Source: Acidimicrobiales bacterium (GTDB lineage Bacteria > Actinomycetota > Acidimicrobiia > Acidimicrobiales > UBA8190). Taken from it: a stretch of DNA of 64,000 nucleotides. Both the position numbers and the translations under genes were made by a program. The stretch lies in assembly GCA_035535015.1 (NCBI GenBank), contig DATLQU010000035.1:10614-74613 (forward strand). Reading direction: 5' to 3'. Positions within the stretch are counted from its first letter, which is position 1, and each line of letters starts with the position of its first letter. Under the pieces are notes generated by a model. That model did not search any database. It was not told the origin of the DNA and saw nothing but the letters and a program-made list of their open reading frames with translations. Below, in pieces: positions 1-64,000 of the stretch.

Positions 1-548
1 AACAACGAAGCGTTCACCTTCGGCGTCGTCACCTTGAAGATCGGAATCCAGGCCACATGGCGGGCCAGCCAGCCGCTGATCCCGACCACATTCGGCTGGA
101 GCTCGAAGATGGCCCACAGTCCGTAGATGACACTCGGGATAGCGGCGGCGAGATCGACGCAGGCGATCAGATACGGCCGTAGGCCTTTGGGGGCGTACTC
201 GGACAGGAAGAGCGCGGTCAGCAGGGCCACAGGGGTGCCTACGGCGAGGGCGATCACGGCCACCACCACAGTGCCGTAGAGCGACGCCTCGACCCCGAAG
301 TGCTTGGTCTTACCGACCGTCTGAAAGCCGGAGCTGGTGAAGAAGCTCCAACCGGCCACGTGGAAGGCGGGAAACCCCTGAATGAGGAGGAACAAGCCGA
401 TCAGAAACAAGATCACGAGAGTCCCGAAGCCCGCGCCCCGGGCGACCCCTCGGAAGACCCTGTCCCCAGGACGCCTGTCGTTTCGAACAACTGCAGGCCG
501 TAGCGGACCCTGGCCTCCGGGTCCCAGTCTCTCGGTCGCGATGGCCAC
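1..548 (-). CDS. pstC: Phosphate ABC transporter permease PstC, N-terminal part (gene runs off the window at position 1)
   Basis: Own translation of the minus strand; it is absent from the ORF track because it is truncated by the window edge. GTG at 548 gives VAIATERLGPGGQGPLRPAVVRNDRRPGDRVFRGVARGAGFGTLVILFLIGLFLLIQGFPAF...LFLSEYAPKGLRPYLIACVDLAAAIPSVIYGLWAIF. The Arg-rich N-terminus, first TM helix and the EYAP...AAIPSVIYGLW block are PstC-like. An in-frame stop at 552-554 bounds the start. Confidence 0.75.
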   Translation of the reverse strand, partial: MAIATERLGPGGQGPLRPAVVRNDRRPGDRVFRGVARGAGFGTLVILFLIGLFLLIQGFPAFHVAGWSFFTSSGFQTVGKTKHFGVEASLYGTVVVAVIALAVGTPVALLTALFLSEYAPKGLRPYLIACVDLAAAIPSVIYGLWAIFELQPNVVGISGWLARHVAWIPIFKVTTPKVNASL

Positions 549-819
549 GTCTCAGTCGTCCTCGCACGCCGCTTCGGCCCTTGGTGTCACCCGAACCCGA
601 ACATCTCCCATGGTGCACCGAAGGCGGGACACCAGCGGGAGTCAAGGTACAAGGCGAAGGTGAACGGCAGGCGAACGAAATACGAACGACAGATGAAATG
701 CCCTTACCCCGTACCAGCGCGATGGCGTTCCGGTTGCTCGGCGCGCCTCCCCTGGCTCGCTGAATGACGCCGTGCCGGAGCCCGCCGCCGGATCCGATCC
801 GGTCTCATGGTTCCGCCCT

Positions 820-851
820 CCTGTCGCCCTGTCGCCCTGTCGCCCTCTCGT
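820..851. repeat. 8-bp tandem repeat (CCTGTCGC x3 plus a degenerate copy) inside a ~715-bp gene-free spacer
   Basis: Read directly: cctgtcgc cctgtcgc cctgtcgc cctctcgtc. Confidence 0.8.
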
Positions 852-1263
852 CGGCCGCGCCACTGTTTTGCTCTCGCTCTAGGTGTTCCCCCGATGACCG
901 TCAGCGTTACTCAGTACCTAAGGACGACGAAGAAGTGGGGGACCCCGGGGGGAGTCCGAACTCAAGATGGTGCGGAGTCGGAACCGTCGCATCCCGCTCC
1001 GTGCCGACCCACCATCGGATCGTCGGGGCGACCCCGACATGAACGACCCGCGAACACAGCGTCACAGCGACATGAATCTTTGTTCTCCTTGTCGATTTTC
1101 GCCCCCTGCGCGGCACTCAGTGCTTGACCGCACTCCGTTTGGAAGCGACGGTTACTCGCAGCCCAACGCCGGCACAACACGAACGATTCCGTATCGATAT
1201 CAGTCGACCACGATCACCACCTGTCACGGGGACTGAAGAGGGCGAAAGGAGCGAACCACCAGC

Positions 1264-3216
1264 ATGTCGGAATCAGACCCGGCCGCCGCGGGGATGCCTC
1301 TCTTGGTGATGGACGACGATTCCACTCGACCGGCGCCGACTCGGCCTTGGTGTCAACGTCTGCCGGCGTTCATCGCCAGGATCCGCTCACCGTTGCACAT
1401 CGCCACCCTGGACGGCGCGGTGATCGTGGCAAGCTATGGCGCGGCCGACCTGATCTTGGGACGATCGGGTGGCATCGTTTCGGACAGCGCCAATCTGCCG
1501 CTGATACTGGTAGCGGCTTTGGGCGCGCACCATCTCACCCTCCACCGGTTCGGCCTCTACCGCCGGATGTGGAGACACGCCGGGATTGTTGAAGCACGAG
1601 ACGTTGCGATGTCGTGCGCCGACGCCATGGCCCTCCTCGCCGTCATAGTCCTCGCCGGCCGAGCTGTCGGCGTTGGTCAGGTGAGCCCGGTTGTCATCGT
1701 TCTGGGCGCCTTGCTCACCACCCTGGGCGTCGAGATCGTCAGGTTCCGGACCCGCCTGGCCACATCGCGTCGTCGACACATCGCCACCGGCATGAGGGTA
1801 GCGGTGATCGGTTGCCGCGACGCCGGAGCTTCAGCGGTGAGGGACATGCTGATGAACCCCGGGGCAGGCCTCGTGCCCGTCGCCGTGTTCGACGACGATG
1901 GGAGGGCACACGGCCTTTCGCTTCTCGGTGTTCCCGTCGTGGGTCCGATCGCCGCCATCGCCGAAGCGAAGACGCGCTTCGGCATCGAGCAGGTGATCTT
2001 GGCCATCCCCTCTCCGTCGCCCACTCTGGTGCACCGGACGCTCTGTGCCACGGAGGCGGCGGGTCTCCCCATGAAGCTGCTCCCGGGTATACGAGAAATG
2101 GCTGGTGGCAAAGCCACGAGTCCCCTGCAACCCCCGCGTCAATTCCGCATCGAGGAACTCCTCGGTCGTGATCCGGTCACCACCGATCTTCAGGCCGTGC
2201 ACTCTTCGCTCAGAGGCAGTCGCGTGCTCATCTCGGGGGCAGGAGGCTCGATCGGCTCAGAGATCTCAAGGCAAGTTGCGCAGTTCGGACCTGATCTGAT
2301 CATCTTGTTGGACCGGGACGAAACCCACCTGCATGACGTGGCGTCGGTCCTGACCGGCGCCTCGGTGCAGGAGCTGGGCGACATTCGAGATCCTGATGTG
2401 GTGTTCGACGTCTTCCATCGGCACCGGCCTTCGGTCGTCTTCCACGCCGCCGCCCACAAGCATGTCCCGATCCTCGAAGCACACCCCATCGAGGCAGCTA
2501 AGACAAATGTCTTCGGAACACTCAACATGGTCGAAGCGGCAGCGGCACACGGAGTGTCACGCTTCGTCATGATCTCGACCGACAAGGCTGTCCGCCCGAC
2601 AAGTGTCATGGGCGCGGCCAAATTGGTCGGGGAACGGATCTTGCTGGCCCAGGAGCCGAGTGTCACGACGTTCTGTGCCGTCCGCTTCGGGAATGTGCTC
2701 GGAAGCCGCGGAAGTGTGATTCCCACCTTCGTCCGCCAGATCGCCGCCGGCGGTCCGGTGACGGTCACTGATCCGCTCATGACCCGGTTCTTCATGACCA
2801 TCGAGGAATCCGTCCAGCTGGTTCTCCAGGCCTCCCTGCTGGCAACGGGCGGGGACGTCTTTATGCTGGACATGGGGGAGCCGGTATCGATCTTGGACCT
2901 GGCCCAGCGCATGATCGCTCTTTCCGGATACCGAGTCGGGACCGAGATCGAGATCGAGTTCGTCGGAGGGCGCCCCGGAGAAAGATTCTCCGAGGAGCTC
3001 AGTGCCCCCGACGAGGAGATCCTACGGACCGCGCATCCGTCGATTCTGCGTCTCGCGCCACCAGCCGTGCACTCTGACATGTTGGCCAAAGACCTTCTCC
3101 GGCTCCAGGAGTCCGTGAGCATGCGCGACGTCACCCGTGTCCGCCACCTCCTTTTCGCGCTGGCAGGACCCGTTGCGCAGTTGGCCCGGTCGACAGTGTC
3201 GAAGGTCCCGGCCTGA
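1264..3216 (+). CDS. Membrane-anchored NDP-sugar 4,6-dehydratase/epimerase, CapD/WbpM/PglF family (polysaccharide biosynthesis)
   Basis: 650-aa ORF with hydrophobic N-terminal segments and two Rossmann-like regions (VAVIGCRDAGASAV; LISGAGGSIGSEISRQV). It carries the family hallmarks VFHAAAHKHVPILE and ISTDKAVRPTSVMGAAK. AAAGGAG lies upstream of the ATG. Confidence 0.85.
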   Translation: MSESDPAAAGMPLLVMDDDSTRPAPTRPWCQRLPAFIARIRSPLHIATLDGAVIVASYGAADLILGRSGGIVSDSANLPLILVAALGAHHLTLHRFGLYRRMWRHAGIVEARDVAMSCADAMALLAVIVLAGRAVGVGQVSPVVIVLGALLTTLGVEIVRFRTRLATSRRRHIATGMRVAVIGCRDAGASAVRDMLMNPGAGLVPVAVFDDDGRAHGLSLLGVPVVGPIAAIAEAKTRFGIEQVILAIPSPSPTLVHRTLCATEAAGLPMKLLPGIREMAGGKATSPLQPPRQFRIEELLGRDPVTTDLQAVHSSLRGSRVLISGAGGSIGSEISRQVAQFGPDLIILLDRDETHLHDVASVLTGASVQELGDIRDPDVVFDVFHRHRPSVVFHAAAHKHVPILEAHPIEAAKTNVFGTLNMVEAAAAHGVSRFVMISTDKAVRPTSVMGAAKLVGERILLAQEPSVTTFCAVRFGNVLGSRGSVIPTFVRQIAAGGPVTVTDPLMTRFFMTIEESVQLVLQASLLATGGDVFMLDMGEPVSILDLAQRMIALSGYRVGTEIEIEFVGGRPGERFSEELSAPDEEILRTAHPSILRLAPPAVHSDMLAKDLLRLQESVSMRDVTRVRHLLFALAGPVAQLARSTVSKVPA

Positions 3217-3226
3217 CCGATCGAGT

Positions 3227-3364
3227 CTCGCCGCTCTCGGACTCGCCGCTCTCGCGTTTCGCCGTTCTTGGACCACCAACTGCTCTCGGCCCACGAACTG
3301 CTGTCGGGCCTCGGACTGCTGTCGGGCCTCGGACTGCTCTCGGCCCACGAACTGCTGTCGGGCC
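3227..3364. repeat. Two adjacent tandem-repeat blocks directly after the capD-like stop: 15-nt x2, then 18-nt units in the order A-B-B-A-B(partial)
   Basis: 3227-3256: ctcgccgctctcgga / ctcgccgctctcgcg. 3280-3364: A=ctgctctcggcccacgaa, B=ctgctgtcgggcctcgga, arranged A B B A B'. Confidence 0.9.
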
Positions 3365-3571
3365 ACCACCGGCCGTCGAGCCTGACCTGTCACCTGGTTG
3401 GGCCTTGTCATCGGGTGAGAACCACGCAACCTTGGATTCCACTTCCCACTTCTGACGCTTTGTTGACTACGACGTGGATGCGTCGACGTTCTTCAGCCAA
3501 CGACGCTGATGGATAAGGCGAGGCCGCGCCCCACGCGCGCTCGTTGTCGCAGATTGATTACCAACATTTTG

Positions 3572-3601
3572 ATCAACCGTGACCTTCCGATCACGGTTGA
3601 T
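3572..3601. promoter_or_regulatory. Perfect 11-bp inverted repeat (atcaaccgtga N8 tcacggttgat) in a locally AT-richer stretch ~140 bp upstream of the Ig-repeat gene; operator or RNA hairpin candidate
   Basis: Arms at 3572-3582 and 3591-3601 are exact reverse complements. The flanking sequence is ttaccaacattttgatcaacc. Confidence 0.4.
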
Positions 3602-3743
3602 TCACCTTCTCTTCGTACGCTCCGCGACGTCAGTTCAACCCTTGGCGGAGGCCTCGCGGAGTGGGACAAGGAGGGGGCGGAACGAAAACCCCAGTGTAAG
3701 GGACAGAAATGCGTCCACTCATACCTGTTGGCAACTCGGAACC

Positions 3744-5165
3744 ATGAAAGGGAACTCGATGATCAAGTGGATCGGACGACCGATTCTTCTCAGTCTCGTC
3801 GCAGTGGCGAGCATTCTGACGACAGCGAACGTCGCCAGCGCGTCTACGCAGTTGCCCGTCGTGACTATCACGTCGAATCCTGCGACTCCTGTCGTAGGTC
3901 AATCTGTTCAGTACACGGTGACGGTGACCTACGACCCCGGTTTCGCGCAGAGCCCGACGGGAACGGCATCGTTCACTGACCTGCCGGCCTCGTCCCCACC
4001 GTGCACCTCTGCCACGCTGGTCCCTGCCACCCCGACGATTACTGCCGGAACGGCAATCGCGAGCTGCACCACGACGTACACCAAAGCGGAAAGCGGCAAT
4101 TTCATCGCCACTTACAGTGGCGACTCGAACTACACGGCAACCACTGGGACGCTGGTGCAGACAATCGGGGCGGGCGCGACCACGACATCCATCGCCTCAT
4201 CATCGTTGACGTCGGTCACGGGCCAGTCGATCGTCTTTACCGCCACCGTCAGCCCCACTATTGGCTCGGTTGTCCCGGCGGGTGCGGTGAGGTTTACCCA
4301 GACTGGTGCCGGTCCGGCCGTCCCGAGCGCCTGCAACCCGGCCCCCTTGGTGGCAGGGAAAGCAACCTGCACGGTGGTGCAGGGATTGAGTGCCTCTTCT
4401 TCGACCTCGCAGACCCTCAGCGCGGTCTACAACAATACCGATGGCAACTTCACCACCAGCTCTGACTTGACCGACGCCACGGTAGCGGCGCCAACACCAG
4501 CGACGACCCGAGTCCTCATCACGTCGTCCGCCAGCCCGGCAGTTTCAGGTCAGGCTCTCACCTTCACAGCCCAGGTTGCCCCGACATCACCAGGAAGCGG
4601 AACGCCGACGGGGACGGTGACATTCGCTGGCGCCACTTGCACCAACCCAAACGGATCTCCCACGCAGGTTCAGACGCTCAGCGGTGGGCTGGCAACATGC
4701 TCGGTGGCAGCGGGAACCTTCACGGTCATGAACCCTGTATCCATTACGGCGACGTACAACGGAGCTGGGGCAGTCAGTCCGTTTGTTGCGGCGTACCAGG
4801 CAAGTAGCCCGACTCCCTACACAGAGGCGGAGAATCAGAACACGACCAGCATCACCCTGATCGTCAACCCGAAGAAGGCGCATGTGAACAACCCGCTGTC
4901 GTTGACTGCGGTCATCGTGAGCCCACCTCCAGGATCGGGACAGATCACCGGTCTCGTGAGCTTCGTGGTCGTGGGCAAGCACAGCGGGCCTCTCAACTGC
5001 GCCAACTTGCCGTACAACTACGACTCCATCGCATCGGGCAATGAGGTGGAGTGCGATCTGCCAGCTCTGCCGGCGAGCGCCACGCCGATGAAGGTGTCGG
5101 TCAACTACTACGGTGACACCAATTACCTGGGTTCTTCGATTTCCAAGAAGATCCGGATTCACTAG
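3744..5165 (+). CDS. Secreted protein built of 4-5 tandem bacterial Ig-like repeats (Big_3-type); putative adhesin or surface protein
   Basis: I chose the internal ATG at 3744 because it gives a signal peptide, MKGNSMIKWIGRPILLSLVAVASILTTANVASA. A ~95-aa repeat recurs, ending in the motifs ATYSGDSNYTATTG, SAVYNNTDGNFTTSS, ITATYNGAG and VSVNYYGDTNYLGSS. The composition is Thr/Ser/Ala-rich. Confidence 0.75.
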   Translation: MKGNSMIKWIGRPILLSLVAVASILTTANVASASTQLPVVTITSNPATPVVGQSVQYTVTVTYDPGFAQSPTGTASFTDLPASSPPCTSATLVPATPTITAGTAIASCTTTYTKAESGNFIATYSGDSNYTATTGTLVQTIGAGATTTSIASSSLTSVTGQSIVFTATVSPTIGSVVPAGAVRFTQTGAGPAVPSACNPAPLVAGKATCTVVQGLSASSSTSQTLSAVYNNTDGNFTTSSDLTDATVAAPTPATTRVLITSSASPAVSGQALTFTAQVAPTSPGSGTPTGTVTFAGATCTNPNGSPTQVQTLSGGLATCSVAAGTFTVMNPVSITATYNGAGAVSPFVAAYQASSPTPYTEAENQNTTSITLIVNPKKAHVNNPLSLTAVIVSPPPGSGQITGLVSFVVVGKHSGPLNCANLPYNYDSIASGNEVECDLPALPASATPMKVSVNYYGDTNYLGSSISKKIRIH

Positions 5166-5226
5166 TCCACAAGAGCTACCGTCGCCCGCATTTTGGGGGC
5201 GAAAGACGAGTCCACCCTCGACACAC

Positions 5227-5254
5227 CGAAACCGCCCCCCGGGGGGCGGTTTCG
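5227..5254. terminator. Bidirectional intrinsic-terminator-like hairpin between convergent genes
   Basis: cgaaaccgcccccc/ggggggcggtttcg are perfect 14-nt palindrome halves, located between the stop at 5165 (+) and the stop at 5416 (-). Confidence 0.65.
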
Positions 5255-5415
5255 CGTGCAACGATCCGCGTCGTCGCCCAGGGCGTGTCGCCGTCGGTAC
5301 CCGGGGAACGGAGCGGAAATTTCTCCGATCGGAGTCCGGGGTCGGGCACGCCGGCGGACTGTGTCGACGACCGTCCGGACGGCAGCTGGCAGGCGACCAG
5401 CAGCCTCGGAGGGTC

Positions 5416-5955
5416 CTACCCCGACTCGGCCAGGGAAACGGAGTCGAGGGAGGCGATCAGATCACGGTCCCGCTCGTAGCTGAGCGCCCGTCGGGCGATG
5501 GTCAGCTCGAGCCAGCGCATCTCGTCGACCTCGTCGGACGGAGCGAATTCACCGTCCAGGACGTCCATGAGCCAGTAAGCGACCACCTTGAGCCGGTCCC
5601 GGCGATCGCGGTACTCGGTGTATCCGACAAACCGGTGCAGACGGCACCGTAGACCGGTCTCCTCCTGTACTTCTCGTAGCGCACAATCCTCGAAGGATTC
5701 GTCGGACGAGAGTTTCCCCTTGGGTAGCGACCAGTCGTCACGTCCTGGACGATGCACCACGGCCACTTCTCGGCGACCACCGGCGATATCACGCAGCACG
5801 ATGCCCCCGGCGGCGCGCACGACGTCCTGGCCGGCGCCCAGTCGTCGAAGCTTTGGTGCCGCCGCCCGAGCCATCAGAACCGACGCTACCGCCGGGCGGG
5901 GCCAATTCAGGGGATACCACTGACCAGGAGCGCTGTCGCCCTGGGACGTCACCAC
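5416..5955 (-). CDS. NUDIX hydrolase
   Basis: Nudix box: GKLSSDESFEDCALREVQEETGL (GX5EX7REVXEETG). The start could instead be the internal Met at 5874. Confidence 0.85.
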   Translation of the reverse strand: MVTSQGDSAPGQWYPLNWPRPAVASVLMARAAAPKLRRLGAGQDVVRAAGGIVLRDIAGGRREVAVVHRPGRDDWSLPKGKLSSDESFEDCALREVQEETGLRCRLHRFVGYTEYRDRRDRLKVVAYWLMDVLDGEFAPSDEVDEMRWLELTIARRALSYERDRDLIASLDSVSLAESG

Positions 5956-5977
5956 CGGTGCCGAGTAGCCTCATGTT

Positions 5978-8047
5978 GTGCCCGAACGGGGGGCGAACCC
6001 AACACACGTCGAGGTGGAGTGGCAGCTCGACGCGCTCGATCTTCGACCGGTCGAGCGCTGGCTCGGGACCTTCCCGAGAGTCGTGCCCGGCACCGGCATC
6101 GGATCGACTCACGTCGTGACCGTGGAGACCCTGCCCGTCAAACGCACCGTCGACGTCTATCTCGACACCGAGGACTGGAGGATCGGCCGATCCGGATTCG
6201 TCCTTCGCATCCGCCACCATGCCGACCAGGGAGAGGTCACGCTGAAGGACACGGCGCCGGCCGTGGCCGGGCTGCGGCGTCGTCTCGAGGTGACCCAGCC
6301 GCTTCCGGCCGCCGGTCTGCACGACCTCGACCCCCAGGGTCCCGTGGGCCGGCGATTGCGGGCGCTGGCCGGTGACGCGCCACTGACCCATCTTCTCGAG
6401 ATCAGGACACGCCGCCGTCCGTACCTCCTGCACGCAGCGGAGGAACGCCTCGGTGAAATGGACCTCGACGACACCATCATCGTGGTGGGCGACGACGAGT
6501 ACCCGGTCCGGATGCGCCGGGTCGAACTGGAAGTCGACCCTCGATGGGTGGAACTACTCACACCCCTGGTCGATCAGCTCCGCCAGGAATGCGGTCTGCA
6601 ATCGGCCATCCTGTCGAAGTTCGAGGTCGGCCTCCTGGCCGCCGGTCTGCGCGTGCCCGAGACGCCCTACCTCGGTCCGACGACTCTTCCGGACACTCCC
6701 TCGGTCGGAACGGTGGCCTATACCGTGCTGCGCCGAAATCTCGGCTCGATGCTGGCCCACGAGGCCGGGACCCGCCTCGGGGAGGACATCGAGCAACTCC
6801 ACGACATGCGGGTGGCCACACGCCGGCTGCGCGCCGCGCTGGACCTGTTCGAAGGTGTCCTACCCGGTCACGCGCACCGACTCCACGATGAGCTCGGATG
6901 GCTGGCCGCTGAACTCGGGGCCGTCCGTGATCTCGACGTCCAGCTGGAGAGGCTGGAGCAGTGGCGCCACCAGCTGTCCGAGCAACAAGCGGTATCCCTG
7001 GGCGAGTTGGCCGATGTCCTCGAGCGGGAGCGCGACGGCGCTCGGCAGACCCTTCTCGCCAGTCTCGATTCGGCGCGCTACGAACGCCTTGTCTCCGAAT
7101 TCACGTCGATGCTGCAGGCCGGTCCGGACCAGGGACCCTCCCGGCTGGTGAAAGCGGCGCAGGCGCCGGCCGTAGCTGTCGTCCCGGGACTGATCCTGGG
7201 TCGGCACCGTTCTGCCGCCAACGCGGCCCGCCGAGCACGACGAAGCGGCGTCCCGGCGGACTTTCACCGTTTGCGGATCCGTTGCAAGCGTCTTCGCTAC
7301 GCGCTCGAGTTCGTGTCGGAGATCTACGAAGGCAAGACGCGGCCTTTCGTGAAGCACGTGGTCGGCCTGCAGGACTGTCTGGGCCTCATGCAGGACGGTC
7401 AGGTGGCGGCCGACCGGTTGCTCGCACTGGCCACCGCCGAGAACTCCGGGTTGTCTCCCGCCGCCGTCTTCGTCATGGGCGCGGTAGCCGAGCGCTACCG
7501 GCACGACGTCGAGCGGCTCGTCCAGACGCTCCCCGACCAGCTCCAGGCGGTGAAAGGCCGGCGGTGGCGCAAACTGAAGGCCCTGATGGAGCGCCGGAGG
7601 CTCGAGGCGGGCCCTTCCCAGAGCTGGTCCCCCCCTCCGTCCACCCCGGCCGACCAGCCGGCCGATCCCAGGGTTCCCGAGCGGATCCCTCCGACACCGT
7701 TTCCCCACGCCTCGCCCTCCCCCACCCATCCGGCCGTCACCTCCGACGACGATCCGGACTGGGACGACGAGTGCGGACCGGCACTGCGGTCGGTGCCCGT
7801 GGTCGCCGATGATGGCGACGAGCCCACCTTCCTCGACGGCCCTCGGCCCCCGGCCGCGGCCGCGGCCGCGCCCCCGATCGCCGATCCCCCGGGCGGCCGC
7901 AGGCGCAAGGAGCCTGTTTTCCTCCCGGCACCGCCTGTCGGGGGACGCCCGACGGCCGTGCGGCCGGTGCCGCACACGGAACCGCCAGCACCACACTCCG
8001 AGCCTTCGGGGGGCGGACAAGATCGGTCGTTCCCCGACCGGCCCTGA
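5978..8047 (+). CDS. CYTH-CHAD two-domain protein (triphosphate-tunnel domain plus polyphosphate-granule-associated CHAD domain) with a long Pro-rich C-terminal tail
   Basis: N-terminus VEVEWQLD...DVYLDTED...LRIR is CYTH-like. The CHAD hallmark is HDMRVATRRLRAALDLF, with a second copy FHRLRIRCKRLRYALEF. The last ~170 aa are low-complexity P/A/G-rich. GTG start. Confidence 0.8.
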   Translation: MPERGANPTHVEVEWQLDALDLRPVERWLGTFPRVVPGTGIGSTHVVTVETLPVKRTVDVYLDTEDWRIGRSGFVLRIRHHADQGEVTLKDTAPAVAGLRRRLEVTQPLPAAGLHDLDPQGPVGRRLRALAGDAPLTHLLEIRTRRRPYLLHAAEERLGEMDLDDTIIVVGDDEYPVRMRRVELEVDPRWVELLTPLVDQLRQECGLQSAILSKFEVGLLAAGLRVPETPYLGPTTLPDTPSVGTVAYTVLRRNLGSMLAHEAGTRLGEDIEQLHDMRVATRRLRAALDLFEGVLPGHAHRLHDELGWLAAELGAVRDLDVQLERLEQWRHQLSEQQAVSLGELADVLERERDGARQTLLASLDSARYERLVSEFTSMLQAGPDQGPSRLVKAAQAPAVAVVPGLILGRHRSAANAARRARRSGVPADFHRLRIRCKRLRYALEFVSEIYEGKTRPFVKHVVGLQDCLGLMQDGQVAADRLLALATAENSGLSPAAVFVMGAVAERYRHDVERLVQTLPDQLQAVKGRRWRKLKALMERRRLEAGPSQSWSPPPSTPADQPADPRVPERIPPTPFPHASPSPTHPAVTSDDDPDWDDECGPALRSVPVVADDGDEPTFLDGPRPPAAAAAAPPIADPPGGRRRKEPVFLPAPPVGGRPTAVRPVPHTEPPAPHSEPSGGGQDRSFPDRP

Positions 8048-8176
8048 TCGCCGAGAATCCTCCGTATCGTTGCCTGTCGACAGTTTTCGTGGCGTTCACA
8101 GAGCCGTGACGGAACGGACACGTGGCTCGCGTACCGTGACGGTTGGCATCAAGAACGTCCCCAAGGAGGCCGACTC

Positions 8177-8338
8177 GTGCGGAAACTGCCGCGGAAGATC
8201 ACGGAAGTCGTGCTCAGGCTCACTGGCCCGGGAGCCACTCTCAACGCCTGGCACGAGGTCGACCGCACCGCAACGTCGATCGCAGATGTCGAAGCTCAGC
8301 TGCACCGGGTAAGCACCGCCTCGCCCAGGGCCGCCTGA
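8177..8338 (+). CDS. Candidate 53-aa small ORF with a consensus Shine-Dalgarno (below the ORF-track size cut-off)
   Basis: AAGGAGG at 8163-8169, a 7-nt spacer, then GTG at 8177. Translation: VRKLPRKITEVVLRLTGPGATLNAWHEVDRTATSIADVEAQLHRVSTASPRAA. It is followed by the strong hairpin at 8350-8391. No family recognised. Confidence 0.3.
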   Translation: MRKLPRKITEVVLRLTGPGATLNAWHEVDRTATSIADVEAQLHRVSTASPRAA

Positions 8339-8349
8339 GTCGCATCCGA

Positions 8350-8391
8350 GGCCCGGGCGCCTTCCACCTCCCCCGGGAGGGCGCCCGGGCC
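8350..8391. terminator. GC-rich hairpin (12-bp perfect arms) between convergent transcription units
   Basis: ggcccgggcgcc (8350-8361) and ggcgcccgggcc (8380-8391) are exact reverse complements. Confidence 0.55.
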
Positions 8392-8450
8392 AGAATGCGA
8401 TTCGCACCACCGTCTGCCCTGGCACCGATTGGCCCAGCACCGTCTGCCGG

Positions 8451-10196
8451 TCAGGCGGACACGGTGGGGGCGGGCGTCGAGGACCCCGGGACCGGTGCGA
8501 CGGTTTGCCAGTTCGCCCTCGACGGTCTGACCGACGATCCCGGACCGGTACCCAGGGTGGCGTAGACGTTCTCCATGGCCCGGAGGAGTATCTCGGTGAC
8601 ACCGGGCACAGCGGCCGGAACGACGATGGTGGGAAACGCCGTGGTGTTGGAGAGCTTGTTCACCCAGGAGGCGTTTCCTGTGGCGAAGACGCCGCCTCCG
8701 CCCGGCGATGTATACCAGGTGACATCGGAGTAGCGACCCGGGCCACGGTTGGTCACCGGCGAGTGGGCGAAGATCTCCACGTCGCGCGGACCGGGGACGG
8801 CGGTGTCGAAACGGTCGTACTCCCCCTGGACCACGTGGGGAAGGGCCTGACCCGTCGTGACACCGGTCCCCGCCCACAACCACAGCGAGGCGTCTGCCAC
8901 CAGCATGTCGGCGTCGGCCCCGACGTCTTGGTACATGCTCCCGATCAACTGGCTCTCGGCCCACGAGGTCGGCGGAGCGGCCCATTCCGGTCCCGTCACC
9001 AAGGCATTGTCGGTTCCGAACAACGGGTCTTCGGCGGCTGACTTGTAGCAGACCTGGATCCGGTTGGGACCGACAGGTGAGGGCTGGAAGCGGATCTGTC
9101 GGTAACAGGCGTTGGCGCCCAGGAATCCCAGGTTGACACCGACGGTGTGCGCCCAGGTGGCCCCGTCGCGCATGGGCCGGGACCAGTATTCATCGTGGCC
9201 CAGGCTGAGCAGGCAGCGGTGCTGGAGGAGACGTTGCGGCTGTTCGTGGAGGTCGACGTCGGTCCAGTAGGTGACGTCGAGGCCGAGGCTCTCCATATGG
9301 AAGATCAAGGGGAATTCGTTGCCCATGAAATCGGACGCCCCCTGGGCCCAGTCCTGTGAATAGGGACGGTCGAACGACACCAGCCGGGACCGGTGGGCGA
9401 AGTCCTTCCCGTCCGTGCCCTGACCGAAGGCCAGGCCACCGGCCGTCAACCCGTTGTACAGGCTGTAGCCGCCCCAGAGGTTGTAGGCCTGCCAGGTCGT
9501 CACACTGTGCTGGATGACGAATGCCGCCCTGCTGGCGTCGTCTCGCACGCACAGAGGGACGTACTGCTGCTCGCCCGCGTCACCCACCAGCTTGAGCAGG
9601 TAGGCGCCGGGGGGCCAGGTGGCGTCGATCGGGATCGACACAGACGGCGTCCACCGGGTCTGCACCGTATTGAATCCCGGGATGACGGTGGGAGGAGGCT
9701 GTTCGACCCCGGCTACATCGTCCGAGGTCCATACGAGACGGCCTCCGAGGCCTTGGTAGTACCCCATCCGGTAGGCCTCGACATGAAAGCTCCGAGCGGT
9801 GGTGCTCACATAGAGGTTGACGTTGGTCCCGGCGGCCGCACTGGTGACATCGGCGAACCCTTCGATGGACCGCGGCGTCTGGGTGCCGGTGACGATCCAT
9901 CCGGTCGTCCCGGGACGGGCGTTCTCTATTTTCACCCAGGTGGCCGTCGGGACCACGGCGCCTCCGGGCAGTGCCGTCAGCTGCACGCCGGGGGGGGCGT
10001 GGGGCCTTCGGCGAGGTGCCGCCGGATGACGCAGCGGTTTGGCCGCTCCGGCCGAAGCCAGCTCGGTGACACCGAAGAAGGCACCGCCGAGCCCGGTACC
10101 CGCCAGGATGCGGCGGAGAAAGGTGCGGCGCGAGACGCGATACCGGTGGTTGGCGGGCCCGGACGCTTCCGTCATCTCTCCCACGGTTCTCTCCAA
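8451..10196 (-). CDS. Tat-exported conserved protein, resembles the N,N-dimethylformamidase beta-subunit-like family
   Basis: Twin-arginine leader SRRTFLRRILAGTGLGGAFFGV...ASAGAA. The block AFVIQHSVTTWQAYNLWGGYSLY matches what I recall of that family. The family assignment is from memory only. Confidence 0.5.
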   Translation of the reverse strand: MERTVGEMTEASGPANHRYRVSRRTFLRRILAGTGLGGAFFGVTELASAGAAKPLRHPAAPRRRPHAPPGVQLTALPGGAVVPTATWVKIENARPGTTGWIVTGTQTPRSIEGFADVTSAAAGTNVNLYVSTTARSFHVEAYRMGYYQGLGGRLVWTSDDVAGVEQPPPTVIPGFNTVQTRWTPSVSIPIDATWPPGAYLLKLVGDAGEQQYVPLCVRDDASRAAFVIQHSVTTWQAYNLWGGYSLYNGLTAGGLAFGQGTDGKDFAHRSRLVSFDRPYSQDWAQGASDFMGNEFPLIFHMESLGLDVTYWTDVDLHEQPQRLLQHRCLLSLGHDEYWSRPMRDGATWAHTVGVNLGFLGANACYRQIRFQPSPVGPNRIQVCYKSAAEDPLFGTDNALVTGPEWAAPPTSWAESQLIGSMYQDVGADADMLVADASLWLWAGTGVTTGQALPHVVQGEYDRFDTAVPGPRDVEIFAHSPVTNRGPGRYSDVTWYTSPGGGGVFATGNASWVNKLSNTTAFPTIVVPAAVPGVTEILLRAMENVYATLGTGPGSSVRPSRANWQTVAPVPGSSTPAPTVSA

Positions 10197-10454
10197 CTGA
10201 CGACCCTGTGATTCCCGTCACCGGCCGGCCACCTTCTCGGCGCGTGCGCAGGCGGCGACTCTCCGCGTATGTGCCTCGCTCGGTAGGTGTATAGCCCGTA
10301 GAAGGGTGCCGGGGAACGTCGGGGCGGCGGCTCAGGAACGATTCGAGCTCTTGGCGGGCTCGCCCCCCGCTCGTTCCACGCCGCCGAGAGCCGGCTCCCG
10401 AGCCCACGGCATCCATCGACCCGAGGTCCGATCGGTGGATAAGGTCACCGGGGT

Positions 10455-11504
10455 ATGGGCACGTCCTGGCCGTCGTCGGAGCCTTCGTCGGCAGGCCGGG
10501 GGTCCTGGCCGGCCGAGCTGCTCGAGGTTTGGGAACGGTCGGTCACGGCCGAGTACGGGAGCTTGACCCGGACCGGCTCGCCCGTGACCGTGCCCACGAC
10601 CCCGTACGTCAGTGCGGACGGGCGCACCCTCGACGTATCGACGGGACTGACCTATCCGGCCAAAGCGGAGCGAGCCCGGCGTGACCCCCGTGTCTGCCTT
10701 CTCTTCGCCGACCCCGGGGGTTCGGGGCTCGACCATCCGGTCATGATCCTGGTGCAGGGACTGGCCACCGTGCGCGACGCCGACCTCCAGGCCAATACCG
10801 ACCGCTACATACGGCTCAGCAGGAGGAAGCTGCCCGAGGTGACGAAGGGCCAACCCAAGTTCGTGCTCCAAAGGATGGGGTGGTACTACGCCCGGATCTG
10901 GATCGAGATCACGCCCTTGCACCTGAGATGGTGGCCCAGCCGGCTGCTGGACGAGGAGGCGCAGTCCTGGCACGCCCCCGAGGGGACGGCAGCGCCTCTT
11001 TCTGATCCCGCGCCCACGGGCTCTCAACCGAAAGCCTGGTTGACGCCGCCGAAGTCGTGGCGCCGGGGGGTCGAAGAGCTCTGCACCCGGATGGCGCTGC
11101 AGGACCTGACCGTGGTCGATGCCAACGGCTTCCCGATGTGCGTCCCCGTGATCAGCACGCGCCTGGTCGACGACGGATTCGTCCTGCAGCTGGGCCGCGG
11201 GGTACCGACTCTTGCGGAGGGCCCCGCCTGTCTCACCATGCACGCGCATCCCGAGAAGTTCACGGGTCAGGAGAACCACACGTTCGTGGGCCGGGTGGTA
11301 CCCGAGGAGTGCGGAACCGACCATGGCGTGGTGGTCCGGATGCTGGTGGAGCGGGCGTTGGCCGACTGGAGCGTCGCCGGCAGCCGGGCCCAGTCGGCCA
11401 TCGGTTTCCTCCGCAAGGGCCGGCTCCTCGCACCCCGACTCCGCTCCGAAGCCGACAGGCGGTTCCAACCGGTGCCCACGGTGAGGTTTCCGGCGCGACC
11501 CTGA
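10455..11504 (+). CDS. Pyridoxamine-5'-phosphate-oxidase-like (FMN-binding split-barrel) family protein, apparently two-domain
   Basis: 349-aa ORF with normal coding composition. Segments such as GSPVTVPTTPYVSADGRTLDVSTGLTYPAKAERARRDPRVCLLFADP resemble PNPOx-like proteins. The start codon is uncertain. Confidence 0.45.
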   Translation: MGTSWPSSEPSSAGRGSWPAELLEVWERSVTAEYGSLTRTGSPVTVPTTPYVSADGRTLDVSTGLTYPAKAERARRDPRVCLLFADPGGSGLDHPVMILVQGLATVRDADLQANTDRYIRLSRRKLPEVTKGQPKFVLQRMGWYYARIWIEITPLHLRWWPSRLLDEEAQSWHAPEGTAAPLSDPAPTGSQPKAWLTPPKSWRRGVEELCTRMALQDLTVVDANGFPMCVPVISTRLVDDGFVLQLGRGVPTLAEGPACLTMHAHPEKFTGQENHTFVGRVVPEECGTDHGVVVRMLVERALADWSVAGSRAQSAIGFLRKGRLLAPRLRSEADRRFQPVPTVRFPARP

Positions 11505-11580
11505 GCGGTGCCGGACTCCGGCGCCGGCCGGATCACCGAGGAATCAGTCCTTGCTCACCGGGCCCCGTACGACTGGTAGC

Positions 11581-11638
11581 GCCGTCCCCGGCGCTATGCC
11601 CAGGCCGTCCCCGGCGCTATGCCCAGGCCATCCCCGCC
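11581..11638. repeat. 23-bp tandem repeat, 2.5 copies
   Basis: gccgtccccggcgctatgcccag x2 (11581-11603 and 11604-11626), then a partial copy gccatccccgcc. Confidence 0.9.
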
Positions 11639-11969
11639 TTCACCTGGAACGCGCTGATCCCTCTGGTTCCCACGGTCCCACGGACCGGGCGGCGATCGCC
11701 TCAGGAGATTTCTGGACGACGGCGAAGTGTCGGCGGGCTTCGTCCACCGGCAGGTGGGCCAGCTCGAACCAGTCGGTCCGCATGAAGTCGACACTGCCAG
11801 GCACCGCGCACCCCGCCGCATGGCGTCAGCCACCCTGGTCGGCATGCCCTGCTCGGAGAGATGGCCGGGGAGTACTCGAAAAGGCCCGCACCGGTGCGGG
11901 GATAGCCCGTCTCGAACAGTGCGACGACCATGGCCAGAAGGGAGAAGGCCCGAGTGACGGGCACGGCCC

Positions 11970-13559
11970 CTATGGCGCACCGAGAGTCGGTGCCAGGGGA
12001 ATCATCTCCTCGTTCTCATAGGCGCGCAGACGGCCGAAGAGGTCACGCAGCTCGTTGCGACGAGACCGGTCGTTGGCATTGTTGACCAACTCCAGAGGAT
12101 CGGAGTCGTGGTCGTACCACTCGTGGTCCTGGTCGTCGAAGGCGCAGTCCAGATCGAAGAGCTTGCGACCCGGGTCCTTGCCCCACAGGCCGGTCGACGG
12201 CTTCCCGCCCCCCACGCCGTAGTAACGGGCGTACTTGGTCGTCCCGTCGAAGAAGCCCCGCAGGGCGTACCGGACATTGTTCAGATTCTGGGTCTGGGCC
12301 GAGTCCTGGGCGAACAGGACGTGGTCGCGGACCGACGCCGCCGGGTCGGTCAGGACCGGAGACAGATCGCGGCCCTGGAGTCCGGGGCTGTCGGCGGCAG
12401 TCGTCGCGGTGGGGTCGATCCCGGCCAGGGAGCAGATAGTGGCGGCCAGATCGACGTGGGTGGCCAGGGCGTCGGCGGCCGTGCCGGGGGGGGTCAGCCC
12501 GGGGGCCCGAACGTAGAGAGGGACCCGCATGATCTCGTCGTAGACGAAGGGACCTTTGGACCGCAGGCCGTGCGATCCACACATGTCACCGTGGTCGGAG
12601 GTGAAGATCACGACGGTGTCGTCGGCCGCCCCGCTGTCGTCCAGGGCTTCGAGCACGGTCCCGAGACTCCGGTCCGCCAGGCGGTGGAGTTCCACGTAGT
12701 AGTCGAGATGACGCAACCAGGCCTTCTTGTCGGACGGCTCGATGTATCCCCAGAGGCCGTGCTGCTGGTCCCAACGCCACTGCCGGTGGGCCTCGGGTTT
12801 GGCATGGAGGTCGTCGGAAAAGTTCGCCGGAAGTTCCTCGAAGATCTCCTCGTAGCTGTCTGTATAGATAGGAAGGGCGTCGTCCTCCTTCCAGGCCGCA
12901 CTCTCGAGGACGCGACGAATGCCCGCCACCTCTTCGGGATGGCGCTCGCGGTAGCCGGGCTGGTCGACCGGGAACCACATGACGTCATGGGGATTGACGA
13001 GGGCCACGGTCAAGAACCAGGGCGGCTCCGCCGAGCCGGTGGCGGCAGGACCGGCGTTGGTGCGAAGCCAGTGGGCGGCATTGGAGGCGATAACCGGATC
13101 GAAGTGGACGCCGGTCCCGGCCCAACCCATGAAGTGACGATCGTTGCCGTCCCAGTCGGAGAAGCCATAGGACTCCATGTCCGGATGTTCCGACTGCGAG
13201 AGGTGCCACTTGCCGATGTACGAGGAACGGTACCCGGCGGCCCGGAGCAGGGAGCCGACAGTGGGGACCGACGGGTCGAGCTCGGCGTGCTCCGGCATGA
13301 TCACGTTGTCCGTGACTCCATGGCCCGGGAGGTAGCGACCGGTGATGAGGCTGGCCCGGCTGGGCGAGCAGGGTGAGGAGTGGGTGTAATAGCGGGTGAA
13401 CTCGAGGCCTTCGGCGATCAGGCGATCGCGCCAGGGCAGACGGACCGAGGGGGGCAGCCAGGCCCGCTGACGTTCCTGGTCGGAGACGACGAGAAGGATG
13501 TTCGGACGACGGCTCTCCCTCGGCGTTCCCTGCTCTCGGCCTCTTTCTCCGTCGACCAC
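11970..13559 (-). CDS. Sulfatase (arylsulfatase family)
   Basis: NILLVVSDQ and the formylglycine signature HSSPCSPSRASLITGRY (C-x-P-x-R), plus FTSDHGD. I trimmed the 722-aa track ORF to the GTG at 13559, which has GGAGG 10 nt upstream. The longer N-terminus is Arg/Gly-rich and is antisense to the GNAT gene. Confidence 0.85.
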   Translation of the reverse strand: MVDGERGREQGTPRESRRPNILLVVSDQERQRAWLPPSVRLPWRDRLIAEGLEFTRYYTHSSPCSPSRASLITGRYLPGHGVTDNVIMPEHAELDPSVPTVGSLLRAAGYRSSYIGKWHLSQSEHPDMESYGFSDWDGNDRHFMGWAGTGVHFDPVIASNAAHWLRTNAGPAATGSAEPPWFLTVALVNPHDVMWFPVDQPGYRERHPEEVAGIRRVLESAAWKEDDALPIYTDSYEEIFEELPANFSDDLHAKPEAHRQWRWDQQHGLWGYIEPSDKKAWLRHLDYYVELHRLADRSLGTVLEALDDSGAADDTVVIFTSDHGDMCGSHGLRSKGPFVYDEIMRVPLYVRAPGLTPPGTAADALATHVDLAATICSLAGIDPTATTAADSPGLQGRDLSPVLTDPAASVRDHVLFAQDSAQTQNLNNVRYALRGFFDGTTKYARYYGVGGGKPSTGLWGKDPGRKLFDLDCAFDDQDHEWYDHDSDPLELVNNANDRSRRNELRDLFGRLRAYENEEMIPLAPTLGAP

Positions 13560-13655
13560 GTCGGCGCCCCCTCCTCTCCCGGCGGTGGACGCCGGATCCT
13601 TGGACGGTAGCCCGACTGCGGGCCCCGGTCGGCCGGGCTCTACACTGCCGGTTTC

Positions 13656-14135
13656 GTGACCGGTCCCCGCCCATCCGCCGCTCCGCCAGACGGGATCGAG
13701 GTGACCGAGGTGACGTCGGTGACACCCGACATCATCGAGGCCCTGTCCCGGTTGATCCCCCAGCTCTCGTCCTCCGCCCCGGCGCCCACGGCGGCCGAGG
13801 TGGCCGAAATCGCCTCGTCTCCGGCCACCGTGCTGCTGGCGGCGCGCGACGAGGGCGGCGGCATAGTGGGCTCGCTCACGCTGGTGCTTTTCCGGGCCCC
13901 GACCGGGCCCCGGGCGTGGATCGAGGACGTGGTGGTCGACACGTCGATCCGGGGCCAGGGGATCGGCGCCGCTCTCGTCCTCGAAGCCCTCGACCGGGCC
14001 ACGACGGCCGGAGCCCGGACCGTGGACCTCACCTCCCGTCCTTCGCGCCAGGCGGCCAATCGCCTCTACGGGCGGCTCGGCTTCGAACGACGCGCCACCA
14101 ACGTCTACCGCTGGAGTCGCCCCGACGACGCCTGA
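13656..14135 (+). CDS. GNAT-family N-acetyltransferase
   Basis: Acetyl-CoA motif A: IRGQGIGAALVLEALDRA...ANRLYGRLGFE. Confidence 0.8.
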   Translation: MTGPRPSAAPPDGIEVTEVTSVTPDIIEALSRLIPQLSSSAPAPTAAEVAEIASSPATVLLAARDEGGGIVGSLTLVLFRAPTGPRAWIEDVVVDTSIRGQGIGAALVLEALDRATTAGARTVDLTSRPSRQAANRLYGRLGFERRATNVYRWSRPDDA

Positions 14136-14153
14136 CACGATGGGGTTGTCCGG

Positions 14154-15299
14154 GTGTCGGTGCCGGCTGCGGTGGGTAGTCTCGATCCGGTGAGCACATT
14201 CATCACACGGTTCGAGACGTCGGGATCCGGAGTGCGTCTCGCCGTCAAGGACCTGATCGACATGGAGGGCGTTCCCACGACGGCCGGCTGCCGGGCGGTG
14301 GCCGATGCCGCCCTACCGGCGGCGGCCGATGCCGCCTGCCTGGCCGGTGCCCGGGCGGCCGGCGCCCGGATCGTGGGACGGACGAACCTGCACGAGCTGG
14401 CCTTCGGCGTGACCGGGGTGAATCCCTGGTTCGGCACGCCCGTCAACCCCCTCGACCCCACCCGGGTGCCCGGAGGCTCGTCCAGCGGATCGGCGGTCGC
14501 CGTCGCCACCGGCGAAGCCGACGTCGCCTACGGCAGCGACACCGGGGGTTCGGTGCGGATCCCGTCAGCCTGTTGCGGGACGGCGGGATTGAAGACGACG
14601 TGGGGGCGGGTCCCTGTCGAGGGCGTCTGGCCTCTTTCCCCCAGCTTCGACACCGTCGGTCCCATGGCCCGCGACGTGAGCGGGATCGAGTTGGGCATGG
14701 CTCTGCTCGAACCTGGCTTCGCCGCCGCCGCCCCGTCAGCCTGGCGGGTGGGCCGACTGCGGGTGGAGGCCGACCCCCTGATCGACGCCGCCATCGACCG
14801 GGCCCTGGCCGCCACTGGTTGGGAGATCGTGGACGTCGAGATGCCCGAGTGGCAGTCGGTGACGACAACGGCCGGGCTCCTGCTGGCGGCCGAGGCATGG
14901 AACAGCAACCGGGTGTTGGCCGAGACCCACCCGGACGGTATCGGCCGGGACGTTCTCGACCGGCTGCACTTCGGCCGCGACTCGTCCGATCAGGTTTCGC
15001 TCTCCGCCGCCCGGACGGCCCAGTCCCTGTGGAGCACTCGGCTCGCCGGGGTGATGTCACGGGTCGACCTGCTGGCGCTTCCGACCCTGACCATCTTTCC
15101 CCCCGTGATCGGCGAAGGCCACGACCTGCTGGTGGCCCGCTGCACCTTGCCGGTGAACCTGGCCGGGCTTCCCGCGCTCTCCCTTCCCGTGCCGAGCGAC
15201 GGTCCCCTGCCCGCCAGCCTGCAACTGGTGGCGCCCATGAACGCCGAGGAGACCCTGGTGGCCGCCGGGCTCGTGGTGGAGGCGGCCAACCGCCAGTAG
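14154..15299 (+). CDS. Amidase-signature family enzyme
   Basis: GGSSSGSAVAVATGEADVAYGSDTGGSVRIPSACCG is the amidase signature. Confidence 0.85.
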   Translation: MSVPAAVGSLDPVSTFITRFETSGSGVRLAVKDLIDMEGVPTTAGCRAVADAALPAAADAACLAGARAAGARIVGRTNLHELAFGVTGVNPWFGTPVNPLDPTRVPGGSSSGSAVAVATGEADVAYGSDTGGSVRIPSACCGTAGLKTTWGRVPVEGVWPLSPSFDTVGPMARDVSGIELGMALLEPGFAAAAPSAWRVGRLRVEADPLIDAAIDRALAATGWEIVDVEMPEWQSVTTTAGLLLAAEAWNSNRVLAETHPDGIGRDVLDRLHFGRDSSDQVSLSAARTAQSLWSTRLAGVMSRVDLLALPTLTIFPPVIGEGHDLLVARCTLPVNLAGLPALSLPVPSDGPLPASLQLVAPMNAEETLVAAGLVVEAANRQ

Positions 15300-15328
15300 G
15301 TGTCCGCGCCCGGGATGTCAGTTCCCCT

Positions 15329-15793
15329 TTAGCGGCTCACGTATCGAAACCGGGCCACGAATCTTGCGGAGGCGGTCCCTGTCTTCACCGGGAGCTTGAG
15401 TTCCTCGGCAAACAGATCGGTGAACGCCCTGACCCGTTCCCCATGACCGCGGGTGAGGCGATCGTGGGCGTTCAGCGCCCCCGCCAGGGCGAGGTTCTTC
15501 TCAGCCGCCACCACGGGTTCGTCTTCAGTCCCGTGGGTCCGAGCCTCCTCGACCCGGCGAGTCAGCTCCCGGGTACTCCCCGCCTTGCGGGCCACCGCCA
15601 GGCGTTTGGGCGCACGGTCGGGAAAGACCATCGTCATCTTGAGCAACACCGCAAGTGGCAGTGCTCGTCGAGCAATCCGGTCGGTCGCCATGAGGACCAC
15701 CGTCGGGACACCGAAGACCGTTACCCACCAGCCGATCCACCAGAGCGGCACGAGGAGCCGGGGAAGCACATGAGCAGTGATCGGTGTGGCCAC
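15329..15793 (-). pseudogene. Internal fragment of a membrane-bound HD/HD-GYP-type phosphohydrolase (truncated at both ends)
   Basis: The ORF has a TM segment, then VFPDRAPKRLAVARKAG..., then the start of an HD domain (HDRLTRGHGERVRAFTDLFAEELKLP). It stops about 20 aa later. The LHD(I/V)GK histidine/aspartate core expected next is absent in all three frames before the convergent amidase stop at 15299. Confidence 0.55.
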
Positions 15794-15826
15794 GATGGAC
15801 GAATCGTCGGAGAGATGACCCGCCCG

Positions 15827-16210
15827 CTACAGACTGCCCTCTGGCGGTGGGGATCCGGGGGCCAGCGGGCGGCGATGGACCACCACTTCCGACCGCTCGG
15901 GATGATCGGGATCGAGACGAATGTCGTGGAGGTCGTCGTTGGGGGGGTCGCCGGCCGCTTCCTGGACGATGGCCACCTCGTCGTCGGGCCGTCCGTAGAT
16001 GGCGTCGCGCAGTCCCAACATGGCCGCGCCGAGGACGCCGCCCACCGGATGACTGCGCCAGGCGGCCAGTCGGGGCCCGGCGTCGGAGTCGTCGGCCACG
16101 TCGGCGTCGGTCTGGTCCAACCAGGCCAGCCACTGCTCGTCGGTCCAGTCCTCTGGATTCGCCGGTGGCTCCCCGGGCGGTGCCGGTGACGACGGGGGCA
16201 TGTCACCCAC
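15827..16210 (-). CDS. Hypothetical acidic protein (127 aa)
   Basis: Protein-like composition, e.g. EDWTDEQWLAWLDQTDADVADD...GVLGAAMLGLRDAIYGRPDDEVAIVQE. No family recognised. Confidence 0.45.
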   Translation of the reverse strand: MGDMPPSSPAPPGEPPANPEDWTDEQWLAWLDQTDADVADDSDAGPRLAAWRSHPVGGVLGAAMLGLRDAIYGRPDDEVAIVQEAAGDPPNDDLHDIRLDPDHPERSEVVVHRRPLAPGSPPPEGSL

Positions 16211-16261
16211 GGTACCGGCCCCTTTCCCCGGACCACCCTCGGGTGCAGAAACGGCGGAGAC

Positions 16262-17554
16262 TCAAGCCGGAGTGGGTGGGTCCGGATGTTCGTGATCCCG
16301 GACGACGCCCCGAGGGCCGGCTCCGTCGGCCGTGGTGGCGTCGGTACCGGCGTCGACCCGTCGACGCCAGGCCGCCTCAGCCCTGATGACGACCTCACGG
16401 AGGGGGAGGCCGGTGCGCGCCGCCACGCGGGCGGCGTCGGCGTGTTCGACTTTGACCCGGCCCGGACTGACCTTCACCCGAACGGCCACTCCCTGCACTT
16501 CGACTTCGTCCATCGCCCTGGTGGCCGGCCATCGTTCCTGAGAGGTGGCCCGGACACCGAGACTGCCGGTCTCGGCTCGCAGTGTACGGCGAACGGATTC
16601 GGTGAGGGCGGGATCCACGAGCGCACTGACGGTGTGACCGGGGCGGCCTTTCTTCATGATGACGGGGGTGATCCAGGCGTCGAGGGCGCCCACGTCGAGA
16701 AGGGCCTGGACGGAATGGGCCAGGGTCTCACCGGTGGCGTCGTCGAGATTCGCTTCGAGCAGCAGCACCGGCTGTCCGGGCTGGGCCACGGCCAAGGACT
16801 GCCCCACCACGACCTGGGTGCAATTGGGGAGACCGTCGAGTTCGTTGCTCCCGGCGCCGAAACCCGACGAGGCGATCAGCATCGGGGGCAGCGGCCCGAA
16901 AGAGGTGGCCACGGCGGCGAGGAGGGCGGCGCCGGTGGGGGTGGTGAGCTCCACGGAGACATCGCGACCCCAGGTGGGAACTCCCTGGAGGAGCCGGACC
17001 ACGGCGGGCGAGGGGTTGGGGAGAAAGCCGTGGGAGGTGCGGACGGTGCCCGTGCCGGTGGCCACGGAGGACGCCGTGACGACGTCCACCCCGAGAACCT
17101 CGAGGGCGGCCGCCGTGCCGACGACGTCGATGATGGTGTCGTGCGAGCCGACCTCGTGGAAATGGACCTGGGCGGGTGATCGCCGGTGGAGTCGACCCTC
17201 GACGTCGGCCAGGGCGGCGAAAGTGTCGAGGGCCCGGCGGGCCACGCGGGGCGGGAGGCGGGCCTCTTCCACCAAACCGACGATGTGGGAGTGGGTGCGG
17301 ACGATGACGTCGTCGGTGACCTCCACCACGGCGCTGGTGGCGGCGATGCCGGCGCGCAGCACGGGCTCGGTGCTGAGATGCCAGCCGGAAAAAGGCAGGC
17401 GCTCCAGGAGATTCAGGACCTCGGTGAAATCAGCTCCGGCGTCGAGGAGGCTGCCGAGGGCCATGTCGCCGGCGATGCCGGCAAAGCAATGGAACCAGGC
17501 GATGGTCACCGATGGGCCCGATTCCGGCGCGGCCGGCCCGTGATGGCCGGTCAC
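16262..17554 (-). CDS. larC: LarC, nickel-pincer cofactor nickel insertion protein (DUF111 family)
   Basis: N-terminal FHCFAGIAGDMALGSLLDAGAD and overall length are typical of LarC. It overlaps the larB stop by 4 nt. Confidence 0.85.
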   Translation of the reverse strand: MTGHHGPAAPESGPSVTIAWFHCFAGIAGDMALGSLLDAGADFTEVLNLLERLPFSGWHLSTEPVLRAGIAATSAVVEVTDDVIVRTHSHIVGLVEEARLPPRVARRALDTFAALADVEGRLHRRSPAQVHFHEVGSHDTIIDVVGTAAALEVLGVDVVTASSVATGTGTVRTSHGFLPNPSPAVVRLLQGVPTWGRDVSVELTTPTGAALLAAVATSFGPLPPMLIASSGFGAGSNELDGLPNCTQVVVGQSLAVAQPGQPVLLLEANLDDATGETLAHSVQALLDVGALDAWITPVIMKKGRPGHTVSALVDPALTESVRRTLRAETGSLGVRATSQERWPATRAMDEVEVQGVAVRVKVSPGRVKVEHADAARVAARTGLPLREVVIRAEAAWRRRVDAGTDATTADGAGPRGVVRDHEHPDPPTPA

Positions 17555-18300
17555 GGCAGGATCCGGGCCACGGCGCAGGCGGCGCCGAATCCGTTGTCGA
17601 TACCGACAACGGTGAGGCCCGCGGCGCAGGATGCGTGCATGGCGAGGAGGGCGGTGACCCCTTCGAGGGCGGCGCCGTAGCCGGTGGAGACGGGAACGGC
17701 CACCACGGGGGCCCCGGTGATGCCGCCGACGAGACTGGCCAGCGCTCCCTCCATGCCGGCGACGACGACGACGGCATCGGCCTCGGCCAACTCATCGACC
17801 GAGGCCAGCAGACGATGGACCCCCGCCACCCCACAGTCGGCCAGGACGGTGGGGTGGAGTCCATAGGCGCGCAGGACGGCGACGCATTCGTCGGCCACCG
17901 GAAGGTCGGCGGTGCCCGCGGTGACGACCACCACCCGCCCGGGGCGCCGGGGGATGGGCCGCCAGACGACGGTGGTCAGAGTCCCGGTGGCCGTGATCTC
18001 GGCGCCGGGGGCCGCCTCGGCGGCGGCGGCGACCTGTGGCTCGTCGGCCCGGGTGAGCAGAACCGGGCCTCCGGCCGGCTCGGCGAGCAGCTCGGTGACG
18101 ATGAGGGCGCACTGCTGCGGGGTCTTCCCCGGCGCATAGACCGCCTCCCCCACCCTCTGGCGCAGGCGGCGGTGGTGGTCGACCCGGGCGAAGCCCAGGT
18201 CGGCATAGGGGAGGCGCCGCAGCCGGGCCACGGCTTCGTCGGGGGTGACGAGGCTGGCACGCACGTCGTCGAGGAGTTGGCGTAAGGCGGGCTCGTCCAT
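17551..18300 (-). CDS. larB: LarB, nickel-pincer cofactor biosynthesis carboxylase/hydrolase (PurE-like)
   Basis: VVVTAGTADLPVADE...VAGVHRL...VVVVAGMEGALASLVGGITGAPVVAVPVSTGYGAA...GFGAA. The start is set at MDEPALRQLL (18300). Confidence 0.85.
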   Translation of the reverse strand: MDEPALRQLLDDVRASLVTPDEAVARLRRLPYADLGFARVDHHRRLRQRVGEAVYAPGKTPQQCALIVTELLAEPAGGPVLLTRADEPQVAAAAEAAPGAEITATGTLTTVVWRPIPRRPGRVVVVTAGTADLPVADECVAVLRAYGLHPTVLADCGVAGVHRLLASVDELAEADAVVVVAGMEGALASLVGGITGAPVVAVPVSTGYGAALEGVTALLAMHASCAAGLTVVGIDNGFGAACAVARILP

Positions 18301-18323
18301 GGTCGCCACTATCCTGCCCGGAC

Positions 18324-19298
18324 ATGGAGACGGCTGCGACCTCACCGGGCAGCCCGGGATCGGGGGCGCAAAAGGGCACGATCGCCTTCCTGGGGCCGGC
18401 CGGCACCTTCACCGAGGAGGCCCTGTTCACCCAGGCCGACTACGCCTCGAAGACGGTGCTGCCGGTGGGAGGGCTACCGGAGGTGCTCGAAGCCGTGCAT
18501 AGCGGATCGGCCGACCTCGCCTTCGTGCCCATCGAGAATTCCATCGAAGGCACGGTGAACGCCATCGTGGACAGCCTGGTCTTCGACGTCGAGTTGCTGA
18601 TCCAACGCGAGGTCGTCCTGGACATCCACATGCAGTTGATGGCTCCGGCCGGATCGGACCTGGGATCGGTCCGACGGGTGCTGTCCTTTCCGCATGCCAG
18701 TGGCCAGTGCCGGCGCTTCCTGGCCGAGCAGCTTTCTGATGCCGAGGTGGTGCCGACCAACTCCACGGCCGAGGCGGCGCGGATCGTGGGCGAAGAGCGT
18801 CGGCTCGACACCGCCGCCCTGGCGCCCCGGTTGGCGGCGGAACTCTACGGGCTCGAGATCCTGGCGTCGGCGGTGGAGGATCATCCCGACAACCAGACGC
18901 GCTTCGTGGCTCTGGCGCCGAGCGGCATCCCGGCGCCGACGGGACACGACAAGACGAGCATCGTCTGTTTCCAGCGCGAGGACCGGCCGGGAAGCCTGCA
19001 TGCCATCCTGAGCGAATTCGCGGCCCGGAGCATCAACCTGACCAAGCTCGAGTCCCGACCGACGAAGCGGGGACTGGGTGACTACTGCTTTCTGATCGAC
19101 CTGTCCGGACACCTGGCCCACGAGGTGGTGGCCGACTGCCTCCGGGTACTGCACGCCGAGATCGCCGCCGTGAAGTTCCTCGGCTCCTACCCGGCGGCGG
19201 GCGAGCACGGCCCCGCTGCCCGCGAGCAGGCGGAAACGGCGTGGCGTGAGGCCGACGACTGGATCCGGTCGTTGCGGAGCCAGATCGCCCCGAGCTGA
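18324..19298 (+). CDS. pheA: Prephenate dehydratase
   Basis: IAFLGPAGTFTEEA and TRFV, plus an ACT domain (SIVCFQREDRPGSLHAILSEFAARSINLTKLESRPTK...GDYCFLIDL). Confidence 0.9.
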   Translation: METAATSPGSPGSGAQKGTIAFLGPAGTFTEEALFTQADYASKTVLPVGGLPEVLEAVHSGSADLAFVPIENSIEGTVNAIVDSLVFDVELLIQREVVLDIHMQLMAPAGSDLGSVRRVLSFPHASGQCRRFLAEQLSDAEVVPTNSTAEAARIVGEERRLDTAALAPRLAAELYGLEILASAVEDHPDNQTRFVALAPSGIPAPTGHDKTSIVCFQREDRPGSLHAILSEFAARSINLTKLESRPTKRGLGDYCFLIDLSGHLAHEVVADCLRVLHAEIAAVKFLGSYPAAGEHGPAAREQAETAWREADDWIRSLRSQIAPS

Positions 19299-19354
19299 CC
19301 GACCCCGGTTGGGACGGCTCCGGGGGTGGCGGCCGGCACTACCCTGGACGCTTC

Positions 19355-19440
19355 GGAGGGATGGCAGAGCGGACGAATGCGAAGCTCTTGAAAAGCTTTG
19401 GCCCACAAGGCCCGGGGGTTCGAATCCCCCTCCCTCCGCC
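19355..19440 (+). tRNA. tRNA-Ser (anticodon UGA), class II with long variable arm
   Basis: Hand-folded. The acceptor GGAGGGA pairs with TCCCTCC. The anticodon stem AAGCT/AGCTT carries loop CTTGAAA. The long variable arm is GGCCCACAAGGCC and the T-arm is GGGGGTTCGAATCCCCC. Discriminator G followed by CC; the terminal A is not encoded. Confidence 0.9.
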
Positions 19441-19462
19441 GTTGTTCTCGCGGCCGGCCATC

Positions 19463-21058
19463 CTACCCGTCAGTGTCGGGGGCCTTCGCCGCGGCCGACA
19501 CCTGCGAGGGTCTCGGTGTGCCGGTGAGCGTGGTCTTCGGATGGACCGGAAGGACGACAGGGCCCCGGGGACTCTGATTGAAGTCGAAGTCCTGGGTCAG
19601 GTTGCCGAGGATCTTCTCGGATTCGCGAACATCTGGTCGCGGATCGGGTCGACCGTCGGTGGCGGGATCGAGACGTCGGCCGTTCAGAAAGTCGTCCTCG
19701 ATGAACTTGTCGTAGGCATCGAAGCTCAGGGTCTGATGGTCGATATAGCCGTGTTTGGCGTAAGGGCTTATGACAACGCCCGGCACCCGAAGGCCGTAGC
19801 CGTTCTCGTCCACGGTGGGCGGCACGACGTTGTCGTAGAAGCCGCCCCAGTCGTCCCACGCCAAGAAGATCGCCGTTGATTCCCAGTCCGGACTCTTCAT
19901 GACCGCGTTGATGAGGCTGGTCACGTAACTCTGGCCGTAACTGACGGGGGCAGGGGGATGCTCGCTCACCGCACCGGAGGGCACGACCCAGGACACGGCC
20001 GGGAGCGTGCCCTTCTTCGCCGCCGAGTAGAAACGGTCGACCGACTGGATATTCCCGAGTTGGTGATCAGCCTTCACCGTGTCGAACCAGGGAAGTGGGT
20101 TCCAGATCCCAGGCGTGTTGGAGTTCTGCTGAACCGGTGCGCAGGTCTCTGCCGCCGGGTTCTCGCAGTCCGGTTCGGTGCCGCTCACCACGTAGTAGCC
20201 CCAGCTGACGTGAGACTTGTGGAGCAGGTAGGTCAGATCTGTCCAGGCGTAGATGGGTTGGCCGACCGTCGTCTTCTTGTTTCCATGTTTGGGATTGCCA
20301 CCACCTGTTTTCGGACCTTCCTCGCCGCCGTAGTAGGCGGGGCGGTTGGGCGGGCGCTCAGCGGGACGGGTCTGGAGGGCGTTCACGCAGCTCGAGGGGT
20401 TGTCGGCCTGGGTGCAGTAGGCGGACCACTCCGACACCAGGAAGAGGTGGGACGGCAGGCTCCACGAGGCGTTGGGCTCGAACATGTGGTCCTGGAGAAC
20501 GAAGTCTTTGGCATAGGTCCAGTAGTTCGGTATGTCGCTCTGGGTGTGATAGCCCATGACGTCTGGCTGGGACGAGTTCGTGCACGTCGGGTCGGTGGGG
20601 ATGAGACAGCCTTTGCGACCTGACTCGGCTTGTCCGATGAACCCGTCCATCTTTCCCCCATTGATGTCAGCCATGGCGTTGGGAGCTGAATGGGGCCCGC
20701 CGCCGTTCACGTCGGCATGATCGACATAGGGAGCGACACAGGTCCCTGTCGCCGGATCGTTGACGCACACCGAGGGAACGCCTTTGTTCATGGGGATCCC
20801 CTCGGCACCCGGGAACGTGCCGAAGTAAGAGTCGAAGGACCGGTTCTCCTGCTGGATCACGATCACGTGCCGTATCTTGTGGATACCCGCCGGCACGATG
20901 TAATGACCTGTCGGCCCACCGATCACCCTCTCCAGACTCGTGGGGGGCGGTTTTGACGGACGGCTACACGCGGCGAGCATCAAGGGTGCGAAGAGGCAAA
21001 GGAGAAGGATAAATCGCCAGGCGAAACGGCCACATGTCGATGGTTGCGGTGGCCTCAT
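19463..21058 (-). CDS. Secreted phosphoesterase-family protein (phospholipase C / AcpA acid phosphatase family)
   Basis: Signal-anchor or lipobox-like N-terminus (LLCLFAPLMLAACS) and the family motif IRHVIVIQQENRSFDSYFGTFPGAEG. Confidence 0.8.
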   Translation of the reverse strand: MRPPQPSTCGRFAWRFILLLCLFAPLMLAACSRPSKPPPTSLERVIGGPTGHYIVPAGIHKIRHVIVIQQENRSFDSYFGTFPGAEGIPMNKGVPSVCVNDPATGTCVAPYVDHADVNGGGPHSAPNAMADINGGKMDGFIGQAESGRKGCLIPTDPTCTNSSQPDVMGYHTQSDIPNYWTYAKDFVLQDHMFEPNASWSLPSHLFLVSEWSAYCTQADNPSSCVNALQTRPAERPPNRPAYYGGEEGPKTGGGNPKHGNKKTTVGQPIYAWTDLTYLLHKSHVSWGYYVVSGTEPDCENPAAETCAPVQQNSNTPGIWNPLPWFDTVKADHQLGNIQSVDRFYSAAKKGTLPAVSWVVPSGAVSEHPPAPVSYGQSYVTSLINAVMKSPDWESTAIFLAWDDWGGFYDNVVPPTVDENGYGLRVPGVVISPYAKHGYIDHQTLSFDAYDKFIEDDFLNGRRLDPATDGRPDPRPDVRESEKILGNLTQDFDFNQSPRGPVVLPVHPKTTLTGTPRPSQVSAAAKAPDTDG

Positions 21059-21218
21059 GCGTCCTCTTTACGGATCGGTCGACCGAAGAATCCGGCGGTG
21101 TGATCAATCGGTTCGCCAGCCGGTCGAGGGGTCAATTGTCTCCGTCGTCCCCTCAGTCTGCGACGTCGTCGGTATACTGTCAACCGTGGTTGTCAATCGT
21201 TTCAGGAGCCGGTAGAAG

Positions 21219-21752
21219 ATGCAGGAGGGGATCCTCGGGAAGGTTGCGACACAGCAAGCCGTCCAGCAGCGGGTCGGGCTCGGTGTCGCCCTCCGACAAG
21301 CGTGGATCGGCTATCACCGTCGACTGGATGACGAACTGGCGGCCGGCGGTTTCGGTGGTCACGGGTTCCCCGACGGGCGAGTGCTGCGCATGTGTTCTGA
21401 TTCGACCGGTACGACGATCTCGGAAATCGGTCGGCAGCTCGGCATCACCCGCCAAGGAGCGAGCAAGAGTGTCGCCAGTCTCCGTGATCGGGGTTATGTG
21501 ACGGTCCGTTCCTCGGCCACGAGTGGCAGGGAGAAGTCCGTGGAGCTCACCCCTCGGGCGGCGGCCTACCTGGTCGCCCGGAGGAAGGCGCTCCGGAAGA
21601 TCGAACGGCAGTTGCGCAATGCCTTGGGAGGGTCGGACTTCACCAACCTGTTCCGACTCCTGGAGGCCATTGGGGGAGACGAACAACCGCGGATGAGGGA
21701 TTACCTTCAGAAGATGACGTCAGCGGGGGACTTGTCTGATACCGATATTTGA
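21219..21752 (+). CDS. MarR-family transcriptional regulator
   Basis: Winged-helix segment ISEIGRQLGITRQGASKSVASLRDRGYVTV...REKSVELT. Confidence 0.75.
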   Translation: MQEGILGKVATQQAVQQRVGLGVALRQAWIGYHRRLDDELAAGGFGGHGFPDGRVLRMCSDSTGTTISEIGRQLGITRQGASKSVASLRDRGYVTVRSSATSGREKSVELTPRAAAYLVARRKALRKIERQLRNALGGSDFTNLFRLLEAIGGDEQPRMRDYLQKMTSAGDLSDTDI

Positions 21753-21985
21753 CGCCAGGTAGCGGGCACCAACCGGTACGCGTCACCGATGCCAAGAGTC
21801 TCTTCTCGCCCGTCCGAGGGGTCGTCCTGAGACTGCTGTCCAGCATGGCCGTCCTCTTCGCGGTACTGGATGGTGGCGTCAGACGGCATCTTCTCCTTCA
21901 ACGCCGTCTTCGCCGGATCCATGAGAGGAAAGCCCATGAACAAGCCCATCGTGGGCATGGCCTCCAGCCGACCTCGACGACAGGC

Positions 21986-23395
21986 TCAGATCTTGTTCAA
22001 GAACGGAACCAGGTGGTCGAAGAAGACGTTGTCGGGGTAGGCGCCGGCCGGATCGTTGTGGGAATAACTGCTCTTCCGGTTCACCAAGGTCAGGTTGCTC
22101 AGTGGGATATGGGACTGCTTGGCCAGGGTGCGGGCATCAAGGAGGACCCCCGCCCCACCCAGCCGAGCTCCGAAGGCGTAGATGTGCAGGTTCTTGGGGA
22201 GGTGGTGACCCATGGTGGCGTTGACATCGAGCACCTTCTGCGAGGGATTGGCGTTCCCGTTGTCCACGGCGCTCGTGTCGTCGGTCAGACGCTGGGGGAA
22301 ATACCATTCGGTGCCGTCGACACTCTTCATCGGATAGCCCGAGAACATGGTGGCGAAGCGCTTGATGGGTGTGAGGGCACCGGCACCGTTCCAGCCGTGG
22401 ACGGTCCCCGACGGCGAGACTCCCTTTCCGAGGTGGGCCTGGGCCGCCAAGAGGCTCGCGGGCGACGTCGCCGCGTTCAGGGCATAGCCGTACTGCCCCA
22501 GGTTGGTGACCGGAACGGCGGGCACGATGTCAGCGGGCAGAATCCCTGAGGATTCACCCAGTGACGCTGAATTGGGATCGAGGAGTGCGGCCGCCGATCC
22601 CGTGGCGTTGAACACGCCGGCGTAGGGCGCCGGGATCGTCCCGAACGTGAGCCACGGAGAGGCCGTCGGAGCATCGAGTGACGCCAGAGTCTGGGTGGCC
22701 GTGGCCGAGCTCGGTGGTCTCCCGATGCTGCCCCCGTCGATGTAGACCAGGCCGGCCAGGTCGTCGGCCCCGGCGCGGCCTTTGAAATTCCAGGCGGCGT
22801 AGGCGGTGACGACGGCCCCGCCCAACGAGTGGCCACCGAGGACGACCTTTCCCCCGAGTTTCTTGGCCGCCTTGATCACGATGCGGAGGTCCTGAACGGC
22901 CACGTTCATTCCCCACTGTTTGGCGAATGCGACGGAGGAATTGGGGATGAGTTGGAAGTGATCGGTGATGCTCGGGTCTTTGAGATAGCCGAGGTAGTAG
23001 TCGAACAGCTCCTTGGAGGTGACCTTCTTTTCTTTGTAGAGATTGAGGACGGACTGGTCTTCGAGCAGGTTCTCCCGGCGCTCGACCGACCAGACCTGCC
23101 AACCCTTCGTCTTGGCCACGATCCACTGGGCCAGCGGCACGAAGTAGGCGGCACCGGCCGAGGTCCCGGGCTCGAGAACGAGGATGTTCTTGGCGCGGCT
23201 CGGTCCGACCTTGATCACGCCTACCTTGTCGTACTTGGCCGGTGTTCCCGGAGCGGCGAAACCCTTCATCCAGGAGACGGCCAGCGGCTTGACGGAAACG
23301 CTGGCCGAACTGGCCGCACTCGGAAGTCCCGCCAGCACGATCGCCGTGGCCACCACCGTCAGCAGGCCCCGGCCCGTCTTCCCCGTCAGTCGCAT
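21986..23395 (-). CDS. Secreted alpha/beta-fold hydrolase (lipase/esterase-like)
   Basis: Start set at 23395 (MRLTGKTGRGLLTVVATAIVLAGLPSAASSASV signal peptide). Nucleophile elbow VVLGGHSLGG. Confidence 0.7.
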   Translation of the reverse strand: MRLTGKTGRGLLTVVATAIVLAGLPSAASSASVSVKPLAVSWMKGFAAPGTPAKYDKVGVIKVGPSRAKNILVLEPGTSAGAAYFVPLAQWIVAKTKGWQVWSVERRENLLEDQSVLNLYKEKKVTSKELFDYYLGYLKDPSITDHFQLIPNSSVAFAKQWGMNVAVQDLRIVIKAAKKLGGKVVLGGHSLGGAVVTAYAAWNFKGRAGADDLAGLVYIDGGSIGRPPSSATATQTLASLDAPTASPWLTFGTIPAPYAGVFNATGSAAALLDPNSASLGESSGILPADIVPAVPVTNLGQYGYALNAATSPASLLAAQAHLGKGVSPSGTVHGWNGAGALTPIKRFATMFSGYPMKSVDGTEWYFPQRLTDDTSAVDNGNANPSQKVLDVNATMGHHLPKNLHIYAFGARLGGAGVLLDARTLAKQSHIPLSNLTLVNRKSSYSHNDPAGAYPDNVFFDHLVPFLNKI

Positions 23396-23412
23396 CTTCC
23401 CCGTCCTCCTTC

Positions 23413-23427
23413 GCGAACGATGTTCGC
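23413..23427. promoter_or_regulatory. Palindromic operator candidate (GCGAAC-gat-GTTCGC) in the 24-bp divergent spacer between the hydrolase and tetR-like genes
   Basis: The 6-bp arms are exact reverse complements. A further GTGTTCGC half-site lies about 20 bp downstream. Confidence 0.4.
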
Positions 23428-24208
23428 TACGATAGGATCGGTGTTCGCAGCAAGCAAGCAGCCCGACGAGACGCAGGCCGGGACCGCCGCATGGTGGCGG
23501 AATCGGTACCCACAGCGGCTCCGGCATCGCGACCGGGGACTCACGTTGGAAGGGATCTGCACGGCCGCTCTCGCCATCCTCGACCGCGACGGACTGCGCG
23601 AGCTGACCATGCGCAGACTGGCCGACGAGCTGGGAACGGGTCCCGCTTCGCTCTACCGGTACATCGCCAGTCGTGAAGAGCTCCTGGTGGAGTTGGCGGA
23701 CAGGTTGATCGGCGAGCTCTCAGCACCAGACGAATCACTGGGTTGGCGTGACGCCGTCGAACAATTGGCGCACGAACTCCGCCGAGTCCTGTTGGCCCAC
23801 GGAGGGGTTGTTCTGCTCATCACAAATGGACCTCTTCTCGGCCCCAATTCGATGCGGCTACGGGAGATGTTCTGGCGGGTGATGGACCGTGACGGTTGCG
23901 AACCACAATTCGCCGTCCAGACCTACTTCACCGTCATCCACTTCGTGGTGTGCTCGGCTCTCTTCGGTGCCGGTACCAGCCGAAGAGGGAATACCACCTG
24001 GGAGGACAGCCGGCGCCGCGGCTCGGGGTTGGCCGATCTGCTCGACGTCCTACCGGCGCGGCTCTACCCGACCGTGCTCAAATTCAGCGAATTCGGTGAC
24101 CGGCCCGATCCTGAATACGACTTCGACTTCGGGCTCCGCTCCCTTCTCGACGGCCTCGAGATTGCGTCGGGGGCCGTGAAGGCGACCGGGAACGGGCCAC
24201 CGAACTGA
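23420..24208 (+). CDS. TetR-family transcriptional regulator
   Basis: HTH region TMRRLADELGTGPASLYRYIASREELL. I trimmed the track ORF (22829..) to the ATG at 23420. The start could be a little further downstream because the ATG sits inside the palindrome. Confidence 0.75.
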   Translation: MFATIGSVFAASKQPDETQAGTAAWWRNRYPQRLRHRDRGLTLEGICTAALAILDRDGLRELTMRRLADELGTGPASLYRYIASREELLVELADRLIGELSAPDESLGWRDAVEQLAHELRRVLLAHGGVVLLITNGPLLGPNSMRLREMFWRVMDRDGCEPQFAVQTYFTVIHFVVCSALFGAGTSRRGNTTWEDSRRRGSGLADLLDVLPARLYPTVLKFSEFGDRPDPEYDFDFGLRSLLDGLEIASGAVKATGNGPPN

Positions 24209-24258
24209 GGGGATGGACGGTACCGCAGGATCCCGAGGCCCGGAAAGGAACGTCATCA

Positions 24259-24723
24259 ATGGCAGTGGACGTAGTCACCGAGATCACCATCGACGCTCCC
24301 CGAAGTGACGTTGCCGCGTACGCCGCCAATCCCGACAATGTGACCTCCTGGTACGCCAACATCGAGGCCGTCGAGTGGAGGTCGCCCAAGCCGGCCGTGG
24401 TCGGCTCCAAAATCGTCTTCGTGGCTCGCTTCCTCGGCAGTCGGCTGGCCTACACCTACGAGGTGAAGGAGGCCGTCCCCGGGTTCCGGTTCGTGATGAG
24501 CACTGACGATGGACCCTTCCCCATGGAGACGACGTACAGCTGGGAGGACACGCCCGACGGTGCGACGAGAATGACGTTGCGCAACCGGGGTGAGCCGTCC
24601 GGGCTCTCGAAGCTCGGACGGCCCTGGATGGTGAGGGCGATGCGCCGAGCCAACGGCAAGGACCTCACTCAACTGAAGAGGATCCTGGAGTCGACTTCCC
24701 TGCCCCCCGGTCCCCGGGGCTGA
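24259..24723 (+). CDS. SRPBCC-superfamily protein (polyketide-cyclase/START-like)
   Basis: Typical N-terminus VTEITIDAPRSDVAAYAANPDNVTSWYANIEAVEW and a ~150-aa size. Confidence 0.6.
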   Translation: MAVDVVTEITIDAPRSDVAAYAANPDNVTSWYANIEAVEWRSPKPAVVGSKIVFVARFLGSRLAYTYEVKEAVPGFRFVMSTDDGPFPMETTYSWEDTPDGATRMTLRNRGEPSGLSKLGRPWMVRAMRRANGKDLTQLKRILESTSLPPGPRG

Positions 24724-24818
24724 CGAGGATTTCCTCCCAACCTGTCCATCAGGGTCGTCGACCGGCGTCAATTGAGCAGGCGGAGATCCCGCCTCGGCGG
24801 CCAGACGAACGAGGACTC

Positions 24819-25346
24819 ATGGCCGGTTATGCCGCCTTCAGCAAGGAGCTCGCCTCGCACGGCCGCCCCTTCACCAGCGACCCGCTCAACGGACCGGAGA
24901 CAGCCACCACCGTCCGGGTGCGACACGGCCAGACCCTGATCGTCGACGGACCCTTCGCCGAGACGAAGGAATGGATATCGGGGTTCTACATCATCGAGTG
25001 CCCGGCGCGCCGAGCTCACCGACTGGGCCACCATCGTGCGCCTCTACAACCACATTTTGCAGTGGGAGCCGACCGCGGTGGTCAAGCTCAATCGAGCGGT
25101 GGCTGTCGCCATGGCCCAGAGGCCGGCCGACGGGCTGGCACTGCTCGACCACCCGACCCTGTCCGACGTTCTCGTCGACTATCACCTGTATCACTCGACG
25201 CGAGCCGATCTGCTGCGCCGGGCCGGGCGAACCCAGGAGGCGGTTCGGCCTACCGACGGGCTCGGCGGCAGACGAACAACGCCGCCGAGCACAACTTCCT
25301 CGATCGCCGGCTGAAGGAACTGGGTGACGCCGTGGCCGGAGGTTGA
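24819..25346 (+). pseudogene. Deletion fusion of a YciI/DGPF-family gene to the last ~95 codons of an ECF-type sigma factor, with an additional frameshift
   Basis: The first 62 codons end in the family motif DGPFAETKEWISGFYIIEC. At about 25003 the sequence jumps, in a different frame, to AELTDWATIVRLYNHILQWEPTAVVKLNRAVAVAMAQRPADGLALLD...ADLLRRAGRTQEA. This is the C-terminal extension of sigma factors usually encoded next to DGPF genes. The end of that sigma region (AYRRARRQTNNAAEHNFLDRRLKEL) is in yet another frame. Confidence 0.6.
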
Positions 25347-26007
25347 AGGGGTCAGCCGGGTGGATGGCGACATCCGGGAGCCGAGAGTGGGCACGCCGTC
25401 ACCGGTGAGGGCGGCCCAGGCGTCCTTGCGACCCGTCATGGCCAGAACCAGTGACACCAGAGGTCCCGCGGCTTCGGGGCCGTCGCCCGCTGTCAGTTGG
25501 TATCGCTCGCCCGTAGCCGGAGTCCGGCGATCCTCTTCTTCGAACCGAGGAGGATGTTCGATTTCTTGTGGGAGTCGGCCACGGCCACGACCGCCTCTTC
25601 CGGCGGCTCGTGGGCGATGCCCAGAGGGCGCCGGATGTCCTCTGCGTGGACCACGATCTCTCCCCGCATGGCCATGACGGGTGCAGGCGGGTGATTGGTC
25701 GTGGTCGTCCGGGCCCGGAGTCGCTCGATCTGGACCGGCGGATCGAGAGGGCCAAGACGCTTGGCCACCCGGTCGGTGAAGACCGGGAACTTGAATCCGG
25801 CGGAGATCAATTCCTGGTAGAAATTGCCCGGCGTCTGCTCGGTGGCGGCCAGGATGTGGCCGGTTTACTGGTGGACCGACCACCCGATCCGGCGCAGAGA
25901 GACGGTGTCGCCCGGGCCTCGGCGGACAAGCCGGCCACGGTGTCGGCCATCAGGGCCCTCTTCGAATGGTCTTGCTTCCCGGTCTCGTCTGTCTTCGTGG
26001 AAACGAC
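25345..26007 (-). pseudogene. Disrupted DinB-like / mycothiol-dependent maleylpyruvate-isomerase-family gene (several frame changes and an in-frame stop); boundaries approximate
   Basis: Family-like segments lie in three different minus-strand frames. (1) KRALMADTVAGLSAEARATPSLCAG. (2) GWSVHQ-TAA-TGHILAATEQTPGNFYQELISAGFKFPVFTDRVAKRLG...GEIVVHAEDIRRPLG...GLRLRASDTN-stop. (3) YQLTAGDGPEAAGPLVSLVLAMTGRKDAWAALTGDGVPTL. Confidence 0.55.
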
Positions 26008-26279
26008 CTCTCTCGTCGGGGCACCTGCCCCGGGACCAAATCCCTGACGCTGGCCGAGCTCCCGGATCGACAGCCCCCGGGAAGAGTTCCGCAGAATCGT
26101 TGTCGTGAGCACAGGCCGCCGAGAGACACGGACAGTGACGGGACCCGGACAAGATGCAGGTGGTCGGTCACAGTAGGAGAGGTCCGCCGGGCGGTCGGGA
26201 CGGCGCCGCCTGGCTCTCCCGCCGCCCGGGTCACGTGACGGAAGTCGATGGTCGAAATGCCCGATCCCCATGGGCGGCC

Positions 26280-27074
26280 ATGCCTAGACTGCGCCGCGTG
26301 GCGCGAGTGGTAGCTGTAGCGAATCAAAAAGGTGGCGTCGCCAAGACGACGACGGTGCACTCCCTGGGATTTGCCTTGGCCGAGTCGGGACACCGAGTGT
26401 TGCTCATCGATCTCGACCCCCAGGCCTGCCTGACCTACTCCACGGGGCTCGAGCCGAGTGGGTTGAATGCGTCGCTGCACGACGTCTTCGTCAGGACGAT
26501 GAAGGCGGCCGACGTCCGCTATGTGGTGGGCGGGGTCGAAGGTCTCCATATTCTTCCCGCCACCATCGATCTGGCCAGCACCGAGGTGCACCTTCTCACC
26601 CGGACCGCCCGGGAACATGTTCTGCGCCGGGCGCTGAAGGGTCTGCACGACGAGTACGACATGATGCTGATCGATTGCCCGCCGTCGCTCGGGATCCTGG
26701 CCATCAACGGTCTATGCGCCGCTGACGAGGTGTTGATTCCGCTTCAGTGCGAGACGCTGTGCAGCCGCGGCGTGGGACAATTGCTCGAAATGATCGACGA
26801 TGTACGCATGTTCGCCAACGCCGATCTCAGAGTCCGGGGAATCATCAACACCCTGTACGACGAACGGACCAGTCATGGTCGGGGTGTCCTGGCCGACGTG
26901 AAGGAGCGCTACGGGCTCGAGATCCTCGACCCCCCGGTGCGGAAATCCGTCCGTTTCGCCGAGGCTCCCGAGTTCGGTCGCTGCATCTTGCAGCACGCGC
27001 CGGCTTCGGCCGGCGCCGAGGCATACCGCGCCCTCGCCCGCGAGCTCGCCGTCGAACGGTGTCTCGTCAGTTGA
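26280..27074 (+). CDS. ParA/Soj-family P-loop ATPase
   Basis: Deviant Walker A: VVAVANQKGGVAKTTTV. Also LLIDLDPQ and MLIDCPPSLG. Start set at MPRLRRVARV (26280). Confidence 0.85.
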   Translation: MPRLRRVARVVAVANQKGGVAKTTTVHSLGFALAESGHRVLLIDLDPQACLTYSTGLEPSGLNASLHDVFVRTMKAADVRYVVGGVEGLHILPATIDLASTEVHLLTRTAREHVLRRALKGLHDEYDMMLIDCPPSLGILAINGLCAADEVLIPLQCETLCSRGVGQLLEMIDDVRMFANADLRVRGIINTLYDERTSHGRGVLADVKERYGLEILDPPVRKSVRFAEAPEFGRCILQHAPASAGAEAYRALARELAVERCLVS

Positions 27075-27122
27075 GAGGCCGGGGCCGACGGGGCAACGGG
27101 ATGAACAGGTGGAGGGAGAGCC

Positions 27123-27674
27123 GTGTCTGAGCCCCCCGACCCGCTCGGCAAGCGCGCTCTGTTCTGGGCACCGGCGCAGCGACAAGAGGCCGGGCCGATG
27201 CGACCGGAGAAGCGGGTGCCGCCCGGACGACAGGCGTTGTTCTCCGGCGGCGACCCGAACACCGCGGCCCCGGTGACCCCCAAGAAGAACGGTGCGCCGC
27301 GCGCTCCCCTGGCCGGCATGACCCGGCCGGCATACGGTTCCCGGCCGTCGCGCCTGCAGAAGGCGCCGGCCAAGACGACCCGATCAGCCAAGCCGATCAC
27401 GTCGGTCAAGCCGATCACGTCTGTGAAGAAGGTGACCAAGCCGGTCGGGACCGTGAAGGTCAAGGCGGCGCCCGCCGGTGGCCGGAATGGGCCGATCGGC
27501 TTGTCATGCTCGAAATGCGGGACCCACAGCGAAGTCGACGTTCTCAAGTACCTGGTCCTGCACCTGCCTTACTGGGTATGGCGGCCGGGCCGGGGCTACA
27601 CCAGCCTGATGAAGTGTCCGGCGTGCGGGAAGCGGACCTGGGTCAGCGCCTCGTGGGGTCCCGGACAACACTGA
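27123..27674 (+). CDS. Hypothetical basic protein with C-terminal CxxC...CxxC zinc-ribbon, encoded 48 bp after parA-like
   Basis: Two copies of a G(K/R)xALF(W/S) motif (LGKRALFWAP, PGRQALFSGG). A Lys-rich internal tandem repeat (AKPITSVKPITSVKKVTKPVGTVKVK) arises from an 18-nt DNA repeat. The C-terminus is CSKCGTHSEV...MKCPACGKRTW. Confidence 0.55.
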   Translation: MSEPPDPLGKRALFWAPAQRQEAGPMRPEKRVPPGRQALFSGGDPNTAAPVTPKKNGAPRAPLAGMTRPAYGSRPSRLQKAPAKTTRSAKPITSVKPITSVKKVTKPVGTVKVKAAPAGGRNGPIGLSCSKCGTHSEVDVLKYLVLHLPYWVWRPGRGYTSLMKCPACGKRTWVSASWGPGQH

Positions 27675-27748
27675 CAGTCGGCACCGGTCTCGGCTGACTA
27701 CGCCCACCGCGGACCGGCGTCAGCCGACACGCCGGGATTAGCCGGGAG

Positions 27749-28060
27749 TCAGCGGACCATGTACCAGGTCAACCGGTTGCAGGAGCTGAGGGCGGCCAGG
27801 GTGTCGGCCTTGGTGTCCCCGATGACGGCGCAGATGGTCTTCTCCCCGCAGCATTTGTGCCGCTTGACGACCACCTTGTCACCCGTGGTCGAGTCGACCG
27901 AGTAGAAGGTGTCCTTCTTGGCCTTTATGGCCTTGCGGACGTCCACCACCGACATGCGTTCGAGCGCCCGCTTGCCGCGGATGACGCCGACGCCGGTGAC
28001 GTGCTGGTGTCCGGTCGCCGGCTTGCGCTCGACACAGACGACTCTGTAATTCGCCACCAT
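27749..28060 (-). CDS. DUF3892-like small protein
   Basis: 103 aa: ANYRVVCVERKP...HQHVTGVGV...VDVRKAIKAKKDTFYSVDSTTGDKVVV...DTLAALSSC. The pattern recalls DUF3892. Assignment from memory. Confidence 0.5.
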   Translation of the reverse strand: MVANYRVVCVERKPATGHQHVTGVGVIRGKRALERMSVVDVRKAIKAKKDTFYSVDSTTGDKVVVKRHKCCGEKTICAVIGDTKADTLAALSSCNRLTWYMVR

Positions 28061-28142
28061 CCCCCCCTCGTCCCGCCGGTCCTGGCGGCCCCCCCGGATC
28101 GAGGGACATGGTAGGACGCGGCGGGCGGCGAGGGGAAGAGGA

Positions 28143-29657
28143 TCAGGTGGCCGGACCGCTGGCCAGGGTGACGTCGGCGTTGTGGCTTTGACCGGAGGAG
28201 TCCGTCCACTGGACCTGGACCGAATCGCCGGGAGCGTGGGCGGCGATGATGGCGGAGAGCGCGGGGGGAGAGCTCACTGTCTTGCCGCCCACCGAGGTGA
28301 TGACATCGCCTTGGGCCAGTCCGGCCTGTTCGGCCGGTGAGCCCGAGGCCACGCCGGCCACCATGGCTCCCGTGACCGTGCCACCCTGGCCGAGGCCGCC
28401 GAAACCCGATCCGCCGGTGCTCGATGCCGAGATCTCGACGCCGAGGAAAGCGGTGGGGCCGATGTGGATGACTGATGAGCTCTTGCCCGCCTCGATCTGC
28501 TTGGCGATGGTGATGGCCTGGTTGATGGGGATGGCATAGCCGTCACCGCCGGCCGAGGAGAAGGCGAATGACGATGAGGCGGCCGTGTCGATGCCGATGA
28601 CGTCACCGTTGCTGTCGACCAGTGGTCCACCGGAGTCACCGGGCTGGACGTTGGCGTTCACCTCGATGAGCCCGGTCAGTTGTTCGGCGTTTCCCCCCCC
28701 GCCGTCCGAGGCGGTGATCGCCTGGTTGAGTGTGGTCACCGTTCCGGTAGCCACACTCGGGGTGCCGCCCACTCCCCCGGCGTTGCCGATGGCGGCGATG
28801 CTCTGGCCGACCGTGACCTTGGAGGAATCTCCGATCGACACGGTGCGCAGGCCCGAGGCGCCATGGAGCTGGAGCACGGCCAGGTCGCCGGTGCGGTCGT
28901 AGCCGACCACGGTGGCCGTGTAGGTCTTTCCGTTACCGATGTCGGTGGCCGAGATGCTGGTGGCGCCGTCGATGACGTGGTTGTTGGTGAGGACCACACC
29001 GTTCGAGGTGAGGACCTGGCCGGTTCCCGCCGCCGAAGCGTTCTGATAGCTGAGGGTGACGTTGATGTCAACGAGTCCGGGGTTCACCTTGGCCGACAGG
29101 GTGGAGGCGCTGGGGGCGTTGCCCGATCCCGCTCCCGAAGGCGCCGTGGTGCCCGATGATCCCGAGCCGAAGGGGTTGGACACCGATCCCGATGATCCGG
29201 AATTGCCGCCGTTGTTGGAGGCCACACTCGTGGTCGTGGTGCCACCCGGACGCCAGACGGCGTAGCCGACACCCACGCCGACGAGCATGGAGGTGACGGC
29301 GAGGAGGGCCACGACGCCGGCCACGTGCGAACGGCGGCGGGCGTGGGCCGGCGGCGCCACCGGAAGCGGTCCCCAGGCCAGGCCGTAGGGGGTGTGGACC
29401 GGACCCCAGGCGCCGGACCCGGCGGTCGGCGGAGGGCCGGCGGTCGGCGGAGGGCCGGCGGTCGGCGGAGGACCGAGCGGAGGCGGCAACGGGGGAACCC
29501 AACTGGCCGACGCCGGGCCGAGGGCGATGGGCGCCGTCGGCTCGGCCGGCGGGCCCGAAGACGCGGCGGAGGGGGCGCTCGGCGTGCCGGGTAACTCGGT
29601 GGTCGGGTCTTCGGGGCCCGGGGTGGGGGCGTCGGGGGTGTCCATGGTTCTCCTCAA
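28143..29657 (-). CDS. HtrA/DegP-like S1C serine protease with PDZ domain
   Basis: Pro-rich cytoplasmic N-terminus (GPPPTA x3 from an 18-nt DNA repeat) and a TM helix. Catalytic His (VLTNNHVI), Asp (DLAVLQL) and Ser (GDSGGPLVD). PDZ segment GAMVAGVASGSPAEQAGLAQGDVITSVGG. Confidence 0.85.
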   Translation of the reverse strand: MRRTMDTPDAPTPGPEDPTTELPGTPSAPSAASSGPPAEPTAPIALGPASASWVPPLPPPLGPPPTAGPPPTAGPPPTAGSGAWGPVHTPYGLAWGPLPVAPPAHARRRSHVAGVVALLAVTSMLVGVGVGYAVWRPGGTTTTSVASNNGGNSGSSGSVSNPFGSGSSGTTAPSGAGSGNAPSASTLSAKVNPGLVDINVTLSYQNASAAGTGQVLTSNGVVLTNNHVIDGATSISATDIGNGKTYTATVVGYDRTGDLAVLQLHGASGLRTVSIGDSSKVTVGQSIAAIGNAGGVGGTPSVATGTVTTLNQAITASDGGGGNAEQLTGLIEVNANVQPGDSGGPLVDSNGDVIGIDTAASSSFAFSSAGGDGYAIPINQAITIAKQIEAGKSSSVIHIGPTAFLGVEISASSTGGSGFGGLGQGGTVTGAMVAGVASGSPAEQAGLAQGDVITSVGGKTVSSPPALSAIIAAHAPGDSVQVQWTDSSGQSHNADVTLASGPAT

Positions 29658-30005
29658 GAATTCGTGAGCACTGATGCGATCATCTGCTCCTCAGTACACC
29701 GACTTTTCCTGAGGATTCGCTTTGTCCCCCCTGTGAGTTCGTCAAGACGAACCCCGAAGCCGCCCGGGCGGAAGGGGGGCGCCTTTTCGTGGCCGGAGCC
29801 ACCCCGGTCGTGACCGGGCTGCACTGCCCAGGCTACCCGAGGTCGATGACAGATTGGACCTGAATGCGCAGGAATCAGGCCTGGTTTCGGTGCCTGATCC
29901 CACGTCGGCGGTCATCGGGAGGAGCCCCCGGGGTGACGGCCCGGGCGCTGGGCTGAGGGCCGGGCGCCGCCTTCGGCGTCAGGAGGGATCAGGCCGGCAG
30001 GCACC

Positions 30006-31637
30006 TCAACAATGGGGGGTGTTGAGGACCGACTGGCTGTCGCCGGTGGCGCATTCCTCGTACGACGTCGGCGACCAGACAGCGCCGTTCGGAGGTATGA
30101 AGAAGGGAGGGAAGAGCGTCTGCAAGGACGTGTCGTAGTTGTAGTTCTTCAGGTATCCCGTGTGTCCCGTCGTCCCTACCGCTCCACGGAAGTTCTGGGC
30201 GATCGACCCGAAGACGTTGAGAGCGCCCAGACCGGAGGCCGACCACCAGTTGGTCACGTAGAAGGAGTCCTGGAGCGCCAGGATGGCGGCGTCGATCTCG
30301 ACGTGGGGGACGTCGGCGACGATGACGGAGTTCTGGGCGATGAGGCCGAGGGTGTCCGACGAGTCACTGGTCGGCTGGCCGTTCACCTTCACTATGTTGG
30401 CCGATGGATAGGTCAGGCTTCCTGTGATGGTGATGTTGGACGGCGCCGCGCTGCCTGTGCAACGGGCATTGGTGGCTGTCACCGTCGTGGTGCTGCACGT
30501 GACGATGTCGAGGCCGCCGGTCATCTGGCCGCTGATCGAGACATTGCCGTTCACGAAGATGAGGCCCGAAGTCAGCTGATCGACGGAGATCGGACTGGAG
30601 CAATTGTTGGTATTGGAAGCCACGTTGTCGACGGAGGCTCCGGAACCCGACCAGGTGACCTTCGTCGTGCCGCCGGCGATGCTCAACCCGAGCGTCACGT
30701 TCACGGGGCTGACGGAGTTCCCGCTTCCACCCGTGATGAAGCATCCGTAGGACCGGGCCGGGCTGAGGTCGGCCTCGGAGTTCTGGGGGATCTGGTTCCC
30801 CACCTTCTGGTAACCACTGCCGTTGGCGAAGTTCGGCACCGAACCCGAGCAGCCGCCGCCGTTGCCGTCGACGTAGACCGACGTGGGGCCGGTATTGGTG
30901 TTGTAGATGTTCCCGCTCTGGAGCCCGGCATCGAAGGTGGGCGAGCCACACAGACGAAAGGTGTCGTCGGAGAAGACCGGTCCGTTGAGCTCGTCGCCCG
31001 ACACGAAGACGACGATGCACCCCGGCGGTGGGCCGTACTGCGGGACGCTGTGGTTGCCGTTGGCGTAGTCGGGGTCGAGCTGCCCGTAGTGCACGCCGCA
31101 GTCGGCATATCCCGACGGGGGGTTCGGCATCTGGGCGGCGATGGTGGGGTCGAGGGTCTCGTAGTTGCTCCAGTAGACGTCGTCCAGCGTCGAAGCCGGG
31201 GCGACGGCGTACTGGAATGTGCGCACCACGGTTCCCGAACCGACCCCGGCCTTGCCCGTGACCTGGAGGCTGATGAGGCCCGAGTTGTTGTACGGCAGGT
31301 ACGAGTAGTACTCGGGAGGCGAGGTGGACGCCTGGACCCAGCCCGACATGGCGGGATTGCTGGGGTCTTTGTTGGTGGCCGTGTAGATGCCGTAGGCGCC
31401 GTTGCCATCGAGTTTCTGGAGATAGTCATTCAGGCCCGCCTGGGCGGCCTGGTAGGCGGCCTCGTAATTCAGATTGCGCGTCGTCTGGGGCAGCTGGTCC
31501 ACGGTGGTGGTGGCGATGGCGATGGGGATCGAGGCCAACAGGGTGACGGCGATCAGGACGAAGAGAAGAGCCTGGCCGCTCTCGCCCCCGAGGCTGCTCA
31601 GCCGGCTCCGGATCTGGCGCCCCACGATGGTCAACAT
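30006..31637 (-). CDS. PilX-N-terminal-like minor-pilin/pilus-tip protein (543 aa), third gene of the pilin-like operon
   Basis: Start at 31637 gives MLTIVGRQIRSRLSSLGGESGQALLFVLIAVTLLASIPIAIATT (a PilX_N-like hydrophobic helix without Glu5). It is followed by a large Thr/Ser/Gly/Asn-rich beta-type domain. It overlaps the upstream gene by 7 nt. Confidence 0.6.
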   Translation of the reverse strand: MLTIVGRQIRSRLSSLGGESGQALLFVLIAVTLLASIPIAIATTTVDQLPQTTRNLNYEAAYQAAQAGLNDYLQKLDGNGAYGIYTATNKDPSNPAMSGWVQASTSPPEYYSYLPYNNSGLISLQVTGKAGVGSGTVVRTFQYAVAPASTLDDVYWSNYETLDPTIAAQMPNPPSGYADCGVHYGQLDPDYANGNHSVPQYGPPPGCIVVFVSGDELNGPVFSDDTFRLCGSPTFDAGLQSGNIYNTNTGPTSVYVDGNGGGCSGSVPNFANGSGYQKVGNQIPQNSEADLSPARSYGCFITGGSGNSVSPVNVTLGLSIAGGTTKVTWSGSGASVDNVASNTNNCSSPISVDQLTSGLIFVNGNVSISGQMTGGLDIVTCSTTTVTATNARCTGSAAPSNITITGSLTYPSANIVKVNGQPTSDSSDTLGLIAQNSVIVADVPHVEIDAAILALQDSFYVTNWWSASGLGALNVFGSIAQNFRGAVGTTGHTGYLKNYNYDTSLQTLFPPFFIPPNGAVWSPTSYEECATGDSQSVLNTPHC

Positions 31638-32320
31638 GCGCCCGAGGCCCCTATCTGGCTCAAGGCGTACTGACACGCGTATTCGACGTTGTTGGTCACG
31701 ATGGTCGGGTCCGACAGCGTGGTCTGGGTGACCTTGGCCGCGCCCACCTTCGGGGTGTCCAGAACCAGAGTGGAGGCCGCGGACGTGAAGTAGAAGGTAT
31801 TGGTCGTCACATTGTGGACCGTGGTCGAGACTTCCTTTGTCGTGAGGGTGAACACGGTTGAGGAGTCGACGTTCTGGACACGGGCCTGGGTGATGACCGA
31901 GCCGGCTCCGGCGGTCGGCGTGCACCCCACCCCCGTGCAGGTCACGGTGAGGATGTGGGTGGACGTGTTCAGGGCGATGCTGATGGCCGGGGTGCCCCCG
32001 CCCAGTTTGGCCGAGAAGGCGAGGCTGGTGGCCGTGATCGGGGTTCCCGGAGGCGAGCTGGGCACAGCCGGGGCGGTCCACGTCGTGGTGGCGGCGTGGA
32101 GGTCACGGGTGATCGCCTGTTGGGCGCCCTGCATGTAGTCGAGCGCCTGGGTCCGGTCGGTCACCTGCACCTGGCGCGCCTGGATGACGGTGACAGAGGC
32201 GTCGACGGAGACGATCACGATGGTGAGCAGCAACGACGAGATGAGAACCTCGACCAGGCTCATGCCCGATTCGTCGCGTCGCCGTCCCCGCTGTCTCATT
32301 GGACGATCACGGTGGCTCAT
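31631..32320 (-). CDS. Prepilin-type N-terminal cleavage/methylation-domain protein (pseudopilin/minor pilin, 229 aa)
   Basis: Class III signal: MSHRDRPMRQRGRRRDESG|MSLVEVLISSLLLTIVIV, with Glu at +5. The ATG overlaps the upstream stop (ATGA at 32317-32320). Confidence 0.7.
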   Translation of the reverse strand: MSHRDRPMRQRGRRRDESGMSLVEVLISSLLLTIVIVSVDASVTVIQARQVQVTDRTQALDYMQGAQQAITRDLHAATTTWTAPAVPSSPPGTPITATSLAFSAKLGGGTPAISIALNTSTHILTVTCTGVGCTPTAGAGSVITQARVQNVDSSTVFTLTTKEVSTTVHNVTTNTFYFTSAASTLVLDTPKVGAAKVTQTTLSDPTIVTNNVEYACQYALSQIGASGAC

Positions 32321-34788
32321 TGCACGTTCACGGTGACCGACGCCCCCGGACCGAGGAGCGAGCTGCTGGCGAACGACCCCCCACTGGCGATGTAGAAGCC
32401 CGAGGGCGTGACCTTGATGACGACCTGGACCGCCTCGGTGGCCGAGCTGTAGCCGACGTGGGTCGAGGGGTTCGTCCATGTGGCGCTCAGCAGCCAGACG
32501 CCGTAGGGCAGGCCGACCAGGGTGTAGGGCGTGCCCGCCGGGACGCTTACGACCTGGGTCACGGTTCCCGTCGAGGTGGCGAAGCTGCCGCTGTTGGTGG
32601 CGGTGAAGACGGCGCTCAGCACCGTCGACCCGACCGGCGAGGCCGAGGTGGTGTAGGTGGCCATACCGAAGCCGTTGAGGGCCACCGTGGCCAATGTGGT
32701 CGAGCCGTTCATGAAGGCCACGCTCCCCTGGGCCGGGCCCCCCGACGCCGCCGTCACCGTGGCCGTCAGCGTGACCGGGCTGTTCCAGGAGCTCGGGTTG
32801 GCGCTGGAGGTGAGCGTCGTGCTCGTGCTCAAGGCGGTGACCTGCTGGGTCAAGGTGGAGGACGTGGAGGCCGCGAAATTGGCGGGCGACGGCGCGTAGG
32901 CAGCCGTCACGCTGTAGCTCCCGCCGGCCAGCCCGGACAGGGTGCAGTCGACGCTGCCCGCCGACAGGCTCAGGCTCACGCAGCCGCTGATGTCGCTGCC
33001 GCCGTTCTTGAAGGTGACCGTCCCGGTGGGGGTGGCCGTCGACGGCGAACTGGCGGCAACGGTGGCCGTCAGGATGGCCGAGGCGCCGTAGGCGCTGGGA
33101 TTGGGGTTCGACGTCACCGTGGTCGTGGTGGGGGCGGCCGTGATGGTCTGGGTCTTGGCCCACGAGGTGGAGGATGTCCACTTCCCCGACGCCTCGTAGG
33201 TGGCGGTGATGGAGAGCGAGCCGACGGGCAGGGCCGAGGTGCTGATCGACGCCACCCCGTTGTTCAGCGAGGAGTCGCTGCCGATGAACGTTCCTCCGTT
33301 GTAGAAGTCCACCGTGCCGGTGACCGGGCTACAACCCCAACCCCCCCAACCCGAGTCGCACGTCACGGTGGCGCTGAGCGTCACGGGCGAGCCGTAGGTC
33401 GCCGTGGACGGCGTCGACAGGGTGGTCGACGTCGAGCAATTGGAGCTGCAGCCCCAGACGAAGTAGGCGTGGCGGCGGTGCTTGCCCCGAACCTTGCTCG
33501 ACCAGGTGGCGGTGGTGGTGGACAGATTGAGCGTGGGCATCACCGTCGTGCCCGAGGTCGGGCAGTTGGTGTCGGTCCCGGTACCCGCCGCGTTCTTCAC
33601 CGCTGCCGTCACGGCCGCGCCCGACACCAGGCTGGCGCCCTGTTGCACGAAGATCTGGACGGGGACGAGGGGGATGGTGGGTGAGCCGGTGCCGCCGGCC
33701 GTCAGGGTGACGGGCTGGCCGTCGGTGGTGCCCCCGTCCGGCGCGCTCTCGGTGCCGCACGAACCGGCCACCACGTAGTAGCCGGGCGACCCGGCCATGG
33801 GGAAGACACTGGCCGGTGAAGCCGAGACGTAGGGGCTGACCACCAGGTTGCTGCTGTAGAACGACAGGGGCAGGCTGTTGATGTTGGACGGCAGAATGGG
33901 GTGCACCCCGTCGGCCATGGGGACCGAGTAGACGGCGTTGACCGTGGCCGCCCGGTCGTAGGCGGTGGCCGAGGCGGCACTGGCCCCCGGCGAGAACGTG
34001 ATGGACGTGGTGGAGCCGGCGGCCACCGACAGGTTCGACTGTGTCGGCAGGGTGGTCAGGTTCTGTTCGGTCAGGTAGCCGGACAGCGTGGCGAAGGAGA
34101 TCGTCCACGTCGTCGGCGAGACGGCCACGTTGGCGAACAACGCACAGCCGCCGGCGCTCGTCGTCACCGTCTGCGGACTTCCCGACGACGGCGTGGCCGT
34201 CACCGAAACATTGGCGATGGGATTGCCCGTCGCCCCCTGGATGCTGACCAGAATGGATCCGAGCGTCGGATTGATGGCCGAGGCGGGGACGGCCAACAGG
34301 CTGGTCTCCTGCACGAGGAGCTTCGTGGCCGCCGAGGAGCCGCTCAGCCACCAGGTGGCGCCTGCCTTCTGGTCGGTCCAGGTGGCCCAGATGGTCACCT
34401 TCAGCATGGCGCCGGGGTCGCTGGCCGGCGATTGGCACTGCGTGTAGGCGGGGTCGTAGGGAGCCACCTCCCTCTCGAGGAGGTAGGTCTGACCGGAGCT
34501 CAGCACCGGGGTCAGGGCGGTGTCCCCTTGCTGGCCGAGCAGGGTCGAGACGCCCGACGCCAGTTGCTGGTCGAGGGTGGCCGAGGCGATGGCCGTGGCC
34601 TGCTGCTCGTAACGCGAGTTGGCCCCGATCTTGAACGACGTCTGGAGCAGCGATGAGACGGCCGCCAGCACCGTCATCAAGATGGCCAGGGCGATGATGA
34701 TCTCGAGGATCGAGAAGCCCCACTCCCGGCGGCCGGCGTCATCGGTCGCCGACCGGGACGAGAGTCTCGTCGATCGCCCTGGAGACAT
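32317..34788 (-). CDS. Giant modular prepilin (~820 aa): class III signal peptide, pilin helix, carboxypeptidase-regulatory-like modules and three Ig-like (Big_3-type) repeats
   Basis: Start set at 34788: MSPGRSTRLSSRSATDDAGRREWG|FSILEIIIALAILMTVLAAV (Glu +5). Later segments are LVSIQGATGNPIANVSVTATPSSG...TTSAGGCALFANV, the Ig-like repeat endings SITATYEASGKWTSSTS / SVTAAYAPSPANFAASTS / SAVFTATNSGSFATSTG, and a final YTLVGLPYGVWLLSATW module. Confidence 0.7.
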   Translation of the reverse strand: MSPGRSTRLSSRSATDDAGRREWGFSILEIIIALAILMTVLAAVSSLLQTSFKIGANSRYEQQATAIASATLDQQLASGVSTLLGQQGDTALTPVLSSGQTYLLEREVAPYDPAYTQCQSPASDPGAMLKVTIWATWTDQKAGATWWLSGSSAATKLLVQETSLLAVPASAINPTLGSILVSIQGATGNPIANVSVTATPSSGSPQTVTTSAGGCALFANVAVSPTTWTISFATLSGYLTEQNLTTLPTQSNLSVAAGSTTSITFSPGASAASATAYDRAATVNAVYSVPMADGVHPILPSNINSLPLSFYSSNLVVSPYVSASPASVFPMAGSPGYYVVAGSCGTESAPDGGTTDGQPVTLTAGGTGSPTIPLVPVQIFVQQGASLVSGAAVTAAVKNAAGTGTDTNCPTSGTTVMPTLNLSTTTATWSSKVRGKHRRHAYFVWGCSSNCSTSTTLSTPSTATYGSPVTLSATVTCDSGWGGWGCSPVTGTVDFYNGGTFIGSDSSLNNGVASISTSALPVGSLSITATYEASGKWTSSTSWAKTQTITAAPTTTTVTSNPNPSAYGASAILTATVAASSPSTATPTGTVTFKNGGSDISGCVSLSLSAGSVDCTLSGLAGGSYSVTAAYAPSPANFAASTSSTLTQQVTALSTSTTLTSSANPSSWNSPVTLTATVTAASGGPAQGSVAFMNGSTTLATVALNGFGMATYTTSASPVGSTVLSAVFTATNSGSFATSTGTVTQVVSVPAGTPYTLVGLPYGVWLLSATWTNPSTHVGYSSATEAVQVVIKVTPSGFYIASGGSFASSSLLGPGASVTVNVQ

Positions 34789-34860
34789 GGGGCCGACACG
34801 TCCCGACGCCCGGCGCCACCCCCTACGATCACGGTCGATCAGCAAGTTCCCACTCCAAGT

Positions 34861-34912
34861 GACATCTTAACTACTATCTGTGTAATTAATAAGGGAAGGC
34901 CGTTATCTCGAG
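34861..34912. promoter_or_regulatory. Sharp AT-rich island upstream of the pilin-like operon (promoter candidate)
   Basis: gacatcttaactactatctgtgtaattaataagggaaggccgttatctcg stands out in otherwise very GC-rich DNA. It lies 70-120 bp upstream of the 34788 start. Confidence 0.4.
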
Positions 34913-34928
34913 CCCGACCCGCGGCTAC

Positions 34929-34992
34929 TTCTTCGGCAGATGCACGGCCGAAGTGAAGAAGACAGGCAGGAATGGACCCGGAGAACGGGTCC
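34929..34992. terminator. Two stem-loops downstream of the rhamnosidase gene (minus strand)
   Basis: ggacccg-gagaa-cgggtcc (34974-34992, perfect 7-bp stem) and cttcggc-N9-gccgaag (34931-34953). No U-tract follows, so terminator function is uncertain. Confidence 0.4.
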
Positions 34993-35134
34993 CCGGGGCC
35001 CGTCCCCATCGCCGCCGCCACCACCGCCGCCACAGAGTCACCACAGGATCAATGGCCCCGGGCCCCAGGCCCCTGACGCCTGAAGGGGGCCCTCCTGGCC
35101 CGGGACCGCGCCCCCGGCGGCGACGCCGGAAGAT

Positions 35135-37942
35135 TCAGGCCCGGGCGGTGAAGTGGTAGCTACCGGCCGCCACCGACAGGGTGACCCGACCTCCGACGGC
35201 GCCGACGACGCTCACACCGGCGGCGTGGCCCAGCGGCTTTCCCCCTTCGGTGAGGGCACCGGGACGAGCGGCGGGCAGGTGCACCCGGGCCGAGGCGTTC
35301 GGCGGCAGCACGAGGGCGAGCTCCGTGCTCGATCCCGTCCGGCGCCAGTCGACAGACGCCGTCCCCGCCGGGGTGGGCACCCGGCCGGAGACATCCAGCC
35401 GTCCGGGAGGGGGCCGAACGTCGAGGACGGTGGCCCCGCTCGGGGCCGGTGGCGTACCGGGGGCGACGCCGAGCAGGACCTCCTGCATGGCCACCAGGGC
35501 GCCCGATCCCCACCCGTGGGACAGGCTGTCGCCGATCAGGTCGCTCGGCGTCCAGGTCTCCCAGGTGAAGGTCCCACCGGCGGCCACGATGCGGGCCCAT
35601 CCGGGGATCCGGCTGTCGGTGAGCAGACGCACGACATCCTGATCGCGGCCCGCCGCGTGCAGGGCCCGGAGCAATTCGAGTCCGTGGTCGGGGCTGACCG
35701 AGATCCCGAGACCGGCCACGTAGGCCCCCACCGCCGTCACCCGGGCCGCGGGCACCACGCCGTAGGCGAGGGCCGAGGCGTTGACCTGCTGCGAGGCGTG
35801 CGGACTGAGCGTCCCGTCCGCCTTCAGGCCGTCCACGTAGACGCCGTCGCCGCGCACGAGGCGGGCGTTGACCGCCGCCATCAGGGCGGCGGCGCGCAAC
35901 CCCTGAAGAGTGACCTCCCCGTCGTCACCGAGGACGCCGGCCACCTGGCCCATCCGGTGGAAGGCGTTCACCGCCATCACGTTGATGGTGGTGTCGGCCA
36001 CGGTGTCGAGGTCGTAGCCGTAGAGGGGATCGCCGTTACTGCCGAGCGAGAGCCCGGTGACCAGTCCCGTGGTCCGGTCCATGTGACCGGCCAGGTAGTT
36101 GCCGATGTTCTGCAGCGTCGTCTGCAGCGACGCCAGCGTGTCGACGTCCCCCGTGTTCAGGTAGTAACGCCACACCCACTCGGGATAGAGCTCGGTGAAG
36201 GTGGGGAAGTCCCGGGCCCCGTCGCCGTTGGGATAGACGGCGTTGACCCGGCCGTCGGGCCAGTAGCGCCTCTGCGACCGGGCGAAGTCCCGCAGCCCCT
36301 GCCCGGTCAGGTTCTGTTCGCCGAAGGCCCGCATCACGACCTGGGACTCGGTGGCCCCGTCCCACAGGAAAGGGCCCTTCTCCCGGGTGGGCGTGTCGAT
36401 GAACTGCTCCTGCGAGGTGTAGAGCGCCGAGCGGCGGGTGAGCGCCCAGACGTCGTTCAGCATCGGGACCGAGGATGCGAAGGTGGCGTCCGGGACACGG
36501 GGCATGGCCGCGTGCCGGGCCACCAGCGTGACCTGGGATCGGCCCAGGGCCTCACCCGGATCGTCGATCTGCAGGTAGCGGAAGCCGAGGAAGGTGAAGG
36601 GCAGGAACGTCTGTGCGCCGTGGCGCTGGACATAGGAGAAGCTCAGATCGGTCCCCTGGGTCCCGTGCACGGTGGAGACGTGGCCGTCGGCATCGAGCAG
36701 GTAGCCGACGTGCATGGGAACCATCCGCCCGCTGACTCCGTGGCGGAACGTGACCGCCGGGCGACCGGCGTAGACCTTTCCGAAGTCGACCACCACGGCA
36801 CCGCCGGCGAGCGTTTTCACCGACACCGGCGCCACCGGCTCTTCGACGATCCGACTCCGCTGGGCGACGAGCTGTGTGAAAGGAGCGGTGCCCACGGGAC
36901 CGAGAACGGCCGGGGCCGTCCAGCCGCGGTCGTCGAAGCCGCCATCGGACCATCGCAGCGGCGCCGCCCGGCCGTCGATGTTTTCCACGAAGTCGTTCCC
37001 GTCGGTGTTCCGGTAGCCGCCGGGCAGCCATTCGCCGGGGTGCTCACGCCAGGTGCCGTCGGTGGCGATCACCTGGTGACTGCCGTCGGTGAAGTGGACC
37101 GACAGATGCACCAACAGGCCCGGGGCGGACTCCGGTCGGCCCTGGCCGGCGCCGTACCAGCGATGGAGCACCCCGATGCCGTTGTCGGCCCCGGGCCGGA
37201 TATGGGCGGTCACGTCGGTGGCCTGGACGTAACTCTCGTCGGGGTAGGAGAAACTCGGCCCGCTGTCGACCTCCGTCCCGTTGATCCACAACTGGTACTT
37301 GTGAGCGGCGGCCACGAACGCCGTGGCCCGGGCCACCGCCTTGGACGGCACCCGTCTGGTCGTCCGCACGTAGGTGTGCCTGTCCGGTTGAGGATCGGCG
37401 ACCGCCGGCTGCAACCACTGCGCCCGCCAGTCCCCGTCGCGCAGCCCGGTGGTGAACGAGGCCGGGGCCGAGAACGCGCTCCATCCTCCGGGGCCACGGG
37501 TGGACAGACGCCACTGGTAGGCGGTGTCGGCCGACAGAGGCCGGCCGCCATAGCGGACGAAGGCCTGGCGGGCCGAGCTCACCTGGGCGCTGTCCCAGAT
37601 CGTGCGCGGAGCCCGCGTCCGGCTCGTCGTGCTCACCACGATCCGGTACCCGATCTGCCGGGCCCCCCGGCGGCCGTCGTCCATCTCCCAGGCGAAGAGC
37701 ACCTCGTCGGGGTCGGCGCCGACGGTGCCCGCCACCCCGTTCACCGTCAACCGTCGCGGCGCCGACGGTGCCCCGGTGGAGGCCGGATCCGGAACCGACG
37801 CCCCCACCAGCCGGGGATGCACCGGCGTCGTCGGGGATGCCATCGACGGAAGCGCCACCGTCACCGCCGTCGCCCGGGCGCTGTTGGCCAGGAACGTCCG
37901 GCGGTCCGACCGGTCCGGCGCCCGGTCCGACCCCGCGCTCAC
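35135..37942 (-). CDS. Tat-exported alpha-L-rhamnosidase (GH78 family)
   Basis: Tat leader SDRRTFLANSARATAVTVALPSMA. GH78 N-terminal pattern ARQIGYRIVVSTTS...IWDSAQVSSARQAFVRYGGRPLSADTAYQWRL. C-terminal FTWETW...SLSHGWGSGAL. The GTG start at 37942 overlaps the upstream stop (GTGA). Confidence 0.8.
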   Translation of the reverse strand: MSAGSDRAPDRSDRRTFLANSARATAVTVALPSMASPTTPVHPRLVGASVPDPASTGAPSAPRRLTVNGVAGTVGADPDEVLFAWEMDDGRRGARQIGYRIVVSTTSRTRAPRTIWDSAQVSSARQAFVRYGGRPLSADTAYQWRLSTRGPGGWSAFSAPASFTTGLRDGDWRAQWLQPAVADPQPDRHTYVRTTRRVPSKAVARATAFVAAAHKYQLWINGTEVDSGPSFSYPDESYVQATDVTAHIRPGADNGIGVLHRWYGAGQGRPESAPGLLVHLSVHFTDGSHQVIATDGTWREHPGEWLPGGYRNTDGNDFVENIDGRAAPLRWSDGGFDDRGWTAPAVLGPVGTAPFTQLVAQRSRIVEEPVAPVSVKTLAGGAVVVDFGKVYAGRPAVTFRHGVSGRMVPMHVGYLLDADGHVSTVHGTQGTDLSFSYVQRHGAQTFLPFTFLGFRYLQIDDPGEALGRSQVTLVARHAAMPRVPDATFASSVPMLNDVWALTRRSALYTSQEQFIDTPTREKGPFLWDGATESQVVMRAFGEQNLTGQGLRDFARSQRRYWPDGRVNAVYPNGDGARDFPTFTELYPEWVWRYYLNTGDVDTLASLQTTLQNIGNYLAGHMDRTTGLVTGLSLGSNGDPLYGYDLDTVADTTINVMAVNAFHRMGQVAGVLGDDGEVTLQGLRAAALMAAVNARLVRGDGVYVDGLKADGTLSPHASQQVNASALAYGVVPAARVTAVGAYVAGLGISVSPDHGLELLRALHAAGRDQDVVRLLTDSRIPGWARIVAAGGTFTWETWTPSDLIGDSLSHGWGSGALVAMQEVLLGVAPGTPPAPSGATVLDVRPPPGRLDVSGRVPTPAGTASVDWRRTGSSTELALVLPPNASARVHLPAARPGALTEGGKPLGHAAGVSVVGAVGGRVTLSVAAGSYHFTARA

Positions 37943-39231
37943 GGTCCCGCGATCCGCCGGACGCGGTTGGCGCCCTGATCGCTGAAATAGATCGACCCAC
38001 CGGGTCCGGCGGCGACCCCGTAGGGGTAGACGAGCCGGGTCGAGATCCACTTCGTCCCGTCGCCCGCCGGCCCGGCACCACCCACAGGGAGCATCCCGGC
38101 CAGCGTGTACATGTCCCCGCCGATCACCCGGCGGCCGAACACCGTGGCGTCGTGGGCCGCCACCTCCCGGATGGACCGCTCGTCGCTGTCGGCGATGAAG
38201 AGGTCGCCGGCGCCGTCGACGGCCAGACCGGTCGGAAAGTTCAGGTCGGCGGCCGGTCCGGCGGCCGACAGGCCGTCGTTCAGGTAGTCGCTGTGTGCAC
38301 CTTGTCCGGCCACGGTGCCGATGTTCCCGGCGGCGATGGGCACGTCATAGAACGTCCCCGTCGTCACCGGCACCTCCCGGACGTCACAGTTCCCCTGGTC
38401 GGCGATCAGGAGGTCTCCGGCTCCGTCGACCGCCACCGCCGTGGGTGCCCACAATTCGGCCTTCGCCGCCGGCCCCGCGTCGCCGGCATCCCCGCACACA
38501 CCCGTCCCGGCCACCGTGTAGAGGTGCCCGGCCCGTCGTCCACCACCCCCCGCCGAGGAGGAGGCGGGGCCGTTGGGGACCTCCTGCACCCGGCAGTTGC
38601 CGGTGTCGGCGATGAAGAGATCACCTTCGGCGTCGACGGCGACACCACGAGGCTCGTCGAGCAGCGCCGAGCGAGCCGGTCTCCCGTCGGCGCTCGAGCC
38701 GGCCGCCCCGGTGCCGGCCAGCGAGACGAGCCGGCCCGCCGTCACCGCCACGGCGAAGTTCCGACCGGAGACGGCGGGAAGCTCGAGGACCCGGTTGCCC
38801 GACGCATCGGCGATCAGGAGGTCGCCCCGGGCGTCGAAGGCCACGGCTGTGGGGTCGACCAGAGCCACCTCCGACGAACCCGACGCCGGGTGCCGGCCGC
38901 AGCCCATACCGGCCACCGTGTAGATCCGTCCCGGCCGCATGGCCCGGCCGAAGTGCCTCCCGGCACGGGCCGCCATCATCCGGATCCGACAATTCCCGCT
39001 GTCGGCCACGGCGATGTCACCGGCCGAGTCCACGGCGATACCCGTTGGGGCGTCCAGCTCGGCGCCCCGAGCCGGGCCGCCGTCACCCCGGCCACCGGCG
39101 GCGCCGGTGCCGGCCACGGCTGTCACCTTCGGGGCTCCCGGAGAGGCGGAGGCGACCGCCGGCATGGCGAGCGCCAACAGGATGGTCACGCATCCGGCAC
39201 CGAAGACCGCTGGCCTGACCACCACGTGCAT
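37939..39231 (-). CDS. Secreted NHL-repeat beta-propeller protein
   Basis: Start at 39231 gives signal peptide MHVVVRPAVFGAGCVTILLALAMPAVASA. Repeated units of the type P(T/R)G(I/V)AVD(S/A/G)AGDL(F/L)IAD.GN.R(I/V).E(V/L). Confidence 0.8.
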   Translation of the reverse strand: MHVVVRPAVFGAGCVTILLALAMPAVASASPGAPKVTAVAGTGAAGGRGDGGPARGAELDAPTGIAVDSAGDIAVADSGNCRIRMMAARAGRHFGRAMRPGRIYTVAGMGCGRHPASGSSEVALVDPTAVAFDARGDLLIADASGNRVLELPAVSGRNFAVAVTAGRLVSLAGTGAAGSSADGRPARSALLDEPRGVAVDAEGDLFIADTGNCRVQEVPNGPASSSAGGGGRRAGHLYTVAGTGVCGDAGDAGPAAKAELWAPTAVAVDGAGDLLIADQGNCDVREVPVTTGTFYDVPIAAGNIGTVAGQGAHSDYLNDGLSAAGPAADLNFPTGLAVDGAGDLFIADSDERSIREVAAHDATVFGRRVIGGDMYTLAGMLPVGGAGPAGDGTKWISTRLVYPYGVAAGPGGSIYFSDQGANRVRRIAGP

Positions 39232-39426
39232 GGGCACCCCCGGGGCCGCATCCTTGCACGCGTCGCCCTGCCACCTCGACACGTTGCGCGCAGACAGTCC
39301 CGACCGGCTCACACGCACGCGCCAGGAGCGCCGGTTTACACAGTTGTCATCAGTTGGACCCATTGTGTTTACGACCCACCCGTACTGTGCCGGTACCGGC
39401 AGCTGAGGGGCTGCGGGAACCGCACC

Positions 39427-39486
39427 GCCGAAGGGGCTTGGCGACAGGTGTGCCCCCCGCACCCAGAGTTCGCCAGCCCCTTCGGC
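39427..39486. other. Long imperfect inverted repeat (17/18-bp arms, ~25-nt spacer) in the NHL/GH78 upstream region
   Basis: gccgaaggggcttggcga (39427-39444) versus tcgccagccccttcggc (39470-39486). One extra T is the only mismatch. Confidence 0.6.
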
Positions 39487-39577
39487 GCGTGCCCCGAGCA
39501 CGGCGATCCGCTCGGAGCTACCCTCGGGACAGGCGACGGGACCCGGAAGCATTTCCCGTGCGCCGCCGGGGGGGCCG

Positions 39578-39601
39578 GGCAGGGGATCGCTCTCCCCTGC
39601 C
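39578..39601. terminator. Hairpin just downstream of the cyclase gene (minus strand)
   Basis: ggcagggga-tcgctc-tcccctgcc, a perfect 9-bp stem, 16 nt after the stop at 39617. Confidence 0.55.
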
Positions 39602-39616
39602 GCGGGCTCGAACAGA

Positions 39617-40707
39617 TCAGTCGGCCGTCTCCGGGCCGGCGATGACGCTGTAGGCGAGCACCGGCTCGTCGAAACCCTTCAGCTGCCGACGTCCGGCGCC
39701 CTCGAAGACCAGACCGCGGCCCGAGGCGGCGCGCCGGACGTTCTCGTCGGCCAGCACTTCGCCCGGAATGGCCAGGTCGGCCAGCCGGCTGGCCAGGTTG
39801 ACGACTTCCCCGTAGTAGTCCCCCTGCCGGGCCAGCACGTCACCGAAGGCCAGGCCACCACGGGGCTGGATCCCTTCATCGAGGAATTCGGTCATCAGCG
39901 CCAGCGCCAACTCGCAGCCGGCCACGGGATCGATGGCCACGAACATGACCTCGTCGCCGATGTGCTTGATGATCCGACCCCCGTACTCCGAGGCCACCCG
40001 GAAGGCCCGGGTCTCGAATTGGCCGATGAAAGCGCTCAGCTCCCGGGTGGCCATCCGGTGGGACAGGGGCGTGAATCCGACCAGGTCGACGAAACCTACC
40101 GCCACCCGGAACAGCGCCCGGTCGCTCACGTGCGCCTGGGCCAACCGTTGCCGGTCCACCCCGTCACGCAGAAGATGAACGAAGACGGCACCGAGCCCCG
40201 CCCCCAATTCGAGCGCCTTCATCGCCGCCGACGAGCTCTTCTCGGCCAGTTGCAGGGGGTCGGCGCCTCCTTCGGCCAGCTCGACCTCGACGTTCTGGAC
40301 GTAGAAGCTGATCGCCGCGTCGGCGATCCTCGACAGTGCGCTGCCGACGACCTGCAGAAGCTCGTCTCCCTCCTTGTCGGTGAAGAGGTCCATCGTGGTC
40401 AGGGAGCGGACGAAACTCGCGTCGGCCGACGAGAACATCGGCGCCTCCGACCCCGGCACCTCGACTCCGAGGGACCGCCAGATGCCGAGCACCTCCTCGA
40501 CAGGGGCCCCCGTCCGCTCGGCCACGTCGTGGGCGGTCAGGCCCTCGGCGGCGGCGAAAACCAGGTCGGCGCCCAGGCCGACGAGGCCCGATCGGGCCTC
40601 GGCCTCGGCGACCTGCTCCTCGGTGGCCCCCAGAGAGACGAGGAAGGCGACCAGACTGGGGGTGGCCGCACACGACGGATCGACCGGGACCGGGGCTCTT
40701 CTCTGCA
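39617..40707 (-). CDS. Class III adenylate/guanylate cyclase with N-terminal helical domain
   Basis: Cyclase core: VAVGFVDLVGFTPLSHRM...GGRIIKHIGDEVMFVA...GLAFGDVLARQGDYYGEVVNLASRL. I trimmed the track ORF to the GTG at 40707. The longer version is antisense to the Smr gene. Confidence 0.8.
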
Positions 40708-40780
40708 CGGGACAAGCTTGGCACCGGCGGCCGGTGGCGCGGGCCCGCCCGGGCCAGACTGGTTGGGGGGGGTGCGGCCC

Positions 40781-41035
40781 GTGAAGCTCAAGCTCGACCT
40801 GCACGACATCTACAACCGGGGGTCCGACATCGACAAGGCTCTCCGGGACATCATCGACGAAGCCGTCCGGACGAAAGCCACCCTGGTGGAGATCATTCCG
40901 GGCAAGGGATCGGGCCAACTGAAGAAGCGGGTCCTGCGCTTTCTCGACACCAAGGAGATGAAGGCCATCTACCACCGGGTGGAGAAGGATTCGAACAACT
41001 TCGGACGCGTCTTCGTCCACTTCCGCTGGAAGTGA
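40781..41035 (+). CDS. Stand-alone Smr-domain protein (84 aa)
   Basis: VKLKLDLHDIYNRGSDIDKALRDIIDEAVRTKATLVEIIPGKGSGQLKKRVLRFL. The LDLH(G/D)...IIxGKG pattern is typical of Smr. Confidence 0.7.
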   Translation: MKLKLDLHDIYNRGSDIDKALRDIIDEAVRTKATLVEIIPGKGSGQLKKRVLRFLDTKEMKAIYHRVEKDSNNFGRVFVHFRWK

Positions 41036-41055
41036 CGGACGAGAGAGGGACTGCC

Positions 41056-41742
41056 ATGAGCGAGCTGGTCTCGTACGAGCGCGATGCAGAGGTCGCCACC
41101 ATCACCATGGATGACGGCAAGGTCAACGTCTTCTCTGTTCCCATGCTCCGGGCGCTCCACGAGGCCTTCGATCAGGCCGAGGGCGACGGCACCGTGGTGA
41201 TCCTCACCGGACGCGAGGGGTACTTCTCCGCCGGTTTCGACTTGTTGACCATCGCCGGCGGTCCGGAGCCGCTGCGGGAGATGCTCACCCTGGGGGCGAC
41301 CCTGGCCCAACGGCTGCTGGCCTTTCCCCGGCCGGTGGTGGCCACCTGTCCGGGCCACGCCTACCCGGCGGGCGCCTTCCTACTGCTCTCCTCCGACACC
41401 CGGATCGGCGCCGCCGGCGCCTTCCGGATCGGCCTCAACGAGGTCAGGATCGGCCTCACCCTGCCCTGGTTCGCCATCGAGCTCGCCCGACACCGGCTCC
41501 AGCCCTCGTACTTCGACCGGGGTCTGGTCACGGCCACCATGTACGACCCGGCCGAAGCGGTGACGGCCGGCTTCCTCGATCAGGTGGTCGCCCCCGGCGA
41601 CCTGCGCGCCGCCGGCCTCGAGGCGGCCGGCCTACTCGCCGAACTCGATCCCACCGCCCATGCCGCCACCAAGCGCCGCGTCCGCCGGCGGGTCCTCGAC
41701 GCCCTGCAGGCGGCCATCGACTCCGAGCTCCCGCCACCGTGA
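41056..41742 (+). CDS. Enoyl-CoA hydratase/isomerase (crotonase) family protein
   Basis: ATITMDDGKVNVFS...VVILTGREGYFSAGFDL. ATG at 41056 with a GA-rich SD. Confidence 0.8.
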   Translation: MSELVSYERDAEVATITMDDGKVNVFSVPMLRALHEAFDQAEGDGTVVILTGREGYFSAGFDLLTIAGGPEPLREMLTLGATLAQRLLAFPRPVVATCPGHAYPAGAFLLLSSDTRIGAAGAFRIGLNEVRIGLTLPWFAIELARHRLQPSYFDRGLVTATMYDPAEAVTAGFLDQVVAPGDLRAAGLEAAGLLAELDPTAHAATKRRVRRRVLDALQAAIDSELPPP

Positions 41743-41800
41743 CCCGCCGGTGACCCGCCGGTGACCGGGGTCCAGGGTGACTCGAGACTGAGAGACCCGG

Positions 41801-42343
41801 TCAACGGCGCGCCATCTCGGCCAACGTGTTGACCGTCTTCCAGTTCCGGGTGGTCGTGTCCGAGCCCAATTTCTTCTCGAAGAACGTGTTGGTCAGCTTG
41901 GTCTTGCCGTAGCCGTCCGGGCAGCGCAGAAAGACGTCCCGGCCGACCACCAGGAACTCGTCGGCGTCCACCGCCTTGGCCTGGGCCGCTTTCACATCGG
42001 CCGGTGACGGAACCTCAGCCAGGAATGTCACGTGCAGGGTGGTGGCTTCGACCCCCCGACGAACGAAGGGATTCGTCGTGATCACGGCTCCGAGTTCGCT
42101 CTTCGACCGTACGAGCACCGGCACTTTGGTTCCGAGCAGGTCGACCAGCGCGTCCTCCAGGAACGCCACGATGCCCGAAACCTTGGCCCTGCTTCTGAAG
42201 ACGGCGTTGCCGCTCTGGATATAGGTGCGCACCTCCTCGCCGCCGGCGGCCGTCACCAGAGAGCGCAGGGACTCCATGGGCAGACGATTCCGGCCGCTCA
42301 CGTTGATCCCCCGCAGCATGGCCACATAGGTCGTCGTGGTCAT
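41801..42343 (-). CDS. DUF1697-family protein
   Basis: YVAMLRGINVSGRNRLPMESLRSL...YIQSGNAVF is the family's N-terminal signature. Start at 42343. Confidence 0.75.
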   Translation of the reverse strand: MTTTTYVAMLRGINVSGRNRLPMESLRSLVTAAGGEEVRTYIQSGNAVFRSRAKVSGIVAFLEDALVDLLGTKVPVLVRSKSELGAVITTNPFVRRGVEATTLHVTFLAEVPSPADVKAAQAKAVDADEFLVVGRDVFLRCPDGYGKTKLTNTFFEKKLGSDTTTRNWKTVNTLAEMARR

Positions 42344-42353
42344 GTCGTCGTGG

Positions 42354-43256
42354 TCATATGGCGCTCGCCGCGGCACCGGCGCCGGCGAAGAGCCGCACGA
42401 ACCCGGCCACCGGGGCACGGGTGGTCTCCCCCGTCCGGGCCCAGAGGAACCAGGGCTCGTCGGGAATCAGATCGGAGACCGGATACACCTCGACGATCCT
42501 GCCCTCGTCGAGGGCCCCGGCACAGACGAACCGGGGGAGGATGCTGCAGCCGATCCCCCGCTCGACGGCCCGGGTCACGGCCCGCAGATCAGGGGCCACC
42601 AGCCGCAGGCGGGCCGAGAAGGGCCGGCCCAGATGGCTCTGCCAGAACCGGCGGGTGATGGGCAGCTCGAGGCTGTAGGCGGCCCAGGACTGACCGACCA
42701 GCCAGTCCCCGAGCGTCGACAACGAACCGAACGAGGCACCGGCCACAACGGCCGGTGCCGCCACCAGGACGAACCCCTTCTCCCCGATGGGCAGCGCCGT
42801 CATTCGCCGGCGCTGAGCGACGGTCCTGGTGACGACCACGTCGAGTTCACCGCGCTCGAGTCGTCCGAGCAGCTCCGTGTCGTCTCCGAAGCTGGCCACC
42901 ACGGCCAGCTCGCTGCCACTGATCTTCGGCAGGACCACGCAGGAGAAGAATTCGGCCGTCGACCCCAGGCGCAGGGGCGCCGACGACCCCCCGGGCCGAC
43001 CCTGCTCGAGCCCGCCGAGCACCGCTTCGAGCTGGTCGAGGGCGGAGGCCGCCTCGGCGTAGAGCGCCACCGCCCGGCCCGTGGGCTCCACCCCCCGCGG
43101 TGTCCGCACGAACAGCGGACCACCCACCGCCCTCTCCAGTCCGGCCAACTGCTGGCTGGCGGCCGGCTGCGACACCCCCCGCTGGCGGGCCCCGTCGGTC
43201 ACCGACCGCGCCCGGTAGACGGCCAGGAAGGTCCGCAGCTGCTCGGCCCGGGACAT
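42354..43256 (-). CDS. LysR-family transcriptional regulator
   Basis: HTH: LRTFLAVYRARSVTDGARQRGVSQPAASQQLAGLERAVGGPLFVR. Confidence 0.85.
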   Translation of the reverse strand: MSRAEQLRTFLAVYRARSVTDGARQRGVSQPAASQQLAGLERAVGGPLFVRTPRGVEPTGRAVALYAEAASALDQLEAVLGGLEQGRPGGSSAPLRLGSTAEFFSCVVLPKISGSELAVVASFGDDTELLGRLERGELDVVVTRTVAQRRRMTALPIGEKGFVLVAAPAVVAGASFGSLSTLGDWLVGQSWAAYSLELPITRRFWQSHLGRPFSARLRLVAPDLRAVTRAVERGIGCSILPRFVCAGALDEGRIVEVYPVSDLIPDEPWFLWARTGETTRAPVAGFVRLFAGAGAAASAI

Positions 43257-43326
43257 CCATTTATCTTATACATAGCTATTGAAAAATCACTTTGCTAATG
43301 ATCGGCGGGGAGCGCATGCTGTCGAC
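43257..43326. promoter_or_regulatory. AT-rich divergent promoter region with 8-bp perfect palindrome ATAGCTAT (43272-43279); LysR-box candidate
   Basis: ttatcttatacatagctattgaaaaatcactttgctaatga lies between the divergent lysR-like and methyltransferase genes. Confidence 0.45.
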
Positions 43327-44169
43327 ATGACCCGCCTCGACGCCGCCTCTCCGGCCCGGCCGCCCGGGCCGGACCACCGCTACACCCACGGCCACCACGA
43401 GAGTGTCCTGCGTTCGCACCGTTGGCGGACGGCGGAGAACTCGGCCGCCTACCTGCTCCCGTCGCTGCGACCCGGCCTCTCGGTCCTGGACGTGGGTTGC
43501 GGGCCCGGCACCATCACCGTCGATCTGGCCCGGCGGGTCGCACCCGGACCGGTGGTCGGACTGGACAGCGCCGCCGAGGTCGTCGCCCTGGCCCGGGCCA
43601 CCACCGACGACCGTGCCATCGGCAATCTCCGCTTCACCGTCGGCGACACCTACGCCCTCGACTTCGACGACGGCTCTTTCGACATCGTCCACGCCCATCA
43701 GGTCCTCCAACACCTCGCCCATCCGGTGGCCGCCCTGGCCGAGTTGGGCCGGGTCTGCCGGCCCGGCGGACGGGTGGCGGCGCGCGACGGGGACTACGGC
43801 GGCTTCACCTGGTACCCGGCCGATCCCGGACTCGACGCCTGGCTCGACCTCTACGGCGCCGTGGCCCGGGCCAACGGCGGCGAACCCGACGGCGGCCGCC
43901 ATCTCGCCTCCTGGGCCCGGGCCGCCGGCTTCACCGAGGTGACGACCACGGCATCGGCCTGGTGTTTCTCGGACCCCGACGACCGGCGGTGGTGGGGTGA
44001 GCTCTGGGCCGACCGTATGACCGAGTCGGCCCTCGGCGCCCGGGCCGTCGAACTGGGCCTGGCCACTGCCGACCAACTCCAGGAGATGGCGGCCGCCTGG
44101 CGCCGCTGGACGGCCCATCCCGACGGGTGGTTCGCCGTCCTCCACGGCGAGATCCTCTGCCTACGGTAA
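43327..44169 (+). CDS. Class I SAM-dependent methyltransferase
   Basis: Motif I VLDVGCGPGTIT, and FDIVHAHQVLQHL. Start set at the ATG at 43327 rather than the TTG at 43279. Confidence 0.8.
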   Translation: MTRLDAASPARPPGPDHRYTHGHHESVLRSHRWRTAENSAAYLLPSLRPGLSVLDVGCGPGTITVDLARRVAPGPVVGLDSAAEVVALARATTDDRAIGNLRFTVGDTYALDFDDGSFDIVHAHQVLQHLAHPVAALAELGRVCRPGGRVAARDGDYGGFTWYPADPGLDAWLDLYGAVARANGGEPDGGRHLASWARAAGFTEVTTTASAWCFSDPDDRRWWGELWADRMTESALGARAVELGLATADQLQEMAAAWRRWTAHPDGWFAVLHGEILCLR

Positions 44170-45129
44170 GAGCAGCACCCGGCCGAAGGCCTGCCGGCTC
44201 TCGATGTACCCGTGGGCGGCCCCTGCGTCGGCCAGCGGGAACCGCCGGTCGATCACCACCTTCAGTCGTCCGGCGGCGATGTCGTCGAGATGCCTGGCGA
44301 TCATGGCGTGGACGCGGGGGGCGAGGAACAGCTCGGCACCCATGAAGTATCCGATCAGCGACTGGTTGTTCATCCGCAACGTCGAGATGTCCATCTGCTG
44401 GGTTCCCTGCCGCCCGGCGTCACCCACCGTCACGCACCGGCCCCGGTAGGCCAGGGCGCCCAGGCTCCCCGGCAACGTCGATCCCCCCACGGAATCGACG
44501 ATCACGTCGGCGCCCCGTCCGTCGGTCAGCCGGCGCACCTCCTCGACGAAGTCGGTCCTCACGTAGTTGATCCCGTGGTCGAGGCCGAATTCGTGCAACC
44601 GCTCGAGCTTCTCGTCACGCGAGGCGGTGGCCAGCACCGTGGCCCCGGCCCGCTTGGCCAGTTGGATGGCGGCGATCCCGACGCCGCTCGCCCCGGCGTG
44701 GATCAGCGCCGTCTCCCCCGGCTGCAGACGCCCGAACTCGAACAGGCAGTCGTCGGCCGTCGCGAAGGCAACGGGCACGCAGGCGGCCTCCTCGGTGGAC
44801 AGACCCTCGGGGATAGCCCAGCAGAACGGCTCGGCCACGGCCCGCAACTCGGCGTGCGATCCGTCGAGCCCCACCGTCACCACCCGGTCGCCCACCCCGA
44901 AGAGCGTGACGGCGTCGCCCACCGCCTCGACGGTGCCGGCGCACTGGTAGCCGACGATGTGCGGAACCCGGCTCATCTCCCCACCGAGGCGGTTCAGGGT
45001 GTCACCACCCTCGATGCTGATGGCCTCCACCCGGACGAGCACCTCGTGACCGGCCATCGGTGGGTCGGCCACCTCCTCGTAGCGCAGGACCTCGGGACCA
45101 CCGGTCTCGTAGTAGACGGCTGCTTTCAC
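44161..45129 (-). CDS. Zinc-type alcohol dehydrogenase/NADPH:quinone oxidoreductase family (MDR)
   Basis: VKAAVYYETGGPEVL...ALIHAGASGVGIAAIQLAK. GTG start at 45129. Confidence 0.8.
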   Translation of the reverse strand: MKAAVYYETGGPEVLRYEEVADPPMAGHEVLVRVEAISIEGGDTLNRLGGEMSRVPHIVGYQCAGTVEAVGDAVTLFGVGDRVVTVGLDGSHAELRAVAEPFCWAIPEGLSTEEAACVPVAFATADDCLFEFGRLQPGETALIHAGASGVGIAAIQLAKRAGATVLATASRDEKLERLHEFGLDHGINYVRTDFVEEVRRLTDGRGADVIVDSVGGSTLPGSLGALAYRGRCVTVGDAGRQGTQQMDISTLRMNNQSLIGYFMGAELFLAPRVHAMIARHLDDIAAGRLKVVIDRRFPLADAGAAHGYIESRQAFGRVLLLP

Positions 45130-45168
45130 CGCCGCCACCCTAACGCCGCGCCGACGACCCGGCACCGG

Positions 45169-46392
45169 TCACGACTCGTCGGCGTCCCCCGGCTGGGACG
45201 AGGCGGCCAGGGGCAACACCCGTCGGGCAATCGTGTGCACGTCGATGCCCACGGCACCGGCCTCGCGGATGACCCTCCGGACGATCGACCCGCCACCCAT
45301 TAGCTCCTGCCAGCGACTGCGCTGGCTCGAACCGATCACGATCTGGGTGATCTGGTGCTCCCGGGCGAAACGGGTGAGAGCGCGCGCCGGGTCGTCGGCC
45401 GGTATCTCGTGCCACCGGGCACCGAGGTCGGCCGACAGGCCCCGCAGCTTGGCGATGGCCCCGCTCTCATCCCGACCGCTGCTGTCGCCGGCTAGGACAT
45501 GGACAACGTCGAGATCCCCTTTGACCCGGGAGGCGATCCGGGCGGCCCGTCGCAGCAGGATGTCGGTCCCGGGGGCGGCGGTCACCGCCACCATGATCCG
45601 CTCGGTGGTGTCCCAGACACCGGGGTCCTGGTGCCCTCGAAGGTGCTCGAGGAGCTCCTCCTCGGTCTCGTCGGCCAGGAACCGCAGCGCCAATTCCCGC
45701 AGCGCGATCAGGTTGTCGGTGCGGAAGAAGTGGGTGAGCGCCTGGGCAACCTTCTGTTTCGGGTAGATGTTGCCGTGCAGCATCCGTCGGCGCAGCTGTT
45801 CGGGCGAGGAGTCGACCAGCTCGATCTGATCGGCCTTGTGCACGACCCAGTCCGGCACCCGTTCACGCACCGGCGTCCCGGTCATCTGCTCCACGGCGTC
45901 GGCGATGCTCTCGAGGTGCTGGATGTTGACGGTGGTGATCACGTTGATCCCGGCGTCGAGGATCTCGAGGACGTCCTGCCACCGTTTCTCGTGGCGCCCC
46001 GATCCCGGCACGTTGGGGTGGGCCAGCTCGTCGACCAGGGCGAGCGTGGGTCGCCTCCGGATGACGGCGTCGACGTCCATCTCCTCGAACTGCGTCCCCC
46101 GGTAGTCGACCACCAGGCGAGGGACGACCTCGAGCTTGTCGATCTGCTCCTCGGTCAGCTGGCGCCCGTGACACTCGACGAAGCCGACGACGACATCGGT
46201 TCCGCGCTTCCGACGACGCCCACCTTCACTGAGCATGGCGTAGGTCTTGCCCACGCCCGCCGCTGCGCCCAGGTAGATGCGGAAATGCCCCGCCGCTTCG
46301 ACGACGTCAGTGGCGTCGGGATCGACCGCCGCCGCCTCACTCACGCCTTCGTCGGTCCCCTCGGAGCCCGTGTCCCTTCTGCCTTCGTCCAT
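45169..46392 (-). CDS. KdpD-like sensor lacking the membrane and histidine-kinase parts (KdpD N-terminal domain plus USP-like domain only)
   Basis: FRIYLGAAAGVGKTYAML...VVVGFVECHGR...INVITTVNIQHLES, then a USP-like block (RIMVAVTAAPG...ITQIVIGSS). The ORF ends after 407 aa. I found no TM helices, H-box or ATPase motifs. Confidence 0.8.
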   Translation of the reverse strand: MDEGRRDTGSEGTDEGVSEAAAVDPDATDVVEAAGHFRIYLGAAAGVGKTYAMLSEGGRRRKRGTDVVVGFVECHGRQLTEEQIDKLEVVPRLVVDYRGTQFEEMDVDAVIRRRPTLALVDELAHPNVPGSGRHEKRWQDVLEILDAGINVITTVNIQHLESIADAVEQMTGTPVRERVPDWVVHKADQIELVDSSPEQLRRRMLHGNIYPKQKVAQALTHFFRTDNLIALRELALRFLADETEEELLEHLRGHQDPGVWDTTERIMVAVTAAPGTDILLRRAARIASRVKGDLDVVHVLAGDSSGRDESGAIAKLRGLSADLGARWHEIPADDPARALTRFAREHQITQIVIGSSQRSRWQELMGGGSIVRRVIREAGAVGIDVHTIARRVLPLAASSQPGDADES

Positions 46393-46517
46393 TTCGACGG
46401 CTCTCTATCCGACGATGCGCTCGCCGACGGGCCCTAAGATGAGCATGGGCAGCTTCGGTGGCTTGGTCTCCGGCGGCGCCGCAACGGCTGTCGCTCTGCC
46501 GGGGGTGTGCGACTCGC

Positions 46518-46649
46518 TCACGCCTGGCCTGGCTGACGCTCGGGCGACGTCATCTCCGACTCGGCCTCGACATCCGCATCGGCGGTGACGCGACTGTAGG
46601 CGCACGCCACCAGGGCGACAACGACGAAGAAGGCCATAACGGTGGCCAC
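46518..46649 (-). CDS. Candidate 39-43-aa single-TM micro-ORF between the OB-fold gene and the kdpD-like gene
   Basis: Own translation: (VATV)MAFFVVVALVACAYSRVTADADVEAESEMTSPERQPGQA. No clear SD seen. Below the ORF-track cut-off. Confidence 0.25.
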   Translation of the reverse strand: MATVMAFFVVVALVACAYSRVTADADVEAESEMTSPERQPGQA

Positions 46650-46737
46650 CGGTAAGGACGACAGTCATGCCGGAAGCCCGTTCGTCCGAATGTGGGGACG
46701 ATTCCTCGCGAATCCTCGAGGACGGGTCTCCACGATT

Positions 46738-47052
46738 TCACAACTCGAACCGGTAGTGGGGATTCCACAAGAACAGCACACGTCCGTTGGATATCGCTGT
46801 GCCTTCGACCGTGCACTGAGCGCCCTTGACCATGCCGGGAACGGGTCGCCGTCCGCCAAATAGGATTGTGATGCAGCCGGTTTCGTCGTCGAGACGGCAG
46901 ATGTACGCCGGCATCCGACGCCACAGACCCACCTCCGTGTCGACAATCGTCCCTGTCACGACGACTCTCCGTTGGGGGTCGGCGTCGGCGATCCGGCGGG
47001 CGATCGGGCGCCCGCCCCACCAGTCGCCGGAGGCGGGTTCCCAGGCGTTCAC
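46738..47052 (-). CDS. Small OB-fold-like protein translationally coupled to kdpC
   Basis: 104 aa: RRVVVTGTIVDTEVGLWRRMPAYICRLDDETGCITILFGGRRPVPGMVKGAQCTVEGTA (beta-rich, OB-like). Its GTG start overlaps the kdpC stop (GTGA at 47049-47052). Confidence 0.55.
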   Translation of the reverse strand: MNAWEPASGDWWGGRPIARRIADADPQRRVVVTGTIVDTEVGLWRRMPAYICRLDDETGCITILFGGRRPVPGMVKGAQCTVEGTAISNGRVLFLWNPHYRFEL

Positions 47053-47651
47053 CGGAGGTGGGAAAGGGCCACGTTGAGCTCTAGCACGTTGATGTAGGAG
47101 CTGCCCAGGAAGCCGAGCTGGGCACCATGGGTTTCCCGGGCGATCAGGCTCCGCAGAGCCGACGGGGAGATGCCGGTTGCGCCCGACACCATCGGGATCT
47201 GAACGATGGCGTCCTGGGGGGCGATGTCGGGGTCGAGGCCGCTGCCCGAGGTGGTGACGAGGTCAGGAGTGGGATCGACGCCGCGCTTGTGCCAATAGGC
47301 GACGAGGGCCTGGGTGTTGGCCAACAGGATCTTCGAGCGGGGCCCGAGGTTGGTGGCGGCCGACTCCCCGCTCTTGCCGTTGGCCACCAGGGGGTTGTCA
47401 CCGACGCCTGCGTAGGGACCGAGGGCGTCGGGGCGACCCTGGAAGACGCAGCTGCCGTCGGGATGCCCCGGGCATTTCGTGGCCGACCAGTTCTGTCCGA
47501 TCAGGGTCGATCCGTTGGCAGTGACCGATCCGTCGGCCTGGTGCCGGAACAAGAGCTGAGCGACGCCGGTTCCGGCGAAGGCGTAGAGGAAGCCGAAGAA
47601 GACCGTGAAGACCACGATCGAGATGATTGACCGGCGGAGGTGGGCGAGCAT
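47049..47651 (-). CDS. kdpC: K+-transporting ATPase subunit C
   Basis: Position after kdpB, N-terminal TM helix, SGSGLDPDISP-like motif (TSGSGLDPDIAPQDA). Confidence 0.9.
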   Translation of the reverse strand: MLAHLRRSIISIVVFTVFFGFLYAFAGTGVAQLLFRHQADGSVTANGSTLIGQNWSATKCPGHPDGSCVFQGRPDALGPYAGVGDNPLVANGKSGESAATNLGPRSKILLANTQALVAYWHKRGVDPTPDLVTTSGSGLDPDIAPQDAIVQIPMVSGATGISPSALRSLIARETHGAQLGFLGSSYINVLELNVALSHLR

Positions 47652-47664
47652 CAGAAGATCTCCA

Positions 47665-49749
47665 TCAGTAGGCGTGGAGGGCCACGAGGATGAGGTCGAT
47701 GAGCTTGATGAAGATGAAGGGCACGATGACCCCGCCGAACCCGTAGATCAAGACGTTGCGACGTAGGATGGCGGACGACGAGGCAGCCCGGAACCGGACT
47801 CCGCGCAATGCCAGAGGGATCAGAGCCACGATCACGAGGGCGTTGAAGATCACCGCCGACAGCACCGCGCTCTGCGGGCTGTGCAGCTTCATGATGTTGA
47901 GCGCGTTCAGGGGCCCGGGGACGCCTGGTCGCGTGTAGAGGGTGGCAAACAGCGCCGGGATGATGGCGAAGTACTTGGCCACGTCGTTGGCGATGGAGAA
48001 GGTGGTGAGCGATCCGCGGGTGATGAGCAGCTGCTTCCCGATCTCGACCACGTCGATGAGCTTGGTCGGGTTCGAGTCGAGGTCGACCATGTTGCCGGCC
48101 TCTTTGGCCGCCGTCGTCCCCGTGTTCATGGCCACACCCACATCGGCTTGGGCCAGCGCCGGGGCATCGTTGGTGCCGTCGCCGGTCATGGCCACGAGCT
48201 TGCCCCCCTCCTGCTCGGACCGGATCAGGGCCATCTTCGCCTCCGGTGTGGCCTCGGCCAGGTAGTCGTCGACGCCCGCCTCCTGGGCGATGGCGGCGGC
48301 GGTCAGGGGGTTGTCGCCCGTGATCATCACGGTGCGGATACCCATCTGCCGCATCTCCTCGAACTTCTCCTTGATCCCCTGCTTGACCACGTCCTTCAGC
48401 TCGATGACGCCGAGGATCTTCTGGCCGTCGGCCACCACCAAAGGCGTCGAGCCGACCCGCGACGTCCGTTCCACGATGTCGTCGAGCCCGTCGGGGATAC
48501 TGCCCCCCTGATCGATCACCCACCGCTTCATCGACTCGGCCGCGCCCTTGCGGATCTGCCGGCCTTCGATGTCGAGTCCCGACATCCTGGTGGTGGCCGA
48601 GAAGGGGACGAAGATGTGTCCGGCGCCTAGATCGCGTTCCCGGATGTTGAAGCGCTCCTTGGCCAGTACCACGATGGAGCGGCCTTCCGGGGTCTCGTCG
48701 GCCAGCGACGCCAGCTGGGCGGCATCGGCCAGCTCCTCCTCGTCGTAACCGTCGGCGGGATAGAACGACGACGCCATGCGGTTGCCCAGGGTGATGGTGC
48801 CCGTCTTGTCGAGCAGCAGCGTCTGGACGTCGCCGGCCGCCTCGACGGCCCGGCCGCTCATGGCCAGGACGTTTCGCTGGACCAACCGATCCATCCCGGC
48901 GATGCCGATGGCCGACAGCAGCGCCCCGATGGTGGTGGGGATCAGGCACACGAGGAGCGCTACCAGGACGACCACCGACACCGAGGTGCCCGAGTAGTGG
49001 GCGAACGGCTGGAGAGCCACAACCACGGGCAGGAACACGATCGTCAGGACGGAGAGGAGGATGGTGAGGGCGATCTCGTTCGGCGTCTTCTGTCGATTGG
49101 CCCCCTCCACCAGGGTGATCATGCGGTCGAGGAAGGTCTTGCCCCGTTCGGCCGTGATACGCACGACGATGCGGTCCGACAGCACCCTGGTGCCGCCGGT
49201 CACCGCCGAGCGGTCCCCGCCGGACTCCCGGATGACGGGGGCGGATTCACCGGTGATGGCCGACTCGTCCACCGACGCCACCCCTTCGATGATCTCGCCG
49301 TCGGACGGGATGGGATCGTTCGCCTGGCAGACCACCAGATCGCCTTTGGCCAACGTCGAGGCCGGTACCCGCTCCTCGGTCCCATCGTCACTCAGCCGTC
49401 GGGCTTCGGTCTCCGAACGCATCTTGCGCAGGGTGTCGGCCTGGGCCTTGCCCCGACCTTCGGCCATGGCCTCGGCGAAGTTGGCGAACGTCACCGTCAG
49501 GAACAGCCAGATGGTGATGGACCAGTCGAAGATGCCCGGGTGAGCGATGGCCTCGATGAACGTGACGATCGTCCCGATCAGAACCACGAACATGACGGGG
49601 TTCTTTACCTGGACCAAGGGGTTGAACTTCTTGAAGGCGTCGACCCCCGCATGGCGGAGGATCTCACCGTCGAAAAGGCTCCGGGCCTCGGCCACGCCGT
49701 GGGGGGTAGAGCCGGGTTGGGGCTGCGGTTGTGTGGTCAGGGTTGTCAT
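47665..49749 (-). CDS. kdpB: K+-transporting P-type ATPase subunit B
   Basis: [21 protein letters not shown] and [18 protein letters not shown] trimmed the track ORF to MTTLTTQPQ at 49749, an ATGA overlap with the kdpA stop. Confidence 0.92.
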
Positions 49750-51437
49750 CAGAAGAACTTTCCGTGGCTGAGTTGTTCGACGAGGGGGCCGAGGGCGACG
49801 GCCGGGAAGAAGGTGAGGCCGCCGATGATCACGATCACGCCGATGACGAGGCCGACGAACATGCCGTTGTCGGTCCTGAACGTGCCCAACGACGCTGGGA
49901 CCACGTTCTTGGCTGCCAGCACACCCCCGAGGGCGAGCGCCGGGATAATGATGCCGAACCTGCCGATCAGCATGTCGATGGCGCCGATGACGTTGTAGAA
50001 GGTGGTGTTCCCGGTGAGGCCGGCCATGGCCGATCCGTTGTTGTTGCCCTGCGACGTAAGTCCATAGAGGATCTCGGTGAACCCGTGCGGGCCGGAGTTG
50101 AGCGGTCCCGCCCGCCCGGCGTGGATCGACACGGCGATGGCGGTGAGCACGAGCACGGTGATCGGCATCACCAGGGCGGCCAGGCCCGCCAGCTTCACCT
50201 CCTTGGCTTGGATCTTCTTGCCCAAGTACTCCGGTGTTCGCCCGATCATGAGTCCGCCGATGAACACGGCGATGATGGCGTAGATCAGGATCGTGTACAG
50301 CCCGCTTCCCACCCCCCCAGGGGTGACCTCGCCCAGCATCATGCCGGTGAGGGGGCCGAAGCCGCCCATGGGGTTGTACGAGTCGGTGGCGCTGTCGACG
50401 GCCCCGTCGGAGGTCTGGGTCATCGACACGTTGAACAAGGCGCTGCTCGTGTCGCCGAATCGAGTCTCCTTGCCCTCTGTGTTCCCGACCTTCGAATGGA
50501 CACCGGCGGCAGCGACGGCGGGGTTGTTCTGGTGCTCGGAGTAGCTGGTGAATCCCACCCACACCCCGAAGATGAGCACCATGGCGGCCAGGAGGGCTAC
50601 CCCGTGCTTGATACTGCCCACCATCTTGCCGAAGGTGTACGTCAGTGCGAACGGGATGGAGAGCGTGAGCCAGATGTAGAGCAGGTTGGTGATCGCCGTG
50701 GGGTTCTCGAGGGGGTGGGCGAGGTCAACGTCGAAGAACCCACCGCCGTTGGTCCCGAGCTGCATGATGGGACCCATGAACCCGGCGGGGCCACGGGGGA
50801 TGGTCTGACTCACGCCGTTGAGCGAATCATGGATCGTGATCGGCCCGGCCAGGGTCTGCACAGCTCCGGCGCCCACGATGATGATGCCGGAGAGGAAGGC
50901 GATCGGGAGCAGGATGTAGAGCAGGCAACGGGTGATGTCGACCCAGAAGTTGCCGATCGTGGGAGAGTTCCGGCGAGTGAAGCCCCGCGCCATGGCGATC
51001 GCCACGGCGATGCCGACGGCGGCGCTCACGAACTGCTGCACTGTCAGAACGCCGATCTGGGAGAAGTACGACATGGCTGTCTCGCCGCCGTAGTTCTGCC
51101 AGTTGGTATTGGTCGTGAACGACGCGATCGTGTTGAAACTGAGCGCCGGCGGTACGGCGCCGAAATGCTGCGGGTTGAGCGGTAGGGACCCTTGAATCCT
51201 CAGCAGCAGATAGCCCACGCCAAGGACCGCGCCAGAGAAAATCACCGTCGAGCCGGCGTAGCGCTTCCAGCTCTGCTCGTGGTCGGGACCCGTCCCGAGA
51301 AGCCGGTAGAACGGCCGCTCGGCCCAGGCAAAGTAGTGAACTCGACCGTCGAAGACGGCGGCCATGTACGAACCCAAGTACCGCCAGGTGATCCCCAGGG
51401 CGATGACCAGGACGACGATTGTCCAGAAGAAGCCCAT
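49749..51437 (-). CDS. kdpA: K+-transporting ATPase subunit A
   Basis: ~560-aa polytopic protein starting [11 protein letters not shown]. It has the conserved [10 protein letters not shown] block and sits between kdpF and kdpB. Confidence 0.92.
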
Positions 51438-51526
51438 TAGAACCACTCAGGCTTGAACATGGCCACGGCGAGATAGATGAAGACGGCGATGGCGACGGCC
51501 AGCAGGATTCCTTGAACGACGGTCAT
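51437..51526 (-). CDS. kdpF: K+-transporting ATPase subunit F (29 aa)
   Basis: Own translation: MTVVQGILLAVAIAVFIYLAVAMFKPEWF. Its TAA shares one nucleotide with the kdpA ATG (TAATG). Confidence 0.75.
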   Translation of the reverse strand: MTVVQGILLAVAIAVFIYLAVAMFKPEWF

Positions 51527-51612
51527 ACCCGCTCCAATGCCCAGATCAGCCCCAGCATGGCCAGGGCGAAAGCCACGATTCCGAGTACCGCCAGAAAGTC
51601 AGCCATGTCCAT
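51523..51612 (-). CDS. Second KdpF-sized hydrophobic micro-ORF (29 aa) translationally coupled to kdpF
   Basis: Own translation: MDMADFLAVLGIVAFALAMLGLIWALERV. Its TGA overlaps the kdpF ATG (ATGA at 51523-51526). Confidence 0.5.
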   Translation of the reverse strand: MDMADFLAVLGIVAFALAMLGLIWALERV

Positions 51613-51985
51613 CACGGTATGACGACGCCGCGTGAACGGGCCATAAACGAAGGCCGGTGATCCGTAAACACGGCGTGAACGAGAAACCTGAGACCGCAGG
51701 ACGGAGGAGTGGTTCAACTGCCCGAGACCGGGTGCCGGCTACGACTGCGTCCAACGGGGAATCGGATCCCCGAACGAGGCCGCCGCTCCCACCAGCCGGG
51801 ACCAACAGGGCCGCCGCTGCAGAACACGATGACGAAGGCGAAGGCGAGCTGAGAGCGACGGCGGTGACGTCGGGGGCGGTCATCGTTCAGGTTCGCTTAC
51901 GACGAGACAGCGATACCGACCACGCGCGTCCATGTGCGTATTCAACGCCGCCGGTTACCGCCCGGCTACGGCATTCACCGGCAGT

Positions 51986-53527
51986 TCACGGGTGAGCCCG
52001 TCGATTCCGCCTCGTTTCCGGCGTGGTCGACCCGGCTGCCGCCGCCTCGATCTGGCTGGCGTCAGCGGGGAGCAGGAAACCGGCGCGCACGGCGCGGCCG
52101 GTGGCCTGATCGAACTTGGCCACGTAGTCGGCGTGCGCGGGGTACAGAGAGGTGAGGGCGGCCGGGCTGAACGGCGTGGTCGATCCGAAGAGCTTGCAGG
52201 TGAGTGGCACTCCGGCCGGGGCGTTGCCGGACAGCGCGGCGATGGGGACGTCGAGCTCGGGGGTGCGGATGCCGCCCTCGGCGTTGCCGAGCCTGTCGCG
52301 GCGGATGACGGGGGTGGTCCCGCCGACCACGGCCAGCCGGGGGGCGTGGGGCGGGGCGACACCCGTGCGGACCCAGCGGTTCAGAGCGGCGATGGCGGCG
52401 TCGAGCACCCAGTGCTGGGGACCGGCGTTCATGGCCGTCGTGCAGCCCAGGGCGGTGAGCGCGGTGGCGTGGGTGACGATGGCCTCGGCCGCGCCCGGTG
52501 CTCCGGTGTCGGAGGCCCCGACGCCGGCGATGTAGTCGTCGGCGTGGGCCGTGCCGGCCACCTCCCAGTCCCGGAACCAGCGGTTGTCGGGTTGGCGGTC
52601 ACGGATGTATCCCATGGTGAGGTCCGTCTCCGTCTCGAAAGCCATCACCGGGACGTCGAGGTCGGTGCGAAACGGCTCGTGGACACCGAACGAGAGTGTC
52701 CCGGCGAGCGAGGTGCCGCCACTCCACCGACTGTGGACCATGTAGCCGTTGAAGACTCGGGCGACCGGGGCGACGGCGTCGATGTAGGTCGTCAGGAAGA
52801 ACGCCGACTGCGACTCCCCGTCGGCGATCAGGGCCTTCGGTCGCAGTCCACCGAGGGGAGCCACCCCCCGGGGGTGGGCGATGGCCCGGGCCGCCTGGGA
52901 GAAGATGTCGTAGGAGTAGGCGTCACCGGGGTGGTGAAGCGTGGCGTAGCGGCCCGGGTCCGCTCTTCTCAGTCCTGACCCGCCCAGGCCGAGCACCGAG
53001 GTGCCCCCGTTCACCCCGAGGGCCTGGGCCGAGACCCCCACCCAGGCGAAGCCCTGGCGGATCAGCTCCGTGTGGTCGCCCACCCAGTCCGGGGCGTCGT
53101 CGGCCCCGGCGCTGACGTTCAGCCATTCGACGATGACGGTTCCGTTGAACCGCTTGGGATTGCTCGGCCGGTAGACGAGGAGCCGGGTGCGGTAGCGGGC
53201 CGGCGGTCCGTCGGTCAGCTTCCAGCGGCCGTCGGCCGGAGCCCTCCCCCGCAGCCGGTAGCTCCGGGCCGATCCCGAGATGAAGTACTCGGCGCTGCTG
53301 TAGCCGACCTTGGACAGAGGAAACGACGTCGAGATGATGGTCGGCGTGCCCGGGCCACGGATCGGACCCCTGACCGTCGGGACGGGAACGGTGGAGGGGG
53401 CGAGCGTGGGTGCCGACGTGGCCGCCGAGGCCACGGCGGAGCTCGAGGCCACCCATGCCGTCAGACAGGCCAGGGACACAGTGGCCGCCAGGGCCCGGGT
53501 CGATCCTCTTCCGGTCAGCCGCACCAT
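51986..53527 (-). CDS. Secreted conserved protein, probable alpha/beta-hydrolase-fold
   Basis: Start at 53527 gives signal peptide MVRLTGRGSTRALAATVSLACLTAWVASSSAVASA. The block GTVIVEWLNVSAGADDAPDW...GFAWVGVSAQALGVNG is recalled from proteins annotated as alpha/beta hydrolase domain-containing. Weak assignment. Confidence 0.45.
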   Translation of the reverse strand: MVRLTGRGSTRALAATVSLACLTAWVASSSAVASAATSAPTLAPSTVPVPTVRGPIRGPGTPTIISTSFPLSKVGYSSAEYFISGSARSYRLRGRAPADGRWKLTDGPPARYRTRLLVYRPSNPKRFNGTVIVEWLNVSAGADDAPDWVGDHTELIRQGFAWVGVSAQALGVNGGTSVLGLGGSGLRRADPGRYATLHHPGDAYSYDIFSQAARAIAHPRGVAPLGGLRPKALIADGESQSAFFLTTYIDAVAPVARVFNGYMVHSRWSGGTSLAGTLSFGVHEPFRTDLDVPVMAFETETDLTMGYIRDRQPDNRWFRDWEVAGTAHADDYIAGVGASDTGAPGAAEAIVTHATALTALGCTTAMNAGPQHWVLDAAIAALNRWVRTGVAPPHAPRLAVVGGTTPVIRRDRLGNAEGGIRTPELDVPIAALSGNAPAGVPLTCKLFGSTTPFSPAALTSLYPAHADYVAKFDQATGRAVRAGFLLPADASQIEAAAAGSTTPETRRNRRAHP

Positions 53528-53613
53528 GGGCCCGCACCTCTTGCGGCCGTGGGGGCCCGCCGTCGTCAACGACACACCGTGCCGGGAGAACCCCAGAGTG
53601 TGCCACGAAGAGG

Positions 53614-53658
53614 GTGACCTGGCTTACGGCGTGAACCTGGACCTACGGGGTGACCTGG
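53614..53658. promoter_or_regulatory. Three direct repeats GTGA(A)CCTGG at 17-19-bp spacing upstream of the secreted-hydrolase gene
   Basis: gtgacctgg (53614), gtgaacctgg (53631), gtgacctgg (53650). Confidence 0.3.
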
Positions 53659-53723
53659 GCGACGGAGAATCCCCGGGCCGATGCCGTTCCCCGGAGTCGT
53701 TGCGGAGCCCGGGGCCGAAATGT

Positions 53724-54134
53724 TCAGCCCGAGATCACCGGCGGCGGACGTCGGGCCCGGCCCACGGCGGTGGCCACGGCATCGAGGAGGTGCTCGGGGT
53801 CCACCGGCTTGTGGAGGTAGGCGATGCCCCGGACGGCCAGGTCCTTGCGACCGGACGAATCCACGTCGTGGGCCGACATGAGGACGGCCGGCGGCGGGTT
53901 CTCGAGGGCGGCCAGGACGGTCATGCCGTCCACCCGGGGCATCCGGTTGTCGAGAACCAGGGCGTCGAAGCGCTCGGCGCCGAGGAGGTCGAGAGCCACG
54001 TCGCCGTCGTCGGCCTCGGTGACGGTGTAGCCCTCGAGGCGCAGGATGTCGACCACCGACCCGCGCACCGAGGCGTCGTCGTCGGCCACCAGGATGGTGG
54101 GCGACGAGCTCGGCCGGGTGGCGCTGATGGTCAC
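53724..54134 (-). CDS. Stand-alone response-regulator receiver domain (CheY-like)
   Basis: ILVADDD...FDALVLDNRMPRVDG...YLHKP. The GTG start overlaps the stop of the upstream GGDEF-EAL gene (GTGA). Confidence 0.8.
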   Translation of the reverse strand: MTISATRPSSSPTILVADDDASVRGSVVDILRLEGYTVTEADDGDVALDLLGAERFDALVLDNRMPRVDGMTVLAALENPPPAVLMSAHDVDSSGRKDLAVRGIAYLHKPVDPEHLLDAVATAVGRARRPPPVISG

Positions 54135-56904
54135 GGGCGTCCGCCGGTCGGAGAGATCACGGGGGCCGGGTGAACCGCGGGCGAGGAGTCGCTGAAGGAC
54201 CGGGGCCCGGCGGTGACCGGGGGCAGGGGGACCGAGCGGGCGATGACGCTCTGGGAATCCTCCCGGTCCAACAACTCGTCGACGGCGTCCTGGCTGAGCG
54301 GAGGGGCCCAGAGGAACCCTTGGCCGAGGAGGCAGCCCAGTCGGTGGAGCTGGGTGCGTTGGTCGACGATCTCGATGCCCTCGGCCACCATGTCGAGGCC
54401 CAGCTGCCGGCCCAGGAAGACGAGTCCCTCGATCAGCGGCGGCACGTTGCCCGGACCCTCGATCAGGGAGGTGAACGAACGGTCCACCTTCAAGATGTCG
54501 ATGGGGAACTGACGCAGGTACGACAGCGACGAGTAGCCGGTGCCGAAGTCGTCGATGGCCAGGCGGACCCCGGTGGCCTTGAGCTCGATCAGACGTTCGA
54601 GGATGGTGGTGCTCTTGTCGAGCAGGACGCTCTCGGTGATCTCCAGGGTGAGGGTCTCGGGCGGAAGCAGGTGGCGGAGGATGGCCGCCTGGACCTCTTC
54701 GACGAACGACGGCTCCTGCAGCTGGAGGGCGGAGACGTTGACGGCCATGGTGAGAGGCAGCGGACGCCGGTGGGCCACCTGCCAGCGGCGGGCCTGGGCG
54801 CAGGCCTGGCCGAGGACCCAGCGGCCGATGGGCACGATCAGGCCCGTCTCCTCGGCGATGGGGATGAAGTCGAGAGGCGAGATCGTGCCGAACTCGGGGT
54901 GCTCCCATCGGGCCAGGGCTTCGAAACCGACCACGCCGTCGGTATGCAACTCCACCACCGGCTGGTAGAGCACCCGCAACTGGTGGCGCTCGATGGCGTG
55001 GACGAGATCGGACTCGAGTCGCAGGCGGTTGCGGTCGCCGTGATGCATGGTGACGTCGAAGATCTGGTAGCGGTTGCGACCGGCCGACTTGGCCCCGTAC
55101 ATGGCGATGTCGGCGTCGCGGAGCAGCTCCTCGGCCGAACCGGCGTCGCAGGCCACCCCGATGCTGGCGGAGACGGTGACGTCACCACCGCCGAGGCGGA
55201 AGGGCTCGTGCAGGGCGTCGAGGATGCGGCGGGCCACGAGCTGGCCGCCATCGGGAACACCGAGGGTGAGGACGGCGAACTCGTCGCCCCCCAGGCGGGC
55301 CAGGGTGTCGTCGTCGCGCAGCGTCGGCAAGAGCCTTTCGGCCACGGCCACCAGAAGCTCGTCGCCCGACCCGTGACCGAGGCTGTCGTTCACCGTCTTG
55401 AAGCGGTCGAGGTCGATGAACAGGACGTGGACGTTGTTGGCCGTGCGGCTGGCCAGGGCGTACTCGACCCGCTCGCGGAACAGCGCCCGGTTCGGCAATC
55501 CGGTCAACGAGTCGTGGAAGGCCTGGTAGGTGAGCTGGGCCTCGAGGGCTCTCTGGTCGGTGATGTCCTTCACGGCCACGAGGACGGCATCGCGGCCGGC
55601 GAACTCGAGATCGTGCGAGGCCACCTCGACGACGATGACCCGGCCGTCGCGGACCACGTGGTTCCAGGTGCGGACGTGGTCCTGGCCCTGGCGGCGGCGC
55701 AGGCCGTCGACATCCTCGCGGTGCGACGGTTCCCAGACGCCGGGCACGCTCATGGCCAGGAATTCGTCGCGGCTGTAGCCGTAGTGGTCGATGGCCGCCT
55801 GGTTCACCTCTAAGAAGGCCAGGCTCCGGCGGTCGTAGACCCACATGGGTTGCGGGTTCTGGGCGAAGAGCTGGCGGAAGTTGGCCTCGCTCTCGGCCAG
55901 GCGGACCTCGGCGTCGCGCCGGGCCGTGACGTCGGAGAAGTTGGCCACGATGGCACCCACGGCGGGCTCGTCGAGGAGGTCGCGGAGCACCACTTCGCAC
56001 CAGCGGTAGCTCCCGTCGGCGTGGAGCAGCCGGACGAGGTTCCGTTCGACGGCACCGCCGCGCCGGAGCACCTCGGTGAGAGCGGCGGCGAGACGCAGGT
56101 GGTCATCGGGGTGGACGAAGTCGGCGGCCGGACGGCCGACCCGCTCGGCGGGGTCGAATCCGAGGGTGGTCTGCACCGCCGGCGTCTCGAAGGTGATCCG
56201 GCCGTCGGCGTCGACCAGGCTGATGATGTCGGCCGCCCCTTCGACCAGGACGCGGAAACGGCGCTCGCTGCGGGTGAGGGCGCTCTCCGAGCGACCGAGC
56301 CGGTCGCTCACCCAGGCCACCGTCTCACCCACGAGGACGAAGGAGGGAACCACGTAGAGTGCCGACGCCGGACCCACCGTCCCGTGGTGGTGCCGCAACA
56401 GCAGGGGCAGCTCGTAGGCCACAAGGAACAGAGGCAGGAAGCGCAGCGACGTCCCCCGGGGATAACCGAGCCCCAACCAGATGAAGACCACCACGTAGAA
56501 GAGCCCGTAGATGAACCCGTCGTCGGCGCTGAAGATGCCGTGGAGGACGATGAGGGCGAAGGCGGGGGGAACGAGCCACAACATGGCCGAGCGCTTCCAA
56601 CGCGCCCAGGGTGTCGCCCAGATGGCCGCGCCCGACACGACGGTGGCCACACCGACCACCATCAGTCCGGGGCGGTTGGCCCCGGGGGGGAAGGCGGCGA
56701 AGGCACCGGCCACGATCACGAGGATGCCGCAGAGTAGGAACAGCGCCGACGAGATGTGGCCCACCAGGCGCGTGGTCAGGGTGCCCGTTTCGGGCGGGCC
56801 CCCGACGGCCGGCCTCAAGGCCCCCAGTCGGGTCCGCCAAGGAAGGACGGAGGGCGGCGTCGGAGGCTCGGCGGCGGCGTTCGGCTCCCAGGTGTCGTGG
56901 GCCA
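54131..56904 (-). CDS. Membrane sensor with PAS-PAS-GGDEF-EAL architecture (c-di-GMP turnover)
   Basis: ~7 predicted TM segments and two PAS-like regions. GGDEF (ARLGGDEFAV) and EAL (FEALARWEHPEFG, DDFGTGYSSL, KVDRSF). Start set at MAHDTWEPN (56904). Confidence 0.85.
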
Positions 56905-56999
56905 TCACTTTTCTATCGACCAGCGCGACCGGCGCCATCACCCCTGACGGCGACCTTGTGCGTCCGTTGTGGCAGCGTGGGGACGTGGATCTCCCCGTC

Positions 57000-58049
57000 A
57001 TGCCCCCGGTCGCCCCCATGCTGGCCAAATTGGCCCGTGAGCTGCCCCGATCCGACGATCTCGTCTACGAGCCCAAGTGGGACGGATTTCGCTGCATCGT
57101 CTTTCGCGACGGGGACGAGCTGGAGCTGGGCAGCCGCAACGAGCGGCCCCTGACCCGCTACTTTCCCGAGCTGATCGAGCCGCTGCGCCAAGCCCTGCCG
57201 GCGAAGGCCGTGGTGGACGGGGAGATCGTCATCGCCGGGACCCGGGGGCTCGACTTCGACGCCCTGCTCCAGCGGATCCATCCGGCCGCCTCCCGGGTGG
57301 ACATGCTGGCCGGCAGCACCCCGGCGTCATTCGTGGCCTTCGATCTGCTGGCCCTCGATGACCGCGACCTGCGACCGGCACCGTTCCGCCAGCGCCGGGC
57401 GCTGCTCGAGGCGGCGCTGCGTGGGGCCCGGCCTCCCGTGCATCTCACCCCGGCCACCACCGACCCCGAGGTGGCCCAGGACTGGTTCTCCCGCTTCGAA
57501 GGGGCGGGACTCGACGGCGTCGTGGCCAAACGGCGCGAGACGACGTACCGCGAAGATGAACGGGTGATGATGAAGGTGAAGCACGAGCGTACGGCCGACT
57601 GCGTGGTGGCCGGGTTCCGCTGGCACAAGTCGGGACCGATCGTGGGATCGCTGTTGCTCGGGCTCTACGACGATGACGGCGTCCTGCACCATGTGGGGGT
57701 CACGGCGTCGTTCACCATGGCCCGTCGACGCGAGCTGGTGGACGAACTGACCGCCTACCGGCGGCCCACGCTCGCCGGGCATCCCTGGGAGGGCTGGGCG
57801 GCGGGGGAGTCGAGCGGAGGCCGGACCCCGGGGGCACCGTCGCGGTGGAACGCCAAGAAGGACCTGAGCTGGGAGCCTCTGGCACCCGAGCTGGTGGTCG
57901 AGGTGGCCTACGACAATCTGCAGGGGGACCGCTTCCGCCACGCCACCACCTTCCGGCGCTGGCGGACCGATCGCCGCCCCGAGAGCTGCACCTACTCCCA
58001 GCTCGAGACCGTGGTGCCCGAGGAGCTCGCCGCCGTCTTCGGCGCCTGA
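57000..58049 (+). CDS. ATP-dependent DNA ligase, LigC-like (adenylation plus OB domains only)
   Basis: PMLAKLARELP...YEPKWDGFRCIVF (motif I KxDG), DGEIV, FVAFDLL, EGVVAK, MMKVK. Start at 57000 or 57018. Confidence 0.85.
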   Translation: MPPVAPMLAKLARELPRSDDLVYEPKWDGFRCIVFRDGDELELGSRNERPLTRYFPELIEPLRQALPAKAVVDGEIVIAGTRGLDFDALLQRIHPAASRVDMLAGSTPASFVAFDLLALDDRDLRPAPFRQRRALLEAALRGARPPVHLTPATTDPEVAQDWFSRFEGAGLDGVVAKRRETTYREDERVMMKVKHERTADCVVAGFRWHKSGPIVGSLLLGLYDDDGVLHHVGVTASFTMARRRELVDELTAYRRPTLAGHPWEGWAAGESSGGRTPGAPSRWNAKKDLSWEPLAPELVVEVAYDNLQGDRFRHATTFRRWRTDRRPESCTYSQLETVVPEELAAVFGA

Positions 58050-58088
58050 GGTGCTCCGTCGCCATCCTCGGCGTCGGTAAGGTCGGAC

Positions 58089-58745
58089 GTGGTGATCGAT
58101 GACCTCGACCTGAGCTCGGCCTCGGTGTTCTTGGACTTCGACGGCACCATCTCGCTCGGCGACACCGGGGTCCATCTCCTGAACCGGCTGGCCGGTGATT
58201 CGTGGCGGGCCATCGAGGAGCTCTACGCCAGCGGAGAGATCGGCAGCCGCGAATGCATCACCCGGCAGTGGGCGCTGTTAGCCACCGAAGACGAGAGTCG
58301 ATTGCGCTCCGTGGCGGCCGAGATCCCCATCGACGACTACTTCGAGCCTCTGGTCGACGCCCTCCTCGATGCCGGCGCCGAGGTCTCCATCGTCTCGGAC
58401 GGATTCGGCTTCGTGGCGAGCGACGTCGGCGAGTCGATGGGCATCGCCGTGAAGACGGCCACCATCGACTGGGCCACCGGGGCCATCGCTTTCCCCGACG
58501 GCGACGAAACCTGTCTCTGCGCCCGCTGCGGGACCTGCAAGCAGGCGCCGTTGCGGGAGGCGGCGGGCCGGGGGCGGACGACCATCTTCGTGGGCGACGG
58601 CCTGAGCGACCAGCTGGCCGCGCCGGGCGCCGATCTTCTCTTCGCCACCGATCAGCTGGCCCGTTGGTGCGATCTCCAGAACATTCCCTATCGACCGTTT
58701 CTCTCTCTGGGGGAGGTGGCTGCCGCCCTCGGGCTGCTCGGCTGA
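58089..58745 (+). CDS. HAD-superfamily phosphatase (subfamily IB, MtnX-like with Cys cluster)
   Basis: Motif I FLDFDGTIS, plus IVSDG, CLCARCGTCK and FVGDGLSD. Confidence 0.75.
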   Translation: MVIDDLDLSSASVFLDFDGTISLGDTGVHLLNRLAGDSWRAIEELYASGEIGSRECITRQWALLATEDESRLRSVAAEIPIDDYFEPLVDALLDAGAEVSIVSDGFGFVASDVGESMGIAVKTATIDWATGAIAFPDGDETCLCARCGTCKQAPLREAAGRGRTTIFVGDGLSDQLAAPGADLLFATDQLARWCDLQNIPYRPFLSLGEVAAALGLLG

Positions 58746-58769
58746 CGGCTCCCTCGGCCGGTGGCTCGC

Positions 58770-59810
58770 TCAGTCAGTGGGCGGCCCGGTCGGCCGGGGC
58801 CGGTCCCGGGCCCGGCCGGGGGCCACCCGGCGGGGCTCCCCCCGCTGCTTGGCGAAGTGCGGGGGCCAGGGCGCGTCCCCGAGTCCCTCGGTTTCGTCAC
58901 GCGCCGCCAATTCCAGAAGACCGGTGAGGTCGTAGCGGTGGTCGTCGAGCCCGGCACCCGGGTCTCCGCGCTCGGCGAAGCGGGCGGGGACGGTGGCCAG
59001 TGTCAGATCGGAGGGCTCGGCGTCGGGGACCTCGTCCCAGTCCAGAGGGCACGAGACCCGGCCTTCGGGATTGGCCCGGACCGAGTACGCCGACGCCACC
59101 GTCCGGTCCCGGGCGTTCTGGTTGTAGTCGATGAAGACGCGTTCGCCGCGTTGTTCCTTCCACCACGCCGAGGTGGCCACCTCGGGCATGCGGCGCTCGA
59201 CCGCCCGGGCCAGAGCCAACGCGGCGCGGCGAACCTCGGTGAAGTCCCAACGCGGTTCGATGGGCACGTTCACATGCATGCCCCGCGACCCCGACGTCTT
59301 CGGAAATCCCTGCAGGCCGTGATCGTCGAGAATGGCCCGGGCCTCGAGGGCCACCCGGCGGACGTCGTCGTAGCTGACGCCGGGCTGGGGATCGAGGTCG
59401 ACCCTGAGCTCATCGGGATGATCGACGTCCTGACGGCGCACGGGCCAGGGATTGAGGTCCAGGCAACCCAGGTTGGCGGCCCAGGCGATATGGGCCACGT
59501 CAACCGGGCAGAGCTCTTCGGCGCTGCGACCGCTCGGAAAGCTGACCGTCACCGTCTCGATCCATTCCGGCCGCTTGGCCGGGACCCGCTTCTGATAGAA
59601 GAACTCTCCTTCGGCGCCGTGGGGGAACCTCTTCAGGACGGTGGGCCGGTGGAAGACACCGCGCAGCGCTCCCGGTCCCACGGCAAGGTAGTAGCGGACG
59701 AGGTCGAGCTTGGTCTCCCCCCGGGTGGAGAAGAAGACCTTGTCGGGGTTCGAGACGGTCACGGTGTGCCCGTCCACCTCGACGGTGACGGGCGGCGCCT
59801 GGGCGGCCAT
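58770..59810 (-). CDS. LigD-polymerase-domain / Prim-Pol family primase-polymerase (stand-alone)
   Basis: VTVSNPDKVFF...TKLDLVRYY...FPHG...FYQKR...DLDP...KTSGSRGMHV...IDYNQNARDRTVASAYSVR. Confidence 0.85.
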   Translation of the reverse strand: MAAQAPPVTVEVDGHTVTVSNPDKVFFSTRGETKLDLVRYYLAVGPGALRGVFHRPTVLKRFPHGAEGEFFYQKRVPAKRPEWIETVTVSFPSGRSAEELCPVDVAHIAWAANLGCLDLNPWPVRRQDVDHPDELRVDLDPQPGVSYDDVRRVALEARAILDDHGLQGFPKTSGSRGMHVNVPIEPRWDFTEVRRAALALARAVERRMPEVATSAWWKEQRGERVFIDYNQNARDRTVASAYSVRANPEGRVSCPLDWDEVPDAEPSDLTLATVPARFAERGDPGAGLDDHRYDLTGLLELAARDETEGLGDAPWPPHFAKQRGEPRRVAPGRARDRPRPTGPPTD

Positions 59811-59816
59811 CCACCG

Positions 59817-60863
59817 ATGCTGGCACGGATCACTACATTCGCGGTGGTGGACCCCGTCGTCGCCCTCCGCCGCGTCGCCTATCTGCTCGAAGCCGAAGGC
59901 GCCGCCACCTACAAGGTCCGTGCCTTCCGCCGGGCGGCCCAGACGCTCTCGGCCGAGGGGCCGGCGCGGATCGAAGAGCTGGCCCGGTCGAAGCGACTGA
60001 CCGCTCTCCCGGGCATCGGCGACAGCACGGCCGCCGTCATCACCGAGGCTCTGGCCGGCGACGAGCCGGCCTATCTCACCGATCTCGTTCAGCGCGCCCA
60101 GGCTCCGGCGTCGGGCTCGATCGGCGCCCTGCGGGCACGGCTACACGGCGACTGCCACAGCCACTCCGACTGGTCCGACGGCGGAAGCCCCATCCGGGAC
60201 ATGGCCGAGGCGGCCCGGGACCTCGGGCACGACTATCTCGCCCTGACCGACCACAGTCCCCGGCTCACCGTGGCCCACGGACTCAATCCCGAACGCCTGT
60301 GCCAGCAGCTGGACGTGGTGGCGGAGTTGAACGAGGAGCTGGCCCCGTTCCGGATCCTCACCGGCATCGAGGTCGACATCTTGGAAGACGGTCGCCTGGA
60401 TCAGGACGAATCGCTCCTGGCCCGCCTCGACGTGGTGGTGGCCAGCGTCCACTCCAAACTCAGCATGGACCCGGGGCCTATGACCAAACGCATGGTGGCG
60501 GCCATCGAGAGCCCTCACACCGACATCCTGGGTCACTGCACCGGTCGCAAGGTCGTGGGCCGGGGACGGCCCCCGTCCCGGTTCGACGCCGAACTCGTCT
60601 TCGCCACCTGCGCCCGGACGGGGACGGCCGTCGAGATCAACTCCCGCCCCGAACGCCGGGATCCTCCCGAGCCCCTGCTCCGCCAGGCCCTGGCCCTCGG
60701 ATGTCTGGTCTCCATCGACACCGACGCCCACGCGCCCGGACAACTGGAGTGGCTCAGCTACGGCTGTGCCCAGGCCGTCGAAGCCGATACACCCGACGAC
60801 CGGATCGTGAACGCCTGGCCGATGGAGCAGCTCCTGGCCTGGACGGCGAGTCATGCCGCCTGA
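59817..60863 (+). CDS. HhH-PHP protein (PolX-like N-terminal helix-hairpin-helix region fused to a PHP phosphoesterase domain; no polymerase core)
   Basis: YKVRAFRRAAQTL...LTALPGIGDSTAAVI, then the PHP motifs GDCHSHSDWSDG, LALTDHS, GIEVDI, SVH, ILGH and SIDTDAH. Confidence 0.8.
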   Translation: MLARITTFAVVDPVVALRRVAYLLEAEGAATYKVRAFRRAAQTLSAEGPARIEELARSKRLTALPGIGDSTAAVITEALAGDEPAYLTDLVQRAQAPASGSIGALRARLHGDCHSHSDWSDGGSPIRDMAEAARDLGHDYLALTDHSPRLTVAHGLNPERLCQQLDVVAELNEELAPFRILTGIEVDILEDGRLDQDESLLARLDVVVASVHSKLSMDPGPMTKRMVAAIESPHTDILGHCTGRKVVGRGRPPSRFDAELVFATCARTGTAVEINSRPERRDPPEPLLRQALALGCLVSIDTDAHAPGQLEWLSYGCAQAVEADTPDDRIVNAWPMEQLLAWTASHAA

Positions 60864-60881
60864 GCCGGGAGCGGGCTGAGG

Positions 60882-61775
60882 TCAGGTGACGGGGAGGCCC
60901 TGCGCCTCGAGACGCCCGTCGACCCATGTGGCCACGGCCGCCACCACGGCACCGGCCGTCTCTGAGAGCGCGGCGGCGTCGACGGGGAGGATCCGCACCT
61001 GCCCACTGGCGGGCCACAACCCGACCACCCGACACGGCGCCGACGACCCGCCCCGGGCCAACGCCGAGACGAGGGCCGGAAACCCGAGCGCCGAACGCCA
61101 GTCCGACGGCGGCAACCCTGATCCCACGACGAGAAGCGCCGGAGGCCCGTCCCCTCTGACCCTGACATCGGCCCGTCCCCGCAGCGTCAGTCGGCGCGTT
61201 CCGGGGCAGTCCCACCAGTCGTCTCCACCGCCGACGATCGGGGCAGGAGCGAACCGATCCCACTCGAGCGCCGTCCACACCTGCGTCGCCCAGGTCACGG
61301 CTTCGGCCTCGACCATGGCCCGCCCTCCGGCAGGCAGGCTCCGGTACCAGCCGGCCCACCACGGCGGACGCGTGGACGACGGATCACCACCATCGGCCAC
61401 GTCCTCGACTCCGGCGGCCAGGACCTCGGCCACGGCCGCGGCCGGTGTGGGCGACCACCCTCGGACGCAACGGGCCATCGCGTTCAGCCCGATAGCCCGG
61501 CGGCATACCAGGGGCGAAGGGGTGAACGGTCCCTCCACAGCGCGGCAACGCTCAGGATGCTCCCGGGCCATGTCGAACCGGTATCCATCGAGACGCAACC
61601 GCTCCCCCGTCGGCAGCTCTTCGACCAGAGCCACGAGGTCACCGGCCAGCCGATCCCGGAGTGCGGCCACATCTTCGGCGCCCACCGCATCGGCATCCGG
61701 GGTCAGCAGTGCCTCGGTCAACGCCCCGGCCCGGGGCAGGGCCAGGGACATCCCGGTCGCCGGGGGGGCGGTCAT
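60882..61775 (-). CDS. Hypothetical protein, apparent catalytically degenerate paralog of the upstream PD-(D/E)XK nuclease
   Basis: LTLRGRADVRVRGDGPPALLVVGSG aligns by eye with VVLSGVVDLAFGG...VCVVEIKSG of the upstream gene, but lacks the E-x-K. Its ATG overlaps the upstream stop (ATGA at 61772-61775). Confidence 0.5.
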   Translation of the reverse strand: MTAPPATGMSLALPRAGALTEALLTPDADAVGAEDVAALRDRLAGDLVALVEELPTGERLRLDGYRFDMAREHPERCRAVEGPFTPSPLVCRRAIGLNAMARCVRGWSPTPAAAVAEVLAAGVEDVADGGDPSSTRPPWWAGWYRSLPAGGRAMVEAEAVTWATQVWTALEWDRFAPAPIVGGGDDWWDCPGTRRLTLRGRADVRVRGDGPPALLVVGSGLPPSDWRSALGFPALVSALARGGSSAPCRVVGLWPASGQVRILPVDAAALSETAGAVVAAVATWVDGRLEAQGLPVT

Positions 61776-62812
61776 GGCCGGTCGTCCCCCTCGGTGCCGC
61801 CGGCACCACCGGTTTCGGTCTCGACCAGCAGGGAAAAGTCGTCATCGGTGGTGGCGTCGCCCGCCTGCCGGGGCACGTCGGTCCCGGCCCGCTCCTGGCC
61901 CGGTTCGCACCCGGGCAGCGCCGTGCACCACGCGCACAGACCGTTGGCCGTCCGGGCCGGTTCGCTCCCTGCGGCCAAGCGGCACAGTCGCCCGGTGCCG
62001 GCCAATACCCGCTGCAGAGCTCCGACCAGGACGTCATCGGTCACGGCCTCGACATCGAGCTCGCCCGTCCGCGTGTAGTAGGTGGCGATCCGGAACGGCG
62101 GCGCGCCGCTGCGCAGGGTTTCGAGCAGGGCATAGAAATGAAGATCGCCGCGGTGCTCGATCCGGCGCCGGCCCGATTTGATCTCGACGACACAGACCGA
62201 CGCCCGTTCTCCCGCCGGCCCGCCGAAAGCCAGGTCGACCACGCCACTCAGGACGACCCTTCCACCGACGAGTGGTACCACCAGCCTTTCCTGTGTCCGG
62301 GGCAACCAGCTCGGGCTGGGCACCGGCCAGCGGGCGACGACACCGCCGGCGTGCTCCGCCACCTCCCGGGCCAGGTCGCCGCGGCTGTCGGGAGTCATGG
62401 CGTCGAGGAAGCCGATGATGTCGCTGTCGCCGTCGACCCGGACGGCGCCGAGGGCGTCGGACCAGGGGTCGTCCAGCCGCCCCGTCGTCACCCACTGCCG
62501 GAACAGCGCATCGACCAGGCTGCCCCGGACCAGCTCCAGGGTCACGTTCCGGGGGGAGCTCCGCCGGGCCACCAGATGGGCCTCGCACATGAGCACGCCG
62601 GTCAGCGCCTCCTTGGTCACCCGCACGGACCCGCCGTCCACGGCCAGGTCGTCGGTCACACCGGCGAGCCCGTCCTCGAGCCAGTCCCGCAGCCCCCCGG
62701 CCAGCCCCGGGTCGACCGCCGGACGGGCCCTCCCCTGCCCCCGCAGCCGCTCGAGCAGAACGGCTCCTTCCGGGGGCCGGACGGCATCGGCGGTTGAGCT
62801 CGATCTGGGCAC
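61772..62812 (-). CDS. PD-(D/E)XK nuclease with Cas4/AddB-type Fe-S cysteine motif
   Basis: D...E-x-K core (GVVDLAF...VVEIKSG) with HFYAL following it. C-terminal C-x2-C-x5-C (CAWCTALPGC) plus an N-terminal Cys (LMCEAH). I trimmed the 722-aa track ORF to the GTG at 62812. The start is uncertain. Confidence 0.6.
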   Translation of the reverse strand: MPRSSSTADAVRPPEGAVLLERLRGQGRARPAVDPGLAGGLRDWLEDGLAGVTDDLAVDGGSVRVTKEALTGVLMCEAHLVARRSSPRNVTLELVRGSLVDALFRQWVTTGRLDDPWSDALGAVRVDGDSDIIGFLDAMTPDSRGDLAREVAEHAGGVVARWPVPSPSWLPRTQERLVVPLVGGRVVLSGVVDLAFGGPAGERASVCVVEIKSGRRRIEHRGDLHFYALLETLRSGAPPFRIATYYTRTGELDVEAVTDDVLVGALQRVLAGTGRLCRLAAGSEPARTANGLCAWCTALPGCEPGQERAGTDVPRQAGDATTDDDFSLLVETETGGAGGTEGDDRP

Positions 62813-62960
62813 GACCCCAGCTTGCCCGACGGCTGTGACGGCCACGGCCGAGACCGGGCCGGAGCCCTCGAGCCACCCCCGACGCCGCCCCCGGCCATTA
62901 GCCTCGATTCCCGATGCAGACGACCCGCAGCGCCGCCGCGGACCCGGGGATGGGGGCCCG

Positions 62961-63143
62961 ATGACCCCGGCCTTCGTCGTCGTCTTCGCCCTCTTCGTCC
63001 TGGCCCTCGGGGCGCTCGTCGTCATCTCCGTCCGTTGGGGCGTCCGCCGCGACCGCGCGGCGCGGGCCGTGGCGGCGGCGCGGCGCGAGGAAGCCTCGCG
63101 ACCGGGGCCGGGAACCCCACCCCCGGGGCCGGCCTCCCGCTGA
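62961..63143 (+). CDS. Small single-TM protein (60 aa)
   Basis: MTPAFVVVFALFVLALGALVVISVRWGVRRDRAAR... Its TGA overlaps the patatin ATG (TGATG). Confidence 0.4.
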   Translation: MTPAFVVVFALFVLALGALVVISVRWGVRRDRAARAVAAARREEASRPGPGTPPPGPASR

Positions 63144-64000
63144 TGGCCGACCCGCCGGCCGACGCGCCGCCACCGGCTCAGAGCGAGCAGGGCGTCTCGG
63201 CCGTTCACCCGACGGCGCTGCCCGGTGGTGTCTTTCCGGGCCCCGGAGCCCCGCGCCGGCGCTGGACCCGATCCCGCCACCTGAACGCCCGCTGGCGCCG
63301 GCCCCGGACCGCCTTCGTCTTCGCCGGTGGCGGGGCCCGCGGGGCCGCCCAGATCGGCATGCTCCAGGCTCTTTTGGAGCGGGGCATCTCGGCCGACGAC
63401 GTCTACGGCGCCTCCGTCGGGGCCATCAACGCCGCCGGCTTCGCCGGTGACCCCACCCCGGCCGGCATCGAGCGGATGGCCGAACTCTGGCGCCAGGTCA
63501 CCCGCGACGACATCTTCCCCCAGGGCCGGATCCCCGGCCCCTGGCGATTCCTGCAACAGCGCGAGGCCGTCCACTCGAACGAGGGCATCCGGCGGGTCAT
63601 CGAGAACGGCCTCACCTTCGAGCGGATCGAGAACGCCGCTGTCCATCTGGAGGTGGTGGCCACCTCGCTCACCGACGGCCGCACCCAGTGGTTCACCTAC
63701 GGCCCGGCGGCCGAAGCCATCCTGGCCTCCGCCGCCCTGCCCTCGCTGCTCCCGCCCGTCGAGATCGGCCGCGAGTCCTTCATCGACGGCGGCGTGGTCG
63801 ACAACGTCCCCATCGGCCGGGCCATCGTCCAGGGAGCCGAGCGCATCTTCGTCCTCCTCTGCGGTCCCCTCCGCTACACCCCCCACCGCTACCGTCGGCC
63901 GGTCGAAGCGGTCCTCACCGCCTTCTTCATCGCCGTCCACGCCAAGTTCGCCCGCGAACTCGAACGCCTGCCGGCGGGGGTGGAGGTCATCGTCTTCTCC
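63143..64000 (+). CDS. Patatin-like phospholipase (3' end outside the window)
   Basis: Own translation; absent from the track because it is open-ended. FVFAGGGARGAAQIGML (oxyanion GGGxRG), YGASVGAINA (GxSxG) and FIDGGVVDNVP (DGG). Confidence 0.85.
   Translation, partial: MADPPADAPPPAQSEQGVSAVHPTALPGGVFPGPGAPRRRWTRSRHLNARWRRPRTAFVFAGGGARGAAQIGMLQALLERGISADDVYGASVGAINAAGFAGDPTPAGIERMAELWRQVTRDDIFPQGRIPGPWRFLQQREAVHSNEGIRRVIENGLTFERIENAAVHLEVVATSLTDGRTQWFTYGPAAEAILASAALPSLLPPVEIGRESFIDGGVVDNVPIGRAIVQGAERIFVLLCGPLRYTPHRYRRPVEAVLTAFFIAVHAKFARELERLPAGVEVIVFS

Follow-up and report, generated by a model that had tools for sequence, protein, structure and literature searches.

The three-gene operon analyzed here (g1, g2 and g3) most probably encodes the core minor-pilin complex that primes and tips a monoderm actinobacterial type IV pilus, in a form that is free-standing in this lineage. 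Homologous trios sit within complete type IV pilus clusters, and by homology the trio is therefore an ordinary minor-pilin set; its place away from the machinery genes is an unexceptional variation on a known system. We infer that the three proteins form a trimer, that the trimer lies at the filament tip and has an adhesin function, and that the pilus machinery is encoded elsewhere in the genome. Throughout, the window is the whole stretch of DNA that was analyzed (64 kb), and the features discussed are collected in Table 1.

Table 1 Features of the trio operon and its upstream region, in window coordinates.
Feature	Coordinates	Strand	Description	Evidence
g1	32317..34845	-	Modular GspI/PilV-like minor prepilin	ORF, Pfam, NCBIfam, homologues, AF2
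g1 cleavage site and pilin module	34279..34719	-	Class III cleavage site followed by pilin module	Motif, homologue conservation, AF2 model
g1 middle region	33499..34260	-	Two beta domains	Pfam, homologues, AF2 model
g1 Ig-like repeats	32533..33432	-	Three tandem Big_3_5 repeats	Pfam PF16640
g1 C-terminal domain	32320..32532	-	Beta-sandwich, residues 753-823	AF2 model, pLDDT 78-92
g2	31631..32320	-	Small minor prepilin, 229 aa	ORF, N_methyl 20.6 bits, homologues
g3	30006..31637	-	ComZ/GspK/PilX-like cap pilin, 543 aa	AF2 model, Foldseek, homologues
AT-rich region 5' of g1	34861..34912	-	Promoter-like	Sequence; upstream block conserved in relatives
Inverted repeat	34925..34961	-	CTTCTTCACTTCGGCCGTGCATCTGCCGAAGAAGTAG (CTTCGGC-N9-GCCGAAG)	Alignment of upstream regions

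Organization of the operon

In the ORF list of the window, the trio appears as three overlapping reading frames, all on the minus strand. An ATGA at 32320-32317 combines the g1 stop with the g2 start, and an ATGTTGA at 31637-31631 forms a 7-nt overlap between the g2 stop and the g3 start; these overlaps point to translational coupling. The initial annotation had described the genes as tightly coupled and the set as a PilV/PilW/PilX (GspI/J/K)-type pilin-like operon, and both descriptions hold. The proteins have even numbers of cysteines (10, 4 and 10 in g1, g2 and g3), compared with 0 in the neighbouring genes, and they are rich in Ser and Thr, which is an extracytoplasmic signature.

The AT-rich island upstream of g1 is real, as first described, and looks like a promoter and ribosome-binding region. 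It leads with a -10-like TAAGAT (34869-34864) into a Shine-Dalgarno GGAG (34856-34853) and a TTG start at 34845, and a TAGTAGTTAAGAT / GGTTAAACT block together with GGAGTGAG-AA-[GT]TG is kept 5' of g1 in four relatives (L010, L012, L013 and L015). A sigma-70 consensus scan found no match in the island. The inverted repeat beyond it may serve as an operator for the trio operon or as a terminator of the rhamnosidase gene; an ACTTCGG...CCGAAGTAG element is conserved upstream in the same four loci, and a terminator-like site lies just upstream at 34980-34963.

g1 is a modular pilin

The g1 protein has 823 aa when read from its annotated start, an ATG at 34788, and 842 aa when read from the TTG at 34845. 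Conservation of the Shine-Dalgarno GGAG plus TTG/GTG suggests that the TTG is the true start. At 23 or 43 aa, the leader is of unusual length. The cleavage site is the same with either codon, and a G|F site precedes the helix in both cases. The site is the motif RREWG|FSILE at 34719, with cleavage between Gly24 and Phe25 and with Glu29 at position +5. In a set of 26 homologues with identities as low as 38%, E29 is invariant and G24, F25 and S26 are at least 90% conserved, and among the full-length homologues the motif GFS[IL]LE is invariant.

Together with the corresponding motif of g2 (DESG|MSLVE at 32266), this site confirms the class III signal peptides that the initial annotation assigned to both proteins. 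After each motif come 20-21 residues that are hydrophobic or small, and in all six frames of the 64-kb window these are the only two motifs with such a stretch of at least 20. Profile scores for prepilin domains lie below the curated cut-offs, with the Pfam N_methyl profile scoring 19.3 bits on g1 and 20.6 bits on g2, just short of the required 21.2 bits, and TIGR02532 scoring 11.3 bits on g2 against 16.3 bits. The curated cut-off is passed in homologues, namely P0113 and the g1 protein of L025 (24.4 bits). The XpsI/GspI models of NCBIfam weakly match residues 24-144 of g1 over nearly the whole profile.

The AF2 model of g1 (pLDDT 74.8) places an alpha1 helix at residues 27-77 and a four-stranded sheet at residues 88-166; a lollipop fold, with a long N-terminal helix on an antiparallel sheet, is seen in the models of both g1 and g3. 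Beyond the pilin module, residues 177-265 form a CarboxypepD_reg/SdrD_B-like beta-sandwich and residues 277-430 a second beta-rich domain with conserved Cys. In the region first described as "carboxypeptidase-regulatory-like" (residues 179-270), the Pfam matches are weak in this protein (SdrD_B, E=1e-3; MG4, E=0.056), and PF13620 is found in the homologues P0121, P0126, P0129 and P0143 and in genes of L034 and L035. The three Big_3_5 repeats that follow (residues 453-552, 553-653 and 654-752) are matched in three stretches by PF16640 with E=3.1e-40. The strings of beta-sandwiches gave only generic Foldseek matches, and Ser and Thr make up 31% of the protein. With an N-terminal prepilin motif and at least one non-pilus domain, g1 is indeed the outsized modular pilin with Ig repeats that it was proposed to be. 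Among homologous loci, g1-type tip pilins form a size series by Ig-repeat expansion, from 498 to >1300 aa.

The C-terminus of g1 (...GPGASVTVNVQ) carries no LPXTG motif, hydrophobic tail or membrane anchor. A sortase-assembled Gram-positive pilus was considered and rejected, with g1 having neither LPXTG nor a hydrophobic tail; the sole sortase lies >35 kb from the operon, outside the window.

g2 is a small prepilin and g3 a probable ComZ-like cap

Cleavage of g2 would fall between Gly19 and Met20, placing Glu24 at +5, and a Cys216-Cys229 pair closes its C-terminus. Gene callers place the g2 start at Met+1, the first residue of the mature pilin, which yields 210 aa; the 229-aa start is the correct one, because the leader and Gly-1 are conserved in homologues. 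All 14 homologues compared share G19, E24 and C229. Weak profile matches within this family are to ComGE and PRK10557 (12/14 each), HpsC (9/14) and GspJ (4/14), and from its gene position and these mostly N-terminal matches g2 is taken as probably PilW/GspJ-like. Minor pilins of the ComG pseudopilus were rejected as a class for the trio: the ComGE/ComGF matches score 15-17 bits where the cut-offs lie at 49-80 bits, and homologous clusters carry PilM/N/O and PilT.

The site in g3 is G21|QALLF, which has no Glu5, and this absence is kept among close and distant homologues (GFTMI..., GWTLI...). The AF2 model of g3 (pLDDT 77.6, pTM 0.68) shows an alpha1 helix (residues 21-78), then a pilin sheet (101-162), a large beta-rich, solenoid-like insertion (~165-510) and a last strand (519-528). 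Its only significant match in the PDB by Foldseek is ComZ (6qvi; E=4.7e-8, probability 1.0, TM-score 0.25), with the next unrelated match at E>0.1. ComZ is a GspK-like tip pilin that has a beta-solenoid inserted before its last strand and binds the GspI-like pilin PilA2 (PMC6561018), and the secondary structure of g3, which runs from helix to sheet to a long beta insertion and a final strand, fits this topology. At the sequence level, a profile-sequence search of the PDB and a Pfam search with g3 returned no match, a GspK profile gave E=0.042 (13.4 bits against a 130-bit cut-off), and neither PilX_N (PF14341) nor GspK (NF037980) was matched at curated thresholds. Homologues are weakly matched by DUF4900 (15/26) and PilX_N (5/26).

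The initial annotation had further proposed g1 as an adhesin on a pilin that perhaps replaces a PilY1-type protein. Searches of g1, g2 and g3 at E<=1, and of the annotated neighbours, found no PilY1/PilC beta-propeller (PF05567/IPR008707). As a PilY1-like 'plug', g3 would be the better candidate given its ComZ-matching model, and a displayed adhesin stalk on g1 is still plausible. Solenoid-bearing PilX proteins of cyanobacteria have been proposed as tip plugs that replace PilY1 (bioRxiv 10.64898/2026.02.12.705559).

The trio is detached from the machinery in one lineage

No gene for PilB, PilT, PilC, PilD, PilM, PilN, PilO or a major pilin is found in the window, as first noted, or for ~9 kb past each end (~82 kb around the operon). 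Because PilB/C/D/M/N/O and major pilin genes are likewise missing within 10 kb of 13 related Acidimicrobiaceae trios, detachment is a lineage trait. Among the closest relatives, four species loci keep the order guanylate cyclase-NHL-rhamnosidase-trio-HtrA-ParA, with g3 identities of 60-79% (L004 and L015 are one and the same contig). Two trio types occur among Acidimicrobiaceae MAGs, that of the window and one with a ~680-aa g3 (L023, L027, L030 and L032), and both are detached.

Complete type IV pilus clusters with homologous trios occur in other Acidimicrobiales and Actinomycetota. The trio is followed by PilD-PilM-PilN-PilO in L006, L007 and L009; L025 has the order PilB-PilT-PilC-PilA-g1-g3-PilD-PilM, with no g2-like gene identified; and L035, L040 and L041 have PilB-(PilB2)-PilC-PilA-PilMN-PilO-g1-g2-g3. 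Locus L041 belongs to a cultured isolate, Acidiferrimicrobium sp. IK, an Acidimicrobiaceae relative with a complete cluster. The cluster-embedded trios of L035 and L040 are 30-36% identical to that of the window, and their g1 proteins (32-36% identity) contain Big_3_5 repeats. A description of the operon as an exceptional orphan is not supported. In well-studied systems it is normal for minor-pilin operons to be detached, fimU-pilVWXY1E of Pseudomonas aeruginosa being an example.

A model for the tip complex and its alternatives

We propose that N-terminal hydrophobic helices would insert all three proteins into the membrane, where a prepilin peptidase would cut g1 and g2 each behind its conserved Gly and would probably cut g3 behind Gly21. 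The helices of g1, g2 and g3 would then bundle into a GspI-GspJ-GspK-like trimer. Lacking Glu5 and carrying a bulky ComZ-like beta-solenoid within its pilin fold, g3 would cap this trimer and so come to lie at the distal filament tip, with g2 and g1 below it and a PilB/PilC/PilM-N-O machine polymerising the major pilin underneath. The pilin module of g1 would anchor ~650 residues of serial beta-sandwich and Ig domains that project from the tip as an adhesin or spacer stalk. In the lineage of the window MAG, which includes related Acidimicrobiaceae, the trio has become a self-contained operon with what looks like its own promoter, apart from the machinery genes.

A possible, if doubtful, alternative is that the trio is a second, specialised priming set, paralogous and additional to a canonical trio in a complete pilus cluster elsewhere in the same genome, and that it reprogrammes the machine common to both so that a functionally distinct pilus is made, such as one binding a particular polysaccharide. 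The two detached trio types of the Acidimicrobiaceae MAGs speak for it, the low identity of the L035 and L040 cluster trios to that of the window is compatible with paralogy, a precedent exists in which each of two core sets primes a different filament, and Myxococcus and cyanobacteria offer comparable cases of multiple minor-pilin sets; an alpha-L-rhamnosidase and an NHL-repeat protein are, moreover, syntenic with the trio in its closest relatives. However, the sole candidate pair for two sets in one genome, L040 and L004, which share the ENA id ERZ25039540, disagree in composition (GC 63.8% vs 69.0%; tetranucleotide distance 0.035 vs 0.010 for true relatives), and synteny with the rhamnosidase no longer holds in L011, L014, L020 and loci further removed. 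It is quite improbable that the clade has instead lost its pilus machinery, with signal-anchor helices holding the Ig stalk and solenoid at the cell surface as a machinery-independent complex. Such a loss would agree with the 13 detached trios, none near machinery genes, and with the PilC scan, in which none of the best 120 of 4043 matches (all of at least 57% identity) falls on the clade's 4.01-Mb chromosome or its 2.25- and 2.71-Mb contigs, a result that speaks for those 120 matches and is not evidence of PilC absence from the clade. Against it, Gly-1 and Glu+5 are invariant across the detached clade (g3 identity 35-79%), which would be difficult to account for unless a peptidase processes the proteins and their helices pack as they do in filaments, and a cultured Acidimicrobiaceae relative has complete machinery.

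The ComZ match, the sole structural match of g3, also raises the question of ligand, since ComZ binds DNA (PMC6561018). That the g3-g1 pair is the DNA receptor of a DNA-uptake (competence) pseudopilus tip, as Thermus ComZ/PilA2 is, rather than an adhesin, seems improbable to us. Weak ComGE/ComGF profile matches in family members point the same way as the fold, but a fold match does not carry ligand specificity, and the two DNA-binding lysines of ComZ are not mappable on g3, which is poor in Lys (1.3%). The PilM/N/O and PilT genes in homologous clusters are T4aP-like rather than Com-like, and a long Ig stalk such as g1 carries is more often a feature of adhesins. The remaining proposal, that the operon is a recently acquired foreign island, arose from its composition and is very hard to credit. 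The lower GC reported initially is real (0.63-0.69 in the trio genes vs 0.69-0.75 in neighbours), and an AT-rich segment lies upstream. GC3, however, is 0.87-0.93, close to the 0.85-0.89 of the neighbours, and the drop is limited to codon position 1 (0.51-0.55), so that the dip is explained by the Ser/Thr-rich amino-acid composition and not by foreign codon usage. The neighbourhood is shared by the four related species loci, the AT-rich segment is conserved in relatives as a promoter-like element, and no tRNA, integrase or repeat boundaries occur among the annotated neighbours; horizontal acquisition is not supported.

Significance

Reading the operon as a pilus priming and tip complex does not overturn current models. 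Hardly any studies exist on the type IV pili of the Actinomycetota, particularly those of Acidimicrobiia, and the locus defines a trio that is conserved across the phylum: an often-modular GspI-like pilin together with a small pilin and a solenoid cap that resembles ComZ. In public annotation these genes are mostly 'hypothetical' or 'Ig-like domain repeat protein', and recognition of the trio would allow them to be annotated correctly. The solenoid-capped, PilY1-less tip design of Thermus and cyanobacteria would thereby extend to monoderm actinobacteria, the natural series of g1 repeat lengths is useful for studying adhesin display by pili, and Acidiferrimicrobium sp. IK, being cultured and having a complete cluster, makes the prediction testable. 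We consider it unlikely that the trio, uncoupled from the pilus cluster in one Acidimicrobiaceae clade, persists there as an autonomous module, either as an extra priming complex that retargets the shared machine to a specific ligand or, more radically, as a machinery-independent surface complex in genomes that have lost PilB/PilC/PilD. Were it an extra priming complex, the rhamnosidase synteny suggests that the ligand could be plant or microbial rhamnose-containing glycans.

Comparison with known systems

The closest structural parallel is the ComZ-PilA2 pair of Thermus thermophilus (PDB 6QVI; PMC6561018). The two caps are of similar length (543 aa for g3 and 554 aa for ComZ), both have an N-terminal hydrophobic helix and, in a pilin-like sheet, a very large insertion of beta structure that precedes the last strand, and both are encoded beside small GspI-like pilins. 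They share no detectable sequence similarity, however, and their models align with a TM-score of just 0.25. The trio belongs to a monoderm actinobacterium and the Thermus pair to a diderm that has a secretin, and g1 has a C-terminal extension of ~650 aa that PilA2 lacks.

In gene order and motif pattern the trio resembles the GspI-GspJ-GspK and PilV-PilW-PilX sets, having three co-translated genes of which the last is large and without Glu5 while the others keep Gly-1 and Glu5. All profile matches to these sets are far under curated cut-offs, and unlike them the trio has neither a fourth, GspH/FimU-like gene nor a PilY1 gene. The insertion in g3 is a predicted beta-solenoid, whereas that of GspK is an alpha-domain.

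Modular pilins are a documented and widespread design (PMC8179133). Like PilB and PilC of Streptococcus sanguinis (Raynaud et al. 2021, PMC8179133), g1 has a small N-terminal pilin module followed by non-pilus domains, and the proposed role is common to both: a binding module displayed on the filament. The modules themselves differ, with g1 carrying a CarboxypepD_reg-like sandwich, then a second domain and three Big_3_5 repeats before its C-terminal sandwich, as opposed to vWA or lectin domains in S. sanguinis, and the carrier pilin g1 would be a core GspI-like subunit rather than an accessory one. Among cyanobacteria, the PilX-EPS/HpsA-HpsC systems include several minor-pilin sets per genome, which can lie away from the machinery (bioRxiv 10.64898/2026.02.12.705559). 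The HpsC model is the one weakly matched, mostly at the N-terminus, by nine of the 14 g2-family members; these sets belong to another phylum, and no polysaccharide-secretion genes adjoin the trio.

Gene structure of the pilin-like operon

The three minus-strand genes, which we refer to as g1, g2 and g3 and together as the trio, overlap exactly as described in the initial annotation, with an ATGA shared by g1 and g2 at 32320–32317 and a 7-nt ATGTTGA shared by g2 and g3 at 31637–31631. A six-frame regular-expression scan of the 64 kb returned only two class III signal peptides followed by at least 20 hydrophobic or small residues, and these are the N-termini of g1 (G24/FSILE) and g2 (G19/MSLVE).

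Features of the pilin-like operon and its upstream region (window positions)
Feature	Position	Strand	Description
g1	32317–34788 from ATG (823 aa); 32317–34845 from TTG (842 aa)	minus	ORF
g2	31631–32320	minus	ORF, 229 aa
g3	30006–31637	minus	ORF, 543 aa
Inverted repeat CTTCTTCACTTCGGCCGTGCATCTGCCGAAGAAGTAG	34925–34961	minus	flanked by the rhamnosidase stop codon and the probable promoter region of g1

An alignment of upstream regions shows that the AT-rich island ahead of the operon is kept in close relatives, where it lies directly upstream of a conserved GGAG-N7-[TG]TG. This conservation and position make the island a probable promoter and ribosome-binding region, with conservation as the sole basis for the promoter call; a scan of the island for the sigma-70 consensus gave no promoter match. 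The same conserved motif suggests that the TTG at 34845, behind the GGAG, is likely the true g1 start, which would give a leader of 43 aa. For g2, gene callers begin a 210-aa ORF at the Met that is residue +1 of the mature protein, which leaves out the leader peptide. The RDE[SA]G leader is conserved in homologues that carry F, V or I at +1, which shows that the longer predicted start is the correct one. Public gene calls thus contain probable start-codon errors for both g1 (34843–34856) and g2 (32264–32320). The core of the inverted repeat, ACTTCGG...CCGAAGTAG, is kept in four related genomes; it may serve as an operator or as a terminator.

Identity of the three proteins

Profile matches to the pilin modules are weak, as Pfam N_methyl scores 19.3 bits for g1 and 20.6 bits for g2 against a cut-off of 21.2, and all NCBIfam minor-pilin matches are sub-threshold. 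Among the latter, XpsI/GspI spans nearly its whole profile on the g1 pilin module, and GspK matches the g3 N-terminus. Both g3 and g1 are identical to proteins of one Acidimicrobiales MAG, in which g3 carries the label "hypothetical protein" and g1 the label "Ig-like domain repeat protein".

The AlphaFold model of g1 (pLDDT 74.8) shows a pilin lollipop, composed of a helix (residues 27–77) and a sheet to ~166, followed by a beta-sandwich (177–265), a second beta domain (277–430), three Ig repeats (453–752) and a C-terminal sandwich. Pfam identifies three Big_3_5 domains (E=3e-40) and weak SdrD_B/MG4 matches at residues 179–270, and a Foldseek search with the whole model returns generic multi-Ig/macroglobulin proteins only. 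With its prepilin module and Ig/beta-sandwich domains, g1 matches modular pilins as defined in the literature; more than 1,200 such proteins, spread over 264 architectures, are known (PMC8179133). In Acidimicrobiales, ~800-aa homologues bearing Big_3_5 repeats are frequent, with identities as low as ~35%, and they retain GFS[IL]LE. Homologues of at least 1300 aa with extra Ig repeats also occur (L016 3835–9121, L019 4726–8562, and proteins P0104 and P0139), and g2 of L019 has a ~140-aa insertion; the predicted displayed stalk varies in length in evolution. Elsewhere in the window, 3759–5165 (+) encodes a secreted 468-aa protein that has a Sec-type signal peptide and no pilin helix, and its Big_3_5 repeats are 31–33% identical to the g1 Ig repeats; the Ig module is therefore also used in a non-pilin surface protein.

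The g2 family consists of small pilins with invariant Gly-1, Glu5 and C-terminal Cys, and its members weakly match ComGE, PpdB-like, HpsC, GspI and GspJ models. No Pfam family matches g3. Its model (pLDDT 77.6, pTM 0.68) begins with a long helix at the N-terminus and a small sheet; a beta-rich insertion of ~350 residues comes next, ahead of the last strand. Foldseek of this model against the PDB gives a single significant match, the Thermus thermophilus protein ComZ (E=4.7e-8, prob 1.0), and the next unrelated match is at E=0.15. ComZ is a GspK-like pilin in which a beta-solenoid is inserted before the last strand, and it has been argued to be at the pilus tip, binding the GspI-like PilA2 (PMC6561018). 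Glu5 is absent from g3 and all its homologues; a missing Glu5 is a hallmark of cap pilins (bioRxiv 10.64898/2026.02.12.705559). Profile–sequence searches of the PDB with the g3 and g2 families matched pilin helices at the N-terminus and were otherwise uninformative.

Trios within and away from pilus clusters

Distant g3 homologues reveal the three-gene order within pilus clusters. In L006, L007 and L009 the trio is followed by PilD-PilM-PilN-PilO, and L035 reads PilB-PilC-PilA-x-PilMN-PilO-g1(883 aa, Big_3_5)-g2-g3. L040 has an order of the L035 type with an 803-aa g1 bearing Big_3_5, so that the Ig-repeat extension is present in complete clusters as well. The cultured Acidiferrimicrobium sp. 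IK (L041; GCA_025499425.1), a genus assigned to Acidimicrobiaceae in the NCBI taxonomy, carries PilB-PilB2-PilC-PilA-PilMN-PilO-g1(498 aa)-g2-g3. In L025 the order is PilB-PilT-PilC-PilA-g1-g3-PilD-PilM; no g2-like gene was identified there, the sole candidate being the g1 ORF itself. Because homologous trios lie inside pilus clusters, and with this context as the decisive evidence, the trio is predicted to encode the core minor pilins of a type IV pilus of actinobacteria.

The window itself is indeed free of pilus machinery (PilB/PilT/PilC/PilD/PilM/PilN/PilO), as tblastn with queries from the clusters found no match in it. Machinery is likewise absent from the precomputed Pfam annotation, which covers the contig from ~9 kb left to ~8 kb right of the window, and scanning the two gaps in that annotation against Pfam found none either. 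We searched for related loci using patterns derived from a 14-sequence alignment, a 26-sequence alignment being too divergent for this use. Thirteen related loci (L010–L022; g3 35–79% identical) from Acidimicrobiaceae and Acidimicrobiales MAGs, one on a 4.01-Mb chromosome, also show no machinery within 10 kb of the trio, and detachment is thus a clade trait. Gly-1 and Glu5 are invariant across the clade, which argues that processing and filament-type assembly would still be under selection. The best 120 of 4043 PilC matches, all at least 57% identical, include none on the clade's long contigs. The machinery, perhaps with a second trio, may lie elsewhere in the clade genomes. A shared ENA identifier, ERZ25039540, had suggested a link between the complete cluster of L040 and the detached-trio genome L004; we rejected this on composition (GC 63.8% vs 69.0%; tetranucleotide distance 0.035 vs ~0.010 for true relatives), and because the two differ the identifier appears to denote a sample assembly.

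Other Acidimicrobiaceae MAGs (L023, L027, L030 and L032, about 9000–12000 in each) carry a second type of trio that is more divergent, with a g3 of ~680 aa and a g2 of ~300 aa ending in ...S/TxVG, also without pilus machinery within 10 kb. On the contig studied here, about 6–9 kb left of window position 1 (L036 1160–4473), a sortase gene adjoins a 792-aa protein without a Pfam domain, which could be a substrate for a sortase, or else a second type of surface fibre. Genes for c-di-GMP signalling (PAS-GGDEF-EAL and EAL-HDOD types) recur near pilus genes, at about 54131–57064 (−) in the window, L040 2351–3559 and L041 1–1794, and PilB paralogues in the complete clusters bear MshEN domains; together these hint that c-di-GMP may control the pili.

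Composition and neighbourhood

The lower GC of the operon, from which horizontal acquisition had been proposed, is real but comes with no codon-usage anomaly. GC3 (g1 0.93, g2 0.87, g3 0.88) is like that of the flanking rhamnosidase (0.89) and HtrA (0.85) genes, and the drop lies in GC1 (0.51–0.55 vs 0.64–0.71 in flanking genes), because the proteins contain 20–31% Ser+Thr and little Arg. Four related species loci keep the order guanylate cyclase-NHL-rhamnosidase-trio-HtrA-ParA, and their g3 proteins are 60–79% identical (L004 and L015 are one and the same contig). With GC3 native, the drop confined to codon position 1 and the neighbourhood conserved, horizontal acquisition is not supported. 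The initial reading therefore stands as to a pilin set with a modular pilin; it does not stand as to horizontal transfer, nor as to the orphan state being exceptional, since 13 related loci are likewise detached and homologous trios occur in complete clusters elsewhere. A functional link between trio and rhamnosidase was kept as speculation, as this synteny is seen in the closest relatives only. Unrelated window genes at 16262–18408 (−), 45169–51446 (−) and 56511–60863 comprise LarC/LarB-like nickel-pincer cofactor genes, kdpA/C/D potassium transport genes, and an end-joining cluster (ATP-dependent ligase, LigD primase-polymerase, PHP/PolX).

Proposed tip complex

We propose that g1, g2 and g3 would assemble in the membrane into a trimer resembling GspIJK, capped by g3, whose solenoid could be a tip plug or adhesin. 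Both g2 and g1 would sit below g3, with the ~650-residue beta-sandwich stalk of g1 displayed near the tip, and the major pilin would be added from below the trimer. The initial annotation had suggested that g1 perhaps replaces a PilY1-type tip protein; by analogy with solenoid-bearing PilX proteins that have been proposed as tip plugs (bioRxiv 10.64898/2026.02.12.705559), a PilY1-like role would be better assigned to g3, the solenoid-bearing cap.

What the first reader, a model, noticed from the sequence alone, without database searches (positions are those of the whole stretch)
57000..60863. Disaggregated DNA-end-processing island: LigC-like ligase, HAD phosphatase, Prim-Pol and HhH-PHP as separate genes
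Bacterial LigD normally fuses ligase, polymerase and 3'-phosphoesterase domains. In mycobacteria a separate LigC/Prim-PolC pair acts in excision repair.

Here a minimal ligase (57000-58049) and a stand-alone Prim-Pol (58770-59810, opposite strand) are separated by a HAD phosphatase. They are followed by a PolX-like HhH-PHP protein that lacks the polymerase core. No LigD-type phosphoesterase domain and no Ku gene are visible in the window.

HAD domains provide the 3'-phosphatase of eukaryotic PNKP. PHP domains of bacterial PolX have 3'-end-cleaning activities. The HAD and PHP genes are therefore plausible substitutes for the missing end-healing module. The HAD member has an unusual CLCARCGTCK cysteine cluster. 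The placement of the HAD gene may simply be fortuitous.
Basis: partly seen in the sequence, partly recalled or inferred. Interest (0 to 1): 0.6.

Follow-up and report, generated by a model that had tools for sequence, protein, structure and literature searches.

The report
LigC gap-repair cluster, inserted phosphatase
A known bacterial DNA gap-repair pair (ligase C and its polymerase Prim-PolC) sits here beside a conserved, so far unstudied DNA-end-cleaning partner, while the phosphatase gene wedged between them is a recent and probably incidental insertion.

Summary
All four genes are real, at the stated coordinates. The ligase is a LigC orthologue. The Prim-Pol is an orthologue of mycobacterial Prim-PolC, not of LigD PolDom. 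The fourth protein is a PolX 8-kDa/HhH domain joined directly to a PHP domain with all nine metal ligands and no polymerase core.

The "replacement for a missing LigD" framing fails. The same genome (an Acidimicrobiales MAG) carries Ku, a PE-ligase fusion and a LigD-type PolDom on other contigs.

The PHP link is supported:
- 59 of 70 Acidimicrobiales loci keep PHP beside LigC and Prim-PolC, in two layouts.
- A second, deeply diverged PHP clade in another actinobacterial family is also LigC-linked, in two further layouts.
- Mycobacterial orthologues are unlinked.

The HAD link is not supported:
- It lies in the island only in four close relatives, as a single clade. Its sister copies sit among transposases.
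- The nearest HAD-less relatives have a 57-65 bp spacer at the site.
- Most homologues lie upstream of rnhB.
- It is a capped MtnX-like HAD-IB, and its Cys cluster is invariant across the family.

This scan has noted the PrimPol-PHP-LigC module before in about ten other genomes. I found no paper describing it.

The parts
57000..58049 (+). LigC-type minimal ATP-dependent DNA ligase (349 aa; adenylation and OB domains only)
   Evidence: NF006078/PRK08224 scores 535 bits against a cut-off of 296. Pfam finds PF01068 and PF04679. It lies next to Prim-PolC, as in mycobacteria (PMC5663958).
58078..58083 (+). TAAGGT, a -10-like hexamer 5 nt before the HAD GTG start. The surrounding GGTAAGGTCGG is conserved in L007 and L008. 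Inferred to be the HAD gene's own (leaderless-type) promoter.
   Evidence: Read directly from the sequences. The function is inferred and not tested. The simple sigma-70 scan found nothing.
58089..58745 (+). MtnX-like HAD-IB phosphatase (218 aa) with DxDxT, S, K and GDxxxD motifs and an invariant C-x-C-x2-C-x2-C-K cluster. It is a lineage-specific insertion between the convergent ligase and Prim-Pol genes.
   Evidence: Family assignment. Cys conservation. Synteny only in L007, L008 and L009. Absent from L088 and L090, which have a 57-65 bp spacer. Single clade, with sister copies flanked by IS elements.
58770..59810 (-). Prim-PolC orthologue (346 aa), a short-gap-filling primase-polymerase
   Evidence: PF21686 scores 305 bits. 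The best solved relatives are M. smegmatis Prim-PolC 6SA0/5OP0: 383 bits over residues 8-333, against 130 bits for Mtb LigD PolDom 2IRU.
59817..59826 (.). Conserved motif ATGnTnnCAC directly upstream of the Prim-PolC start codon. Read on the minus strand it is GTGnnAnCAT, an extended -10-like element (TGn + cAnnAT) ending 6 nt before the ATG.
   Evidence: The motif is invariant in 14 type-A loci although the spacer length varies from about 33 to about 120 nt. The promoter reading is an inference. A regulator binding site is not excluded.
59844..60863 (+). HhH(8-kDa)-PHP protein: a PolX N-terminal 8-kDa/HhH domain joined directly to a PolX-type PHP phosphoesterase, with no fingers, palm or thumb. 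The ORF is open from ATG 59817; the likely start is GTG 59844 or 59847.
   Evidence: NF005928 scores 528 bits; Pfam finds PF14716 and PF02811. Alignment to D. radiodurans and T. thermophilus PolX. AF2 model pLDDT 91.4; its PHP domain overlays Tth PolX 3AUO at 1.7 A over 239 columns. The metal ligands H114, H116, D121, H146, E185, H212, H240, D303 and H305 are all present (numbering after PMC6616362).

Best explanation
The core of the island is a three-enzyme short-gap (base-excision-type) DNA repair module, not a LigD substitute.

**Proposed steps**
1. The HhH-PHP protein docks on a nick or 1-3 nt gap through its PolX-like 8-kDa/HhH domain. This step is inferred.
2. Its trinuclear PHP site removes 3'-blocking groups (3'-phosphate, 3'-unsaturated aldehyde or phosphoglycolate, and possibly mispaired 3' nucleotides). 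Fpg/Nei-type lyases or oxidation leave such groups. This step is inferred from the PolX PHP activities established in B. subtilis and T. thermophilus.
3. Prim-PolC needs a 3'-OH and a 5'-phosphate. It fills the gap, probably with ribonucleotides. Shown for the mycobacterial orthologue; inferred here.
4. LigC seals the nick. Again shown for the mycobacterial orthologue and inferred here.

In effect the module is a PolX whose polymerase core is supplied in trans by a Prim-Pol.

**The HAD gene**
The HAD-IB phosphatase gene between ligase and Prim-Pol entered the convergent spacer once, in the recent ancestor of four related genomes. It seems to have its own promoter-like element. It most likely acts on a small phosphorylated metabolite unrelated to DNA ends.

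Canonical Ku-dependent end joining is encoded separately elsewhere in the genome.
For: **Identity of the parts**
- LigC equivalog at 535 bits.
- The Prim-Pol scores 383 bits to Prim-PolC structures against 130 bits to LigD PolDom. The genome's other Prim-Pol shows the reverse: 192 bits to LigD PolDom and 99 to Prim-PolC.
- Ku, PE-Lig and PolDom lie on other contigs.

**PHP competence**
- All nine PolX PHP metal ligands are present, as are the DNA-path residues R244, R249/R251, N274 and R279/R280 (residue roles from PMC6616362).
- The structure model is confident and overlays the Tth PolX PHP domain at 1.7 A.
- The N-terminus matches Pfam HHH_8 above its cut-off and aligns to the PolX 8-kDa helix-HhH region.

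**PHP linkage**
- Of 70 Acidimicrobiales PHP loci with enough flank, 59 have LigC and Prim-PolC adjacent.
- Over all 80 loci, 21 have layout Lig> <PrimPol PHP> and 41 have the co-directional layout PrimPol>PHP>Lig, with median hit-to-hit gaps of about 50 nt.
- A second PHP clade, 34-39% identical, is LigC-linked in another actinobacterial family in two more layouts.

**Pathway need**
- Prim-PolC requires a 3'-OH. In the mycobacterial reconstitution the 3' end left by Fpg had to be cleaned by EndoIV, ExoIII or XthA (PMC5663958, PMC7442782).
- This genome has three Fpg/Nei genes, one Xth and no detectable EndoIV, at 91% completeness.

**Weak experimental hint**
- In Plocinski et al., Supplementary Data 3, 'MSMEG6445 PHP domain protein' was captured only on the 1-nt 5'-phosphorylated gap bait.

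**HAD as an insertion**
- Only 3 of 80 HAD loci carry the island.
- The nearest HAD-less relatives, L088 and L090, have a 57-65 bp spacer at the site.
- The island HADs form one clade (100/93). Its sister clade is flanked by IS21, IS110 and ISAzo13 transposases.
- In L149 an unrelated 112-aa ORF occupies the same spacer.
- In the phylum sample, 37 other genomes have a HAD homologue. None lies near LigC where both coordinates were listed.
- The HAD aligns over its full length with capped MtnX and gives no PNK3P hit.
Against: **Against a functional PHP link**
- No biochemistry exists for any stand-alone HhH-PHP protein.
- In full-length PolX the PHP nucleolytic activities depend partly on DNA binding by the Pol-beta-like core (PMC6616362). 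That core is absent here.
- The PolXBs K545 equivalent is not conserved (V321/E322).
- The F440 equivalent, proposed to sense AP sites, is an invariant Leu in all 39 short PHP proteins.
- The linkage is not universal. There are 0 linked cases among 82 Mycobacteriaceae, Nocardia and Streptomyces-like loci, none in four same-order genomes, and none in Acidobacteriota or Verrucomicrobiota relatives.
- EndoIV absence does not track linkage: type A 0 of 18, type B 7 of 15, unlinked 1 of 9.
- The MSMEG6445 hit rests on 2 peptides at background-level intensity. Its identity with this family was not verified.

**Against the HAD being a passenger**
- It has been kept intact in four genomes that have diverged to 65-82% identity.
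- It is the only copy in this genome.
- Elsewhere its family sits upstream of rnhB and the imuA'-imuB genes. A nucleic-acid-related role is therefore not excluded.
Confidence: 0.62

Rival explanations
1. First reader's model. This is a disaggregated, Ku-less LigD-like end-processing island. The HAD (PNKP-like 3'-phosphatase) and the PHP protein together replace the missing LigD phosphoesterase domain.
For: All four genes are adjacent and intact. LigC and HAD are co-directional, 39 nt apart. HAD phosphatases do serve as DNA 3'-phosphatases in PNKP and T4 PNK (established knowledge).
Against: - The genome encodes Ku, a PE-Lig fusion and a LigD-type PolDom elsewhere.
- The Prim-Pol is of the Prim-PolC type, not the PolDom type.
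- HAD synteny is limited to four close relatives and absent across the phylum sample.
- The HAD is a C1-capped MtnX-like IB member with no PNK3P (PF08645) match. By established knowledge of the HAD superfamily, macromolecular phosphatases are usually capless.
Confidence: 0.07
2. The PHP adjacency is inherited gene order without functional coupling. The HhH-PHP protein would be a general, free-standing AP-endonuclease or 3'-phosphoesterase (an EndoIV analogue) serving all repair pathways, as its unlinked mycobacterial and streptomycete orthologues would.
For: - The gene is unlinked in 82 of 82 Mycobacteriaceae, Nocardia and Streptomyces-like loci, in four same-order genomes, and in other phyla.
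- The family is very large, with at least 7986 proteins at E<=1e-60, and is mostly not next to LigC outside two lineages.
Against: - Adjacency survives rearrangement into four different layouts.
- It occurs in two PHP clades separated by very long branches.
- In layout B the PHP gene lies between Prim-PolC and LigC with very short gaps and an overlap with the Prim-Pol stop. This is typical of co-translated partners.
Confidence: 0.2
3. The HAD-IB phosphatase is a genuine accessory of ribonucleotide-patch repair. It would act on a small molecule or a nucleotide-derived product. It has been recruited twice: beside rnhB and imuA'-imuB in most Acidimicrobiia, and beside LigC/Prim-PolC in this clade.
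For: - 56 of 77 non-island homologues lie 28-2400 bp upstream of rnhB on the same strand, and 34 also lie near imuA'-like and imuB genes.
- Prim-PolC fills gaps with ribonucleotides (PMC5663958).
- There is an actinobacterial precedent for an RNase H fused to a phosphatase: RnhC, cited in PMC5663958.
- The HAD is retained intact in all four island genomes, and it is the only copy in this genome.
Against: - The rnhB linkage is loose, with 0-2 unrelated genes between, and is largely confined to one clade of the HAD tree, so it may be plain vertical synteny.
- The island clade's sister copies are IS-flanked.
- There is no second independent LigC linkage.
- This genome's own rnhB locus lacks the HAD.
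Confidence: 0.1

Closest known systems
Mycobacterial LigC / Prim-PolC excision-repair complex (Plocinski et al. 2017, PMC5663958; Brissett et al. 2020, PMC7442782)
   Same: - The ligase is orthologous: it meets the LigC equivalog at 535 bits.
- The Prim-Pol is orthologous: 383 bits over the full length to 6SA0/5OP0.
- The two genes are adjacent.
- Ku and LigD-type genes coexist elsewhere in the genome.
   Different: - Here, and in most Acidimicrobiales, a HhH-PHP gene is part of the cluster.
- In mycobacteria the orthologous PHP gene exists but is unlinked (0 of 82 loci), and it is not mentioned in the main text of either paper.
- The operon partner noted in mycobacteria was fpg.
- This clade also carries an inserted HAD gene.
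PHP domain of bacterial/archaeal family X polymerases (B. subtilis PolX, T. thermophilus PolX 3AU2/3AUO, D. radiodurans PolX 2W9M; PMC6616362)
   Same: - It has the 8-kDa/HhH N-terminal domain and a PHP domain with all nine metal ligands and most DNA-path residues.
- The PHP domain is 37% identical to Tth PolX and overlays it at 1.7 A.
- The PolX PHP domain has 3'-phosphatase, 3'-phosphodiesterase, 3'-5' exonuclease and AP-endonuclease activities.
   Different: - The whole fingers-palm-thumb polymerase core is missing.
- The F440 equivalent is an invariant Leu, and the K545 equivalent is lost in the PRK07945-type clade.
- Activity of the core-less protein has not been tested.
LigD (PE-Lig-Pol) with Ku: bacterial NHEJ
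   Same: It has the same enzyme logic: end cleaning, then Prim-Pol, then an ATP-dependent ligase.
   Different: - The end-cleaning fold is different (PHP, not LigD PE).
- The Prim-Pol is of the PolC type.
- There is no Ku in the cluster.
- The genome has a separate true PE-Lig, PolDom and Ku set.
B. subtilis MtnX (2FEA) and the MtnX-like HAD-IB subfamily
   Same: - The HAD aligns over its full length, residues 13-210, including the cap and the Cys-rich segment before the motif-III Lys.
- It carries the HAD motifs I-IV.
   Different: - It scores far below the MtnX equivalog cut-offs (77 against 292 bits and 67 against 303 bits).
- No methionine-salvage neighbours were seen in any of 80 loci.
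- The substrate is unknown.
PNKP / T4 PNK HAD-type DNA 3'-phosphatase
   Same: It belongs to the HAD superfamily and has a DxDxT nucleophile motif.
   Different: - It has no PF08645 (PNK3P) match.
- It carries a C1 cap typical of small-molecule phosphatases.
- It has no kinase or FHA partner domain.

Membership tests
LigC (NF006078 / PRK08224 ATP-dependent DNA ligase) | Meets the curated equivalog profile over its full length. Minimal adenylation + OB architecture without PE or Pol domains. | tested here: met
   535 bits against a cut-off of 296, residues 1-347. Only PF01068 and PF04679 are found.
LigC (NF006078 / PRK08224 ATP-dependent DNA ligase) | Nick sealing of 3'-ribonucleotide-containing nicks; physical complex with Prim-PolC | not testable with these tools
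   Needs biochemistry.
Prim-PolC (as opposed to LigD PolDom / Prim-PolD) | Closer in sequence to Prim-PolC than to LigD PolDom, including the C-terminal extension (Loop 3 region) | tested here: met
   383 bits to 6SA0/5OP0 over residues 8-333, against 130 bits to 2IRU. The genome's second Prim-Pol shows the opposite pattern.
Prim-PolC (as opposed to LigD PolDom / Prim-PolD) | Genomic pairing with LigC | tested here: met
   The two genes are convergent and 720 bp apart here, with the HAD between them. They are 42-105 bp apart in 19 of the 21 type-A loci.
PolX-type PHP phosphoesterase | Nine His/Asp/Glu metal ligands (PolXBs H339, H341, D346-equivalent, H371, E410, H437, H465, D526, H528) | tested here: met
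   H114, H116, D121, H146, E185, H212, H240, D303 and H305 are present by alignment to Dr and Tth PolX. Eight of them are invariant in 39 homologues. H114 is Gln in the second clade, as in Tth PolX.
PolX-type PHP phosphoesterase | Electropositive DNA path (R469, R474, N498, R503, K545) and aromatic F440 | tested here: inconclusive
   The R469, R474, N498 and R503 equivalents are present. The K545 equivalent is absent (V321/E322). The F440 equivalent is an invariant Leu215 (roles from PMC6616362).
Family X DNA polymerase (full PolX) | Pol-beta-like fingers-palm-thumb nucleotidyltransferase core between the 8-kDa and PHP domains | tested here: not met
   The protein is 348 aa. HHH_8 covers residues 16-80 and the PHP domain starts at about residue 103. 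It aligns to PolX residues 14-126 and 325-557 only. It is therefore not a polymerase.
LigD 3'-phosphoesterase (PE) domain | PF13298 LigD_N domain | tested here: not met
   There is no hit in any of the four island proteins. The only genomic copy is on contig 16, fused to a ligase.
MtnX (2-hydroxy-3-keto-5-methylthiopentenyl-1-phosphate phosphatase) | Meets the equivalog profiles TIGR03333 / NF007103; methionine-salvage neighbourhood | tested here: not met
   67 and 77 bits against cut-offs of 303 and 292. No salvage genes were seen around 80 homologues. The HAD passes only the broad HAD-SF-IB model, TIGR01488.
PNKP-type HAD DNA 3'-phosphatase | PNK3P (PF08645) domain, capless HAD fold | tested here: not met
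   There is no PF08645 hit at E<=0.01. The HAD aligns over its full length with the capped enzymes MtnX and phosphoserine phosphatase.

The most novel reading that the evidence does not exclude
The stand-alone HhH-PHP protein is the missing, dedicated 3'-end-cleaning subunit of the actinobacterial LigC/Prim-PolC repair machine: a 'split PolX' whose polymerase is a Prim-Pol. In addition, the Cys4-cluster HAD-IB phosphatase is a second, previously unrecognised accessory of ribonucleotide-patch repair. It would have been recruited independently beside rnhB and imuA'B in most Acidimicrobiia and beside LigC/Prim-PolC in this clade.
Probability: 0.08. Interest if true: 0.65.

Novelty: new variant of a known kind. 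Interest (0 to 1): 0.4.

Why it matters
The LigC/Prim-PolC pathway is the only assigned function for the many stand-alone ligase and Prim-Pol pairs of Actinobacteria. In the published reconstitution, the 3'-end-cleaning step was borrowed from general BER nucleases.

A conserved, rearrangement-resistant linkage to a polymerase-less PolX (8-kDa + PHP) suggests that a dedicated end-cleaning component exists. The orthologue is present but unlinked in Mycobacterium and Mycolicibacterium. The idea can therefore be tested directly in M. smegmatis, with the tools already used for LigC.

The finding also shows how a PolX can lose its polymerase core and keep working beside a different polymerase.

The HAD part, which made this particular island look special, is most likely incidental. 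It is a caution against reading function from a single-clade adjacency.

Tried and rejected
1. **HAD as a conserved island member: rejected.** Only 3 of 80 HAD loci carry the island. No HAD-LigC adjacency was seen in the phylum sample (against 34).
2. **Methionine-salvage context for the HAD: not found.** The usual neighbours are AmtB upstream and rnhB, a DinB/MDMPI-like gene, a 122-aa ORF and imuA'-imuB downstream.
3. **A second HAD paralogue in this genome: none.** The genome's own rnhB locus also lacks a HAD.
4. **Phyletic complementarity between PHP linkage and EndoIV absence: no clean pattern.** Nfo is found in 0 of 18 type-A, 7 of 15 type-B and 1 of 9 unlinked genomes.
5. **The two downstream genes (60882-62830, PD-(D/E)XK-like pair) as island members: rejected.** They have no Pfam hits and are syntenic only in the closest relatives.
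6. **Single-sequence scan with the second-clade PHP protein: found nothing**. An alignment query worked.
7. **Sigma-70 promoter and terminator scan of the island: nothing above shuffles**.
8. **RecA-NDp / LexA-type motif in the PrimPol-PHP spacer: no match by eye.** The conserved motif there reads better as an extended -10 element.
9. **Literature searches.** 'PHP domain' with LigC, and 'PHP domain' with Prim-Pol, returned only irrelevant papers. MSMEG_6445 returned none.
10. **Attempt to confirm that MSMEG6445 is the PRK07945 orthologue: inconclusive.** The protein search showed the family name 'PHP domain-containing protein' across Mycolicibacterium, but M. smegmatis was not among the 120 rows listed.

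Full report
**What is there.** The window is high-GC DNA (about 70% around the island) from an Acidimicrobiales metagenome-assembled genome. The assembly is 3.76 Mb in 66 contigs and 91% complete. Four intact genes lie at the stated coordinates:
- a 349-aa ligase, 57000-58049 (+);
- a 218-aa HAD, 58089-58745 (+);
- a 346-aa Prim-Pol, 58770-59810 (-);
- a roughly 340-aa HhH-PHP protein, ending at 60863 (+).

The flanks are a PAS-GGDEF-EAL gene upstream and two genes without Pfam matches downstream. The downstream pair is syntenic only in the closest relatives.

**Ligase and Prim-Pol.** The ligase meets the NCBIfam LigC equivalog NF006078 at 535 bits against a cut-off of 296. It has only the adenylation and OB domains.

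The Prim-Pol's best solved relatives are the M. smegmatis Prim-PolC structures 6SA0/6SA1/5OP0. It scores 383 bits over residues 8-333, against 130 bits for the M. tuberculosis LigD polymerase domain 2IRU. The identity of those PDB entries was checked in PMC7442782.

**The rest of the genome.** Contig 60 has a Ku gene of 402 aa. Contig 16 has a 508-aa PE-ligase fusion, overlapped by a 321-aa Prim-Pol whose best match is LigD PolDom (192 bits) rather than Prim-PolC (99 bits).

The genome therefore has a canonical split LigD plus Ku. The island is the additional LigC/Prim-PolC set, as in mycobacteria.

**The HhH-PHP protein.**
- Pfam finds HHH_8 (the PolX 8-kDa-type domain) at residues 16-80 and PHP from residue 112. 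NF005928/PRK07945 scores 528 bits.
- Against the PDB, residues 103-344 align to the PHP domains of D. radiodurans and T. thermophilus PolX (E about 1e-49). Residues 14-80 align to their N-terminal 8-kDa region. Nothing corresponds to fingers, palm or thumb.
- An AlphaFold2 model built on 39 homologues is confident (pLDDT 91.4, pTM 0.89). Its PHP domain overlays Tth PolX 3AUO at 1.7 A over 239 columns.

I mapped residues using the roles established by mutagenesis of B. subtilis PolX (PMC6616362):
- All nine metal ligands are present: H114, H116, D121, H146, E185, H212, H240, D303 and H305.
- The equivalents of the DNA-path residues R469, R474, N498 and R503 are present.
- The K545 equivalent is lost.
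- The F440 equivalent, proposed to sense AP sites, is a Leu that is invariant in all 39 short PHP proteins.

PolX PHP domains carry 3'-phosphatase, 3'-phosphodiesterase, 3'-5' exonuclease and AP-endonuclease activities (PMC6616362).

The gene probably starts at GTG 59844 or 59847. The upstream ATG at 59817 belongs to an invariant ATGnTnnCAC motif that abuts the Prim-PolC start in 14 loci and is out of frame with the PHP gene in L088. On the minus strand this motif reads as an extended -10-like element for a leaderless Prim-PolC transcript. That reading is an inference.

**Is the PHP gene linked to LigC and Prim-PolC beyond chance?**
- Of the 80 best PHP loci, each from a different species-level genome and all Acidimicrobiales-like, 70 have enough flank to judge. 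Of these, 59 carry both LigC and a Prim-PolC-type gene next to PHP.
- Two layouts occur. Layout A, Lig> <PrimPol PHP>, is the window's layout (21 loci). Layout B, PrimPol>PHP>Lig, is co-directional and tightly packed (41 loci). The layout-B Prim-Pol is also of the Prim-PolC type.
- In a 301-genome sample of the phylum, a second family ('f11') has a short HhH-PHP protein only 34-39% identical to this one. In 9 genomes it lies directly beside LigC, in layouts <PHP Lig> <PrimPol and Lig>PHP>. Further Actinomycetota MAGs show the same.
- On a PHP tree the two clades are separated by very long branches, and linkage occurs in both.

The linkage is not universal:
- It is absent from 82 of 82 Mycobacteriaceae, Nocardia and Streptomyces-like loci. 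The orthologue there is about 57% identical to this protein.
- It is absent from four same-order genomes.
- It is absent from Acidobacteriota, Verrucomicrobiota and Gemmatimonadota relatives.

**Why an end-cleaning partner makes sense.** Prim-PolC acts on short gaps with a 3'-OH and a 5'-phosphate (PMC7442782). In the mycobacterial reconstitution, the 3' end left by Fpg had to be processed by EndoIV, ExoIII or XthA before Prim-PolC and LigC could finish (PMC5663958).

This genome has three Fpg/Nei-family genes, one Xth and no detectable EndoIV. EndoIV absence does not correlate with linkage across 42 related genomes, so this point is only permissive.

Supplementary Data 3 of PMC5663958 lists 'MSMEG6445 PHP domain protein' only among the proteins captured on a 1-nt 5'-phosphorylated gap bait. 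It does not appear on the free-end or blocked-end baits. The hit rests on 2 peptides at low intensity. I could not verify that MSMEG6445 is the orthologue.

Neither paper's main text mentions PHP or PolX. Full-text searches for 'PHP domain' with LigC, and with Prim-Pol, found nothing relevant.

**The HAD gene.**
- It has the HAD motifs DFDGT, SDG, K and GDGLSD. It passes only the broad HAD-IB model and is far below the MtnX cut-offs.
- It aligns over its full length with capped B. subtilis MtnX (2FEA), including the Cys-rich segment.
- C142, C144, C147 and C150 are invariant in all 81 homologues, so the cluster is a family trait.
- It has no PNK3P match.

Synteny:
- Of 80 homologous loci, only the three nearest (65-82% identity) carry LigC, Prim-PolC and PHP.
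- The next-closest genomes by PHP, LigC and Prim-PolC identity (L088, L090) have a 57-65 bp spacer where the HAD sits.
- In L149 an unrelated 112-aa ORF occupies the same spacer.
- The four island HADs form one clade (100/93). Its sister clade (99/97) consists of copies flanked by IS21, IS110 and ISAzo13 transposases.
- 56 of the 77 non-island homologues lie upstream of rnhB, in a loose block of AmtB-HAD-rnhB-DinB-like-p122-imuA'-imuB.
- This genome has a single HAD copy, and its rnhB locus lacks one.
- In the phylum sample, 37 other genomes have a homologue. None is near LigC where both coordinates were listed.
- A TAAGGT hexamer 5 nt before the HAD start, conserved in L007 and L008, suggests the gene has its own promoter. 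This is inferred.

**Verdict.**
- The LigC/Prim-PolC reading is right.
- The PHP protein is a well-supported candidate third component. This is a new variant of a known system. This scan's first readers have already noted it in about ten other genomes, mostly unchecked.
- The HAD is most likely a recent passenger.
- The 'missing LigD' premise is false for this genome.

Noticed in passing
window 60882-62830 (-): Two overlapping genes (297 aa and about 350 aa) without Pfam hits. The upstream one has a PD-(D/E)XK-like core and a CAWCTALPGC Cys motif (Cas4/AddB-like). They are syntenic with the island only in the closest relatives (L008, L009, L088-L091).
   Followed up: partly
L013-L086 (e.g. L047:3509-11468): Many Acidimicrobiia share a loose conserved block: AmtB - HAD-IB - (0-2 genes) - RNase HII - DinB/MDMPI-like - 122-aa ORF - imuA'-like - imuB. 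The HAD lies upstream of rnhB in 56 of 77 loci.
   Followed up: partly
window 59817-59826; L088-L115 equivalents: An invariant ATGnTnnCAC motif abuts the Prim-PolC start codon in 14 type-A loci, although the spacer length varies. It reads as an extended -10 element on the minus strand, or it may be a regulator binding site.
   Followed up: partly
L009:4954-6001 (OY970155.1): LigC is split between two reading frames near residue 66-67 in this long-read MAG. This is either a homopolymer sequencing error or a pseudogene. The same genome has a second, IS21-flanked HAD copy (L010).
   Followed up: no
L149:2840-3178 (-): An unrelated 112-aa ORF with a signal-peptide-like N-terminus is inserted in the same convergent LigC/Prim-PolC spacer that holds the HAD in the window. 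The spacer seems to tolerate insertions.
   Followed up: no
L168:9656-10429 (-): In the second actinobacterial family (f11), a calcineurin-like metallophosphoesterase gene lies directly beside Prim-PolC in the <PHP Lig> <PrimPol cluster.
   Followed up: no
P0004 residue 215 (window about 60459-60461): The position equivalent to PolXBs Phe440 (the proposed AP-site sensor) is Leu in all 39 stand-alone HhH-PHP proteins aligned, across both deep clades. This is a possible signature separating them from full-length PolX.
   Followed up: partly
L022, L028, L041, L075, L081 record titles: Several Acidimicrobiia-like contigs carry implausible organism labels, such as Bifidobacterium breve, Bordetella parapertussis and Burkholderiales. 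These are probably mislabelled MAG records.
   Followed up: no

Follow-up and report, generated by a model that had tools for sequence, protein, structure and literature searches.

Cas4-family nucleases are common outside CRISPR loci and most of them have no assigned function. Several related enzymes are composed of more than one module. AdnAB and AddAB have two subunits which derive from paralogous chains, and one of their modules may lack activity, like the helicase part of AddB. RecBCD has an active nuclease domain of the RecB family together with RecC, which contains a degenerate, dead copy of the same fold and handles ssDNA. In XPF-ERCC1 and Mus81-Eme1 the nuclease fold is duplicated: one subunit is catalytic, the other is a partner which binds DNA or acts as a scaffold. 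Cas4 itself is defined by four cysteines which bind a 4Fe-4S cluster, one of them N-terminal and the others in a C-x2-C-x5-C motif at the C-terminus (PMC12094033). [quoted passage not shown] The nucleocapsid protein of TTV1 is derived from an inactivated Cas4-like nuclease (PMC5704561).

Here we describe two adjacent genes, A and B, found on the reverse strand of a window of 64,000 nt, which is the whole stretch of DNA that was analysed. It comes from an uncultured soil Acidimicrobiales bacterium. The closest known proteins are the "solo" Cas4-like PF12705 nucleases ACE1 (PDB 9IAB/9IAC) and SSO0001 (PDB 4IC1). They have the D...(D/E)xK core in common with A and, like A, they are stand-alone proteins (about 300 aa) with one N-terminal and three C-terminal cysteines (C-x2-C-x5-C); in structure searches A and B both match them. 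Unlike them, A has about 55 additional conserved N-terminal residues, is paired with a dead paralog and, in the window, lies below Pfam detection. The nuclease domain of AdnA is the best structural match of A and the iron-staple arrangement is alike in AdnAB/AddAB (PDB 6PPR, 3U4Q), but a helicase/ATPase domain is missing from both A and B. RecB-RecC has an active nuclease with a dead partner of the same fold, as we propose for A and B; however RecC is a large multidomain protein, and RecBCD has helicase motors and no Fe-S cluster. Cas4 and Csa1 are likewise paralogs of the Cas4 family encoded in a single operon; they differ in being CRISPR-associated, and Csa1 is not described in PMC5704561 as lacking an active site. 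XPF-ERCC1 and Mus81-Eme1 belong to another nuclease family and are eukaryotic or archaeal, so that they provide an analogy only. The TTV1 protein is a precedent for a dead Cas4-like fold retained for binding nucleic acid or for a structural purpose, but it is viral, encoded by a single gene and has no active copy as a partner.

Gene A (61772–62812, reverse strand) codes for 346 amino acids. Its GTG start at 62812 has the same position as the "MPR..." starts of its orthologs, and it is no part of a multi-domain helicase-nuclease. A longer frame which reaches 63940 was rejected as a high-GC artefact: it is antisense to the patatin gene. The motifs which the preliminary description had read in this gene are all found, on the same strand. 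The catalytic core GVVDLAF...VCVVEIKSG (residues 190–214, at 62171–62245) contains D193, E210 and K212. The N-terminal cysteine C76 (LMCEAH) has its codon at 62585–62587, while the three C-terminal cluster ligands, C293-x2-C296-x5-C302 (CAWCTALPGC), are found at 61907–61936. The gene has thus the four-cysteine pattern of Cas4. It also has the RecB-type motif set: an acidic motif I, the Asp of motif II, the (D/E)xK of motif III and a QhxxY-like Tyr motif.

These residues are strongly conserved. In 44 orthologs with 55–88% identity there is no variation at C76, D193, E210, K212, Y227, C293, C296 and C302, which include all four cysteines of the cluster. Further RecB-type motifs, E175 (or Q174) and H220...Y227, are invariant in the same orthologs and kept in single-copy relatives. 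About 40 of these relatives, which are far more distant and belong to other families and classes, also retain the catalytic and cysteine residues, C76 among them. Judged from the sequences, such conservation is far beyond chance. In the window's own lineage gene A has a dN/dS of 0.17–0.30.

The window's A has no Pfam match at E<=1, helicase domains included, and the NCBIfam scan likewise gave nothing useful. Some of its 474 homologs have PF12705, and a precomputed match to this family is present in orthologs of 64–88% identity. With a cut-off of 22 bits, the single-copy relatives score 27–45 bits and cover positions 5–247 of the 247 in the profile. The preliminary description had not recognised a named family; these relatives pass PF12705 and are already annotated as "PD-(D/E)XK nuclease family protein". 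It is solely through them that the Pfam label of the A family is obtained. Foldseek finds AdnA as the best match of the A model (E 5e-5), followed by ACE1 (1e-4), Dna2 (1.4e-4) and Cas4 I-C (5e-3), and also AddAB; the model has a pLDDT of 70.8 overall, which falls to 51–59 near the active site and the C-terminal end. Profile searches against PDB sequences gave no match for A or B.

From its invariant motifs, the PF12705 scores of its relatives and the Foldseek matches, A is by family a stand-alone PD-(D/E)XK nuclease of the Cas4/AddB/AdnA type, with a predicted activity and a predicted 4Fe-4S cluster, in agreement with what had been claimed for the upstream gene. It is not a CRISPR-associated Cas4 proper: unlike Cas4 systems, A and B have no adjoining cas or Argonaute gene, no cas gene is found near the pair in the window or in the loci of relatives, and Cas1 (PF01867) has no match in the genome, which is 91% complete. 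A helicase-nuclease subunit of the AddB, AdnA, AdnB or RecB type was also rejected, given the size of the protein, the start backed by orthologs and the lack of a helicase Pfam match. Separate AdnAB-like UvrD-PDDEXK_1 genes are found in this genome on two other contigs (C26 and C24).

Gene B (60882–61775, reverse strand) codes for 297 amino acids. Its translation, profile searches, hhalign, an AF2 model, Foldseek and dN/dS all point to a catalytically dead paralog of A, a pseudo-nuclease without cysteine cluster. The degenerate core, LTLRGRADVRVRGDGPPALLVVGSG (residues 196–220, at 61116–61190 on the reverse strand), keeps D203, which is D or E in orthologs. The E-x-K is replaced: V216-V217-G218 of B aligns with E-I-K of A. 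The preliminary description was right about the replacement, but its reading as V-G-S is one position off the V-V-G given by the alignment. It had also seen no equivalent cysteine cluster in B, which holds: C91, C103 and C190 are dispersed, and the protein stops short of the C-x2-C-x5-C segment.

The homology of A and B becomes evident only when the alignments are broadened. A direct BLASTP comparison is not significant (E 0.54) and hhalign of the two narrow alignments gives only 12% probability. Against the single-copy family B reaches a probability of 98.75% in hhalign (E 1.4e-16, 243 columns). Searched with the B profile, three genomes give in-frame matches to A orthologs (E 2e-7 to 4e-9); in the fetched loci the match to single-copy A orthologs spans their entire length (E 1e-10 to 1e-13). 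The AF2 model of B has a pLDDT of 90.3 and finds the same structures as A in Foldseek: ACE1, AdnA, Dna2, Cas4 and AddB. The secondary-structure elements of both models are collinear. On these comparisons B is a true paralog of A, as had been proposed: the fold is complete, but the E-x-K and the four cluster cysteines have been lost. Pfam and NCBIfam scans of the window's B gave nothing useful and none of its 191 homologs has a Pfam match; B homologs form 353 clusters at 50% identity. Gene B is under purifying selection, with a dN/dS of 0.23–0.32.

Gene B begins before gene A has ended: its start codon and the stop of A share the sequence ATGA (61772–61775, reverse strand), which is retained in four related loci (L013–L016). 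Of 78 related loci, 39 allow an overlap of 4 nt; the remainder mostly have a spacing within ±10 nt. By their sequence A and B are translationally coupled through ATGA, as the preliminary description had stated. In 79 of the 80 species genomes B directly follows A. Furthermore, A-B fusion proteins are present in four lineages, two of them in several independent assemblies, which supports a physical complex; one natural fusion is the 680-aa Acidimicrobiales protein MHB1720949.1. A promoter and terminator scan of 60700–63300 found nothing. We consider that A and B very probably act together. If they were independent, B would have an unrelated function and the operon would merely be common to both. 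The strong divergence of B, with no significant BLASTP match to A, would fit such independence; the constant adjacency, the conserved overlap or tight spacing and the independent fusions make it improbable.

The pair arose once, inside one subclade of the Acidimicrobiales. The B copies of two families, f1 and f4, group together as a clade (99*). So do the corresponding A copies, within a starred clade of 14 rows, every member of which has a tandem second copy. Elsewhere a single gene is found: this is the case for the cultured relatives Iamia majanohamensis and Actinomarinicola tropica and for other classes of Actinomycetota. The ancestral state would then be a single active gene, followed by one tandem duplication in this subclade. 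In three families the downstream copies, of the X type, still carry the cysteines. The downstream copy would have lost catalysis first and the cluster second, which gives the B found in the window. Later the upstream copy would have degenerated too in several lineages, with fusion of the genes in some of them. In another family, f5, realignment shows that the upstream copy carries the canonical VEIKS. The locus offers a clean natural series, in which a nuclease is duplicated and one copy then turns into a non-catalytic partner: it may be a tractable model for the origin of active/dead nuclease heterodimers such as XPF-ERCC1 and RecB-RecC.

We think it likely that A is an active Fe-S nuclease and B its non-catalytic partner, forming one co-translated unit which originated by tandem duplication. 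Gene A would provide the PD-(D/E)XK site (D193, E210, K212) and a predicted 4Fe-4S "iron staple" on C76, C293, C296 and C302. Both proteins would be made from a single mRNA, with the ATGA overlap coupling their translation, and would form a heterodimer with one active site. The role of B may be to bind or position the nucleic-acid substrate, or else to stabilise or regulate A. By analogy with the Cas4 family, ssDNA or flap DNA is the expected substrate.

A different picture is suggested by the lineages where A, too, is dead. In about 20 of the 71 two-gene loci A has no cysteines and has G-x-S, D-x-T or A-x-R instead of E-x-K. No second canonical copy was found in the genomes with a dead A. Both halves are dead in all four fusion lineages. 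The pair is nevertheless still intact and adjacent in the lineages with a dead A. Lineages with a dead A and no other active copy show that the pair can persist without canonical catalysis, and the conserved role may therefore be a different one. The preliminary description had not foreseen such sister lineages; they make it less likely that what is conserved in the function of the pair is nuclease chemistry, and a picture with one active site may miss the main function. According to this alternative, the conserved function would be that of a nucleic-acid-binding or structural complex of pseudo-nucleases, similar to the dead fold in RecC or to the TTV1 nucleocapsid protein, and the nuclease site of A in the window would be an ancestral leftover or an accessory. 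However, the invariance of the A residues in orthologs down to 55% identity and the dN/dS of A argue for selection on catalysis in the lineage of the window, and the degenerate lineages may have switched function. We regard the non-catalytic alternative as possible but rather unlikely. The same tentative weight is given to its more specific form, in which the complex would bind or shape nucleic acid, or act as a sensor through its fold, in an undescribed housekeeping role in Acidimicrobiales. If the conserved function were non-catalytic, the series would be complete: a single active Fe-S nuclease, an active copy with a dead one which has kept the cluster, an active copy with a dead one without cluster, two dead copies and finally two dead copies fused. 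The sister lineages in which both copies are dead and fused, still under selection, suggest that the Cas4-like fold has a selectable role beyond cutting.

The dead pairs and the fusions are also relevant for a third possibility, a defence or toxin-antitoxin-like module, in which A would be a toxic nuclease and B the partner which neutralises it: neither two dead copies nor a fused protein can be understood as a toxin with its antitoxin. The tight coupling of the two genes would agree with such a module, and proteins with PF12705 are known from defence contexts (PMC5704561). PADLOC gives a weak match of A to DruK (E 1.4e-5, 22 bits), but it is limited to the generic nuclease core. PADLOC found no match for B, and the locus has no partner genes of a defence system. 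Furthermore, there is one copy per genome, found in nearly all the families sampled in the order; synteny is conserved, with patatin and Nudix to one side, and there is no compositional anomaly at the locus; f1 and f4 are grouped together in both the A tree and the B tree, in a comparison at the level of families. The preliminary description had mentioned a defence-type nuclease: with single-copy, vertically inherited and syntenic genes and no real PADLOC match, we find this very improbable.

It had also proposed that the pair is an accessory of the adjoining ligase/Prim-Pol/PHP island, active in end resection or flap removal during end joining or excision repair. The island does adjoin the pair in the window, and the closest relatives (L013, L014, L057, L059–L061 and L091) show this gene order as well. 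Cas4-family enzymes are able to cleave ssDNA and flaps (PMC12094033), which would suit such a role. However, the island is convergent with the pair and lies outside its operon, while Ku is found on another contig. Within 7 kb of the pair PHP is present in 6, Prim-Pol in 5 and ligase in 5 of the 80 genomes, all of them with at least 69% identity in B. Elsewhere in the family unrelated genes, for a Cu amine oxidase or a histidine kinase, take the place of the island. A neighbourhood restricted to so few genomes provides no functional link, and we doubt strongly that the pair serves this island. Adjacency alone is no basis for annotating genes of this kind as active nucleases or as partners of repair genes in the vicinity.

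Gene context gives no clue to a pathway, either in the single-copy relatives or in the genomes with the pair. The latter have patatin, Nudix and PxpA-like genes as neighbours. The single-copy relatives are found beside unrelated housekeeping genes, a further point against a link with the island: in the same order the neighbours are crotonase, a PlsC-type acyltransferase, NAD epimerase, an MFS transporter, Ppx/GppA and GNAT, and in other classes VanW, glutamate synthase, PAS-SpoIIE, OtsA and citrate synthase.

Genes A and B lie on the minus strand of the window. Gene A (61772–62812) codes for 346 aa and gene B (60882–61775) for 297 aa; they share four bases, ATGA, at 61772–61775 on the same strand. 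The GC content around them is 0.71–0.74, with no compositional break. The frame of A stays open up to 63940, but the part beyond 62812 is a high-GC artefact: orthologs start with MPR... exactly at the GTG of 62812, the start already proposed for this gene, and the extension would overlap in antisense with two plus-strand genes, a patatin gene and an ORF for a small membrane protein. At its other end the operon stops 19 bases from a convergent HhH-PHP gene, so that the ligase/HAD/Prim-Pol/PHP group beside B is outside the A/B transcription unit.

The A protein is not recognized directly by Pfam or NCBIfam. It has 474 homologs, some of them named 'PD-(D/E)XK nuclease family protein [Acidimicrobiales]' and some with a precomputed PF12705 match. 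In 44 orthologs (55–88% identity) K67, C76, E77, D193, E210, K212, H220, D223, Y227, C293, C296 and C302 are invariant, so that the whole cysteine motif is conserved. The Cas4 family and the nuclease domains of AddB/AdnAB have one N-terminal and three C-terminal cysteines, a 4Fe-4S 'iron staple' and a D...(D/E)xK site (PMC12094033). The residues of A have the arrangement which defines these proteins, and a cluster is predicted. The AlphaFold model of A, with a pLDDT of 70.8, is moderately good and loses confidence near the active site and at the C-terminus, as would be expected for a protein modelled without its cluster. Its best PDB match is the AdnA nuclease domain (E 5e-5); further matches are ACE1 (an Argonaute-associated Cas4 enzyme), Dna2, AddAB, type I-C Cas4, RecE and SSO0001. 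Distant single-copy relatives, from other families with one A-type gene and no B, reach 27–45 bits against PF12705 (gathering cut-off 22) over profile positions 5–247 of 247. This is the case for a 318-aa 'PD-(D/E)XK nuclease family protein' of Iamia majanohamensis and for relatives in Iamia sp. SCSIO 61187 and Actinomarinicola tropica. Invariant motifs, PF12705 reached through relatives and structural matches to AdnA and Cas4 all support the preliminary description of A as a Cas4/AddB-like Fe-S PD-(D/E)XK nuclease.

Two more specific identities were considered for A. A CRISPR Cas4 was rejected because no Cas1 was found in its own genome (91% complete), and an AddB/AdnA subunit because A has no helicase domain; A is therefore a 'solo' PF12705-type Cas4-like protein. 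The same genome has an AdnAB-like helicase-nuclease pair with UvrD domains and PDDEXK_1 (contig C26, 47–52 kb), a UvrD-nuclease fusion (C24, 7–10 kb) and a 281-aa stand-alone PDDEXK_1 protein (C30, 3.4–4.2 kb): thus A is not the sole enzyme of its kind in the cell. One more PDDEXK_1 nuclease is found inside a long frame of C43 (30.6–31.4 kb).

The 191 close homologs of B are all 'hypothetical' and none of them has a Pfam match. Compared directly, A and B are only weakly similar (BLASTP E 0.54; 12% hhalign probability for two narrow alignments), and their homology was shown by bridging through the single-copy relatives. When 300 genomes of the class were scanned with the B profile, three gave an in-frame match to their own A ortholog (E 3.5e-9, 1.3e-8 and 2.3e-7). 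Against single-copy A orthologs in the loci examined, the profile aligns over the full length with E 1e-10 to 1e-13. Aligned with hhalign, 12 B sequences and 39 from single-copy A genes match over 243 columns at a probability of 98.75% (E 1.4e-16). The model of B is confident (pLDDT 90.3), has helices and strands in the same order as that of A, and shares with it the matches ACE1, AdnA, Dna2, SSO0001 Cas4 and AddB. When both proteins are aligned, D203 of B (D or E in B orthologs) takes the position of D193 in A, and V216-V217-G218 stands where A has E210-I-K212; nothing in B matches C76, and B stops before the C-x2-C-x5-C segment. B is a dead paralog of A, as had been suggested; the observation and core interpretation of the preliminary description hold for the Fe-S nuclease motifs of A, the degenerate paralog and the ATGA overlap. 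B is not decaying: its dN/dS against four relatives is 0.23–0.32 (0.17–0.30 for A). In a library of 1.84 billion proteins the B family makes up 353 clusters at 50% identity.

Species genomes were scanned with the B alignment, which gave matches in 122; the 80 that were kept are all MAGs of uncultured Acidimicrobiales or Acidimicrobiaceae and come from soil, bog and palsa. An A homolog is directly upstream of B on the same strand in 79 of the 80 loci; the exception is a 2.2-kb contig. The four-base overlap of stop and start is possible in 39 of 78 loci, and most others are within ±10 nt. In one of two near-identical metagenome contigs (L014, 6336–8001, plus strand) A is split over two frames, with a called product of 293 aa, probably by an assembly frameshift. 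Four clusters of the representative library, P0251, P0274, P0290 and P0376, from Acidimicrobiales/Actinomycetota MAGs, are fusions of 548–801 aa with an N-terminal A module (E 1e-33 to 1e-73) and a C-terminal B module (E 1e-37 to 1e-80); catalytic residues and cysteines are gone in both halves. P0376 also has long low-complexity inserts. Two of these clusters are found in several independent MAG records and are therefore not assembly accidents. Gene fusions are classic evidence for interaction of the separate proteins, and we infer that A and B act together.

A and B are each single-copy in their own genome. The A family is present once per genome in nearly every family sampled of the order. 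Beyond its own class it is found in several further classes of the phylum (two families there have it in 21 of 22 and 15 of 19 genomes), and it was not found in several large families. Among 54 loci examined around A orthologs, an adjacent second paralog appears in five families only: f1 (that of the window), f4, f5, f9 and f45. In a maximum-likelihood tree one starred clade of 14 rows unites the upstream copies of these five families and of no other, and a second clade (99*) unites B from f1 and f4, which points to a single duplication behind the pair. The downstream copies of f9 (L009, about 5948–6862, plus strand), f5 (L027, about 3192–4007, minus) and f45 (L044, 3081–4052, minus) keep all four cysteines and have lost E-x-K; those of f1 and f4 have lost both. 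The former are an intermediate state, dead with the predicted cluster kept; thus catalysis was lost first and the cluster later.

Pair types were counted in the 71 loci where both ORFs are clear. A canonical A (C-D-E-K-Y-C-C-C) stands beside a dead B in about 42 of them. In about 20, A has no cysteines and has G-x-S, D-x-T or A-x-R for E-x-K; a few keep D-E-K-Y without cysteines. These degenerate types were confirmed in alignments, and no other canonical copy of the A family was found in their genomes. All fused proteins are also of the dead/dead type. The pair is kept intact where canonical catalysis is lost, so part of what the presumed complex does is independent of the nuclease site. In the window's own lineage, however, none of the catalytic and cluster residues of A varies, and an active nuclease with a non-catalytic partner is still the best reading. 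In the small genomes (1.3–2.2 Mb) of f4 (L008, L021–L026) both members lack cysteines, the upstream one has D-x-T for E-x-K, and typA comes directly after B.

Both components belong to kinds already known, A as a Cas4-like nuclease of PF12705 and B as its inactivated copy. RecC has a dead nuclease fold beside RecB, and XPF-ERCC1 is the type of an active/dead heterodimer; both are precedents for such a pair. Further precedents, from a survey of the Cas4 family, are Cas4/Csa1 of type I-A adaptation (Cas4-family paralogs) and the TTV1 nucleocapsid protein (an inactivated Cas4-like protein) (PMC5704561). The pfam12705 section of this survey covers phage, UvrD-fused and helicase-linked contexts, with no stand-alone actinobacterial lineage or tandem dead partner. 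Full-text literature searching found no description of such a partner either; within the literature searched, the pair thus consists of known components in an undescribed arrangement.

The preliminary description also tied the pair to the end-joining island beside it, which did not stand. Of 80 genomes, 6 have PHP near the pair, 5 have Prim-Pol and 5 have ligase, all of them among the closest relatives (B identity at least 69%); other members of the window's family have a copper amine oxidase or a histidine kinase in this position, and Ku is on another contig (C60). The HAD-type phosphatase between ligase and Prim-Pol (58089–58745, plus strand) is present in two of five related loci with ligase/Prim-Pol and is no fixed part of the island. 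A defence island was also considered: in PADLOC nothing but DruK matches, weakly and generically (22 bits), and the vertical, single-copy, syntenic pattern argues against it. Single-copy relatives are surrounded by unrelated housekeeping genes, and neighbours in neither these nor the pair-bearing loci give a pathway clue. The conserved flank is the upstream side, with a divergent small membrane ORF, a patatin-like gene and often a Nudix gene beyond. The patatin-like phospholipase gene, found in at least 45 of 80 pair-bearing loci, is the only stable neighbour of the pair; in the window it runs from about 63140 past the end at 64000 on the plus strand, divergent from the A/B operon. Between it and A, at 62961–63143 (plus strand, divergent from A), there is a 60-aa ORF with one hydrophobic helix (MTPAFVVVFALFVLALGALVVISVRW...), and counterparts of 46–63 aa are called at the same place in contigs L013 and L015.
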